Positions 1 through 64,000 of a DNA stretch of 64,000 nucleotides are shown piece after piece (the stretch's first letter is position 1; each line of letters opens with the position of its first letter). The stretch comes from Stegostoma tigrinum. Its lineage: Eukaryota. The translations under genes and the position numbers were made by a program. The notes below the pieces were generated by a model, which worked only from the letters and a program-made list of their open reading frames with translations, was not told the origin of the DNA and searched no databases. The stretch spans positions 6,121,858 through 6,185,857 of the forward strand of contig NC_081395.1 in assembly GCF_030684315.1 (NCBI RefSeq). The letters run 5' to 3'.

Positions 1-84
1 TAAACTTTCGAATTCAAACAGGTTTGTCAGTTTGAGCGGGTTTTTTTTTTAATCTTTCCTGTTCTGTCCATCAACCAACAATAA

Positions 85-100
85 CGCTGCCCTCCAGTGG
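85..100 (-). promoter_or_regulatory. Candidate CTCF site (CCACTGGAGGGCAGCG)
   Basis: Reverse complement of cgctgccctccagtgg fits the CTCF core CCASYAGRKGGCRS with one mismatch; motif evidence only. Confidence 0.4.
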
Positions 101-169
101 AGAAGGAATGTTGCACAGCTCCGTCTCTACTTTTACATTGGTCCAGTCGTATCACACCCTCTCCTGGGA

Positions 170-716
170 CTCTGTACCTAACCCCGTGCTGTCCCTGTCC
201 CTGGGAGTGTTCAATGGGGGACAGTGTAGAGAGAGCTTTACTCTGTATCTAGCCCTGTGCTGTCCCTGTCCCTGGGAGTGTTTGATGGAGGGACAGTGTA
301 GAGGGAACTTTACTCTGTATCTAACCCCGTGCTGTTTACTGTCCTGGGAGTGTTTGATGGGGGACAGTGTAGACAGAGCTTTACTCTGTACCTAACCCCG
401 TGCTGTCCCAGTTCTGGAAGTGTTTGATGGGGACAGTGTAGAGGGAACTTTACTCTACCTAACCCCGTGCTGTCCCTGTACTGGGGAGTGTTTGATGGGG
501 GACAGTGTAGAGGAAGCTTCACTCTGTATCTAACCCCGTGCTGTCCCAGTTCAGGAAGTGTTTGATGGGGGACAGTGTAGAGGCAGCTTTACTCTGTACC
601 TAACCCCGTGCTGTCCCTGTCCTGGGGAGTGTTTCATGGGGACAGTGTAGAGGGAGCTTTACTCTACCTAACCCCGTGCTGTCCCAGTTCTGGAAGTGTT
701 TGATGGGGTCAGTGTG
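170..716. repeat. ~69-71 bp minisatellite, block 1
   Basis: About 8 tandem copies of ctttactctgtatctaaccccgtgctgtccctgtcctgggagtgtttgatggggacagtgtagagggag. Confidence 0.95.
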
Positions 717-717
717 T

Positions 718-1553
718 CATAGAACATGGAACATAGAACATTACAGCACAGTACAGGCCCTTCGGCCCTCGATGTTGTGCCGACCTGTCATACCAATCTC
801 AAGCCCATCTAACCTACACTATTCCATGTACGTCCATATGCTTGTCCAATGATGACTTAAATGTACCTAAAGTTGGCGAATCTACTACCGTTGCAGGCAA
901 AGCGTTCCATTCCCTGACTACTGTCTGAGTTAAGAAACCACCTCTGACATCTGTCCTATATCTTGCACCCCTCAATTTAAAGCTATGCCCCCTCGTGCTC
1001 GCCGTCACCATCCTAGGAAAAAGGCTCTCCCTATCCACCCCGTCTAACCCTATGATTATTTTATATGTTTCAATTAAGTCACCTCTCAACCTTCTTCTCT
1101 CTAATGAAAACAGCCTCAAGTCCCTCAGCCTTTCCTCGTAAGACCTTCCCTCCATACCAGGCAACATCCTAGTAAATCTCCTCTGCACCCTTTCCAAACC
1201 TTCCACATCCTTCTTATAATGCGGTGACCAGAACTGTACACAATACTCCAAGCGCGGCCGCACCAGAGTTTTGTACAGCTTCACCATAACCTCTTTTTTC
1301 CGGAACTCGATCCCTCTATTAATAAAAGCTAAAACACTGTATGCCTTCTTAACAGCCCTGTCAACCTGGGTGGCAACTTTCAAGGATCTGTGTACATGTA
1401 CACTGAGATCTCTCTGCTCATCTACACTACCAAGAATCTTACCATTAGCCCAGTACTTTGCCTTCTGGTTACTCCTACCAATGTGCATCACCTCACACTT
1501 GTCCGCATTAAACTCCATTTGCCACCTCTCGGCCCAGCTCTGCAGCTTATCTA
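718..1553 (-). mobile_element. CR1-clade (HER1-like) LINE, 5'-truncated; ORF2 C-terminus still open
   Basis: ORF 814..1518(-) MEFNADKCEVMH...RPRLEYCVQFWSPH...RRRLRGDLIETYK is typical CR1 ORF2 C-terminus; (TTCTATG)n-like 3' tail at 718-740. Confidence 0.93.
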
Positions 1554-1574
1554 CGTCAAGAGAGCTTTACTCTA

Positions 1575-1786
1575 CTCAGAGTGGTAGGGGCATGGAATGC
1601 ACTGCCGGAGAGGGTAGTGGAGTCGGCCTCATTAGGGGCATTTAAGTGGCTATTAGATAGGCATAAGGATGATAGTATAAGGTAGGGGTGCAAGTTAGAT
1701 AGACCTTAGTATTAGCGTAAAAAGTTCGGCACAAATTGTGGGCTGAAGGGCCTGTGCTATGCTGTACTATTCTATATTCTATGTTT
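1575..1786 (+). mobile_element. Short 3' fragment of a second CR1 subfamily
   Basis: gagtggtaggggcatggaatgcactgcc...gggctgaagggcctgtgctatgctgtactattctatattctatg (CR1 3' end and tail). Confidence 0.8.
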
Positions 1787-2206
1787 TGTATCTAATCCCG
1801 TGCTGTCCCTGTCCTGGGAGTGTTTGATGGGGTTAGTGTAGAGGGAGCTTTACTCTGTATCTAACCCCGTGCTGTCCCTGTCCTGGGAGTGTTTGATGGG
1901 GTCAGTGTAAAGGGAGCTTTACGCTGTATCTAACCCCGTGCTGTCCCTGTCCTGGGAGTGTTTGATGGGGTCAGTGTAGAGGGTGCTTTACTCTGTATCT
2001 AACCCTGTGCTGCCCCTGTCCTGGGAGTGTTTGATGGAGGGGGGACAGTGTAGAGGGAGCTTTACTCTATATCTAACCCCATGCCGTCCCTGTCCTGGGA
2101 GTGTCTGATGGGGTCAGTGTAGAGGGAGCTTTACTCTGTATCTAACCCTGTGCTGTCCCTGTCCTGGGGAGTGTTTGGGCATAGCATGGAGGGAGCTTTA
2201 CTCTGT
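1787..2206. repeat. ~69-71 bp minisatellite, block 2
   Basis: About 6 more copies of the same unit as 170-716. Confidence 0.95.
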
Positions 2207-2219
2207 TTCTTTACTTTGT

Positions 2220-3553
2220 ATCCACCATCATCCCAGAACCAAAGAGAGCACAAGCAACTGTGCTTCAATGACTATACCCAGTGGCTCTGACCTCCATCAA
2301 TCATAAAGGCTGGTCATGGCCCACATCAGCCCCAGTCTCCAAACCTGCTTCGATCCCCTACACTTTGCCCAGTGATGTAACAGGTCAACAGCAGACACCG
2401 TTTCCAAAGCCCTGCACTCATCCCTGCAACATGTGGACAACGAGACTCCTACTCACTGACTACAGCTCTGTCTTTGATACCACAATCACCCCCAGCTCAA
2501 TCTCAAAACTTCCAGAACTATGTCTCAGATCTGCCCTCTGCAACTGGATCCTCAGTTTTCTGACCTAGACAACATTCTCGATAACTCTCAACACTGAAGC
2601 CCTTCCGCACCCCCCCCCCCAAAGAATGCGTTCTCAGCCCCTTACTCTAAGCTCATGTTTGTGTAGCCAAATTACGAAGGAACGCCATCGACCAGTTTGT
2701 TGACAATGCCACCACTGTAGGTCAGAATATCAAACAACGATGAGTCAGAATAGACGAAGAAGACAGAGGGCTTGGTGTTGTGGTTGCAACGATAACAGCC
2801 TCTCTCTCAATGTCGCAAAACTAAAGAACTGATCATTGACTTCAGGAAGAAAGGAGGAGGACACGTCCCCATCTACATCAACGCAGCTGAGGTGGAGAGG
2901 GTCAACAGCATCGGGTTCCTAGGAGAGATGATAACCAACACCCTGTCCTGGGCTTCCCATGTAGATGTGATGGTCAAGAAGGCACAACAAGAAGGCAGCT
3001 CAGGAAATTTCGTATGTCCTTAAAGGTCCCTCACCAACATTTACAGATGCACCATTGAAAGCAAACTGCTCGGGTGCATAACGGCCTGGTACGGCAACTG
3101 CTCTGCCCAGCTGTTCTGCAAGAAGCTACAAAACGTTGTGTGCACATCCCAGAAGGCAGCCTCCCATCCATGGACTCCACTTACACTTCTCATTGCCATG
3201 GAAAGGCTGCCAACATCATCAAAGACCCATCCCCCACCCCAGTAGTGTTCTCCCAAAACTTTTTCCATCAGGCAGAAGATACAGAAGCTTGAAGACATAC
3301 ACCAAGGAAGAACAGCTTCTTCCCTGCAGTTAGTAGACTGATGAATGGTCTCTCTAACTTCAAACAGTGTGCGTTTTGCTAATGATCGTATTGCTTTGGG
3401 CACTTCTTGTGGGGGGTAACTTTGTACGCGTTGCTCTGTCTGAGCACCCTATGATCTGTATGTACTTGCTTGCTAATGACCTGCCTGGACTGCTTGCAAA
3501 CAAAGCTTTACACTGTACTTAGGTACATTTCACTACAATAAATCAAACCAAAT
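2220..3553 (+). mobile_element. Decayed Rex1/Babar-like LINE (RT region to 3' end)
   Basis: Frameshifted remnants of NDYxPVALTS, DYSSVFDTI, LCNWILSFLT and KTKELIIDFRK; 3' end tgtacttaggtacat...acaataaatcaaaccaaa. Confidence 0.75.
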
Positions 3554-3564
3554 GTAATCATGTA

Positions 3565-4096
3565 CCGTCCCTGTCCCTGGGGAGTGTTTGGTGGGAACAG
3601 TGTAGAGAGCTTTACTCTGTATCTAACCCCGTGCTGTCCCTATCCTGGGAGTGTTTGGTGGGAACAGTGTAGAGAGATTTACTCTGTATCTAACCCTGTG
3701 CTGTCCCTGTCCTGGGAGTGTTTGGTGGGAACAGTGTAGAGAGCTTTACTCTGTATCTAACCCCGTGCAGTCCCTGTCCTGGGAGTGTTTGTTGGGAACA
3801 GTGTAGAGAGCTTTACTCTGTATCTAACCCTGTGTTGTCCCTGTCCTGGGAGTGTTTGGTGGGAACAATGTAGAGGAAGCTTTACTCTGTATCTAACCCT
3901 GTGCTGTCCCTGTCCTGGGAGTGTTTGGTGGGAACAGTGTAGAGGGAGCTTTACTCTGCATCTAACCCCATGCTGTCCCTGTCCTGGGAATGTTTGATGG
4001 GGGACAGTGTAGAGATAGCTTTACTCTGTATCTAACCCTGTGCTGTCCCTGTCCTCGGGGGTGTTTCATAGGGACACAGTGTAGAGGGAGCTTTAC
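3565..4096. repeat. ~67-70 bp minisatellite, block 3
   Basis: About 8 copies, variant unit with gtttggtgggaacagtgtagagag. Confidence 0.95.
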
Positions 4097-4574
4097 AAGT
4101 TGCTTTTCTTCTTATAGACTGCTCAGCAGCTGTCCCCCAGTCAGTCTCTCTGAAAGAAACCAGGACAAAATGCACTTCTTAAAGCCTCAGCACAGTCACA
4201 AATTTTCAGCAGCTGTGGGAAGAGACCAACAAACAGAGGTTCCCTCTGTGCATCAGAACCCAACAAATTAAAATTGTCAAATTCACATTTATGTGTCTTT
4301 TTGGCCTACTCCCTTACATCAGTCACCTCCTCCTCCGCTTAATCCCAACACACTCACTGCTGTGCCATAAACTGGGCCCCTGAATCTCTTCATCCCCTCC
4401 TTTAAGGTGTTCCTTCGGTGTCCTGTGGAAAGCAGGAAACTATGAGCCAGTTAGCTTGACATGTGCTGTGGGAAAAGGTATTAAAATCAGACATTACAGA
4501 GATTATAGGTTCACACTTAGAAAAGGCAAGGTCATTGGAAAGTGTCAACACAATTTTGTCAAAAGGAAATCCAT

Positions 4575-6206
4575 TTTATCCAAATTATTGGAGTGGACCC
4601 TGTGGAGATTGGAGAGGTGCTAAATGAATATTTTTCATCTGTTTTTACTCAGGAAAAGGAGAATATTGTAGAGGATGGAATTTTTCGGAGGATTCTCTGG
4701 GAATGTAGGGAGGAGGTGGCGGAGCCTTTGGCCTTGATCTTTGAGTCCTCATTGTCTACAGGTTTAGTACCAGAGGACTGGAGAATTGCAAATGTTGTGT
4801 CCTTGTTCAAGAAGGGCAGTAGAGATGACCCAGGTAATTATAAACCCAGTGAGCCTTACGTCTGTTGTAGGAAAAGGTTTGGAAAGGATTATAAGAGATA
4901 GGATTTGTAATCATCTAGGAAGCAACAATTTGATTGGAGATAGTCAACATGGATTCGTCAAGGGCAGGTCGTGTCTCACAAACCTCACTGAGTTTTTGAG
5001 AAGGTGACCAAGCATGTGGATGAGGGTCGGGCAGTTGGCGTGGTGTACATGGACTTCAGTAAAGCCTTTGATAAGGTTCCAAATGGTAGGCTATTGGAGA
5101 AAATACGGAGGCATGGGATTGAGGGAGATTTAGCAGTTTGGATTAGAAACTGGCTTTCTGTAAGAAAGCAATGAGTGATGGTTGATGGAAAATATTCAGC
5201 CTGGAGTCCGGTTACTGGGGGTGTGCCTCAAGGATCTGTTTTGGGACCACTGCTGTTTGTCATTCTTATAAACGATTTCAACACAGGCATAGGTTAATGG
5301 GTTTAGTAAGTTTGCAGATGGCACTAAAGTCGGTGGAGTGGTGGACAGTGTGGAAGAATGTTGCAGGTTGCAGGGAGACTTGGATAAACTGCAGAATTGG
5401 GCTGTAAGGTGGCAAATGGAGTTTAATACGGATAAGTGTGAGGTGGTTTACTTTGGGAGGAATAATAGGAAGGCAGAATACTGGGTCAATGGAAAGATTC
5501 TTGATAGTGTGGATGTGCAGAGGGATCTTGGTGTCCATGTACATAGATCCCTGAAAGTTGCCACCCAGGTTGATAGTGCTGTTAAGAAGGCTTACGATGT
5601 GTTAGGTTTAATTGGGAGAGGGATGGAGTTCCGGAGCCGTGATGTCATGCTGCAACTGTACTAAACGCTAGTGCGGCCTCATTTGGAATACTGCGTGCAG
5701 TTCTGGTCGCCCCATTACTGGAAGGATGTGGAATCATTGGAAAAGGTGCAGAGGAGATTTATCAGGATGTTGCCTGGTCTGGAGCAAAGGTGTTATGAGG
5801 AAAGGCTGAGGGACTTGGGTCTGTTCTTATTGGAGAGAAGAAGGCTAAGAGGGGATTTAATGGAGACATACAAGATGATCAGAGGATTAGATAGGGTGGA
5901 CAGCGAGAGTCTTTTTACGAGGATGATGATGTCGGCTTGTATGAGGGAGCATAGCTACAAATTGAGGGGTGATAGATTTAAGACAGATGTCAGAGGCAGG
6001 TTCTTTACTCAGAGAGTGGTAAGGGTGTGGAACGCCCTGTCTGCCAATGTAGTTAACTCAGCCACATTAGGGGCATTTAAACAGTCCTTGGATAAGCATA
6101 TGGATAATGATGGGATAGTATAGGGGGAGGGGCTTAGATTAGTTCACAGGTCGGCGCAACATTGAGGGCCGAAGGGTGAGTTCTGTGCTGTATTGTTCTA
6201 TGTTCA
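4575..6206 (+). mobile_element. CR1-clade LINE, RT domain to 3' tail, disrupted; nested in an older CR1
   Basis: VPEDWRIANVVSLFKKG, SQHGFVKGRSCLTNL, YMDFSKAFDKVP, GVPQGSVLGP, KFADGTK and RPHLEYCVQFWSPH motifs broken by stops and frameshifts; tail ttgttctatgttc. Older CR1 pieces at about 4425-4570, 6210-6265, 7080-7440, 7680-7775, 8085-8222 and 8680-8822. Confidence 0.93.
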
Positions 6207-6262
6207 TAGGAGTAAAATGCACTACGGATAAATGAGTCTTTTTCCCACCGCAGGATGTGACT

Positions 6263-7079
6263 AGTGGACCAGACTGGGGCCCCTCAAAATATTTTACAAA
6301 GGTAGCCTAAACCCTAACTTTTTCTTATTTTAAAGGTAGATCTGAAGTGCATGTTCCAGATGTGATGTGACTGGTCAAACTACTCAATGCTTAGCAAAAC
6401 ACTATTTATTTAAGCACTATAGTTCAAATACAAACAAAGAAGGAATTTAGAATAGCAACAATTGGAAAATTTAACTGAATAATAGATACAGTAACTATTA
6501 CTAACTAACTGTTCCAATATGGTAACATTTCATATACACACCCCTTGGCAAAAACACAAATTCAGACACAGATGCTTCTGAGAGACAGTAGGAACTGCAG
6601 ATGCTGGAGAATCCGAGATAACAAGGTGTGGAGCTGGATGAACACAGCATCAGAGGGGCAGAAACATCAGCGTTCCTGGTCCTGAGATGCTGCTTGGCCT
6701 GCTGTGTTCATCCAGCTCCACACCTTGTTATCTCAGGTTCTTAACAGCAGTTCTCCATTCCAGGAGGGATAAAGCATTAAGAGGAATTTCGGAAAAAGTA
6801 GCAGCGAGGAATCATTCACTGAACAGCTTCCAGCTCTCCTGAGACCCCAAACAGCTTCTGCTGCTTAAAGCTAAAAAAATTAGAAAGCCTGATCTGTGAG
6901 AAGTGGCCACTCCCATTCAAGCTGCTTCCATGGTTCTAACTTTTCTAAAGAAAACCTAAAAGCTTCCCATGTTGTTTACTTGAGCTGACTTCAATAGCCA
7001 GTTCAGCACCTCTGCCTTTACAAATTCTCTTCAAACAAAAAAAGACAAAATAATCTTTTAAAGTGACACTATCATCACA
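6263..7079 (-). mobile_element. Probable solo-LTR-like insertion interrupting an old CR1
   Basis: CR1 coding remnant caggatgtgactagtgg resumes as gtccctcatggatctgtt at about 7081; insert ends ...atcaca, is non-coding and has AATAAA on the minus strand near 6405. TSD not clear. Confidence 0.45.
6581..6734. mobile_element. Fold-back Penelope-type mini-element (family A), centre deleted
   Basis: gagataacaaggtgtggagctggatgaacacagca is the inverse of tgctgtgttcatccagctccacaccttgttatctc; 34-nt unpaired left tail. Confidence 0.8.
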
Positions 7080-7784
7080 AGTCCCTCATGGATCTGTTCT
7101 GAGCTCTCAACATTTTCCAATTTATATCAATGACTTACCAAAGGGAAAGTGAAGAAGTGGGAGCTAAATTTACAATTGACACAAAGACACATGTTATGAA
7201 GATAACATAACAAGGATGCAGACCAATTTGGATAAGTTAAGTGATCGCGCAAAACTTTGGTATATGACATGGAAAATGATAAAATTGTTCACTTTGGCAG
7301 GAAGAATAAAAAGGCAGGGTATAGAGAATAGCTGCAGCATTCTAAGTTGCAGAATGATCTATGTGTTTGAATACTCAAATCGCAAAAAGTGTGTAGGTAC
7401 AGCGAATAATGAAGTGGCTTGTTAGAATGTTATCCCTTAATGATAAGAAGAAATTTCTTCAGCCAGAGACTGATGAATCTATGGAACTCATTGCTGCAGA
7501 GGCCAAGTCATTGAGCGTATTTAAGACAGAGATAGCTGGGTTCTTGATTGGAAAGAGGGATCGAGGGTGACAGGAGGGAAGGCAGGAGATTGGGGTTGAG
7601 AAACATATCAAACATGACCGAATGGTGGAGCTGAATGGCCAAATTCTGGTCCAATAGCTTACAGTCTTATTATGGGGTCTATTATGAGAGGAACTGAAAA
7701 TAAAAAGAAGTAAATTATGCTTCAGTTACATAGCGGATTGGTAAGACCATACCTAGAGCATAGTGTGCTTATTTAAAGATGCAA

Positions 7785-8077
7785 TTTTAAAAATTCATTC
7801 ATAGGATGAAGGCGTCGCTGACCAGGCCATCATAATATCCCATCTCTAATTGCCCAGAGGGCAGATAAGAGTTAACCCCATTGCTATCGGTCTGGAGTCA
7901 CATGTCGGCCAGACCAAGTAAGGATGGCAGATTTCCTTCCCTAAAGGGTGTTTTTTTTCTGATAATCAAACAACATCAGACTCTATAATTCCAGATTTTT
8001 ATTGAATTAGAATTCCACCATCTGCCGTGGCGGGATTCAAATCCAGGTCCAGTGATAATTCTACTAGACTGTCACCT
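7785..8077 (-). mobile_element. tRNA-headed SINE (family with gagggcagttaagagtcaacc core)
   Basis: Same family recurs at about 26505-26810(+), 33660-34020(-), 37330-37530, 40075-40430(-), 41110-41480(+), 41835-42178(-), 52275-52475 and 56760-57018(+); B-box-like ggattcaaatccc. Confidence 0.75.
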
Positions 8078-8234
8078 CCCCTAAACGTAAAGGGGCTTGA
8101 GGCAGTTCAGCAGAGGTTTACTAGAAGGAGTGGGTTGTCTTATTTAGGAAAGGTTGGACATACTGGGTTTAAATCCTCTGGAATTCAAAGCAGCGAGGGA
8201 CAATTTGACTGAAGTTTACAAGACACGCAAGATA

Positions 8235-8668
8235 ACACAACCCAAAGTCAATCACTAACAGTCCCCATTAATAGCTATTCATCCTCCTAGCCAGATTGTT
8301 ATCCACTCCTTTATCTGTCCAACTGTTCTTCTCTCTCTCTTTTTGGCTGTATCCCCACCTATCATTTACTCCTTACCCTCTCCCAACACCCTGTGTTCTG
8401 CATATAATCCAACATTTTCCATGCTACCATCAGTTCTGAGGAAGGGTCACTGGACCCGAATCATTAATGCTAATTTCTGCCCTCAGGTGCTGCCAGACCT
8501 GCTGAGCTTTTCCAGCAACTTCGGTTTTTGTTCCTGATTCACAGCATCCACAGTTCATAGTTCTGAGGAAGGGTCACCAGACCCAAAATGTTAACTCTGT
8601 TTTATCCTTCACGGATGCTGCCAGAACCGCTGGGCTTTTCCAGCAACTTTCCTTTTGTTCCACAGTTC
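8235..8668 (+). mobile_element. Penelope-like 3' end with two head-to-tail hammerhead-motif units (127-bp period)
   Basis: agtt-ctgagga-agggtc-ac(t/c)(g/a)-gaccc at 8432 and 8559, each followed by gctgccaga...gcttttccagcaact; pyrimidine-rich upstream segment. Confidence 0.7.
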
Positions 8669-9319
8669 TATTGGTGGCTCTAAGACCCTGAACAGCCTGA
8701 CGATTTGAATGTGGAAAGGATGTTTCCTCTTGTGGGTCAGTCCAAAACCAGGGGGCACTGTTTTAACTTTGAGAGGGGTCACCTGTCAATCCACAGATAA
8801 GGAGAATTATTTTCTCTCAGAGGCTTCTATAATTTTGGTGTTCCAGGCCTCAGAAGGTAAGAGTCATTCATGTAGTCTATGGGAGCTTGCTAGATGCGAA
8901 ATGGGCTGCCATTCTTCCTCCCTTCAGACAGAAACCGTGTTACAAAAGAAGGAAAAAGGGAATTAATTTACTACAAAATTCTGCCACATCTCTATAGCAA
9001 TGAATAACCTGTTTGGGTCATTCATCATACTTATATCACTAACGATGACAAATAGCAAAATATTTGCTTTGTTGCTACTCATGGGGTCATTTCTCAGTCA
9101 AACAGCATGGAAACAGACCCTTCAGTCCATACCAACCATAATTCCAAACTAACAGTGTGGTTCCACCTGGCTGCATTTGGCCTGTATCCCTCTGAACATT
9201 TCTTATTCACGTACTTATCTAAATGTTCTTTTTAACATTGTACCTGTACCCACGTCCACCACTTCACGTCACTTTAAGACAGAGTTTTACACTGGTGTTC
9301 TCCGAGCAATTCTAAAGGT

Positions 9320-9845
9320 GTCACTTCCCTTCAGAGAAGGTGGTGGTGAGCTTCCCTCCCGTAGTCTCTTTGATCTAGGTGCATTCACAACGCCATTGGG
9401 GCAGGATTTTGACCTGGTGACTCGGAAGGAATGGTGATCCATTTTCAAGTCAGCATAGCGAACGGCTTGGAGGAGAACTTACAGGTGGTGGATTTCTCAC
9501 GTAGCTGTTGCCCTTTCCCATCTGCGTGGGTAGAAGTCTTGGGTTTTGGAAGGTGCTGCCTGAGGATCTTTGGTGAGTTTCTGCTGTGCATCTTGTAGAT
9601 GGTACACACTGCTGCGACCGAGCGTCGGTGGGTGGAGGGAGGGAGTGGGATGTTTGTGGATGTGGTGCCAATCGAAGCGGGGGGGGGGCTGCTTTGTCCT
9701 GGATGGTGTCAGGTTTCTTGAGTGTGGTTGGGGCTGCCCCCACCCAGGGGCAAGTGGGGGGCATTCCATCCCACCCTTACCTTGTGCCTTGGGCAGGCTT
9801 TGTGGAGTTAAGAGGTGAGTTACTCACTTCTGGTCAATGGTAAAC
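9320..9845 (-). mobile_element. Decayed L2/CR1-group LINE 3' fragment
   Basis: gaaggtggtggtgagc...gcatcttgtagatggtacacactgctgc; related pieces at about 38870-39780, 52560-52900 and 63400-63780. Confidence 0.65.
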
Positions 9846-9999
9846 AGGATGAGGGACTCCAAAAGGGTGGTGGAGGAGTCCTCCCAAAGCATTGAGGAAC
9901 CTAGGAGGATGTTAGAATGTGGTAGCCCTCCCAACCAGTGGGGGCGCTACAGGTGAGCGGAGCACTGGGGGTGGGGGGGACTGAGGTGTATAGAAAAGT

Positions 10000-10950
10000 C
10001 CTCCCAGCCTCCAGGTGGCGATAGGGGGACGGCTGATCACTGGGAAGAGAGTCTCCGAGCGGGGTGTTGATTGTGGATGTAGTCCTCCAAGCCTCCAGGT
10101 GGCGCTACAGCGGCGACTATCTTGCTCGGTCAGGGGCCGAACGTGCAATGCATGTGACAGTCCTCCCAACCTTGGCGTTGCCAAGGCGAAAGCGGCGAGG
10201 ATCTCGCGAGATCGGGAGCCATTTCCGGTCTGGTCGTGGTCGTGGCCCGTTCTGCGCCTGCGCATCAGCTCCGGCGGCTCGCGCTGTGGGGGGGGTGGGC
10301 GAAAGGAACCAAAGGCGCCGCTGCGTTTAGAAGGTTTTCTCCGGAGAGGAAGAGACTCTGGCTCGGGACTCTACAGAGTGAGGCCGTGTGAGGCAGAGAG
10401 AAGGAGGAGCGGGTACGGAACCTGGGGTGAACTGGATCTATCCCCTCCCGCCCCTTTTCGGTTATTTTTTTGTGTGTCACCCCGGCAGCGGTTCGCGGAT
10501 AATATCCAATTGGACTGCGGCCGGAGCGTTGAGTGACAGCCCACCTGACCAATCAGCCGCAGAACCTGGAATGAGTGACATCTACGCCAGACAATCAACA
10601 GCGGAGTGCCGGGCGAGCGACGGCCAAACTATAGCCAATCAGCGGCGATCGAAGACAGATTGACAGTCGGACTGGCAAATCAACAGCGGGGTCGGGCCTG
10701 AGTGGAGGCCTGCCCCCTCCCAGTGCGGACGGCAGCCGTTTGCGAATTGGTTATGAGTCTGCGACCAATCAGTGAACGGAGTGAGTACGTTTTTTTAATT
10801 GTTGTAGAGCCGCCAATAGAGAGAGAGGGAGGCTAAGTAACTGGCCAATCAGGTCCTTTCAGGGGGTAACGAACTGGACAATCAGATCCCCTCAGCGGGG
10901 CACCTAACTCGCCAATCAGATCCCCTCGGGAGGTAACAACTGACCAATCA
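10000..10950 (+). promoter_or_regulatory. CpG-island promoter, probably of ZBTB3
   Basis: CpG-dense; TCTCGCGAGA at 10202-10211, GCCATTTCCGG (YY1/ETS-like) at about 10218, TGCGCCTGCGCA (NRF1) at 10253-10264, many CCAAT boxes at 10506-10948; candidate donor CGG|GTACGG at 10412/10413. Confidence 0.75.
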
Positions 10951-11119
10951 GCTCCTCTGACCCACCACCTTCTGAAACAGAAAATTCCTCCTGTGTTAAA
11001 CGGGAGAATTTTTTTTATTTGACCTGTGCCCCCTACTTTGATTCTCTGGCGCAGCTGGAGACATCCTCTCAGCATCCACCTCGTCAAATTTACTCAAAAT
11101 CTTGTGCCTCAATCAGATC

Positions 11120-11338
11120 TAACATAACAAAGTGTGAGGCTGGATGAACACAGCAGGCCAAGCAGCATCTCAGGAGCACAAAAGCTGACGTTTCGGGGAC
11201 TAGACCCTTCATCGTAAGGGTCTGTGCCCGAAACGTCAGCTTTTGTGCTCCTGAGATGCTGCTCGGCCTGCTGTGTTCATCCAGCTCCACACTTTGTTAT
11301 CTCGGATTCTCCAGCATCTGCAGTTCCCATTATCTCTG
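11120..11338. mobile_element. Fold-back hammerhead-motif mini-element (family A) with 14-bp TSD
   Basis: Inverted arms around gacgtttcggggactagacccttcatc / agggtctgtgcccgaaacgtc; flanks gcctcaatcagatc (11106-11119) and gcctcaagcagatc (11339-11352). Confidence 0.85.
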
Positions 11339-11934
11339 GCCTCAAGCAGATCAACTTCTTTAATGCATTTAATGCATATTAGCCAGCCCTTGTAAATCCA
11401 CCGCCACATCTTGGGTACCAGTTGAGGGAATGTTTTTTTTCTGATTGAGAAGAGGCAGTCCCAAGCTAAACCGATCCAGTCTTAAACAAGTTAAAATAAG
11501 CGATAAACTTTTGGAACACAACTCTGATGAAACACAAAATCAACACTGGAATCCTCGACCTGCTCGATAAAGGCACCAAGTTAAAAAGTATAAACACTGG
11601 TTAGTCCCCAACTAAAGCGTCATATTCAATTCTGGGTTCCAAACTTCAGGAAGGATCTCAGGGCCTTGCAGAGGACGTAGAGGAGTTTTACTGGAATGGG
11701 ACCCAGAAAGAGGGACTTTGGTTCATGCGGGATTCTGGAGACGCTGGGACCATTCCTCATGGAGAAGGGAAGGTTCAGCGGGATATTGATTTGTGAAGTT
11801 CAAAATCAGGAAGATGTTTGGGTCGAATGAATGAGTGAGAAAAGCAGCAGGAGGATCCATCACCAGTGTAACACAGATTGAAGAGACTAAAGAAAAGGAC
11901 CCGAGGGGGAGATGAGAATGTTTTATTTGAGGCA

Positions 11935-12300
11935 GTGAGTGAATGAATGAAAGAATGATTTATTGTCAAACATGTCCACAGAGATAGAGGGAAAGGTACA
12001 CAATTAGGCACCATTTTGATGTAAAAAACAATGAAAGGAAAAGTACTGAAATTGAGTTCATTTTCATCGACTGGGGTCCCAAACACAGCTGCAGAACTAA
12101 TGCACGGTCCCTGTTCCAGGCACCGACACCACTGATGCCAAAAGTGTCCCACTCCAGGCCCAACGCAGCCAAGAGTCCTGCTTCACCATTACTACAGCAC
12201 CCTGCCACCATTCCAGGAGTTCGCACATCGGGCCTACAAGCCAGCACTCTCTGCTGACACTGTTCTGGCTAATTCTACTCCAGGGAAACATCTTCAAAGA
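11935..12300 (-). mobile_element. Non-autonomous element with Rex1-like 3' tail
   Basis: Minus strand ends ...acatgtttgacaataaa followed by (TCAT)n; similar tails at about 43800-43895(+), 45200-45506(+) and 3510-3553(+). Confidence 0.5.
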
Positions 12301-12317
12301 AAAGGGTTATTGAGTTG

Positions 12318-12552
12318 TTGGGGAAAATAGCTGTGGGGCTGAGTGGCTGTAATTGGACAAATCTGTCAAAGAGACAGGATAGCTAAGTGGTTCTTCTCAA
12401 AACTATATCTATTGTCTCTGGGGTTTAGGGTTCAGCCATCAATGTCAGACAGTCACTAATAAAAACAGTTGGGAATTTGGGAGAAACTTTCTCTCCCAGA
12501 CAATGGAGCGGTTAAGACAGATCAAGCTGAAATATTAAAGGGGGGAGGCTGC
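12318..12552 (+). repeat. 235-bp exact direct repeat, copy 1
   Basis: Identical by eye to 14438-14672 (offset 2120). Confidence 0.95.
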
Positions 12553-13369
12553 ATAAACACATGAGACTGGAAGGAATAGATTAGGGTGACCGGGGAAGTT
12601 GAAGAGGGCTGGGAGGAGGTTGATGTGAAGCAGTATTACCAACATGGAAGGTGGGTTTGGAAAGTGTTAAATTCCAAGGATGAGTTGCACAGACTGTGCT
12701 CACATTTCCTTGAGTGTGGAAGATTAGGGGGCCATAGAGTCGTACAGTCCCTTAAAGGGAAACAGACCCTTTTGCCCAAATCATCCATGCCAACCAGGTT
12801 TCCTAAACAGAACTAGTCCAGTTTGCCAGCATTTGTCCCATATCCCTCTAAACTTTTCCTGTTCATCCACCTGTGCAAATCTCTTTTAAATGTTGCACCC
12901 ACCTCTGTCACTTCCTTCTTCAATCGGATTAGCCAGTCAAGGTATCTAAGATGATTAAAGGACTCGACAGAGTTGATAGAAACTGTTTCCTCAAGTGGAA
13001 TAGAACCATCAAATTCAGACAAACATATGAATAAGGAAGAGTAGGCCATTCAGCCACTCGAGCACATTCTGTGATCCAGTAACATCACAGCTGAGCTGAT
13101 TATAACCTCAAATCTACGTTAACCCCTGCCCCCCCCATAACCTTTGTTTATTAAGCACCTATTTGCCTAGCTCTTAAAATTGTTCAAGGACTCTGCTTCC
13201 ACTACCTATTCAATGAAGGCCAAAGATGTGCAGGTTAGGTGGATTGGCCATGGGAAATGCAGGGTTACAGAGATAGGGTAGGGGGTTTGGGATGCTCTTC
13301 GGACATTCAGTGTGGACTCAAGGGCCAAATGGCCTGCTCCCACACTGGAGGGGTTCTATGATTCTATTC

Positions 13370-15900
13370 AGGCAATGAGTGCTAAAGAATTTCAATCCTC
13401 TGAGAGAAAGCAGGTTTAAATGTATGACTCCTGATCTTTTAAATAATAACTCTCAGTTCTAGATTCTCCCATAAGGGGAAACGTCCTCTCCACATCCATC
13501 CTGTCAAAACCCCTCAGGATCGTATATGTTTCAATCAATTGGCCCCTTACTCTTCTGAACTGCAGTAGATATTAGCCTAGCCAGTTCAACCTTTCCTCAT
13601 AAATGAACTTGCCCATTCCCGGTATTAGCCTAGTAAATGTCTGAAATGCCTCCAATGCATTTACATCCTTTATTTAAATAAGGGGACCGAAATTGTACAC
13701 GATATTCCAGACGTGGTCTCTCCGATGCTCTGTATAGGTGAAGCAAAACCTCCTTACTTTTGTTGTCTTTCTGAATTACTTGCTCTCCCTGGATACTTTT
13801 AAGATTCATGCACTGGACAGCCAGAATCCTCTGCACCTCACAGCATCCATCTTTGTTTCATGGGCAAATTTAGCATTGATACCTTTAATTTCTTTCTCCA
13901 AGTCATTTACATAAATTCTAAATAGTTGAAATCCCAGCAACACCACCTTGTGGCATGCCACTGTCTTATTTTGCCAATCTGAAAAAGACCATTAATGCAT
14001 AATATATTCTGCCTTCCAAACACTCCTTTCTCCATGCTAATATGTCACCCCAACACAGTGAACTTTGAATATTGTCAAAAACTTTTCATTTGGCACATTA
14101 TCAACTGCCTTCTGGAAATCCTCTTTATTCATAATGCATAATTTCTTTTCAAATAACTCCAATAGATTGGTTGAACATGATTCTCTTTCACAAAATCGTG
14201 CTGACTCTGCCTGATTATCTTCAATTTATCTAAGCACTCTGCTATACCTTTTGATTAGTAACTTTTAACATTTTCTCCACAGCAAATCTAACTGGCATGT
14301 GGTTTCCTGCTTTCCAATCTAATGGGAATTTTACAAATTAAAAGCAATGTGTGAACTGTCTCACAAGCCAATTTTTTTAAGCCCTTGGGTTGAAGTCCAT
14401 CAGGACCTGGGTACTTTTCGGTCTGTAGAGTAACAATTTGGGGAAAATAGCTGTGGGGCTGAGTGGCTGTAATTGGACAAATCTGTCAAAGAGACAGGAT
14501 AGCTAAGTGGTTCTTCTCAAAACTATATCTATTGTCTCTGGGGTTTAGGGTTCAGCCATCAATGTCAGACAGTCACTAATAAAAACAGTTGGGAATTTGG
14601 GAGAAACTTTCTCTCCCAGACAATGGAGCGGTTAAGACAGATCAAGCTGAAATATTAAAGGGGGGAGGCTGCTTCTCTGGTGATTGTGATTTCCCTGAGT
14701 TCCGTCCTTCATTTCATTTCCTGATTTTTAACTGCTTCAGAGATGTCACTGGTATCCTCTACAGTGAAGATCAATGTAAAATATCTGTGCAATTCATCTT
14801 CCAACTCCTTATTTTTCATTATTAATTTGGAGTGTTCTGCTCAGCCCTGGGCACCTTTATTTTAGGGAAGAACGGTAAAGCCTTGGAGGGAATGCAAAGG
14901 AGATTTACCAAAGTGATAATAAGAATGAGGGATTTTAGAACCAAAGAGAGAGTAGAGAGATTGGGTTTATTCTCCTTGGAGCATAGAAGATTAAGAGGTT
15001 GAGATGTTCAAAATTATGAACAATTTTGACAGGGTAAAGAAAGATATTCTGTTTCCACTATTTGGTATGTCAGTAAAGAGGGGTCACAATTTCAAGATTG
15101 TCAGTGAGATGAGGCAAAACACCTTTACTCAGAGTGTTGATAGGATTTGGAACAAGCTGCCTGAGATAGTGATGGAGGTGGATCCCATACCAAGCTTGAA
15201 AAGTGACCTGGATATATGTTTGAAAGTGGTACATTTAGAGCACTACGGAGATAGTGCTGGAGAATGGGACCAGCTGGGATCTCTTTTGGGAGCTGGTATA
15301 CGGGCAGCGAGTCAAATAGACTCCTCCATACTGTAAAATCCTGTGACTCTATAATTTTCCAGATTCACTTTTCACAGGAACAGTGCTCACTTTTTTAACT
15401 CGTTCCCTTTTAAAATATTTATGGAAACTCTTACCATCTCTCTTTATGTTTCTAGCCAGCTTTCCCTCTTGCTGTAATTTGTCTCTCCTTGCTAATCTTT
15501 GCAATCTTTTATGTTCTAATTTTTTAATACCACTTGTCAACACACAATGTTATTTTTATAATATTTACATCCTGTTTTTCACATTGATAATTGGTAACAT
15601 TGAGTAGTGAGTCCATCCCTTGGAATTTTTTATACTCTTTGAATGTATCTATTCTGTGTATTCTGAAATATCCGCTTAAACGCGTCTCTTATTGACCCAT
15701 CCTTTAACACACTTTGCCAAATGACTTTAGCCAGTGCCGCTTTCGCACCCTCATAATTCCCCTCATTTAAATTTGTTTAAAAAATGATGCTGAGGGACCC
15801 AGCCCCCTCTCCATCATATGGAATCTAAAATTCAGTCATATAATGATTGCTGATACCTGGAGATGCTTTTCCTGTGAGATCATTAATTCTGTTGACTCAG
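13370..15900 (-). mobile_element. Old fragmented CR1 LINE (minus) with nested plus-strand CR1 3' piece at about 14826-15345
   Basis: RPRLEYRVQFRSPY (13630..13836 -) and KLARNIKRDGKSFHKYFKRER (15349..15543 -); plus-strand MFKIMNNFDRV...IWNKLP (15004..15336). Confidence 0.75.
14438..14672 (+). repeat. 235-bp exact direct repeat, copy 2 (inside old CR1)
   Basis: Identical to 12318-12552. Confidence 0.95.
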
Positions 15901-16289
15901 GTTTGATGAGGCAATTCTTCACATAAAGGGGATAGGAGATCTGGAACTGCCATTTTGTTCTCTCTCTTTCTTTCTCTTCCCCCTCTCCCGTTTCTCCTCC
16001 TGCACTCTTTCTCCGTATGTATAAAATGTAGATGTATACCCAGATTGTCAACAAGCCCTGCGCATTACTTACAGGTGACAAAACTGGGAATCAATAGATT
16101 TTGTTTGGTAAAGAGGAATTAAGAGTTAAGGGACCAAGGAGGGAGTAAATGGAGTTGCAAAGAGATCAGCTTTGGTTAAATGAATAGTGGGACAGTCTCA
16201 AGCGGCTGAATGACCTCCTGGTTCCTATGCAATGTAAATGTTGGTTATTGGTGTTAATGTGACTGTCCCATTTATGGGGCACCATGCCC

Positions 16290-17312
16290 TCGGAGGGTCA
16301 GTGCTAAGGGGGCGCCATGTTGTTGGAGGGTCACCACTGTGAGGCAGTGCCAAACCATCAGAGGGCCAGTGCTGCGAGGGGGTGCCGTGCTGCTGGAGGG
16401 TCAGTGCTGTGAGGGGGTGCCGCACTGTCAGAGGGTCAGTGCTGTGAGAAGGTGCCATGCTGTCGGTGGGTCAGTGCTGTCAGGAGGTGCCAAGCCATCA
16501 GAGGTTCAGTGCCGAGGGGGTGCCATGTTGTCGGAGGGTCAGTGCCAAGGGGGTGCCGTGACGTCGGAGGGTCAGTGACGAGGGGGTGCCGTGACGTCGG
16601 AGGACAATGCCGAGGGGGTGCCGCCACGTCGGTGGGTCAGTGCCAAGGGAGTGCCGTGACGTCGGAGGGTCAGTGCCGAGGGGGTGCCGTGACGTCAGAG
16701 GGTCAGTGCTGAGGGGGTGCCGTGACGACGGAGGTCCAGTGCTGAGGGGGTGCCGTGACGACGGAGGTCCAGTGCTGAGGGGGTGCCGTGACGATGGAGG
16801 TCCAGTGCCGAGGGGGTGCCGTGACGTCGGAGGGTCAATGCCGAGGGGGTGCCGTGAGGTGGGAGGGTCAGTGCTGAGGGGGTGCCGTGACGTTGGAGGG
16901 TCAATGCCAAGGGGGTGCTGTGTTGTCAGGGAGTCAATGCCAAGGGGCGCCGTGCCGTCGGAGCTTCAGTGCCGAGGGGGTGCCGTGCCGTCGGAGGTTC
17001 AGTGCTGAGGGGGTGCCGTGACGTTGGAGGGTCAGTCCCGAGGGGGTGCCGTGCCGTCGGAGGTTCAGTGCTGAGGGGGTGCCGTGACGTTGGAGGGTCA
17101 GTCCCGAGGGGGTGCTGTGCCGTCGGAGGGTCAGTGCTGAGGGGGTGCCGTGAGGTGGGAGGGTCAGTGCCGAGGGGGTGCCGTGAGGTGGGAGGGTCAG
17201 TGCTGACGGGGTGCCGTGAGGTGGGAGGGTCAGTGCCGAGGGGGTGCCTTGACGTCGGAGGGTCAGTGCTGACAGGGTGCCGTGAGGTTGGAGGGTCAAT
17301 GCTGAGGGAGCA
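16290..17312. repeat. 33-bp CpG-rich minisatellite
   Basis: About 31 copies of gagggtcagtgc(t/c)gagggggtgccgtgacgtcg; a similar unit starts again at 63965-64000. Confidence 0.95.
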
Positions 17313-17498
17313 GGCACTCTCTTTTCTCCAAGGACCATCCAGATTTGGTAAATATGGAAGCTGCCTTCATGTCAGTCCAGTGTCACTGAATGATCCTTCT
17401 CCACTCTCTTTTCTGTTCCAGGATGAGCAAGGCCTGAGGCTCCCTGTGAGTCTGAGACAATCCCTGATCCCCCTACCCCCAACACACAGTTCACCCCG

Positions 17499-19106
17499 AT
17501 GGAATTCCCAGACCACGGTCGTGTGCTGCTGCAGAGCCTGCGGGACCAGAGGCACCAGGGTTTTCTGTGTGATTGCACAGTGCTGGTGGGGGCAGTGCAG
17601 TTCCAGGCCCACCGAGCTGTGCTGGCCTCCTTTAGCACCTACTTCCACATGTTCTACAAGGAGGAGGCGGCGGCAGTGACAGCAGGCCGCCGGGACGTGG
17701 TCGGCCTGGATGACGAGATAGTCACGGCACCGGCCTTCTCGTTGCTGCTCGAGTTCATGTACGAGGGCCGGCTCCGCTTCAGCGGCGCTCCCACCGAAGA
17801 CGTCCTGGCTGCCGCCAGCTTCTTGCACATGAACGACATCGTCAAGGTGTGCAAGGGCCGCCTGAAGGCCCGGGCCCTGGCTGAGGCCGACAGCACCCGC
17901 AAAGAGGACGAGGCCCAGCAGCAACCGCCACCAGGTGCAGGAGGCGGCCTCGGAACTTTGGGCCTGTCCGCCTCCTACCAGGGGGTTGTGCCTCCTCCTC
18001 CAGCACCTCCCCCACAAGCACTGCCTCGGAGGCAGCTCCCACTGCCAACGGAGCTGCCATATGCCTCAGGGCGCCCGGAGGGTGAGCAGAACGGGGCTGG
18101 GGCCTCCCTCCTGCTGTTGCAGCCTGAGGCCCCGGCTTCAGGCCCTGGCCGCTGGCCACCCGAGCCAGCAGACACTACCACCAGCCAGGCTGGCATGGAA
18201 ACGGAGGCCTACCCCAGCAGGCCAGCTGGCAATGTCCTGGCTAGCCCCTCGTCCTCGACGGCTGAGGCCTCGGGCCCTCGCTGGGCCGGGGTGTCGGGCG
18301 AGAGGAGTGGCCGGAGGAGGAAGCCCCACGAGGAGGAGGACGAGGAGGCAGCCAGGGACGGAGACACGGAGGAGGACGGCGATCTGATCACTGTCAAGGT
18401 GGAGGATGACCTGTTCTCGGAGGAGGAGGGCGGTGAGGAGCCACCCGAAGGCGAGGCTGAGGAGGTGGAGACAGCAGCCTCCTGTTGCCCTCAGCTTGAT
18501 GAGCTCTTTCAGCAGCCGTCCCGAGGCTGCCCACCCACAGAGTTAGCCCAACCCCAGGCCCCAGCCTTGGCCTGCAGTGGAGGGGGCGGGGGCCACATTG
18601 TGATCTCGGATGAGGATGAGATGCCTTCAGAGGACGACGCGTTCCCGGCTCCCAGCCTCTACCACCAGCAGCACCGGGGCCTTCCCGCTCCTGCTCCACA
18701 GGCCTCTCCCGGAGACCTGGGAACTCCGGCCGCCCTGGGCCTTTCAGCCAAGCTGTACTTCCAGGACCTGCCGCCTGGGCCTGGAACGGGCCCAGCTGGC
18801 TCCGAGGATGAGCTGCCAACCTGTGGGGCTTGCGGCAAGACTTTCTCCTGCGCCTACAGCCTGAAGCGCCATGCCCTGGTGCACACCCGAGAGAGACCCC
18901 ACAGCTGCCGCTTCTGTCTTCGTCGCTACTCTCAGTCCGGGGACCTGTACCGCCATATGCGCAAGTACCATAACGCCCAGGTCTCATCCTCATCCCCTGG
19001 GCCAGGGCCTGGCCCTGGTCCTGGCCCCGGACCCAGCCCCGGACGACAGGACTCCAACGGGGGCTGGAAGTGGCTGGACAAGCCTCCTTCAGAACAGTGG
19101 AAATGA
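17499..19106 (+). CDS. ZBTB3: Zinc finger and BTB domain-containing protein, ZBTB3-like (ZBTB18/42/3 family), 535 aa, single coding exon
   Basis: N-terminal BTB MEFPDH...[12 protein letters not shown]...AHRAVLAS...LLLEFMYEG; VKVE SUMO-like motif; only two C2H2 fingers ([50 protein letters not shown]), as in ZBTB3, whereas ZBTB18/42 have four; acceptor ttttctgttccag at 17421. Confidence 0.88.
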
Positions 19107-19476
19107 AATCCATCCCCATTCCCCGACCTCTCCTCCATCCTCAACTCTTCCCCCCCTCCCCCTGCTTCCATCCTCAACTGAACTCTTTTCCCCCTTCTTC
19201 TATCCTCAACTCAATTCTTTCCTCCCCTTTTCCATCTTCAACTCAACTCTTCTTTCATCATCTATTCTCAACTCTTCCCCCTCTTCTATCTTCAACTCTT
19301 CCCCCCGTTTCCCCCACTCTTCCCTCTCCTGCCTTCTCAACTCTTACCCCACCACCAACTCTTTCTCCGCACTCCCACTTTGTGTCCTGAAGTGACAGTG
19401 GACAGTTTTCGATGCTACAAGAGTTCTAACATTTGGAGGGGAAAAAAAACACAAAATTGCAACAAAAAGTCTTTTA

Positions 19477-19502
19477 ATATATACATATATATATATATAT
19501 AT
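19477..19502. repeat. (AT)n microsatellite in probable ZBTB3 3' UTR
   Basis: atatatacatatatatatatatatat. Confidence 0.85.
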
Positions 19503-21139
19503 CCACACCAGCCATCCTGTAAAATGACTTTAAATTCGGTCCCAGGAGCAGTTGAGTAAAAGCTGTACATTTGAGGAATGGGTCTTTGTTTCCAATTAAT
19601 TTCTTTGTTCGTACTCTCTCTGGGTCAAATGGGTGATGATTTAACAGCATTTAGTTTGTTACATATATTAAAACAATCATCGATTTGCTCGACGCAATCA
19701 CCTCACTGCTGTGTAATAATGCTGTTGACCATTCTTGTGATGGTAATTTCTAAATGTAAATGTGTCACAGTGTGGAGCACCCGCAGAGCAGGAAGGGGTA
19801 GATGTGTTCACAGGGACAGTTTTGAAGTAGGAGGGATGTCTTTGTTAGGTCTGTAGGTCCTGTTCATAGACCCATTTAGTTTGGTCTCACCGTGCACAGT
19901 GACATGGGATTTGTTTTACAGTCAAATAGTTTAGCAGCTTAGGAAAGAGACTCATCATTTCTGTGCAGTCAATAAGCACTTATCTTGTCTCATTTTCCAG
20001 CATTTGACCTGTAGCCTTGTTGTTATTTTCTGATAAACCTGTTCAGAGATGTTATGACACCAATCTGTGAGTAAGTGGGACTCATATTCGGGTCTCCTGT
20101 CTCAGTGGTAAGGACAGTGCTGCACAAGAGCCCCCCTCATGTAGCCTTTTATGCTATGAATATCCAAGTGATCATCTGAATACTTAGATGTCTTGATGTT
20201 CCCCAACTGTACCTCCTTTCTCGGCAGTAAGTTCCAGATACCCATCACCCTCTGGGTGAAAGAAAATGCTGCCTTAAATCCCTTCTAAACCCTCCTGCTC
20301 TGTACCTTAAATCTATGCCCCCACTAAGATGGATCTTTCTCTCCTTATGCTTCTCAATTTTATGCTCCTCAGCCTTCACTGCTCTAAGGAAAACAACTCA
20401 TGCCCATCCTGTCTTCATTGCTGAAACACCCTAGCCCAGGCAACTCCCTGGAGATTCTGCACTCCCTCAAGTGTAATTGCATCCTTCCTATAAAACGTAA
20501 GAAATTCGAGCAGGAGTAGGCCATCTGGCCTTTTGAGCCCACTCCACCATTCAATAAGATCATGTTTGATCTTTCTGTGGACTCGGCTCCACTAACCCAC
20601 CTGCTCACCCTAACCTTTAATTCTTTTAGTGAGGCAACCAGAACTGAACACAGTAATCCAGCTGTGGCCTAACTACTGCAATGTAATACAAGTATCCCAT
20701 ATGCCTTTGGAATATTTATTTGTTTATGTTCCTGATCTTGTAAACAGAGGACAATGCTACATTCTGGTAAACTGTGCCAGGGTGAGGACATTCCCAGTTC
20801 TGGAGTTGCTATTTGCTGATCCAGTTGGCTTTCCACCCATTTTTATTTGGCCTTTGACTTCTCCATAAGACATAAGAGCTGAAGTGGGACTAATTCAGCC
20901 CATTGACTCTTCTCTCTCATTTAATGAGATCATGGCTGATCTGATCATCTTCAACTCCTTCCCCATAACTCTCAATCTTTTACCAATTAAAAATCTGTCT
21001 TTCTTAGCATACTTAGTTACCAAACCTCAAACCTCTACAGTTAAGAATTCCACTGTCACTAGCCTCCAAGAAGAAATTCCTCCTCATCTCTGTCTTAAAA
21101 TAGGTGACCTCCTTACTCTGATGTGGAGGTGACTGTCAG

Positions 21140-21232
21140 ACAAAATCAGAAGTCACATGATTCCAGGTTATAGTCCAACAGGTTTATTTGGAATCACAAG
21201 CTTTCGGAGTGCTGCTTCTTCGTGAGGTGAAG
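21140..21232 (-). mobile_element. Penelope-type end fragment with degenerate hammerhead motif (GAAAGCUU type)
   Basis: Minus strand reads tcacctcacgaagaagcagcactccgaaagcttgtgattccaaataaacctgttggactataacctgg. Confidence 0.55.
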
Positions 21233-21264
21233 TCAGAGATTATATCTTCTGGTTCAAGTCCCTT

Positions 21265-21583
21265 AAGAATCATACAATCCCAACAGTATGGAAACAGGCC
21301 ATTTTGCCCCATTGAGCCCACAACAACCCTGCAAAAAGCATTCCACCCAGACTTACTCCCCTACCCTATTTCTGTAATCCTGCATTTCCCATAGCTAGCC
21401 TGCACATTTGTGGACACCACGGGCAGGTTAGTACAGCCAATCCATCTAACATGCACATCTTTGGACTGTGGGAGAGAACTGGAGCAAGCCCTTGCAGACA
21501 TGGGGAAGAGTGTGCAAACCCTAGACAGTTGCCCCAGGATGGAATCAAACCTAGGTCCCTGGCGCTGTGAGGCACCGTGCTGC
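21265..21583 (-). mobile_element. HE1-like tRNA-derived SINE
   Basis: Minus strand starts gggcagcacggtgcctcacagcgccagggacctaggtttgattcc; homologous to 39178-39497. Confidence 0.8.
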
Positions 21584-23865
21584 CCTTAAAATAGGGGCCA
21601 TCTGAATATGAACCAGGGGACCTCTTGATCTGCAGTCAAATGTTTTATCATTGAGTTGTACCCCCAAGACTGTAGTATGTTTCAATAAAGTTGCCTTTCA
21701 TTCTTGTATATTCCAATGAGTGCAGGCACAAACTTTTTCAACTTCTCATAAGACAGTCTCTCCATACCCTGAATGAAGCTGATGAATTGTCTCTGACTGC
21801 TTCCCATGCCAGTATATCTTTCCTTAGATAAGGGACTCAAAACTGTTCAGTTTTTCATCTATAGTCTGACCAGTGCCTTGTATAGTTTTAGCAAAAACTT
21901 CCCTACTCTTACGCTCCACTCCTTTTCAAAACACAGTCAACATTCTATTTACCTTTCCTGAAATTGAGTGGTAGTTTTTTTTGTGACTCATGGACAAGGA
22001 CTCCCAATCCCTCTCCCATAGGTTTCTGTAGTCTTTCCCCATTTAAGTAATATTCTGTGATAATCCACTATTTCAAAATATTCAGGTGCTAAACTCAGCA
22101 TCAATGGGCCCTAGGAGGCTACAAGAGTCCTACAATTGGAGAAAATTATAACAAACTGGTTAAAAAATCTTCAAAATATGAAATTACAAAAGTCCTAATG
22201 ACAAAGGAAACTCTTAAAGTATTATTTTTGGAAGGTGATCCATCCCCTAGTGTCCATAGGCTGTGGACCCCCCACCCCCACCCCACCCCACCCCGAGCAG
22301 GGACACAACTATGGAGAGTTCTAGCATTGTACTGTTATTTTAAATAAACACAATTAGGGCAAACACCCCATCAGGGGTTTGAAAATAAAAATCAAATTCT
22401 ATAGGAATTTTTCAACTAGTCAGGTTTGGAGCTGGCATTAAACTGGGTCAGAGAAACCTCAGCAACCAAGGCAGTCATTCTACCCATTGTGCTCTGCAGA
22501 GTCTTTGAAAGAGCCATCTAGTTATTCCTGGTCCCCAATGTAAGACCATCAACCTGAAATGTTAATGTAGTGTTTCTGTACAGTTGCTGCCTAATATGGG
22601 TTTTTCCTTGTGCCCCAGCCCTCTGCAAAGGCATTTCAAGTATTCACCCCCCGCTCCCAAACTTGTGAAAGTTCCTGGCGAACTTACTTCCACAAGCCTT
22701 TCGGCTACACATTCCAAATCGCAATGTAATGATCCTCATCTCCACTAATTCTCTTCAATCTTTCTCCTCCTGGTGACTGACCCTTGTGCCACCAGGACCA
22801 GTTTCTCCCTTGTCCACCTGACGTCCCTTCCTGATTTTACCAACAACTCAATTCAATCCTCCCACAAACTTCCTTTACTCAAGAGGAAAGCGTTCCCAAC
22901 TCCTCACATTCGGAACAAGAACAACAATATCCTCAAATTGTGTGACAGCTGGCAAGAAGTTTTCACCCAAAGACTGAGCCGATCCAAAATGGACAGGTGA
23001 CAGGCACAGTGCAATGTGTGGAGGGGCCAGCGTTGTAAACAAAGGAGGCAGTCATTGACCACTCAGATAAGATTGCAAGACATTTCAAAATTTAATTGGG
23101 AATGGGGCAGGGCTTTAACTTTACAAAGGTGAGTGCAACAATTTGGGTTGGTGGGAAAGGAATGGACGATGTGGCCTCACCGCACACTCCCCTCTAGCTC
23201 ATCCATCTCCAAGTGTGTCTCTTATCTTTGATGTTGCGGCAATCCTCATCTTTCTGAAATTTGCTAAATCGGCACTTTGAACAAGAATAAGTTTGAAATG
23301 CAACTCCTCTTTGCAAAAAGACTGAGGACACCCAGACTCTCTAATTGTACTGTGTACATTTTGGTCTCCATAAGAATTGTTTGACTTGAATGGGAAGTTG
23401 TTTGGAGGTTTCCTCGGGTGGACGGGCTGGTTTTGTGGAAAGAGGCTGGATAGATTCTTCCTCCCCTCTCTCTCCTTGCACACTTATCTCTGGCTTATCA
23501 AAGCCTCAAACCAGCTCAACAGATCCCAAATCAACCCAGAACTCTCTAGTTGCTTACCACTCCTATCCTGCAGTGAGGCTAGTGCTCACACAGATGGTTG
23601 TCGTGAATCCTCACAAAGTGAGTTCTATCAGGAAAGATGGTGTAAAGTTGCAGTTCAGAAAGGCTTTTGCTGCCCGGTGGTAGCGTCCTTACCTCTGAAC
23701 CAACAATCCAGAGTCCAAGCTGCACCTGCTCTAGATAACATCACCGAAACAGGCTGATTAGGAAATAGCTCCAATAACGAATCAGAACTTTAAAGCCCAG
23801 CTAAAGTGAAGATAGGTCTTGGAAAATCACTCCTGCAACATGTTTCAAAAAAATTTCAAGACAAC

Positions 23866-24066
23866 TGTGAAGCTGGATGAACACAGCAGGCCAAGCAGCA
23901 TCTTAGGAGCAGAAAAGCTGACGTTTCGGGCACAGACCCTTCATCAGAGGTCTAGGCCCGAAACGTCAGCATTTGTGCCCCTGAGATGCTGCTTGGCCTG
24001 CTGTGTTCATCCAGCCCCACACTTTGTTATCTTGGATTCCCCAGCATCTGCAGTTCCCATTATGTC
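23866..24066. mobile_element. Fold-back mini-element (family A) with intact hammerhead core on minus strand
   Basis: Minus 23947-23920: CUGAUGA-A-GGG-ucugug-CCC-GAAA-CG-UC; plus arm agggtctaggcccgaaacgtcagc; about 45-nt tail. Confidence 0.85.
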
Positions 24067-24728
24067 AGGAGATGGAACCCTGTCTGCTCTCTGCACTATA
24101 ATATACAGATACCCTGCCCCAGGTCAATATCACACAACTCCAGCTCCTGGTGCACGAGGCTGAATAAATCAAAGGCTCCAGCCTGCAGGGTGACACCAGT
24201 CACACACCAGGTACTAACTACACTTCCCAAACACTGCTGAGCTCGGCAGTAACGGCGGTGGGGGGGGTGGGGGGTGGTACAAGTGTTATGTTGCATTAAT
24301 CACAAAAATGTTAATATACAGATGCAGCAAGTGATGAGGAAGGCAAATGGAACGTTATTTATTGCAGGTGAATGAAACATTGTGGTAGGGAGATTTTACA
24401 GAGCCTCAGGAATACTGAATCTGACGTATTGTACACTAGTTTCCTTACTTGAAAAGACTTTTATTTATATAATGCTCTTAAGTGCTGTTGGAGTGCCCCT
24501 ATCTGTAACACTAGAAGGCCAAGATTCAAGTTCCCACCTGCTCCAGAAAAGGTGTCAGGTTGATTTTTTAAAAACCCTAAAAGTTGTGTTAAAAGCAGTT
24601 CAGAGGATGCTGTTTCGACTGCTACCATCGATGAAGGGTTTATGAGAAGAGTTTGGTCAGGCCTGCATGCATTGGAATTTAGAAAAATGAGAGGGTGATC
24701 TTAGTGAAACAAACGAGATCCTGAAGGA

Positions 24729-24856
24729 AAAAAAAACCAAGCTCTCTGGATACTGGAAATCAAAACAAAACCAAATTGCTGGAGAAACTGAGCAGGTCCA
24801 GCAGCATCTGCGGAGAGAAAGAGTGAACATTTCTAGTCCAGTGACCCTTCTTCAGA
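24729..24856 (-). mobile_element. Hammerhead-motif mini-element (family B), single arm, inserted in CR1 remnant
   Basis: Minus strand ctgaagaagggtcactggactagaaatgttc...; flanking agatcctgaa at 24716-24725 and 24854-24863. Confidence 0.65.
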
Positions 24857-25347
24857 TCCTGAAAGAACCTGGTAGGGTCAATGCTGAAAGAATGGTCCCC
24901 TTCGTAGGAGAAACCAGAACCAGGGACATCAATCAAGGCTAAAACGAAAATGAGGAATTTCTTCTGGGGTCAAAGGCAAGTGTGTGGACTGTGGCTGGCT
25001 CATTGAATGTACTCAAGGCTGAGTTAGATTTCTGTTTGGAGGGGTTGAGGGTCTTTTTGTTTTAGCGAGAGTGCGCTGGTGAAGTGGTCCATGAGGTACA
25101 GCAGGGTTTAATGACCCACACCAGCTCCAATAATTCCTACATCCTTTCTCTTTCAGAGGAAATCAAATAGATCCACCACCACAATGTCATCCTTCCACCC
25201 ATCAATTGAAATCAAAACCTCTGACCTACTGGATCTGAAACAGCCAGCCCAATGGGCTGTTGGTGATCCCCTAATATCACTGGTTGGCCTGAGTGTGTCT
25301 GATTAATAAAGAGCCACAGAGGAATTTAAAATGGAAGCATCAAGTAT

Positions 25348-25353
25348 TTTATT
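25348..25353 (-). terminator. Candidate polyadenylation signal of the ADSS gene
   Basis: AATAAA on the minus strand about 1.85 kb past the stop, in non-repetitive AT-rich sequence; a second candidate lies at 26031-26036. Confidence 0.4.
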
Positions 25354-27200
25354 ACATCCAAGTGCATAGATAAAAGTTAGAGGAGAGTCATAAACAGACA
25401 TTTGTACAATACAAACCATCCTCATGACAGTCTCACTCACCCATGGAACTGTCTTAACACCAAAACATTTAGCCCTCATTCAGTTTCTTGGAAAATAACA
25501 TTCCATAATATAAAATGACAATTTCAGAGAATATGCTGCTTTAAACATATTCACATACACACCTCTGATTTCACTTCTCTCATTTTGGCAATTACAAACC
25601 CATGGAGCTTAAGCAACCTCGTGAAGAACACCCCTCTCTCCAAAATGCCCCTTAAACCCTACTCTTTGACCCAGCTCTCCACTGCCTGCTCCTACCCAAT
25701 GACGTGGCTCAGCACCAGGTTTGTCAGGTACTCAGGTCCCCTCTGGGATGTTTCACCACACCTGAGGCGCTACATAAATGCAGCCTGTTGACGGCACCAA
25801 ATCAAAGGAGCCTGAGACACATTGGTTCAGTTCCCACTAGGTCTAGTGACTAAGGGGATGGTGGGGGGCGGATTCTAAACAGGGAGACGTGGAGGTGGAT
25901 TTTGGCTTCAGGCTGCCATGACCTGACCTCTCAGAATGGTCGGGTGAAACAGTGGATTCCAAATACTTTTGGTTGAAGGAGCCCTTTACAATTCGGCTAA
26001 TAATCAAGGATTGGGATAATAATACCATTCTTTATTGCTCATTACACAGTGGTGACAGATGTCAGCAAAGTCTTTTAATAATGCTTTCAAAGCAAGTATT
26101 CACTTTCATGCCATTCATAGAGCCTATTCATGTGTATTTGCCCTCCCAGAGGGCAGTTAACCCAGCCCACATTACAGCAGGTACAGTTGGCACTCTATTC
26201 ACACTTACAGCCTGGGAGCTCCTTCACCTACACAAGTGTCAAGGGTGGGTGAGAAGAGTTTTCTCTCTGGGCTGGGGTTGAAGGGGCCACAAGAAATGGC
26301 TGGCATTGACCTCTGGGGTCAGCGCTGGCGCTCAACACGAGAGCCACCAGCCTTAGGAACTGGGTAGAGGCAAAATGAATCTTCACCGACTTTGTCGGGG
26401 TGTAAAAGAAAATCTGTTTACTTATCAGGACACCCCAATTACCACTCAGTTACTTTCTCCTGGTGGCACTGAGGCCCACAGCCGTGCCTGCACACACTGC
26501 AATGGGGCGGCGTTGGCCTCGCGGTTTCAGAGACTCGGATAATGTTCTGGGGACCTGGATTCAAATCCCACCATTGCAGATGGCGGGATTTGAATTCAGT
26601 AAAAATCTGGAGTTAAAATCTAATGATTATGAATGCATTGTTGATTGCTGGAAAAAAAAAACACCATCTGGTTCACTAATGCCCTGGAGGGTTGGAAACT
26701 CATCCTTACCTGGTTTGGTCTACCGGTGACTCCAGACCCACTGTTAACTGCCCACTGGGCAATTAGGGATGGGCAATAAATGCTGTCTAGTTAATCACCT
26801 CCATAAACAAACCTATGAATTAATGTTTTAATTAAAATAAAAAGGCCAAGATTGACCAGAGACGGGGGGACTGATAGATTTTTGCAGATAACACTTGCGT
26901 CAATGATTGAATTTAAAAATGCAAGAACGAAAATACAGATGTAAGGGTCTCACTCTCCTCTGGACCAGACCCGGGATTGCAAAGCAGCCAACTCTCAAAA
27001 CGTCGACTTTGAGGAATTTGGCAGACAGCAATACTGTAGGGTGCTCAGGGAGAGCCCAGCATCAGCTCAAGATGGGGAAAACATGTTGCGGTCAGTGATG
27101 GGGCAGGAAAGCCTGCAGGAGGGCGAGTGTCAGCCAGTGAGGAGTGGGCCAGGTTGATGTCCTGTCTCTTTCTCTCTCCCACTCTGGGTCGCATTTATCC

Positions 27201-27253
27201 TCAGAAGAGCTGAATCATGGATTCCCGGGCCTGACCGATTCCAATCCATTTAA
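27201..27253 (-). CDS. ADSS: Adenylosuccinate synthetase exon 13 (IKWIGIGQARESMIQLF*)
   Basis: Acceptor gacag|TT; TGA at 27203-27201; conserved RESMIQLF terminus; 53 bp. Confidence 0.92.
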
Positions 27254-27584
27254 CTGTCAGGGGAGAAAAGAGGACAGAGGGTGAAAGGGCGGGGGGTGGT
27301 TTGGGCTAAACACGCGCAGAATTCTCTTCTGACCTCCGACTGAAAACAAATGGAGAGTGAGCCCCTGCCCAGTAACTCAACCAATCACTTCAAACACAAG
27401 GGAATAAAGTTCGGTCCATGTCCCCAAACTTCCTCCCACCCTCAACCTGCTGGAACTAGAGACAATGCCAGTTTCAAGTGCTCCTTGTCCCACTCCAAAC
27501 AGGTTAGTATAGCTCAGGCTCCAAGTGGGTAATCGAATGTTGGGGGAACGAGAAAAATTATCACCAGCCCACTCCCAAACTCAC

Positions 27585-27734
27585 TTGGCACCCCGACATG
27601 CTCCTCGATGAAGTGCACGTAACTCCTGGCGTTCTCAGGCAGCTCACTGAAAGTCCGGGCCCCCTCCGTGCTCCTCTTCCACCCAGCCAGTGTCACGTAC
27701 TCAACCTGCACTTTGTGCAGCATCTCCTGGTTGG
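27585..27734 (-). CDS. ADSS: Adenylosuccinate synthetase exon 12
   Basis: [19 protein letters not shown]...[20 protein letters not shown]; AG/GT ends; 150 bp. Confidence 0.93.
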
Positions 27735-27819
27735 CTGCAGGGAGAGAAAATAAGACTGAAGGTCAGGGAGAGGCCAGCTCATGGTTTCCGCCTACAAAGA
27801 ACAGTCTCACGGACATCAG

Positions 27820-28085
27820 TCCAGAACCAGAGGACACAGTTTAAAAATAAGGGGTAGGCCATTTAGAACAGAGTTGAGGAAACACTTCTTCACCCAGAGA
27901 GTGGTGGATATATGGAATGCTCTGCCCCAGAGGGCAGTGAAGGCCAACTCTCTGGATACTTTCAAGGAAGAGATGGATAGAGCTCTTAAAGATAGTGGAA
28001 TCAAGGGTTATGGGGTAAGGCAGGAACAGGATACTGATGGTGGCTGATCAAGGGCCGAATGGCCTACTCCAGCACCTATTGTCTA
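27820..28085 (+). mobile_element. CR1 LINE 3' fragment
   Basis: SRTRGHSLKIRGRPFRTELRKHFFTQRVVDIWNALP. Confidence 0.85.
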
Positions 28086-28481
28086 TCACAGGTCAAACCA
28101 GACCCACTGCACGCACAGACCACGCAAACATGCCACATACCACCCCCTCACAGACACACACACAATAACTCCCAAAAACAGACCACACCCCTCCCTCTCA
28201 GATACACACACACTGCCCCTCCCCAAAACACACACCACATATCCCACTCAGACCTTCATACATCACCCTTCACCAACACACACATCCGTCACCCACTCCC
28301 CCAGACATTCACCACATTCCTCACCCCCATTGAAAGCCACACCCGATGACAGAAAGCTTTTCTCCTCCGGAGAGAGCCAACAGACTTCAGTTAGTTTTCA
28401 AATTGAATATAGTTCCCAAATCAGTTAGGTACATTCCCGGATGTATGTTTAGTTACCACTACTGGAGTGGCAGTGACCAAC

Positions 28482-28579
28482 CTGGGAAGTAAGGGATGGT
28501 TTTTCCATCCAATTTGTATCCAACACCGACCTTGATCTCTTCGAAAGTGTCGAGTATATCGAGTTTAGTGAGAGCCAGC
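28482..28579 (-). CDS. ADSS: Adenylosuccinate synthetase exon 11
   Basis: [32 protein letters not shown] (TKLD guanine-specificity motif); 98 bp; donor GTTGGT. Confidence 0.93.
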
Positions 28580-28848
28580 CTGAGATGGAGAATAAGCAGC
28601 ACGTCACCCCACCTCAAACCACATTTATACTCATTTAGGCATCTTCAAGTTAGGAAACGATCACAAAGGCGTTCAAAGGCAGGTGAAGAACTACCTCACT
28701 CCAAGCCTCAGCAGGAGATATTGGGAACATGTGACCAAATGAAAAGGAGCATTTTAAAGGAAGGAAGTGAGAGGTATTCAGAGGGAATTCCACAGTTCAG
28801 AAATGCTCAAGAAGCTGCAATTAGGAGTACTAGTTTTCCGAGGGGGAA

Positions 28849-29636
28849 TGGAGGAGGTGACAGAGACAGGGAGGGATGCAGGCAGTTGGAGGAGGTGACA
28901 GAGACAGGGAGGGATGCAGGCATTTGGAGGAGGTGACAGAGACAGGGAGGGATGCAGGCAGTTGGAGGAGGTGACAGAGACAGGGAGGGATGCAGGCATT
29001 TGGAGGTGGTGACAGAGACAGGGAGGGATGCAGGCATTTGGAGGAGGTGACAGAGACAGGGAGGGATGCAGGCATTTGGAGGAGGTGACAGAGACAGGGA
29101 GGGATGCACGCATTTGGAGGAGGTGACAGAGACAGGGAGGGATGCAGGCATTTGGAGGAGGTGACAGAGACAGGGAGGGATGCAGGCATTTGGAGGAGGT
29201 GACAGAGACAGGGAGGGATGCAGGCATTTGGAGGAGGTGACAGAGACAGGGAGGGATGCAGGCATTTGGAGGAGGTGACAGAGACAGGGAGGGATGCAGG
29301 CATTTGGAGGAGGTGACAGAGACAGGGAGGGATGCACGCATTTGGAGGAGGTGACAGAGACAGGGAGGGATGCAGGCATTTGGAGGAGGTGACAGAGACA
29401 GGGAGGGATGCAGGCATTTGGAGGAGGTGACAGAGACAGGGAGGGATGCACGCATTTGGAGGAGGTGACAGAGACAGGGAGGGATGCAGGCATTTGGAGG
29501 AGGTGACAGAGACAGGGAGGGATGCAGGCATTTGGAGGAGGTGACAGAGACAGGGAGGGATGCAGACATTTGGAGGAGGTGACAGAGACAGGGAGGGATG
29601 CAGGCAGTTGGAGGAGGTGACAGAGACAGGGAGGGG
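28849..29636. repeat. 38-bp minisatellite, about 21 near-identical copies
   Basis: ggaggaggtgacagagacagggagggatgcaggcattt; degenerate relatives at about 52003-52230 and (reverse) 59590-59790. Confidence 0.97.
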
Positions 29637-29904
29637 TGTACAGGCTGGAGTTCTTTTTTAGTTCATTCACTTGTGGGACATGAGCCAAACAAGTACTTAT
29701 TGCGCAGTTACAAAGATAGGGAGGGGGTGTATGGACCGGAGGGGGTGACAGATATGGGGAAAGGGGTGTAGGAGCCAGAGAAAGTGACACAGATAAGGGA
29801 GGGGCTGTAGGGGCCAGGGCAAGTGACAGAGATAGGAAGGGGTTGTCGGGGCCGGAGGAGGTGACAGAGATACAGAAGGTGCAACCTAAGAAGAGACCAG
29901 TGCT

Positions 29905-29985
29905 GGGAGGGAGGGAGGGAGGGAGGGAGGGAGGGAGGGAGGGAGGGAGGGAGGGAGGGAGGGAGGGAGGGAGGGAGGGAGGGAG
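29905..29985. repeat. (GGGA)n microsatellite
   Basis: About 20 perfect GGGA units. Confidence 0.97.
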
Positions 29986-30102
29986 AAGAGGACACAAAAC
30001 AGACAGGTCCAATGGGGGGGGGGGAGACACCCAGGAACCGAACCGAATGCAACCACTCCGTTAGTGTGACACGGACGTCCCTGGTGCCTGCTGAGTACTC
30101 AC

Positions 30103-30227
30103 GCAGTGAAGCTGTTAATCATGTGAGCGTATTTCACCAGCATCAGATCCAGCCAGCCACATCGCCTCCTCCTGCCCGTGGTGACTCCAAACTCATGGCC
30201 CCGTTGCTGCAACAGCTCACCCAGCTC
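30103..30227 (-). CDS. ADSS: Adenylosuccinate synthetase exon 10
   Basis: [42 protein letters not shown] (aspartate-binding loop); 125 bp; AG/GT ends. Confidence 0.94.
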
Positions 30228-30359
30228 CTGGGGGAAACACAGCAGGAGGCACCAGTGAGGGAGCAAGGAAACCTGGGGTAAGCTGGATCACCCCTACCCT
30301 GCCCCCTGTCAGTCAGACACAAACCAGCCAGGAGTGACCAGAGGACAGAGGGTACTCAC

Positions 30360-30514
30360 GTCATTCTGCTCTGTGGGAAAGGCACCTACTCCCACCCTAG
30401 TGGTATAAGCTTTCACGACACCGTAAACCTCGCCAATGTTGTGAGGGGGAATCCCCAGTCCGGTGCACACCCCACCCACTGTGCAGTTCGAAGAGGTCAC
30501 AAAAGGATAGGTAC
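30360..30514 (-). CDS. ADSS: Adenylosuccinate synthetase exon 9
   Basis: [21 protein letters not shown]...[20 protein letters not shown]; 155 bp. Confidence 0.95.
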
Positions 30515-30754
30515 CTGCAACACAATACCGATAAATCATGGCTTGGTCACACCCAACTTAGAAAACCTTTTGAAAACAAAGACGTCAGGTCAAGGCGATT
30601 ATCTCTCTCACTCGTCAGGACTGAACTGGAAGAAAACCGACTTCAGTAAGAGAGAACAACAATTTAGACTACACAAGAAGAGAGTGCAAATGGTTAAGCC
30701 ATGGATGGCGTGGCGATCCAGCTGGAGGGAGTGTAGCGGCTGACACAGACAGGG

Positions 30755-32383
30755 ACGGGGTGACAGAGGTAGATGGGGGGGGGGGGGGGGGAGTTGACAG
30801 AGGTAGATGGGGGGGGTGAGAGAGGTAGATGGGGGGGGTGAGAGAGGTAGATGGGGGGGGGTGAGAGAGGTAGATGGGGGGGGGTGAGAGAGGTAGATGG
30901 GGGGGGGTGAGAGAGGTAGATGGGGGGGGGTGAGAGAGGTAGATGGGGGGGGGTGAGAGAGGTAGAGGGGGGGGGGTGAGAGAGGTAGAGGGGGGGGTGA
31001 GAGAGGTAGAGGGGGGGGTGAGAGAGATAGAGGGGGGGGTGAGAGAGATAGAGGGGGGGGTGAGAGAGATAGAGGGGGGGGTGAGAGAGATAGGGGGGGG
31101 GTGAGAGAGATAGAGGGGGGGGTGAGAGAGATAGAGGGGGGGGTGAGAGAGATAGAGGGGGGGTGAGAGAGATAGAGGGGGGGTGAGAGAGATAGAGGGG
31201 GGGTGAGAGAGATAGAGGGGGGGGTGAGAGAGATAGAGGGGGGGGTGAGAGAGATAGAGGGGGGGGTGAGAGAGATAGAGGGGGGGGTGAGAGAGATAGA
31301 GGGGGGGGGTGAGAGAGATAGAGGGGGGGGGTGAGAGAGATAGAGGGGGGGGTGAGAGAGATAGAGGGGGGGGTGAGAGAGATAGAGGGGGGGGTGAGAG
31401 AGATAGAGGGGGGGGGTGAGAGAGATAGAGGGGGGGGTGAGAGAGATAGAGGGGGGGGTGAGAGAGATAGGGGGGGGGTGAGAGAGATAGAGGGGGGGGG
31501 AGAGAGAGATAGAGGGGGGGGTGAGAGAGATAGAGGGGGGGGTGAGAGAGATAGAGGGGGGGGTGAGAGAGATAGAGGGGGGGGTGAGAGAGATAGAGGG
31601 GGGGGAGAGAGAGATAGAGGGGGGGGGTGAGAGAGATAGAGGGGGGGGTGAGAGAGATAGAGGGGGGGGTGAGAGAGATAGAGGGGGGGGTGAGAGAGAT
31701 AGAGGGGGGGGTGAGAGAGATAGAGGGGGGGTGAGAGAGATAGAGGGGGGGTGAGAGAGATAGAGGGGGGGGTGAGAGAGATAGAGGGGGGGGTGAGAGA
31801 GATAGAGGGGGGGGTGAGAGAGATAGAGGGGGGGGTGAGAGAGATAGAGGGGGGGGTGAGAGAGATAGAGGGGGGGGTGAGAGAGATAGAGGGGGGGGGG
31901 TGAGAGAGATAGAGGGGGGGGGGTGAGAGAGATAGAGGGGGGGGGTGAGAGAGATAGAGGGGGGGGGTGAGAGAGATAGAGGGGGGGGGTGAGAGAGATA
32001 GAGGGGGGGGGTGAGAGAGATAGAGTGGGGGGGTGAGAGAGATAGGGGGGGGGGTGAGAGAGATAGAGGGGGGGGGTGAGAGAGATAGAGGGGGGGGGTG
32101 AGAGAGATAGAGGGGGGGGTGAGAGAGATAGAGGGGGGGGTGAGAGAGATAGAGGGGGGGGGTGAGAGAGATAGAGGGGGGGGGTGAGAGAGATAGAGGG
32201 GGGGGGTGAGAGAGATAGAGGGGGGGGGTGAGAGAGATAGAGGGGGGGGGTGAGAGAGATAGAGGGGGGGGTGAGAGAGATAGAGGGGGGGGTGAGAGAG
32301 ATAGAGGGGGGGGGTGAGAGAGATAGAGGGGGGGGGTGAGAGAGATAGAGGGGGGGGGTGAGAGAGATAGAGGGGGGGGTGTA
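30755..32383. repeat. G-rich 20-23 bp minisatellite (gtgagagagatagaG7-10)
   Basis: About 1.6 kb of tandem units differing mainly in G-run length. Confidence 0.97.
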
Positions 32384-32574
32384 GGGGATGGAGGCCATCA
32401 CTGTCGGGATGCTGCAGGAATTGGCTGTGTCCATAACCATGTCCTCAGGGAAAATGATGCGATGTGAGTTGTAGAAGGTAATGGTTTTGGAAGGGTTAAT
32501 GTTTGGGAACTGCATTCAGCTCCACTCAAAACTGATGACATCACAAGGACTTGGGTGGAGATAAGGACAAACAG

Positions 32575-33100
32575 ATTCAGATCTTAGAGTCGGTGATCCT
32601 GCACAGAAACAGGCCCTTTCTCCCACCATGCCTATGCAAACCAATAAAGGCCAAATTACTCTAATCCCATTCACCTGTACTCATTCCACAGCCTACTATG
32701 CCCTGGATTTTAAGTGCTCATCCAGAAGCTTCTTAAATGTTGCAAAAGTAGCGACTTCCATCACCCTCAGCACACTGCATATTTCTACCACCCTCAGATC
32801 TCCTCTAAACCACTTACTCCCCACCTTAAACTTATCCCCTCTGATCTTAGGCATTGGAAAAAGGATCTCAAGATCTACCCTGTCTACGTCGCTCATTATT
32901 TTGTATCAATCCTGCTTCCACCTCCACCCACCTCCCGCAGCCTCCCCTGCTCCAAAGAAAACAAACCCAGCCTGTCCAGTCTCAACCTTTTCATCCCAGG
33001 CAACATCCTGGTGAATCTCCTCCACATCCTCTCCAGTGCTATCATTCCGACAGTGGGACGACCAGGACTGCACACTATTCCATCTGTGGCCTAATCAATC
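32575..33100 (-). mobile_element. Decayed CR1 LINE 3' fragment
   Basis: DRVDLEILFP...KFKVGSKWFRGD...TFKKLLDEH remnant on minus. Confidence 0.7.
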
Positions 33101-35310
33101 TTGTAGGGTCAGGACCTGTACCCTCAGTCTTAGCAAGCACTTATCCTGCTCACACAGCTTGTTGCTGATTGCTACTACACAACAAACTGCAGAAGTTTCT
33201 TCTCTTGGAAGACTCATTGGGTAGGAACAAAACAAAAGCTAACAGTGGTTGGCATCACAGCACAAATCACGTGCTAACAGCAGTGTAACTTTGCTACTTA
33301 ATCCCAGATAGAAACAAAATGGTTTCCAAATAGCTCAACAGCAGAGAATTCCAGTGTACTCAGGAGCAGGAGTGAACATTTACAAGTCTCAGACAGACTT
33401 AAAGTTCTCAAACAGCCTACAGACAGATGCATGGTATGATCCACAATGGAGGAAGTGGACTTTAGCCTTTTAACTCAGACCCAGCAAAGGAAGTGCAGGA
33501 GCAAGCTTGAAGTAAAAAGGTCAGTCATAGCTGGCAGTTACAGATTCAGTCAGGAAGTGAGAATATGTTAAAGGATCAACTAGGAAACAAACAGATGTCA
33601 GTGCTTAGTGGATAAAGTTAGAACTCACTATTGGGCAAGGGGGAGATCTCCAATTGTTTTTAAATCTGTTAATTAACGGGATGAGGGCATCATCATCTAC
33701 GCTCAGTATTTATTGACCATCCCTAGTTGCCCAGAGGGCAGTTCAGAGTCAACCACGCTGCTGTGGTTCTGCAGTCACATGTAGCCAGACTGGGTAAGGA
33801 TGGCAGTTTCCTTCCCTAAAGGACATCAGTGAACCAGATGGGTTTTTCCAATGATTGACAATGGATTCACTGTCATCATTAGACTCTTAACTCCAGATTT
33901 TCTTTTTTATTGAATTCAAATTCCATCATCTGCCCTGGCGGGATTCAAACCCAGGTCCCCAGAACATTACCTGGGTCTCTGGATTAACAGTCTAGTGATA
34001 ACACCACTAAACTATTGCCACAAAATGGGCTGACAAGGCCAAAATTTCAAAAGGGATCCTTGACGCTCACCAGCGTTGCTGCCACAGCAAGAAGACACCA
34101 TTACACACAGCTATAGAGGGTAAATCAAGTCCAAAACACTAACTTAAACTGAAGTCACAGCACCAGTAAGATCACAGATCCAGAATTAAGACAACAAAAC
34201 GGCAATTTAAAAGCCCTGAGCATATAGAGTCTAACAAAAGGATACAGGAAGTATCATGAGACTACATTAAGAGCAGGACAGCCATAGTTTAAACCACGGT
34301 TTGTTAAGGGAACAGGCTTTATTTTGGCAAATTATGCAATGTAATGGCTATCATGTATTAGGCTGTGTAATCCAATTTGCCTGAAATTAAAAGTGTTCAG
34401 TAAATTGGATAAACCTGTGGTGCTATACTGAATAGTTTAAAAGCTTTCAAAGACAAGGAAAATACTATTGCATTGGATTAGTGCTGTTTTAAGTACCTAT
34501 TTAGAAAGAGATTAAAGCAACATTGATATACTGCAAGATTAAAAGAGAAATTGAGAAGCAGCATTGAGACACTGCAGAATGAAAACACTTTAAAAGAGAG
34601 AATCATCAATAAAGACATTAGGAAGAAACAGAAGTAATATTTTCTGTGTGATTTAACATCAGGATCAAACAAAACATCCTGGACATCTTGGAAAGTATAG
34701 ATCCGAAGATACAGAATTGCTTCCCAAGTTTAGGCACTAAATCACAAGCCTACCAAGGACACACTCTATTATATCCAATACTTCCTACATCTTATCACAT
34801 TCTAGCACATCAAGGCATAAAAGAAGGTACCAATACTTAAGTTCCACACACTTTTAGCAGTTCCTTTAACTGACAATGACTTCAATTCTTAACAAGAAAC
34901 TATTTAATTGAATTTTTCAGATGCTGAATCAAAGAGTTCATTTATGATCTCCATAGATTAGTAGAAAACTATAATTATTGGGCTTTGAAATCAGAATTTC
35001 TAAAATATAGGAATGTTGAAATTACTGGCGAACCTTTGTCAGATTTATTACAGTCCAAAGATGATTTGATTTTGGAGAAACCAAAAACAATCTCGGGCAA
35101 GTCCTGAGGGAAGGATGACAACTTGAGGTGAGAGACAGCACTGCGAGGAACTGTGGCTCATGGCAGACAGTCGGATTGGTGTACAGGTAGGGGAGTCACA
35201 CAGCTTTGCCCTCCTCAGAACAGGAAGCGTTAAATGCAGCTCAGCTTGTGCGAGTTTACTGCAGACATGTGGTGTGATTGGAGGGCAGTGTTCATGTTTT
35301 GGCTTCTTAC

Positions 35311-35437
35311 CAAAATCAATGTCCAGGAGCGTGGCGTTTGCACCCTCTACGAGGATCTTCTTTGGCGGTCCATGGAGGGCATTGTACATGAAATAAACCC
35401 CATCCTTCACCAGGGGACGGATTCGCTCAGAGTATTC
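35311..35437 (-). CDS. ADSS: Adenylosuccinate synthetase exon 8
   Basis: [43 protein letters not shown]; 127 bp. Confidence 0.95.
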
Positions 35438-36449
35438 CTGCAGAGGAATTGGGGACACATAGTAAGTAAACAACCCGAACCTCCCTTATCCTACCTGATC
35501 TGTTACTCGGCACTCTCACCTCCCACATCATCCACTGCATTTTGGCAACGGAGAGAATTCCACGTGTTCCTGAAACACGTCCATTCATCAGCTGTCTGCC
35601 AAAACATTCAGCTCCACTTTTCAAATTATTACGTTATACCCACCTCCAACCACTCCATTCTCAGTTCTCTCTTCTCCCACACCACTACACACCCCCAACC
35701 CCACCCCCCCACTCCGCTAAACCCAGAAGATATGCTGTAGCCCTAAGCCATCGAATCATTTTAATATTTCAAACACTTTGATCAGATCAAAGAATCATAC
35801 CACGTCAAAACAGACCCTTCAGTGCAACTAATCCATGCCAACCATAATCCCAAACTAAACTAGTCCCTCCTGCCTGTGAGATTCCCAACCTTTCCTATTC
35901 ATGAACTTAATTGGACTTAAATATTGTAACATTACCTGAATCTATCACTTCCTCTGGCAGGTCATTCCACACACGAACCCACTGTTTAAAACAAAAAAAA
36001 AGTCGCCCTTCACATCCTTTCTAAATCTTTTTCCTCTCACCTTAAAAATATGTTCCCTGGTCTTGAATTCCCCCACCCGAGGGGGAAGACCCTTATCATT
36101 CAGCTCATCAATGTCCCTCACGAGGTCATCTGTCAACTTCCTAAATTCCAGACTGTAAAAATGAGGACATATTTGCCCCTACTGATTTAATATCTCAAAC
36201 TCTCCATTCCAACAATATCCAGGGTCTTCTCTATCCTGAGACCAGGAGCAGTATCCACTCAACTGCCTGAATGCCAAAATGGGGGTGAGGGCTGTGATGA
36301 CAGCTATCTGGAGGCCCCAGGCCACTCTACACTTGACAGAAAACAAGGAAAGAAGAACAGTTTCTGAAAAACAGCTCCAGAATGTCCAAGGACACTCAAG
36401 GAGCGAAGCCCAATCCTTGAAACTCAAGTACAAGCTACACTCAAGTTAC

Positions 36450-36531
36450 CTTCAGTTTGTTCAACTCTCCTTCAATATCGATGTGTAGCATTGGGTACAT
36501 GCTTTTATAGTGATGGGCCAGCCCTCTGAAT
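36450..36531 (-). CDS. ADSS: Adenylosuccinate synthetase exon 7
   Basis: (R)FRGLAHHYKSMYPMLHIDIEGELNKLK; 82 bp; tag|A...AAG|gtaact. Confidence 0.93.
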
Positions 36532-37916
36532 CTATAGTGAAGAGAAACAAGGGGAATGCAGGGGATAGAATAGGGTGAGAGACAGAAAGAGACAGGAGGG
36601 AAGTTGGGGTGGAGGTGGAATAGAGAGAGAGAGAGAAAAAGAAAGGAAGAGAGGAAAACGGAGTAGGCAGGGAGGGAAGGAGGATAGAAATGGCAAGGGA
36701 GGGAGAAAGAGCGTGAGACAAGGGAATGAGGGGGGGGTGGAAGGGATGGACAGAGGGAGGGAGGGATGGAGGGGATGGAAGGAGAGGAAATGGGAGGTTG
36801 AGGGAGAGGAAGAGGGAGGAGGAAGATGAAATGGGAAAGATGGGGGAGGGGAGAAATGAATAGAGAAGGTGAGGCAGGAGAAAGACAGGGAGACATTAAT
36901 GAGGTTTTAATACTTTATAATGATATAACATATTTGAAATAGCAAACAATCCTAAAGGTCCTCATAGAACGTTGCTAAAGGACCTTCCACACCCAACTAA
37001 ACAGAGGTAACAACTCTTCCAGACACCACGGGTGTGAGTGCCTATGAGCTGGCGGAGGGAGGGAGGAGTGTGTTAGTGGGCGGAATGTGGATTGTGAAAG
37101 GAATTGGGGGTAGAAATAAACAGGATCACCGGCCTCAGGGCCCTGACAGGACTCTCTTCCAGCTTAACCATGTCTCAATACAAGAGGCTACCTCTCAGTG
37201 CCAGGCCGGAGTGGCGGGATACTTGCTTCAATCCATTCCCGGGGCAGGGGAAGATTCACATCGTTGCTGGAGGCCTGGAACAGATTGCTAAGGACTTCCT
37301 CTTCATCCGGTGCAAGCCTTATTGGAATTTTCATACTTTCTCTTCACCTCTTTCACAGGGTACGAGCGTCACTCGTGAAGCCAGCTTTCGATGCCCGCCC
37401 CTAACCGTCCCTGAATGGAGTGTCTCACTTGGACCATTAAGAGTCAATCACGTTGCTGGGGGCCTGGAGTCACATGCTGGGCCAGATCAGGCAAAGACAG
37501 AAAATGTCCTTCCCTAAAGAACATTGTTGACTCAGATGGGAATGTGTGTTCAATATAGAATATAAAAACCAAGACATTGCCACCCAAGATGGGAGATGAG
37601 CCACTGAATATTTTTAAAGGCATAAGAGCGAGGCAAATTAACAAGAACGGGCGAGAATGCAGATTTGAGCCGACAGTCAGCTCAACACTGATATTAGTGA
37701 ATGGGGAACGAGCTCAAAGGGCTGAGTGGCCCACTCCTATTTTGCTTGCACCAGTTCAGACACAGGTTTTGGTTTTCTACTTCTGTGAGAAGAAGGAGGA
37801 ACTCAGTTAACGACAGCAGTGTGATTTTTCTTTTAAGAAAAGGGGACATTTACCCTGTTTGCAATCTCTGCTACAAGACGGTAAGCAAGCAGCCCGACTC
37901 CTTTCTAAACCCTTAC

Positions 37917-38024
37917 CGCTTCGAGAACTCCTCAAAGTCCGACACCAAGTCACAGATACGGAGGCTGGTGCGAGAGGCTTTCGATGCGTACACTGGCCCA
38001 ATGCCTTTCCTAGTGGTCCCCAGG
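37917..38024 (-). CDS. ADSS: Adenylosuccinate synthetase exon 6
   Basis: (N)[35 protein letters not shown](R) (IMP-binding loop); 108 bp. Confidence 0.95.
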
Positions 38025-38165
38025 CTGACGGGAATGGGAAGGCAATAGAGTGAAAAGAAAGAGAGGGAGGGATTAGAACAGGCCAAGGATGGGCCAGTCA
38101 CCTTGTAAAAACACTGCCCACTTCCCTCCAGTCTTAGCCCCAGTCAAGGTATCTGCCGCACTCAC

Positions 38166-38232
38166 TTTTTCCCAGCCAGCTCCTGACGTTGCTGCTCCTG
38201 CACACCGTCCACTGCCTGATGGAAATCAAACA
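38166..38232 (-). CDS. ADSS: Adenylosuccinate synthetase exon 5
   Basis: VFDFHQAVDGVQEQQRQELAGK; 67 bp; phases fit neighbouring exons. Confidence 0.93.
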
Positions 38233-38621
38233 CTGGAAACAAGAAGAGAACAGTCAAGTACACTTACTACCAGGAACTACACAGCACAGAGTCGGGCCAT
38301 TCGGCACATCAGGTCTGTGCCGGGTTCTATGCTTTCTGGTGCTTAGCAGAAGCAATCTCGTTCAGAAGAATGAGGTTTTGAAAGGACTTGGCAAAGTTTG
38401 GCGGGGGGGCGGGGGGGGGGGGGGGCGAAGGTGAAATTGTCCATTTGGCAGGAAGGGTAAAACCAAACGATATAATGTAAACGGAGGGAGATGGTGAGGA
38501 AGCGAAAAGTCCCGGTGCATGAATCACAAAAGGTGAGGATTCAGGGACAGAAGTAATTAGGAAAGCTCATTGAATTTTATGGTCTTTTAAGAGGGGAATT
38601 GAGTACAAAGAGTAGAGAGTA

Positions 38622-38751
38622 GGAGCACATTACTGCAGATGCTGAAATCTGTACTGAAAACAAAACATGCTGGAAATCACAGCGGGTCAGGCAGCATCTG
38701 TGGAGAGAGCAAGTTAACGTTTCGAGTCTAGATAACTCTTCATCAGAGCTC
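38622..38751 (-). mobile_element. Hammerhead-motif mini-element (family C) with near-intact core
   Basis: Minus 38750-38711: AGCU-CUGAUGA-A-GAGU-uaucuag-ACUC-GAAA-CG-UU-AACU; sister core at 57724-57762(+). Confidence 0.75.
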
Positions 38752-39177
38752 TTCTAAGAGGAACTTTAGAGCAGATGTTTCCTCTGATGGGAGAACCTAC
38801 ACCTAGGGGGCACCATTTAAATAGTCAAATTTAAGACACATCGTTTCACAAAGAGATTCACGAGTCTTTGGAATTTTTTTTGTTCATGGAGGGGTGTTGC
38901 TGGTAGAGCCAGCGTTTATTGTATATCCTCAGTTGCATCTTGAGAAGGTGGTAGTGACATGCCTTCCTGAACCACTGCAGTCTATGCTGTGGGTATACAC
39001 ACACAATGCCCTTAGGGAGGGACGTCCAGGATTTTGACCCAGTGACAGTGAAAAAGAATGGTGATTTCTTTAACCCCTCACTTCCCCGCCCCCAAGTCAG
39101 GACGATGAGTGGCTTCAAGGCAAACTTGCAGGAGTTGGCGTTCCTATGCATCTGCTGCCCTTGTCCTTCGAGATTGT

Positions 39178-39497
39178 AGATTAGATTAGATTCCCTTCAG
39201 TGTGGAAACAGGCCCTTCGGCCCAACAAGTCCACACCGCCCCTTGAAGCATCCCACCCAGACCCATCCCGCTATAACCCACACATCCCTGAACACTACGG
39301 GCAATTTAGCACAGCTGATCCACCCAACCTGCACATCTTTGGACTGCAGGAGGAAACCGGAGCACCCGGAGGAAACCCACGCAGATACGGGGAGAATGTG
39401 CAAACTCCGCACGGACAGTCGCCCGAGGCTGGAATCGAACCCAGGTCCCTGGCGCCGTGAGGCTGCAGTGCTAACCGCTGAGCCACCGTGCTGCCCA
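39178..39497 (-). mobile_element. Full-length, CpG-retaining HE1-like SINE
   Basis: Minus strand gggcagcacggtggctcagcggttagcactgcagcctcacggcgccagggacctgggttcgattcc (A/B boxes) ... CR1-like tail with (TCTAA)n. Confidence 0.9.
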
Positions 39498-40801
39498 CAA
39501 AGTTCAGTCTGGTGAGTCTGGACAGTCCCAAGGATCTTTGGTGAATTTCTACAGTGCGTCTAATAGACGGTGCACACTGCTGCTACTGAGCCTTGGTGGA
39601 GGGAGTGAAGATTTGTGGATGTGGTGCCAACCAAGTGGGGCTGCTTTGTCTTGAACGGCATCAAGCTTGTGCTGTTGCTGGAGTTATACTCATCCAGGCA
39701 GGTGGGGAGCCTTGTAGATGGTGGATAGGCTTTTGGAAAATCAGGAGGTGAATTACTCACTGCAAGATTCCTTGCCTAATTACAAACTGTACCTGATTAC
39801 TAATTTCTTGTGATCAGCACGTCAGGACACCCAGAAACCTGCGCATGTGGTTTTGCAACCAGCTCTCACTTCTCACACTATACCCCATCTGCCAGGTGTT
39901 GGGTCAAGCCACCTACCATTTTAAAATCTGTAAATGATGGACTGATGATGTAAGGAAAGGCTGGGCTGGCTAGGTTTGTACATTAGAAGGACAAGTTGAC
40001 CGATAGCTACAAGACCCTGAAGAGGGGTGTCTTGCCAGGATGGACACCCTCTTGTCCAGAGGGTTGAGATTCATGTTTTAAAAATTAATTCTGAGAGATG
40101 TGGGTCTCAATGGCAACGTATCACCTGTCCCTAATTGCCCTCAAACTGAGTGGCTCATTCAGGCTGTTTCAGAGGGCAGTTCAGAATCAAGCAAATCACT
40201 GCTGTCTGGAGTCCCACATAGACCAGGCCAAGTAAGTGTGGCAGATTCCCTTCCCTGATTGACATTAGTGAACCAGATGGGTTATGACCTTCGATGATGG
40301 TTGTCACGTCGCCATCTCTTGAGATCAAGTTTCAATTCCAGAATAATTAATTGGACATCATTTCCACTAGTTGCCCTGGTGGGATTTGAACCAGTGTCTT
40401 TGGGTCTCTGATTACTTTCCACAACACTGCCCTCTTCCTGTTTTTTAGAGCTCTATTCCTCAAAAGGTGCTGGAGACAAAGAGTCCTTGAACATTTTTTT
40501 AAGACAGAGAGAGTTAGATATGTGTTAAGCGTGAGGGATGAAAGGTTATTGTGGTGTCGACAGAAATGTAGAGTCATCAGATCAGATGTGGTCATACTGA
40601 CTGGCAGAGTAATTTGGGGGGCCTAGCCCTGCTCTTGGTTCCTTCGCTCAAAGGCATGTATGAAAATATCATAGTGCACTGAGCACCTTCTGTCCTTAAG
40701 GACACAAACCTGGAGAGAGATAGGTACACACAGAGGAAGCCAATCACATGCAACCCATCCCTCACCCACCAGGGTCTCAAAAACAACAAACATGAACTCA
40801 C

Positions 40802-40852
40802 CAATGTGGGCTCTGTCTGAGATCACGGTCCTCAATTCCCAACCTTCCAAAC
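40802..40852 (-). CDS. ADSS: Adenylosuccinate synthetase exon 4
   Basis: GLEGWELRTVISDRAHI; 51 bp. Confidence 0.93.
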
Positions 40853-42858
40853 CTGTGTGCGTGGGAGAGAGATAAATAACAAAATCTGCCAAGTTCCATA
40901 GCTCGGTGCTCACAAGCTACTCTGGACTGACTCCCGAATAACACACACAATCAACTGCGAGGTGGAAAAGGGAGGAGGTGGCAAGGAGAAATATAGACGG
41001 AAAGGGGGAAGAGAGATGAAAAACAGAAAACAGAGAGAGAGTGCGCGAGGGGGGCTACAATTACTGAATGTGCTCATATAGACAAATTATTGGAGAGCCA
41101 TTGGAAACAGATGCACACAGATAGCGAGACACTCAGGTAGATCTGCAATTCCTCATAACTTCAAAATGAGCAACAGAGAGACATAACTGGTGACCACCCA
41201 GCTGCTGGGTTCTCAGAAAAAAACCACCTGGTTCACTGATGTACCTCAGGCCTACAAGTGACTCCAGACCCATAACAACACAGTTGCCTCTGAACTGCCC
41301 TGTGGAAAGGCCAAACAAGACACTTGGTTGGATTGAAGTGTTGGGAAGGTCACTGTGGGTGAACCTTCATCATGTGCTTCATAGGTGCTCAAGGTGGCAG
41401 ATCAGACCCAGCAGCCCAAGGGACAATTAGGATGGACAACAAAATGCTGGGCCTAGCCAGCAATGTTCACTTCTGAGCAATGAACGGGAGAGGAAAGATA
41501 CATTGGTAGGAATGTCCCAGAGCAGGGACAGAAGCCAGACTGTGGGTCAACACAGGTCCTTTCAGACAGATGGTCTCCTCCAAACTCTCCTGAATCTCTC
41601 AAGAACTACAAACATCTGGTGACGGGGAGCTAAAAGGCTGGGAGCAGCACAGAGAGTTGTTTGCAGGAAGCAGGACTCCGAGGACAGGCAGGCCTTGTTT
41701 ATTGGAGATTAGAAGAACGCAAGATGATTTCATTGAAAAATGCAACTTCCTGAGGAGACTCGACAAGGTGGGAGTAGCAGGAAATTTCCTTTTGTGGCAG
41801 TAAGGAGAGGGGTCGTTAGAACTAGAACTTTTTTTTTCTTTATTCGTTCATGGGATGAGGGCATCACTGGCTAGACAGCATTTATTGCCCACCCCTAATT
41901 GCCTGGAGGGCAGTTAAGAGTGAACCACATTGCTGTGGGTCTGGAGTCACACGTAGCTCAGACCAAGTAAGGATGGCAGTTTCCTTCTCTAAAAGATAGT
42001 GAACCAGATGGGTTCTTCCAACAATCGACAATGGATTCACGGTCATCATTAGATTCTTAATTCCAGATATTTATTGAATTCAAATTCCAACATCTGCCAC
42101 GGCAGAATTTGAACCTGGGCCCTAGGGTGTTATCTGGGTCACTGGATTAACAGTCCAGCAACAATACCACTAGGCCATAATCTTTTCGAACGGAGGAGCA
42201 GGCTCAAGGGGCTGAGTGGCCGACTCCTACTCATCAAGTCCTATATTAGTGTTCTCTGTAAGCTGCACAGCCGCACCAGATGGTCCTGCAAATGCAGATC
42301 ACTGTGCCGACACATCTGAAAACCACTTGCTGGACGGCGTTCCAGAAACCGAATACATCTGTGCAGCTGAGAAGCAAAATTGGGGGAAAACGTTGCTACA
42401 TTCCCTCAGCGAGGAACGCAAGTAACCACTCAGGGGAGCAGGAATCATCACAGGTTTAGTCCAGCCAATGAAGTCTACTGGCGCAGGGAGCAAGGGAAAT
42501 GAACCAACGCACAAACCTGCATTTGTATACTGCGTTTAACATTACAAAAGACTCTTTACAGGAACATTAACAAACAGCACGTGACCCAGATTCACGGTGC
42601 ATGTAGGAAGGAGACGCAACCAAACGCTGGGTTAATAAGCTCAGTCTTGAGGAACATCTTAGAGGTGAGAACGTGAAGTAAAGGAGAGAGGTTTGAGGCG
42701 ACAGAGACAGGAAGGGGCACAAGAGGCAGGAGGTGGCGGTGACACAGACAGGGAGAGTAGGAAGTACGTAGAGATTTGAAAATAAAGAAAGGGATCTGTA
42801 AACATCAACAAGAGACAGTCAGACCATCTGCACAGGTTCACAGTCAGCATCCTCTCAC

Positions 42859-42927
42859 CTTTGCCCTTCCGGAGGTTTTCCTCAGCTTCCTCGAAGAGTC
42901 CTGGGATGTGGATAACCACCCCATTGC
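42859..42927 (-). CDS. ADSS: Adenylosuccinate synthetase exon 3
   Basis: [23 protein letters not shown]; 69 bp. Confidence 0.94.
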
Positions 42928-44002
42928 CTGGAAACACAAGAACTGCAATCAACAGCTGCCTACAAAACCACTGGGGCCCATTCAAACCTCACGAGCCTCT
43001 CCCATCCCTTGGATCCCACAGGCACAGGTCTACACAGGGGTGCTGGGGCTGTCAAGACCCCAATACAGTCCACCAACATTGGCTGGTCAACACTGCCTTG
43101 GAACAGCTTGGCCTCCTTCCCCAGCAGCCTCCATCCTTAATACTAGGCAGCAGACTGTCAAACCGTTGTGAGCAAACACCCATCTGAACAAGAGTCCAGA
43201 TATTAACACTTCACAGCCCTTGTACTGAAAGGCTGATCCTGGAAAACAGACAGACAGTCGGGAACAGGCTCCATGTGGAGACACCAGAAACCGCTTATAA
43301 ATTCAAACCCTAATCAGGATAAATGTCTTTCTGAAAGCAAGAGTTTGGAGAACACAGCTGGGCACAGTTTGATGAGCAGCTGCCAAGTAAAGCACACAGA
43401 GGAAGTGAAATCTAAGTCTCGTTTCCCCAAGGACGCTGTTGAGACTGCGTGGAAAATAAAAGGCAAAATAAAATCAATTAAAACAAAAGACAAAAACAGC
43501 CCAGTATTATATAGGGGATAGCAAGGAGGTAAAGGGTTTGAGCAGAATAACCCACAGTTTGCAGAATTGAGAGTCTGCAATTACGTAGGACAGATTTCAG
43601 ATAGCAAGAAATGATAAAGAAAAACACAACACTTTTCCCTTTGATAAGCTGACTGGCAGTGAAGGAAAAGGAGAATCTGAGTCTCTAATTTGTTGAGATA
43701 AGGTGAAACTAAGTGTTTAAGACTACCAAAGATAAGGTAGGGTCTCCAAGTAGTTTTGGGTCATAAATCAAAACCAGTTATACCTTAGATTTTGTTCCTA
43801 GAAGCTTTGTACCCAAGATGATGCCAGAAATGGTGACTTTGTACAGTTTTCCCTGTACTTGAGTACATGAGACAATAAAGCTAATTATAACTAATAAACC
43901 TTGAATATATAGAGCTCCAAGACACTGACTGGGGTCACTCTCCAGTCAAGATCCTGAGGTTAGGGGTCAAGTTTGCACATTCTGACCAATCAGGATATTA
44001 CA

Positions 44003-44345
44003 CAGGCAGCACCGGAGCTCAGTGGTTAGCACTGCTCCCTCAGTGTGCCAGGGACCTGGGTTCAATTACACCCTCAGGTGCCTGCATGCAGTTTGCACAT
44101 CCTCCCCATGTCCGCGTGGGTTTCCTCCGGATGCTCTGGTTTCCTCCCACAGTCCAAAGAAGTGTAGATTAGGTGGGTTGGCCGTGCTAAATTTCCCATA
44201 ATATCTAAGGATGTGCAGGCTAGGTGGATTAGGCATGGGAAATGCTGGGTTACAGGGATAGGGTGGATCTGGTTGGAATGCTCCTCAGAGAGTCAGCGTG
44301 AACTTGATGGAATGAATGGCCTGCTTCGACATGTCAGGATTCTAC
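44003..44345 (+). mobile_element. HE1-like SINE
   Basis: ggcagcaccggagctcagtggttagcactgct...gggttcaatt; same body as 39178-39497. Confidence 0.85.
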
Positions 44346-44504
44346 GCCAGGCCTTTTATGATAATTAGAAAGCTAGGAATTTAAACTACAGTTTAGTATT
44401 GTTGAGAAAAGATGTCAACTTTCTACTGATTTCAGGGACTAAATATTCAGCTTTGAATACGTTTATCCCATTTAAGTGTGGCAAGGTTTTTTTTTAATAT
44501 TAAA

Positions 44505-44695
44505 AAAAAACGGAAGTTGCTGAAAAAGATCATCAGACCTGGCAGCATCTGTGAAGAAAAATCTGAGGAAGGGTCACCAGACTCTAAACGTTACCTGATT
44601 TTTCTTCAGAGATGCTGCAGGATATGCTGAGCTTTTCCAGCAACTTCCGTTTTTGTTCCTGATTTAACAGCATCCGCAGTTCTTTTGGTTTTTAT
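44505..44695. mobile_element. Fold-back hammerhead-motif mini-element (family B)
   Basis: aaaaacggaagttgctgaaaaag is the inverse of cttttccagcaacttccgttttt; core ctgaggaagggtcaccagactctaaacgtt at 44563; about 39-nt tail. Confidence 0.75.
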
Positions 44696-44974
44696 TTTGT
44701 ATTTTTTTTTAAAAAAACAAATTGTTTGAGCTCTTGAGCAGCCAAGTTTAAACATGTAGCTAGAAGTTGGAATATGTTAACATGCACCTCAGCCAGCAAC
44801 AGGTAGTTTGGAATTGGGCACAAATTTGTACATTTTGTGTTTAAAGGTCATGGCTATTTGCAACTCAATGGAGAGCTTTTGAGCTTCTCCTTGCGTGCAC
44901 GTGAGTAAACTTGTGTCGACTCTTATTTGACACAGCCTTTCAGGGGCCAGTCGAAAAAGTGGAGGCAAATGGAG

Positions 44975-45193
44975 AATGCTGGAGAAACTCAGCATGTCTG
45001 GCAGCATCTCTGGAGAGAGAAAGAAAGAAAGAAAGAAAGAAGGAAAGTTAACATTTCAAGTTCAGGATGACTGTTCTTCAGAATTGCAGATCTGAAGAGT
45101 CATCCCAGACTTGAAACACTAATTCTCTTTTTCCACAGATCCTGCTGAGTGTCTCCAGCATTCTCAATGTTTGTTTCAGATTTCCAGCATCTG
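44975..45193. mobile_element. Older fold-back hammerhead-motif mini-element with internal (GAAA)n
   Basis: aatgctggagaaactcagca is the inverse of tgctgagtgtctccagcatt; back-to-back degenerate cores around 45050-45120. Confidence 0.65.
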
Positions 45194-45879
45194 GTGGCAG
45201 AGGTCTAGCGGTCGCAGCAAGTTAGCAGCGAATCGTGGCTTTGGAAATGAAGGCCGACCTATCTTAAGACACAGAAGTTTCCCATTCTGCTTGGCTGTTT
45301 CTTGTATTTCTGCTTTTGTTTTTGTTTTAATTCTGCTTTTTGTGTCTAAAATTGTTGATTTGGTTGTTTCTGAGATGGTTGTTACTGTTAATTCTAGTTT
45401 TTTGTTCCTCATAAAGGTGAGAGGATGGCAACTCTGTACACTTCACTGTACTTCTGTTTCCCTGTACTTGAATACGTGAGACAATAAAATCTAATTCTAG
45501 TTCTAAGTGAAGAAGTGGGAGGTTTGTTTGAGCTGGCATACAGGCCAGAGGAAAAGCTGTAAAGACCATGTTGTTTTATTTTGTTATTTTACAATTGTAA
45601 CTGAAATGAGAGAGAGAGAGAAGTTTTACACCCACTGCTTTGAAAGGATGGCAGCAAGGCTTGAAAGCAAGTAACCTGAAACTCCTGTCCAGCATTGTAA
45701 ATAGATGTTTGAACAATCAGTAACCAAGTGGCTGCAGATGAACCAGAGCCAAGGGGTTTTGTACTCTGACACAGGTCTGGTTGGTAACATAAAGTTGATG
45801 GGTTTATAGAATAGTGACCAGGTATCAATGACAAAGGTCTCCTGCCTGCCAAAATCTGAGAGTTTGGTTTTCTCACAGA

Positions 45880-46152
45880 ACTCCTACGAAGTGTGGAAAC
45901 AGGTCCTTCGGCCCAACAAGTTCACACTGTCCATTAGAATGTCTCACCCAGACCCATCCCCCTTTAATACATCCCTGAACATTCTGGGCAATTTAGTATG
46001 GCCAATCCACCTAGCCTGCACATCTTTAGGCTGTGGGAGGAAACCAGAGCACTCGGAGGAAACCCGCACAGACACAGGGTGGAGGGTGGAATCGAAGCCG
46101 GGTCCCTGACATTGTGAGGCAGCAGTACTAATCAATGAGCCACGGTCCTGCC
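45880..46152 (-). mobile_element. HE1-like SINE
   Basis: Homologous to 39178-39497, more diverged. Confidence 0.8.
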
Positions 46153-46557
46153 ATTCTCACGTAACTGAACAGTTTGGGTTGGCAACAAGTTACAGGATCT
46201 CTACCAGCACAGGAACAGTCTCTCTGTTCTCTGCAGGCAAAATCTACTTTAATCATCTCCCCTTTGATAGCTGTTCTAGGCTGAGGGTATAAGTCAGAGA
46301 CCTTTCACATGTAAACCAGCCACCCTGTGTCCCTTGCAAACAAGTGGTAGCATCCAGAGAATGACAACTGAAAAGCAACATTCTAACCAGGAAAGATCAT
46401 CTCAGCAACCCATGAATAGGAATGTGTCAACTGCCTTCCCAGTTTTCCTTCAAACACAAACTATTTTTTTCCTTTTGCTTGTCTGAGACCGTGCATGAGG
46501 TGAAGTTTATAGGGGATTACGGTCTTAATTGTTGCATTATATGCTGATGGTTTATAA

Positions 46558-46735
46558 TAAAAACCAAAAGAATGCAGATGCTGTAGATCAGAAACAAAAA
46601 CAGGAATTGCTGAAAAAGCTCAGCAGGTCTGGCAGCATCTGTGGACAGAAAGCACAGTTAATGTTTCAGATTGAGTGACCCTTCCTCAGATGCTGCCAGA
46701 CCTGCTGAGCTTTTCCAGCAATTTCTATTTTTGTT
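46558..46735. mobile_element. Fold-back mini-element (family B)
   Basis: aattgctgaaaaagctcagcaggtctggcagcatct is the inverse of agatgctgccagacctgctgagcttttccagcaatt; degenerate core gacccttcctcag at the centre. Confidence 0.75.
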
Positions 46736-48030
46736 AGAAATGTTTACAGACTAATTTGTGGTAATAAATGGTAATTCTTGTTAAATAGAGAAACCTAGTC
46801 CATGCTTTTTGTCACCCTAGGTCTTAAAAAAGGCAAATTGAGCAATTCTATGTACGTACTTAATCTTTAACCTTTGTGGCATTGCTCGATCTTCAACGTG
46901 CTACCCCCAGCAAGGTGTGACAAAGCAGATGGCATTAACACAGGACCTTGCATGCAACTGTCCACCTCTAACCCCACAATAATTTCTCACAAGACCTACA
47001 GCATCAGTCCCCCAATGCAGTCACACAACAGCAGTGTGTGCTTTTGTATGATCAGTTTGGGAGTGGCATATGTTAAACGAAGACTATGGGGTTTGGAGGG
47101 AGAGATGAGTATCCAGGCATCTGTATTTTTTGATCTGCCTTTTTGTAATGAATATCTTTGTGCTTTAAAAGGGTATAAAGTCAGCCTCATAAGTGAAAAA
47201 AAAAACATTTTTTGCTAATTGTTTCAGAATAGGTCTGGTTACAATAATTTTTTTTTGTTGATGATGAAACCTGGTGAATTTGCTTTTGTCCTGAATGCAG
47301 TTTGTCAGGTAAGTTGATCACCTCAGTAGTTTTTAAACACTGAGTGGTACCATCTCGGTGGTAGATGGACATTTGGAACAGTTTGTGGATTAATGTGACT
47401 CGGTTATCAGGTCGTATATCAACAGTTCCGTTGTTTTACTTGTGGCTAAAGTTGGTAACAAAGTAATTCTTCCAACTAATACAACTCTTCCCAACTGAGT
47501 CAGGATATCCATTTGTCTTACCAAGGGAGGACAGTGGAGTTTCACCCGACCAATCCCTGGGACAACAGAACTGTCCCATGAGGAGAGATTGAGACTGGGC
47601 TTCTATTCTCCAGAGTTTCAAAGTGACAGGTGATCCAATTGTTGAAATACAGAAAGGAGGCTCTCCCCAGGGGTTTTTTTGTTGTGATGAGGCATGTCAA
47701 GGGACAAAAAAGGTATAGAACCAGCTGAGTCTCAGGATAAGAGCTTGGCCATTTAGGACTGAAAGGAGGCATTTCTTCACTCAGGGTGGGAAATCGTGGA
47801 AATTTTCTACCCCAGAGGGGCAGTGGAGGCTCAGATGTTGAGTATGTTCAAGACAGAGATCAATAGGTTTCTAGATAACAGAGATATCAGGGGATAGTGT
47901 GAGGTAATGATCCTACTGAATGGTAGAGTGGGCTCCCTTTTCTTGTGCAAGAAAGCTCACCTCAAACTGTTAGCATTTCAATCCTACACACTGTTTTATA
48001 AAACATTGTGCTGCAGTGATGAGCACTCAC

Positions 48031-48133
48031 CAATGAAGGATGTGGCATTCTTGTTGATCACTCCACTGGGCAAGAGGTGGAAGTTATACTCCACAGAATC
48101 CACCACAATGGTGTGTCCTGCATTGTTCCCACC
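48031..48133 (-). CDS. ADSS: Adenylosuccinate synthetase exon 2
   Basis: [34 protein letters not shown] (catalytic His of GHT); 103 bp. Confidence 0.95.
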
Positions 48134-49089
48134 CTGAAAGGGGAGAAAGCAGAAGCAAGAATTGTTAAACATAGGTACAGTCATCACGTCTGGGAATAGG
48201 ATGTGCTCAATAATCCTATAGTAGGATTCCTGTAGCTCTTGAAGATGTTGCTTCAGGAACAGAGGTCACTCAATTTTCCCAATCTCTTCTTTTCCTTCTC
48301 TGTGCCCACTTCCTTCATCCTTCGCCAGATTGAAGTTTTCCCCCATTGAAGGGTGACCTACCAACAGGAGTGTTGCTCCTTCTGCCCTCAGGCTTAACAC
48401 TGGACAGTTAGACACAACAGATGTACATCTTTCACATGACTGAAGAGGTATCAATGAGATCTGTCACAGCTCTTCAGCCTGACTGCCACTGACAGGGCAC
48501 TGCCTACCTTTCCCAGTTAGAAGAGCATTTGCAGAGCTGCTGCACCAGGCACTGCTCAAACAAAGTGGGTGGGTGGGTGGGTGGGTGGGTGGGTAAGGGA
48601 GTTCCAGACAGCAACTGCTACTGGTGCCAGGAATACTTGTGGAAGGAGCTAGCAGTGACAAAAGAATCAACCATGAGCAGCATTGCAGCCCGATGCTAAC
48701 GTTGCTGCTCTGACCACCGTCAGGCACAAGAGGTACTGAGGTGGCCTCTTTTTGACAGGGATGCTACGAGGGAGAGAAGAGCGAAACCATACTGCTCACC
48801 ATCCCCAGTAAGAAGCCTGTCCACGGGATTGACCATGATTGGACAAGGGAGGCCTGCTGCCTTGGAGATGTTGCAAAGGACATAATGACCCCGGAATACC
48901 TTCTGCATATATTATGCAAAGGAAGTGATTACCTCACAATGACCACTACATAAATTTAATAAATGAGGTCGCCTCACAATACCCTCTGCATATGTTATAC
49001 AAATTAGGCAACGACCTCACAATAACTCTGCATACATTATGCAGATCCGGTGACCACCTGACAATATTAAAGAACTGCAGACACTGGAA

Positions 49090-49177
49090 ATGAAGGGTCT
49101 GGTCCCAAAGCGTCAGCCTTTGTGCTCCTGAGATGCCGCTTGGCCTGCTGTGTCCATCCAGCCCCACACTTTGTTAT
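49090..49177 (+). mobile_element. Single-arm family A mini-element
   Basis: atgaagggtctggtcccaaagcgtcagcc...ccacactttgttat. Confidence 0.75.
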
Positions 49178-49496
49178 GACAAAATAAAAGGGAACTGCTT
49201 TGAATACTCAGCAGGTCCAGCAACATCTACAGGCAGTAAGCAGAGTAAATAAAGTAACAGCCTGACAACGTCCTCTGCATATATTAGGGTATGTTACAGA
49301 GCATAGAATAGCACAGGAACAGGCCCTTCGGCCCACCATGTGCGTGCTGACCACGATGCCCTCGTAATCCAATCCCATCTCCTTGCACGTGGTCTGTACC
49401 ATTCTAGCCCCTGCTCATTGATGTGTCTGGACAAGTGTCTCTTGAGCGCCGTACTGGAATGATGTCTCTCTATGAAGGCTGCTCCTTCCCTCTCAC

Positions 49497-49694
49497 CTGA
49501 CAGCGGCAAACCAGCTCGGCGTCCTGCGCCAGCAGATCAACCACCTTTCCCTTGCCCTCGTCCCCCCACTGGGCACCCAGCACCACCGTCACCCGGTTAC
49601 CGAGCGGGTCTCCGCGCTCTCCCGGGGCGGCCCTGGACCGCTTGGGGCTCGGAGGAGCCGCCAAAGACCCACAGTCGCCGACCATCAGCGCCAT
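49497..49694 (-). CDS. ADSS: Adenylosuccinate synthetase exon 1 (coding part)
   Basis: MALMVGDCG...[35 protein letters not shown] (P-loop GDEGKG); donor CAG|GTGAGA; 198 bp. The 13 exons sum to 1386 nt = 461 aa + stop. Confidence 0.95.
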
Positions 49695-49699
49695 TCACC

Positions 49700-50300
49700 G
49701 GCGAAGGGAGACGGTGGGGTGGGGGGGTGAGCAAGAGGGTAGACAGTGCGCATGCTCTGTCCTCCCCCTTGCAGCGGGTGCCGAGGCGCTGCGCATGCGC
49801 TGCTCCCCGCGCGGCACACCAGGCCGGGAAACCCCTCGTCGCACGGGAAGTAGAAGAGTTAGTGCGCATGCTTCGCGCACGCCCCCGACTACATACCGGG
49901 AAAACGAGGCGGAGAGCTGGATGAACACAGCAGCCCGAGCAGGAAGGCTGACGTTTCAGGCCTAGACCCTTCTTCCTACTATCTCTACATAGCGGGAAAC
50001 CCCGCCTCTCCCTTTTCACAGCGGATTCGCTGGGTGAGAAGGGAGTCAGTGCGCAAGCGCCGTCCCGCCCCCGCCTGGCAAGGAAACCCCGCCCCTCCCT
50101 TGGCCGAATTTGGGTGTGGGGAGGGGACAGTGGTGTCAGTGCGCATGCTTCGCGCGCCTGCCGCAGCCCTTCCCCCTCCGCCCGGGGCGAAACCCCGCCC
50201 CTTTTCACAGCGGTGTTTGACGGGGGGGGGTGGAACGAGTAGAATGGAGTCAGTGCGCATGCTCCTCCCCCTCCGCACCTGCGCGGGATTGGGGCAGAAG
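49700..50300 (-). promoter_or_regulatory. CpG-island promoter of ADSS with six NRF1-like motifs and GC boxes
   Basis: TGCGCA(T/A)GC at about 49747, 49790, 49863, 50050, 50140 and 50254; ccccgcc boxes at about 50000, 50064, 50087 and 50193; CGGGAAGT at about 49845. Confidence 0.8.
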
Positions 50301-50616
50301 CCTGTAAATGCCCCCCCTAAGAGCAGAGGATTGCTCGTCCCTCCTTCGGGAGGGGGTATGCCATCGACAGCACCGTCCCTCAAAACGTAGAAGAAAGACA
50401 GAGGTTAGGGTGTGAGAATGTTACAGCCTTCAGGTGTTTGGGGGGGGCACCTTCAAACGAGACGTTCAGGCACCTGTACACAGCGAGGATCCTCGAGGTC
50501 CCCACCACTCCCCTGAGGCCTAATCTCTCAGAGCAATAAACAACCCGAGCAGGCCCTGTCTCTACAGAAGGTGCCGTGGAATCTGATGAGAATGGTGTGC
50601 AATCCCAGCACCAGCA

Positions 50617-50737
50617 GGGTCTAGGCCCGAAATGTCAGCTTTCGTGCGCCTAAGATGCTGCTTGGCCTGCTGTGTCCATCCAGCTCCACACTTTGTTATC
50701 CCAGGTTCTCCAGCATCTGCAGGTCCCATCATCTCTG
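50617..50737 (+). mobile_element. Single-arm family A mini-element with full tail
   Basis: agggtctaggcccgaaatgtcagc...ccagcatctgcaggtcccatcatctctg. Confidence 0.8.
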
Positions 50738-53034
50738 ACTAACAGATGCACACAGGCAATGCATAACATAGCAGAGCAATTGGCCATTAAGCCCATTAAG
50801 TTTATGTTGGCCCCTTTTTGATGAAGAACTCAACCCAATCACTACCGATTCCCAGATTCCCCATCAGAACTTACCCTTCCAGGTGTTTGTCTAATCCCCT
50901 AAATTCTGAGTGTATCGACCAAATCCGCTCTTTCTCAGTCTGCATACACCGTAAAGACAAGGAAGAGAGATGGATGTGGAAGAAATGGAAGATGGTTTAT
51001 ACTGGTGTGCAGTTACAGAGTTGTACATGGAAACAAACCTTTCAGTCCAAATTGGCCATGCCAACCAGTAACTCAAACTAATCTAGTCCTATTTGCCAGC
51101 ATTTGGCCTACATTACTCTAAACCCTTCAAACAAAACAAAAACAGTTGTGCCCCCCACAAGCTGGTTTTGTAATTTGGAGGTTTGAGTCAAGAAAGCGTG
51201 TTGGGGAAATTCCTGGAGTACTCAGGGAGACCTTGCAAGGGGGCCCCAAATTCAAGAGGGATGTGGAAAGATAAACAGGGGACATACTGTTACAGTCAGC
51301 CAAAGGATCGAGAACCAGAGCATGGTGATCACTAAAAATAGCAATGACCTCACAAGAAGGATCTTCTTGCCAGGTGTGTGGTTTGGATCTGGTACAAACT
51401 GCCCAAGAGTCCATGTGGTGGGGGAGCGCGGTTCATTTGGGGCTTTCCAGCTTGGGAAACTGAATTGGCTGAGTCATTCATGCAGAGAACCAGCAGGTAC
51501 ATGACAGAAGAATGGCCTCCTGCAGAGCAAAGATTCTGTGAGGATATCCTCCAGTCTTTAAATATGTTCATGGGCAAACTGTCTCATCTTCCAACAGCCA
51601 TCAACAATTTCCTTAAACCCAGTCTTTAGTTTGCCTTGTCGCCCTGTTGTAGGAAGGATATTAATAAGCTGGAGAGGGTTCAGAAGAGGTTTACCAGGAT
51701 TTTGCCAGGACTGGAGATTTTGAGTTATGAAGAGAGGCTGGATAGGCTGAGGCTTTTTTCATTAGATTGTAGGAGGCTAAGTAAAAATGATAACCATGTA
51801 GTACAACAATCAGAACTTATATTTATATGGCATCTTAAATGTAATAAAACAATCCAAGGGCCCTTCAAAGAGCATTGTAAAACATCAAGACACCTTAGCA
51901 GATAGATATAAGGAAACTTGGTAAAAGAGGTGGGTTACAAGAGGTATCAAATGAACCTAAGAAGGTAGAGAGATTTAGGGAAGGAATTTCAGACCCCTAT
52001 GCAGGAGGTTATGGAGATAAGGAGGACTGTACAGGCTGAAGGAGGTTACTCAGCTATGGAGGGGTGTAAGGGCTGAAGGAGGTTACAAAGATAGGAAGGC
52101 GTGTATAGTTTGGAGGAAGTTACAAAGATACAGAGGGATGGAGAGGCTGAAGGAGGTTTCAAAGACGGAGGAGTTTTAAAGGCTGAACAAGGTTACAGAC
52201 ATAGGGAAGGCTGTAGGGCCTGCAGGGGGTAGAGATTGGAAAAGGTTTGAGAGGGTGGTTTGGAGGGAGGGCTAATCCCAGTGAAGGTGACCATGACAAT
52301 TATTAGACCTATTTGGTTCACTAATGACCTCTTAGGGAAGAAAATCTGTCACCTTTACCCGGCCTGGCATACACATTATTGCAAGCCCATGACAATTTGA
52401 ATTGGCCCTCATGAGATGCTTAGTTCAAGGGCAATTAGGGCTGGGCAATATCCTTTGCCAGTGATTCCCATCTCTTTTAAAGTATTAACTTTTTAAAAAA
52501 ACTACCTGAAAGAATGCAAAGCAAGGGAGGTGGTCATTTGATCCATCCTGTCTCGTGGCATTGGCATGCATCTACTACCCTGATTCTTCTTGGAACTGGA
52601 GGTCATGGGATTGAAAGGCGCTGTCTAAGGAGCCAGTACATCTTGTATATGGTACACATTGCTGCAACTGACCAACAGTGTTGGAGGGAGTGAATATTAA
52701 AAGTGGTGGATAGACAAGTGGGCCGCTTTGTCCTGGATGACACTGAGATTCTTGAGTGTTGTTGGAGCTATACTCATCCAGGCGAATGTAGAGTGTCCCA
52801 TCGCACTGCTGCGTAGATGATGGACAGGCTTCAGGGCATTAGAATGGGAGTTACTGCAGGATTCCCAGCCTCAGACCAGCTCTTGGAGCCACTGTTTTCA
52901 TACGACTATTATCTTTTGTAATTCAAAAAAAAAAATTCAATTTCACTTGGTCTTAGAATCTTCTGTTTCAATTGAACCATTCCCAGTCTCATAGGAGTAG
53001 ATTAATGACTACTTTCCCTGCATCTTGGGGGAAA

Positions 53035-53412
53035 TGTCACGTAAAATGCTCTTTGCTGCTTTGACTGTGAAGATTTTGCATTTTTCTTGCATCTTTTGCT
53101 GCTTCACAACATCCAAAAGTTGCTTCTTGAATCATGATCAGCGATGTGATACAGCGGCCAATTTGTGCAAAGCAAACTCCCACAAGTAACATCAGAGACA
53201 GAACATCTCTGATTTTGGTGGTGTTGGTCGAATTAAATATTGGCCTCAGGACACTGGGAGAACCCCTCCACTGCCCATCACCCTGGCCTTCTTTCAACAG
53301 CACCGTGGGACCTTTTACGTTCACTTGATTAGAGGATTTGGGCAGCCTCAGTCTAGCATCTCATCTGAAAGACAGCACCTCCAACAATGCGACACTCCCT
53401 CACTACTGGCAT
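53035..53412 (-). mobile_element. Deu-domain SINE (SacSINE1/AmnSINE1-like) remnant
   Basis: gcaaactcccacaag...tctcatctgaaagacagcacctccaacaatgcgacactccctcactactg resembles the Deu core. Confidence 0.65.
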
Positions 53413-54614
53413 TAGCCTCAGCACCCCATGGTGATCGCTGTCTGATGTGTCCCACGAGAATATGGGGGCTTTAGGTGTAGCTGGGGAATCATCAAGTTAA
53501 ACAGTGATGCCCCCCTCAATCAGAGAGCAGTGGGATGTGAACCCTGCAGCGGTCAGGCCCCGTAACCAGAATGCTCCATTAAAATAGGAGACAGGTATTG
53601 CTACCTTGCAACTGAATGCTCATAATTATATCTAGTTTACAGTTTAGTAATAGACCATTCAGCCCATCATCCCCTGTGCCTGTGTTTATACTCCTACTAG
53701 CACTTCACCGTACCTTCTATTCCTTTCTCCCACTTTGTAGCCAGCTTGCCCCTTAAATTCATCCAGACTGTTCCCCTCGGCCACTCTGTGTGGGTACAGG
53801 TCCCACATTCTCCTCACACTCTCGGGCAAGACTTCTGCCCTGAAATCCCGATTGGATTTATTTCACAGTTTCACCTTCATGGACCAGGTGGACAGACCTC
53901 AACTATCGTTGGAAACATCCTCACTACGTTGATCCTGTTGAAACCCCTTCCTCATTTTTGGAGCTCTCTGCCATCTCACCCTTCAAGGGAAAAGAGCCCG
54001 GTTTGTTCAGTATTTCTTGACAGGTATAGCCTCTCAGATGTGGGATCTTCCTTGACATTCTGATGGAGATAATTGGGAAGGGTGGAAGTGTACCAAATTA
54101 AAAGTGTTTTGCCAAAAACACAAAGAGTGACTTGAAAAAGAAGGTTTTTCACACAGCCAGTGGTTTGGGTCTGGAATACATTGCCTGAGAGTGTGCTTAA
54201 AGCTCTCAAGAGGGAGAATTGGCTGGTTATCAGAAGAGAAACGGATTGGAAAGGCCGCAGGGAAAAGGTGGGAACAGGACTGGGCAGATCGCCCTTGAAG
54301 ATGGGCCAGCACGGAGACGAGGGGGTTGAATGGCCTCCTGCATCACTGTAACCGCTCGCTGATACGCAATCTACATTTCAGTCTGCCCCCAAAGTGGGAT
54401 TTAGGTCATCTTGAAGGCAGTGCATTCTGAAGGACAGGGAGATCTGTTAAATGAAATGTGACACTTGTCAAAGGGAGACAAAGGGTTAAAGACCCAGTCA
54501 GCAGATGTGGGCCAGACTGGGGAGAGGGAACACCCAGCTGAGAATTGAATCTTTGCCTGTCAGTGTTGTAGACTGGGACAGGGAGAGAGACAGAGAGAGA
54601 ACACACACAGAACG

Positions 54615-54922
54615 ATGGAGATTTCAAATAAGCTGCTGTCCGCACAGTGCTGCTCCTACTTACTGGCTCTGCTCTTCTCTCTGTTTGTGGTGGTGCCCCT
54701 GGCAGAGAACGGAAGAGAATTCAAAGGGAGATGCCTGCTCTTCAGCCGGGCCTTCTGGAGGGAGGAGAACAGCACCGGCTCGCTTATCAATCGTTTTGTG
54801 GTGGAGGAGTGGGGGCCCTCGGCTGCCTGCCAGTTCTGCACCTTTGTGGGATTCTTCACCCTCATCTTCTGCGCTGTGCAGGCCTGGAGGACTCTGTTCT
54901 ACCTCTGCAAAGGGCATGATGA
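54615..54922 (+). CDS. TMEM179: Transmembrane protein 179 (TMEM179/179A-type) coding exon 1
   Basis: AQCCSYLLALLFSLFVVVPLAENGREFKGRCLLF...EEWGPSAACQF...QAWRTLFYLCKGHD closely parallels recalled human TMEM179 (VVVPLSENGHDFRGRCLLF...WRTLFFLCKGH); donor GA|GTAAGT. Confidence 0.92.
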
Positions 54923-54954
54923 GTAAGTCTGAGCTCTCTCCCACCTCAAATTAG

Positions 54955-55545
54955 CCTTTTGCTGTTCTCCCTCCTCCCTTCTCCCACAGTATCTCTCCTT
55001 CCTCCCCCACCTCACTGCTACCACCTCTTCTTCCTCCCCCTCTCTCTTCTGTACTCTCCCTTCTCTTTCTCCCTCTCACTTCTGCCTTTACTCAGTGGTC
55101 CTCTTTCACTCTCTCCATTCATTCCTCTCTTTCCCTCACTACCTCCCATTCTCTGTTTCACCCTCCTTCCTTCCCTCCTTCTCCTTTCTGTCTCTCCCAT
55201 GTTTTCCTCTCAATTGTCTTCCTTCTATTTCCTTTCTCTCTCACTTCCGCCATTTCCCCCTCCTTTTCTCTCTTTCTCTCTACCCATCTGTACCTTTCTC
55301 CCACTCTTTATTTATCTCTCCCACCTTCCTTCTCTCTCTACCCTTTTTTGTTTCTCTATTTATTTCTCTTTCTCTATGTCCTCATCCTCCCACTCCTTCA
55401 TCTCACTACCCCTCCTCCCCCCCCTTTCTACCTTTTTTCTCTACGTCCATCTCTCCGTCTCTCCTCCTCTGTCTCTATCCCCCCTCTTTCCTTCTCCATC
55501 TCTTTCCCTCCTCCCTCTCTCTGCCTCTCCTTCCTCCCAGACTCT
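54955..55545. repeat. CT-rich low-complexity tract
   Basis: About 600 nt of almost pure pyrimidine on plus, at the start of TMEM179 intron 1. Confidence 0.85.
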
Positions 55546-57102
55546 TTTGGATCTGAGTCCAATGTGCTGTAACTGCCCCCAGCCCCAGGCCCTGACAGTG
55601 CTGTGCCAGCCAGGCTGATCTACCAGTGAGGGCAAGTCTGATCTTAGCCACCATGTTTCCTAATCAGACACACTCGCTCTTTTCAGGAAGGCTCTTTGTA
55701 GAGGGGAAGGAAGGAATGGGACAGTGTAATGACACCACCCAGCCAACCCTGGATAAACTTGCCCAGTGAGAATCTGGACTGGAGAAGGAGTTAGAATCCC
55801 AGCCTCTGTGACCTGACCTCCCACTGAGCCACAGCAACATCCAGAGTGATTTTATTTCCATTTGTTTCGGGAGAAGGCCATTCACCACCACCCCCCCCCC
55901 CCCAGACTTCCTGCACCTTCATTCATCCATTAGTCTGCCTCTGAAACCCCGTGTCACCCTGAACCTAACAAACAAACTTAAACCTATCCACCTCCATCTT
56001 GAAAGCTCCAGTTGCCCCCCCCCCCCCCCCCCCCCAACAACCTTCCCAATCTCGGGCTGCTTATTTTCAAGGGAGAGGGGGCTGAGGTAAAGATTCCAGA
56101 TTTCTCTTCTTGATGTGAGAAAATGCTTCTGGACCTCACCCCTGAATGGCCTGATTCAAATACTTCTCTCCGCTGCCCCCACTTTGATCCAGACTCTTTT
56201 CCCCCCACCGCCCCTGCCAAGAGACAAGCAGCTTCTCTGTCTCCCTGCCTTCTATTTCAAATCCTTTTCAAGGCCAGAGATGCAGTGATCGGATGGTCAT
56301 ATGAAATAGGAACCGGAATAGAGCAATTGGCCCAAGTGCCTGCTCTGTCGTTCCTAAGATCTGACTCGGTTTTGAATTCCTCATTCCCCAATGTCCTTTG
56401 ATCCCCTTGCCTGGCTAGAATCTATATAACCCTCGTCTTAAAAATGTCCAGTGACCCCCTCTATATCACGGCCAACACCTTCTGAAGCATACAGTTTCAA
56501 AGTCAACAGTCCTCTGAGAGAAAAATAAAAAAAACCTCCTATCTGCCCTGAAAGGGAGACACCTAATTTTATAACATTGCCCCCCTGGCTTATTCTAGAC
56601 TGACCCGCATCTTATATTCTTCTATTCTTTTTCACTCTTCTAAACTCCAGTGGAAATAAGCCCAGTCTGTCCATCCCATCCTCTTAAGACATTCATTCCA
56701 GGTATCAATCTAGTAAACCCTCTCCGAACTGCGCACTGCATTTACATCTTATAGTGACACTGAGTGAGTAATCAGGAGGCATAGGGAATCATTGGTTCAA
56801 ATCTCAAAATGGCAGCTGAGAGAATTTAAATTCTATGAATAAAATCTGGAATTAGAAGCTCGTCTCGGGGGCTGTGATAACTATCATTGATTGCTTAAAG
56901 CAAACCCATCTGGTTCACTAATGCATTTCAGACAAGGAAATCTGCCACCCTTACCTGGTCTGGCCTGTATGTGAGTCCGGACCCACTGCAATGTGGTTGG
57001 CTCTTAACTGCCCTCTGAAGGCAGCAGGACGGGTGATTAAGAACGTACATGGGATATTTGCTTTTATTGGTCTATGTATTGAATAGAAAAGCAAGGAGGC
57101 AT

Positions 57103-57325
57103 GAAAACAGAAATTGCTGGAGGAAATCAGCATGGCTGGGAGCATCTCTGGAGAGGGAAACAAGAACATTTCAGGCCTGGTGACCCTTCGTCACCTTGTC
57201 ACACACTGGAAGCATTAACTTCATTTCCTTTTCCAGAGATGCTGCGAGACCTGTGCAGTTTTTCCAGCAATTTCTGTTGTTGTGTGTTTCAGATCTCTAG
57301 CATCCACAGTTCTTTGATTTATTTT
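57103..57325. mobile_element. Fold-back mini-element (family B-like), diverged
   Basis: aacagaaattgctgga is the inverse of tccagcaatttctgtt; central catttcaggcctggtgacccttcgtca is a degenerate minus-strand core. Confidence 0.65.
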
Positions 57326-58119
57326 AGTGGTCACGATGGAGTTGTGAATAACATTTAATTAGGCCACAGCTGAAGTACTGTGTGCAGCTCTGGTCACCAC
57401 ACCATCAGAAGGATGTGATTGCTCAACACAGAGCGCAGAAGAGACGGGCGATAAATGTCGGCAGTAGTCAGCAATGCTCACATCCCACAGACGAATAGAA
57501 TAAAACCTTCCATCCCTAGACTTGAACATTTCCTCATGGGAGCTGGGTGTCGCTGGTCTTAGCAAAATATCTAGGCTTTTGAATCCAGATTTATTTTTAC
57601 TTGAATTTCCATTTCACCTGCTGCTATGATGGCATTTGAAACCATGTCCCAAGAGTATCATCCCAGGCCTCTGAATTACTAGTCCAGTGATATTACCACT
57701 ACATCAACTAGGCACCTCAGTGTAGCTCTGATGAAGAGTCATCTAGACTTGAAACTTTAGCTTGCTGTCTGACCCACTGCGGGGAGCCCCCGCATTGGCA
57801 AGGTGGAGACAATCTGTAAATGTGACAGAGCTGTGCCAATTATCCTTAATTGTGTTACACCGTCTCTATAACTTAGAATAATCTGGCGCTGCCGTCTGTC
57901 TGCCCGTCTCCCACAGTTACATTCAAGCCCAGACATCTATGGAAAGGGAGCATGCGGTGTCCCATCGATGCTCTCGATGCCTTTAGAGAGAGGTGGGCAC
58001 CGCAGGGATACAGTGCTTTATTACCCCAACTCCACTTTCATCTAGTCCCTTCCTGTACTCCCTCCCTCCATCCAGATGGTTGAGTCATTGAATGTGCTCA
58101 AGCCTGCATTAGACAATTA

Positions 58120-58690
58120 TATGAGGCGTTAGTAAGACCACGCCTGGAGTATTGGTTCCAGTTTTGGTCTCCTTACTGAGGAGGGATATGGTGGCAGTGG
58201 AGGTAGTTCAGCAGGTAGATTCCAGGGGTGAACGGGCTGTCGTACAACGAGGGGCTGAATAGTATGGGCTTATACTCGTTGGACTTCAGAAGAATGACGG
58301 GGGTAGGGGATATGATTGAGGTATTTAAAATGGTAAGGGGGATTTGTAAGGTGGATTTTGAAGAGGTGTTCCCTCTCATGGCACAGCCTCAAACAAGAGG
58401 TCATGGATATAGAGTGAGAGGGGCTAGGTTCAAAACTGAGATGCAGAGAAACTTCTACTGTCAAAGGGTTATGAATCTGTGGAACACACTGCTCCTGAGT
58501 GCAGTAGAGGCAGAATCAATCAACAGATTCAAGAAATAGTTAGATATGTTTCTGATGAAAAGTGGGATAAAGGGCTATGGGGAGCAGGCAGGAAAGTGGA
58601 GCTGAGACCAGGATAAGATCAGCCGTGGTCATGTTAAATGTTGGAGTGGGCTCGAAGGGCTGAATGGCCTACTGCTGCTCCTAATCCCTA
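58120..58690 (+). mobile_element. CR1 LINE 3' fragment
   Basis: LVRPRLEYWFQFWSPY...GLYSLDFRRM...TRGHGYRVRG...NLWNTL. Confidence 0.85.
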
Positions 58691-58787
58691 TTGCAGAGTT
58701 TTGGCGGATGAGAGGCTGGAGGGTTACTCGGGAGGGGGAGGTGCAGGTGGGAATAAGGGAACTGAGATCCCAATCCATTTGGACATG

Positions 58788-58974
58788 AGATAATGGGAAC
58801 TGCAGATGCTGGAGAATCCAAGATAATAAAGTGTGAAGCTGGATGAACACAGCAGGCCAAGCAGCATCTCAGGAGTACAAAAGTTGACGTTCTGATTAAG
58901 GGTCTAGGCCCGAAACGTCAGCTTTTGTGCTCCTGAGATGCTGCTTGGCCTGCTGGGTTCATCCAGCTTCACAC
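58788..58974. mobile_element. Fold-back family A mini-element with perfect 14-bp TSD
   Basis: tccatttggacatg at 58774-58787 and 58975-58988; core ctgattaagggtctaggcccgaaacgtc. Confidence 0.9.
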
Positions 58975-60365
58975 TCCATTTGGACATGTTTGAATTGACT
59001 GGCAGGGTGGAGTTTAAGGCATGTTCACATGATGTGCTCCCACTGGGGTTCTCACAGTTTGGATGCGAGGCTGCAGGCAGACAGTTTGTTCCCACCCACT
59101 ATGCGTCAGTGCTCAAGGCAGCTGCTTAATGACCAGAGGGATCTCCACTGCAGGATCTATTTGATTATTGTGACTAGCTCAGAGGCACAACCAATTAAAT
59201 CACAGGTCCAATTAGATTGCCTGCCCAAACATTAATTCTCATTCCATCCCGGAAATGGCTTGTTAATGAGCTCATTCCACACCCCGCCAACCTCTCTCTC
59301 CCTCCCTTCTTCCCACCCCACCGGAGTCCAGTTCTTTACTGCTTTGGCTCCTGTCACATCTTCTTTGACCTGATCCAACAACCCAACATTTGCTCTCAAC
59401 ATAGGCCAATGATGCCCACAGCATCACTATCCAGTGACTGAGCTGGTGGTACAGGTTGGAGCAGAATGTCCCTCGGGAACAATGGGAAGTCATTGGATTT
59501 GGTCCCTGCTCTAAACCGATTCCCCACTCCCTGGTAACAATCTGAGATTTAATTAGGTTCATCACAACCTCCAGGTCATCTTCCAGCCCAAGATCAGCTT
59601 CTGGCCTCATATTCACTCCATCTCCAGTCCCTACACCCCCGCCCTATCTCTGTAATCTCCTCCAGCCCCTACCTCCCTCCCTATCTCTGTAACCTCCTCC
59701 AGCCCCGACACTCCCTCTCTATCTCTGTCAGCTCCTCCAGCCCCTGCACCCCTCCTGATCTCTGTAACCTGCTGCAGACCTTACAACCTTCCGAGATCTC
59801 TGCGCTCTTCCAGTTCCAGCCTGTCGCACATGCCCCAAATTCCATTGGTCAGCTGTGCATTCAGTTGTGTGGAACACTAATTTCTGGAATTCCTTCTTTA
59901 AACCTTACACTACCTATCTCCTTCTTCTCCTGTAAGATGCTCCTTAAAATCCACCCCATTTTCCAAGCTTTGGCTCAATTGATTTAATGTCAACCTTTGC
60001 TTTATGTTGTGTTTGAGCGAGGTATCTTGTGTGTGTTTCATTTTGCCAAAGGTGCTATCCAAAGCTAAGTTGTTGTTGGACTGTGTGAATGTTGTTGGCT
60101 TTGTGCCCACAGTGTCTGGTGTTGGAGCCACCCTTTTGCAGGAAGGATGACTCTATCTAGTTAACGGGCCAGGAACCGGATACCAGATGTCTAAAATTAA
60201 ATCATTCTACAGTCAGCCCAAAGTGTCCAGCGAATGAACTATCTCAACTTCATCCTGAGATGCGGAGCTCAATAATTACAGCTCTCTGGTGTAAATGGAG
60301 AGGAGCATCCATGCTTTGGGATGGTTGTCACCCAGTTTGAGCTCACACACCAGCCTCAAGAGAGA

Positions 60366-60462
60366 TTTTCTGATGAAGGGCCTAGGGCTGAAATGTCAGC
60401 TTTCCTGCTCCTCTGATGCTGCTTGGCCTGCTGTGTTCATCCAGCTCTACTCCTTGTTATCT
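60366..60462 (+). mobile_element. Single-arm family A mini-element with probable TSD
   Basis: ctgatgaagggcctagggctgaaatgtcagc...ttgttatct; flanks cagcctcaagagaga / cagcctcagagaga. Confidence 0.75.
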
Positions 60463-60698
60463 CAGCCTCAGAGAGAGGTTCGCTCACCACTTTGACTCAC
60501 CGGGCAGCAGTGCTGGAGTTGATATGGGTGGGCCTAGTTCGCACAAAATGGGCAGCAAGATAGTTTGGGGGGGGGGGGGGGCGGTGCGTGATGGTTGTGG
60601 TCTTTGGCCCGCATGAGGAGAGAGTCCACTCAGTGTTGAAGAGTCTGCATCACAATGTTAATGACGGAGATGCCTGTGCTTTATGTTCGCTCTTTCAG

Positions 60699-60836
60699 CA
60701 CGTTCTTCTCGGCTTTTCTGAACCTGCTGCTGAGCTGCTCGGTGTTGTTCCTTACCATTGTAGCCTGTGTGATGATCAGCGTGGGTTTCAACATCTGGTG
60801 TGATGTGGTCACCAACCACGGCAGTATGCCCATGAG
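60699..60836 (+). CDS. TMEM179: TMEM179 coding exon 2 (gene continues beyond the window or in the gap)
   Basis: tctttcag|C...TFFSAFLNLLLSCSVLFLTIVACVMISVGFNIWCDVVTNHGSMPM; donor AG|GTGAGT; 138 bp; phase matches exon 1. Confidence 0.92.
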
Positions 60837-61888
60837 GTGAGTCCGTGATTTCACAGCCCCGTTCACCATCCAACTTCCCACACTGCAAAAGACCTGCACC
60901 AAACAGCCTCCCTCTTTCTGAACGTAACCACCAAAAACCCACAGCACAGAAGGAGTCCCTGTAATAATATGCGCAAGGCTAATTCCTGGTTCCTGTTGTC
61001 AATTGGTTTGTAATAATATATCTATTTCCATACTGCTGCACACAATGGTTAAATGCAGAATGATGGCTGCAAGACAGTAACACAATTAATTTCAAGTAGC
61101 TGTAGCTGTAATATGTGTTTTGTTTGTAACTGATTTGATTCCAAGATTACAGAAGGACCTATCACAATATTTGCTGGAAAGTAATAGGTCATACTTTCTG
61201 AGGCGTGGCAATCTTACACAAGTTGCCATCATCTCTGTGCTGAGTAAACTATCCACATGTTCAAATTCCATTTACCAGCACTCGGTCCGTAGCCTCATAG
61301 GTTCCAGCCCTTCAGAGACAGACCCAGGTTCATTTTTAAATGAGGTGAAGGGTTTCTGCCTCAAACACCGAACTGAGAGGTGAATTCTAGACACCCACCA
61401 GCCTCTGAGTGAAAAGGTTTTTCCTCATATCCTTTCCTTCTGCCAGCCACTCGCCTGCCCACTCTACCCAAGCCCCTCATTATGTCTTATACCTTAATTA
61501 AGCCCTTCAGCATCCTCTATTCTAAGGAAATGACCCAAACCTATCCAATCTCTCCTCACAGCTTCAATTTTCAAACCCTGGCAACAGAAGGCAAGGCTAG
61601 TGATATTATCACTGGACTGTCAATCAGGGATCTTTTTGTAATCTTAGATAAACTTCCTCAATGTCCAGTCTTACCACGAATTTCGGTGTTTTTCTAATCA
61701 TGCTTTCCATATTCTCATCTAAATCATTTATATAAATTACATAGAAAAATGGACCCAGCACTGATCCCTGTTGAACTCCAGTTGTCACAGACTTCCAACC
61801 TGAAAAACAGCCCTCCGTCACCACGCTCTGTCTCTTGCTGTTAAGCCAGTTTTGTATCCAATTTGAATCCCACCATCAGTCTTCTCTG

Positions 61889-62107
61889 GTAACAAAGTGT
61901 GGAGCTGGATGAACACAGCAGGCCAAGCAGCATCTCAGGAGCACAAAAGCTGATGATTCGGGCCTAGACCGATCAGAAAAGATGAAGGGTCTAGGCCCAA
62001 AACGTCAGCTTTTGTGCTCCTGAGATGCTGCTTGGCCTGCTGTGTTCATCCAACTCCACACTTTGTTATCTTGGATTCTCCAGCATCTGCAGTTCCCATT
62101 ATCTCTG
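61889..62107. mobile_element. Fold-back family A mini-element with perfect 14-bp TSD
   Basis: atcagtcttctctg at 61875-61888 and 62108-62121; about 80-bp inverted arms; 38-nt tail. Confidence 0.9.
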
Positions 62108-62520
62108 ATCAGTCTTCTCTGAACTGTTTCCGGTGCATTCACATCACAAGATAAACCAACTCCGCCATATTCTTCTCGTTAACACTGGGCGGTCTGTGGG
62201 ATCTTGCTGTGCACAAACCAACTGCCACCTGTGCCACTTAGCCACTGTAAAGAGAAATGTTCCCCATTCGAGAATGGCTTTGGGGGCATTCCTGAGGTGG
62301 GAATGGGTACTAGTGAAATGCAAGCCTTTGAAGGGCGGAGGGGTGTGGAGGGAGAATGGTTACAGGAATGGTTCGCAAGTTTACCGGGAACAGGTTGACA
62401 CTATGGATAAGTAGGGAGGGCCTGGAGAGAAAGGGATAGTTTGAGTTGGGGGGAGAGAAGAGAGAACCAAGCAGTTTGATATGTTAAAACCCTTCAGCAT
62501 GTGGCCTGGTGGCTGAGTGC

Positions 62521-62720
62521 NNNNNNNNNNNNNNNNNNNNNNNNNNNNNNNNNNNNNNNNNNNNNNNNNNNNNNNNNNNNNNNNNNNNNNNNNNNNNNNN
62601 NNNNNNNNNNNNNNNNNNNNNNNNNNNNNNNNNNNNNNNNNNNNNNNNNNNNNNNNNNNNNNNNNNNNNNNNNNNNNNNNNNNNNNNNNNNNNNNNNNNN
62701 NNNNNNNNNNNNNNNNNNNN
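62521..62720. other. Assembly gap (200 N)
   Basis: Run of n. Confidence 1.
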
Positions 62721-64000
62721 GAAGGTGGCTGTGGGCTGCTCTGTGACCCCCACCCTCCTTTTGGCTGTGGCTCAGCCCCCTTACCCCTGTAGTCCCTCTG
62801 CAACTGAGGAAGCATCCCTCTCCGAGACAAGGCAGAATCCCCCCGCCCCCCCCCCCCCCCGGCGTGGATTCCCCTGGGAACAGCCGCGAGCTGTGGCTTC
62901 AAGCTCACCGCCACCTTTAGGCCCCAGTGAACCAGTTCCCTATCCCTGGCAGACAACCTCTACCATCCAGAAGGGGGCAAGAGCACCCGAATCATGGGAG
63001 CACCACCCCTCTGTGCGTGTTCCTCCCTGAGCCGCACCCCATCACTTCTCCAACAGGAACTGAGAGCCTCGGTGAGGTTGGGTGTCAAAGTTACTGCTGA
63101 CCCGAGGGAGTGGGGCACCCTCCCAGCCCCTTGTATTCCAGTGTTGAGCGCAAGTTGTTCGGCTCTGCCTGTGGGATCTTGCTGTGTACGCAGAAGTTGC
63201 TCCGCCTGCTAACAAGCACCTGAACAGTAATGCAGAGCAGGTGATATGTTGTCCGATGTGAGTTCTTAAGCGTTCCCTGCTCGGGACACATTATATTTAG
63301 AGCGTTAGTTGTCTGTCTGGAATTCCCTCCTGGTGAGGGTGGGGTGAGCTTTCTTCTTGATGCGTTGCGTTGCATGCGATTCACCGAGACCCATAATGCT
63401 GCGGGGGGGGGGCGCCCACAGTGCAGGTTGAGGGAGCAAGTTCCACAAGGTAGAACCAGCGACCCTGAAGGAGTGGCCGATACGTTTCCAGGTCAGGATG
63501 GAGTGCGGCTCGGGGAGGAATGCGCACAGAGGGGTGGTGCTCCCATGATTCAAGTCCTCTTGCCCCTTCTGGGTGGTAGAGGTTGTGGATTTGTTAAGGT
63601 GCTGCGTAGTAAGGAGGCTTGGTGAGATGGCGCAGTGCATCTCGTAGATGATGCGTACTCCTGCCACACCAAAGCGGAGAGTGAGGATGTGATACCAGGC
63701 CCTGGGACACTGTTGACCTTCTTGAGTGTTGTTGGAACTGCCCCCATCTGGAGCATGTACTAATGGAGTGGGGAGCATAGGTACTGTCTTGAATTTTGTT
63801 CACCCCTCTAGGACTGTAAATGATACAATTTAGACTTCCGTACTCTAGTCTGATCACCAGCTCAGTGAGCCTAATTTAAAACCATATCTATTCATATTGT
63901 TTGCCCACCTGCAATTAATCCCCTTCTATGTCAAATATTTTCACCTTGAACATATTGATCGCCTCTCAGTGTCAGTGCCGAGGGAGCGGGCACTGTCGGA

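Follow-up and report, generated by a model that had tools for sequence, protein, structure and literature searches.

Head-to-head fold-back insertions of probable Penelope-like origin in a 64-kb window of shark DNA

The hairpin at 61875-62121 of the window (the whole stretch of 64 kb analysed here) raises the question of how a short non-coding element made of two inverted arms, with a tail on one side only, came to be inserted. A first-pass annotation had described it as one of a family of fold-back elements built on hammerhead motifs and had ascribed the family to Penelope-like elements (PLEs). In the following, the repeated unit has a length of 129 nt counted from the C of CUGAUGA (+1), and hammerhead positions follow the customary numbering. 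The element, designated E17, comprises the following parts.

61875..61888, plus strand: left target-site duplication of E17, 14 bp, 14/14 identical with 62108-62121
61889..61980, minus strand: short arm of E17, unit about -4..+91, hammerhead core decayed
61981..62107, plus strand: long arm of E17, unit +3..+129, first two core bases absent and G12 changed
62070..62107, plus strand: one-sided tail of E17, unit +92..+129, delimited by the difference between the arm ends
62108..62121, plus strand: right target-site duplication of E17, 14/14 identical with the left copy

The two arms of E17 (61889-62107) fold as one hairpin of -163.2 kcal/mol (z = -21.5), and 0 of 200 shuffled sequences were equally stable. 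Head-to-head inverted arms of the same unit, with their 5' ends meeting, make up five fold-backs of what we call subfamily A (E1, E3, E4, E15 and E17). These five had already been listed, and all were recovered, at 6581-~6738, 11120-11338, ~23853-24066, 58788-58974 and 61889-62107, as were four partial copies at 49090, 49904, 50616 and 60366. A profile of 12 seed arms run on the 64-kb window gave 29 matches, 28 of them at E<=1e-5, and 0 in the reversed window. The resulting set holds 17 elements of three related subfamilies (A, to which E17 belongs, B and C), occupying 2,815 nt or 4.4% of the window. Nine of these are fold-backs and one is a direct tandem; in two others a short arm is accompanied by an inverted tail stub, and the remaining five are single or incomplete arms. 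The elements other than E17 are listed below.

6581..6738, no single strand: E1, fold-back, variant of subfamily A; long arm left with a 12-nt internal deletion, junction near 6661-6664, duplication not found
8430..8667, plus strand: E2, two units of subfamily B in direct tandem, decayed, with a 4-bp helix I register
11106..11352, no single strand: E3, fold-back 11120-11338 with 14-bp duplication 11106-11119/11339-11352 (13/14), long arm right
23853..24066, no single strand: E4, fold-back; left short arm with the sole intact core among the five, duplication not found
24716..24867, minus strand: E5, lone long arm of subfamily B, 24730-24853, with 14-bp duplication, one mismatch
38630..38752, minus strand: E6, lone long arm of subfamily C
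44498..44701, no single strand: E7, fold-back of subfamily B, long arm right
44960..45194, no single strand: E8, fold-back of subfamily C, weakest asymmetry
46560..46745, no single strand: E9, fold-back of subfamily B, long arm left
49061..49177, no single strand: E10, short arm (plus) with an inverted 17-30 nt tail piece before it, in an ADSS intron; the tail piece is short and was delimited partly by eye
49889..49999, no single strand: E11, short arm (minus) joined to an inverted tail end of ~12 nt, one mismatch in its 15-bp duplication; located in the CpG island 5' of ADSS exon 1
50616..50737, plus strand: E12, lone long arm, duplication not found
57099..57320, no single strand: E13, fold-back of subfamily B, long arm right
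57722..57790, plus strand: E14, partial arm of subfamily C, 4-bp helix I
58774..58988, no single strand: E15, fold-back 58788-58974 with duplication 58774-58787/58975-58988 (14/14), long arm left
60351..60477, plus strand: E16, lone short arm 60366-60462, intact core, degenerate 14-15 bp duplication with an indel

The claim that one arm is always the longer and that the tail is one-sided held beyond the original five copies. In subfamily A the long arms end precisely, at +126..+129, and the short ones loosely, at +83..+99, which leaves a one-sided overhang of ~30-45 nt; a long arm is paired with a short one in 9/9 fold-backs (judged by eye, with E8 the weakest case), an outcome with a probability of 0.002 if ends were drawn independently 1:1. 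The long arm lies on the right in six fold-backs and on the left in three. The 5' ends of 11/14 subfamily-A arms fall in -4..+8, and the 400 nt upstream of seven arms hold no sequence common among them. The centre junctions are all different in the nine fold-backs, several of them with 2-4 nt common to both arms (by eye). These junctions, and lone arms that carry duplications of their own, lend no support to a family of fold-back elements copied as a unit.

The suggestion that the family is fairly recent fared less well. Divergence from the majority sequence amounts to 15/432 sites (3.5%) in the four best fold-backs and to 7-18% in the other arms, figures that leave out the left arm of E1; the local alignment overran at the plus arm of E1 and at the minus arm of E15. 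Given this divergence and the presence of the unit also in zebra shark, recent origin is not established. Arms diverge within an element at 13/216 sites and between elements at 78/1,296 sites, so similar that the comparison does not discriminate among mechanisms. Some variants are shared between elements. E3 and E4 both have a two-base loop-II variant in one arm (the long arm in E3, the short one in E4), and both have at +78 a T in the short arm and a C in the long arm; this shows that the arms of one element need not share one template, or that conversion happened, two elements being too few to go further. The arms of E1 and E15 have non-majority bases in common.

A 14-bp target-site duplication had been reported for three copies, and it is present at each of them (61875/62108 and 58774/58975 with 14/14 matches, 11106/11339 with 13/14). 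Two more were found at 24716/24854 (14 bp) and 49889/49985 (15 bp). The clear duplications thus measure 14, 14, 14, 14 and 15 bp and a sixth, at E16 (60351/60463), is degenerate and ~14-15 bp long, so that 14 bp is typical but not fixed. Under a strict definition (a 13-mer with at most one mismatch within +-2 nt of the boundary) a duplication was met in 22/78,318 random pairs and in 5/8 elements tested; the three tested copies in which none was found are those at 6581, 23853 and 50616. Lone arms of both kinds, the long arm E5 and the short arm E16, have their own duplications. The AT content of the five clear duplications is 50-57%, compared with 52% for the window, and no AT-rich bias is seen. 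An 11-bp T/A match in the flanks of E7 was not counted as a duplication since it is of low complexity.

The 5' part of the unit fits the published consensus of the minimal PLE hammerhead (min-HHR), with its core, an extra base before helix II, a G-C first pair, GAAA, a palindromic loopless helix III, UH and a short helix I. Over 17 arms and nine pairs of helices I and II, 82.9% of the cells are paired and both sides have changed in 10 cells; slid registers reach at most 48.8% pairing. The covariation score was reached by 0/500 shuffles, a test that ignores relatedness, and since the arms come from three related subfamilies it is taken as support and not as a probability. Helix I is paired in 72% of cells over four pairs; it can reach 4 bp in B and C and, in the bases seen, is no longer than 2 bp in A. 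A minimal type I hammerhead ancestry of the unit is in this way supported by the sequence. The further implication of working ribozymes did not stand, as the copies themselves appear mostly dead. The full catalytic core is kept in 1/10 arms of the five fold-backs and in neither arm of E17; it is found in 2/14 subfamily-A arms (E4-left and E16) and broken in 12/14, while the family majority sequence has it. Forcing the core to form inside the hairpin costs 35 kcal/mol in E4 and 13 kcal/mol in E15, and 16 kcal/mol also in the lone arm E16. Published min-HHRs are themselves described as weak or protein-assisted in self-cleavage (PMC4209133, PMC11167929).

The Rfam comparison that had been proposed as a check returned 12 matches at E<=5; none was a hammerhead, the best being a sub-threshold miRNA model, and a covariance model scan of the window revealed no new hammerhead family. 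Such hairpins can be mistaken for MITEs or microRNA precursors. Downstream of the hammerhead a long stem is conserved across the subfamilies, and covariation was found in 0/14 of its pairs, for which reason it is not claimed as a structure. A 7-bp long-range stem from +45 to the tail (62014-62107 in E17 and its equivalents) is nearly invariant in A, B and C, likewise with no covariation, and could be a reverse transcriptase (RT)-binding element.

A MITE is characterized by symmetric terminal inverted repeats and a fixed short duplication, and neither symmetric termini nor a fixed short duplication was found among the elements of the window. Palindromic repeats of ~200 bp that derive from DNA transposons do exist, e.g. 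the frog Harbinger elements, and a MITE with long terminal inverted repeats is nevertheless a most improbable description of these copies. It is set aside because the ends are asymmetric in 9/9 fold-backs, the duplications are of 14-15 bp and lone arms insert with duplications; the covariation of the hammerhead stands against it as well. The assignment to PLEs rather than to MITEs made in the first-pass annotation is supported, and we consider a PLE origin of the elements very probable.

The coding capacity of the window was searched for the corresponding enzymes. Pfam was run on 52 of the 77 ORFs of at least 110 aa (the 25 omitted lie mostly in satellite or simple-repeat zones) and gave 0/52 matches to RT or GIY-YIG families, none adjoining any arm; apart from one sub-threshold entry, the only matches came from a BTB-zinc finger gene and an adenylosuccinate synthetase exon. 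A scan for commonly known RT and GIY-YIG motifs and tblastn of the window were both empty. Attachment of the unit to an RT+GIY-YIG ORF, which had been proposed as a check, was therefore not seen in the window, with the reservation that small PLE remnants may be missed because coding fragments below 110 aa were covered by the motif scan and tblastn only. As the elements are non-coding, they are not classed as autonomous PLEs. The unit has an open frame of 42 codons, a length common by chance, for which one match among four candidates was obtained: a zebra shark gene model in which a copy has been exonised (78% over 27 residues), with no PLE ORF. A profile-free protein search gave three matches, one of them spurious, and a bacterial genome scan gave 0. 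No PLE protein bearing the unit came from the protein searches, including those made with the flanking peptide.

The gene model in question, P0002 (zebra shark SPTLC1 isoform X1), has a repeat-derived C-terminus at residues ~385-489, in which the unit-derived insert sits inside a peptide also present in whale shark P0004 and P0005. This peptide may be the end of a PLE endonuclease; Pfam and ESM Atlas gave no confirmation, so the reading is not used as evidence. At the protein level only, sequences with and without the unit can be compared: P0002 has the 27-residue unit-derived insert and P0004 and P0005 are without it, these being repeat-like paralogues and not orthologous sites.

Two host genes lie in the window: a BTB + C2H2 zinc-finger ORF of 559 aa (17427-19106, plus strand) and the adenylosuccinate synthetase gene (ADSS), which is encoded by the minus strand and runs from ~49.7 kb to 28.5 kb or lower. 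E6-E10 sit in ADSS introns and E11 in the promoter CpG island of ADSS. E11 (49889-49999) is ~200 bp 5' of the first exon, and 7 nt at its end are complementary to the flank upstream. Copies within introns are likely to be substrates in the form of double-stranded RNA; heavy A-to-I editing of Penelope is reported in a lizard (PMC5625713), and an expansion of PLEs in whale shark introns (10.1101/443036). Among other repeats, two 235-nt copies at 12318-12552 and 14438-14672 are 100% identical and 2,120 nt apart, representing a recent duplication or an assembly artefact. A large inverted pair (813-1557 and 5377-6124, 75-81%) has a translation which by eye is presumably the 3' part of a CR1/L2-type LINE ORF2 (LINE and SINE are used here as conventional labels). 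Minisatellites occupy 169-4096, 16276-17431, 28697-29756 and 30684-32400, with periods of ~69, 33, 38 and 21 nt, respectively, and a gap of 200 N lies at 62521-62720.

How PLE enzymes could produce such elements is partly indicated by earlier work. Insertions of PLEs are often described as having an inverted copy truncated at its 5' end, a tail of 30-40 bp at one end and a duplication of variable length, the mechanism being called undefined (10.1101/2021.04.23.441226). Pairs of hammerheads on opposite strands 100-700 bp apart, together with many single motifs, have been attributed to PLE copies that are truncated (PMC4209133). Both strands are cut and extended by the purified enzyme of Anolis, which uses two internal start sites that bound the tail, accepts uncleaved RNA and is predicted to be a dimer (PMC11167929).

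Since all junctions are different and single arms also insert, the hairpin was probably made anew at each insertion and not copied as a unit. On balance we lean towards a full mechanism in which the fold-back is built anew from two cDNAs at a PLE-nicked target. We infer a PLE enzyme and double priming as follows. The unit would be the 3' end of a PLE pseudo-LTR, with the minimal hammerhead followed by ~100 nt that would hold two reverse-transcription start points, near +90 and +128. A GIY-YIG nuclease would cut both target strands ~14 nt apart; one nick would prime cDNA at the near start point and the other at the far one, whereby the tail would be added. Both cDNAs would end in or just before the hammerhead and would be linked head to head, often via an overlap of 2-4 nt, and repair would leave the 14-nt target duplication. 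Retention of a single cDNA would give a lone arm with a duplication. The sharp 5' boundary may be the template's 5' end, e.g. by priming on the pLTR copy with which a full transcript begins, and on these terms no non-autonomous master is needed; the products of an autonomous PLE transcript would look like those of a non-autonomous element. In D. virilis the transcript start is placed 46 bp before a 75-bp intron, the end of which maps to helix I (PMC2377424, PMC4209133).

Building anew is favoured by the existence of short arms with a tail stub (E10, E11) and of duplicated lone arms (E5, E16). Against it stand the lack of an RT/GIY-YIG gene beside any arm in the window and the arm variants shared by E3 and E4, which are explained as well or better by a pre-existing two-armed master. 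The Anolis enzyme favours AT-rich sites in vitro, whereas the five duplications show no such preference, and its start site is the same on both strands (PMC11167929), so the strict long and short rule is left unexplained by that work.

The main rival, which we hold to be possible but doubtful, is that a non-autonomous fold-back master, which itself arose through a PLE insertion, gives a hairpin transcript that PLE enzymes copy whole. In this reading, the closest to the wording of the first-pass annotation, reverse transcription begins on the single-stranded tail, passes over the loop or scrambles it, and ends variably in the second arm. It accommodates the uniform short length, the precise long ends (+126..+129) beside loose short ends (+83..+99) and the arm-specific variants common to E3 and E4 (by a rough estimate, chance ~4e-4 for the two-base change), and non-autonomous PLEs sharing 3' ends are known in Chlamydomonas. 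Yet 0 of the nine junctions agree, a master would be needed for each of three subfamilies, and the short arm E16 stands alone and has a duplication to itself. Moreover, hammerhead pairing has been conserved in the source lineage, although it is blocked within the hairpin.

Self-priming is improbable as a source of the second arm. In such a scheme a single cDNA snaps back within the palindrome-rich hammerhead and serves as its own template, or an antisense transcript primes itself, as proposed for rotifer Penelope from palindromes at head-to-head junctions; in the Adineta copies concerned the pLTRs are inverted, the tail measures 31 bp and the duplications 8-10 bp (PMC3846280). The shark junctions lie within the hammerhead or close to it and several overlap by 2-4 nt (by eye), which agrees with this scheme, as do the non-majority bases common to the E1 and E15 arms. 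However, the scheme predicts that the long arm reaches further 5', and by eye the short arm extends as far or further in E1, E3, E4, E15, E17, E10 and E11 (nearly level in E17), so simple fold-back copying of a long-arm cDNA fits subfamily A poorly; besides, the arms of E3 and E4 differ at a variant common to both elements.

It is similarly improbable that the template was a short head-to-tail or circular retrozyme-like RNA from the pLTR, with helix I supplied by the tail. One direct tandem (E2) is present, the bases 5' of the left core of E8 match the tail at 9/10 (by eye), and retrozymes of animals, which are related to pLTRs, have been reported from one chondrichthyan (10.64898/2026.07.22.740005). 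The arms do not as a rule begin at the cleavage site (+29), though, the upstream bases of subfamily A (TTTT in E16 and E17) are unlike its tail, and no array of more than two units occurs in the window. Head-to-tail repeats with intact hammerheads, the hallmark of retrozymes, number 0 in subfamily A, with one decayed dimer in B. The E8 bases in question form the linker 45082-45092, directly 5' of the left core, and hint at a head-to-tail junction. The 150 nt 5' of the tandem E2 (8280-8433) are pyrimidine-rich (74-82% in two 50-nt bins) and could be a PLE 3' UTR; no second copy of this stretch was found in the window.

A more speculative joint reading is offered tentatively: carpet sharks may hold very abundant ORF-less PLE products with their 5' limit fixed at hammerhead helix I. 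These would be either integrated 'strong-stop' cDNAs primed at the 5' pLTR copy or a SINE-like parasite of PLEs, 130 nt long and dedicated to this way of life, and two cDNAs would be joined at each insertion, one per start site and sometimes from two RNAs. If true, this would be genomic proof of obligatory two-ended PLE priming and would explain the inverted pLTRs and the one-sided tail.

The elements are most likely the ORF-less extreme of known PLE structure, and as such mechanistically useful and not surprising. Their structural features have all been published for PLEs; new here are how small and how dense the elements are and how strictly a long arm is paired with a short one. A search of the literature, made mostly outside subscription papers, found no published description of this shark family or of ORF-less long and short fold-backs as a class; the supplements of the 2026 preprint on retrozymes (10.64898/2026.07.22.740005), which covers one chondrichthyan, may list this sequence. 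As each 200-bp insertion displays both ends, the junction and the duplication, the mechanism of PLE insertion becomes testable by counting, if the density of 17 per 64 kb holds genome-wide.

The closest known structures are the inverted-pLTR insertions of EN+ PLEs, D. virilis Penelope and Adineta Pen2a (PMC3846280, 10.1101/2021.04.23.441226), described as sharing head-to-head terminal copies, a one-sided 30-40 bp tail, a variable duplication and 5' truncation. Unlike them, the shark elements have no ORF between the arms, which are ~90-130 nt long, and nine such copies occur in 64 kb; their duplications are of 14-15 bp instead of the 8-10 bp given for Adineta. The metazoan PLE min-HHR of Cervera and de la Pena 2014 (PMC4209133) has the same core, extra base before helix II, loopless palindromic helix III and short helix I, whereas the shark cores are paired adjacent to each other and mostly broken, with a helix II of 4-5 bp; cartilaginous fish are absent from the part of that alignment compared. 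Poseidon of Anolis (PAc; PMC11167929) likewise is described with a hammerhead ~100 nt 5' of two end points that bound a tail, but its ORF begins in the hammerhead, while the ATG in the core of the shark unit closes after 13 codons, and its AT-rich target bias is not seen in the five shark duplications. Animal non-LTR retrozymes (PMC7229834; 10.64898/2026.07.22.740005) are also reported as short, non-coding, pLTR-related elements with a type I hammerhead and duplications of >4 bp; they form head-to-tail tandems, in contrast to the mostly head-to-head, dispersed shark elements with one tandem dimer among 17. Finally, the non-autonomous Chlamys PLEs such as MRC1 are non-coding and have a 3' end in common with a PLE, and differ, as portrayed in PMC8557442, in belonging to a green-algal clade without a canonical hammerhead and in forming head-to-tail multicopy insertions.
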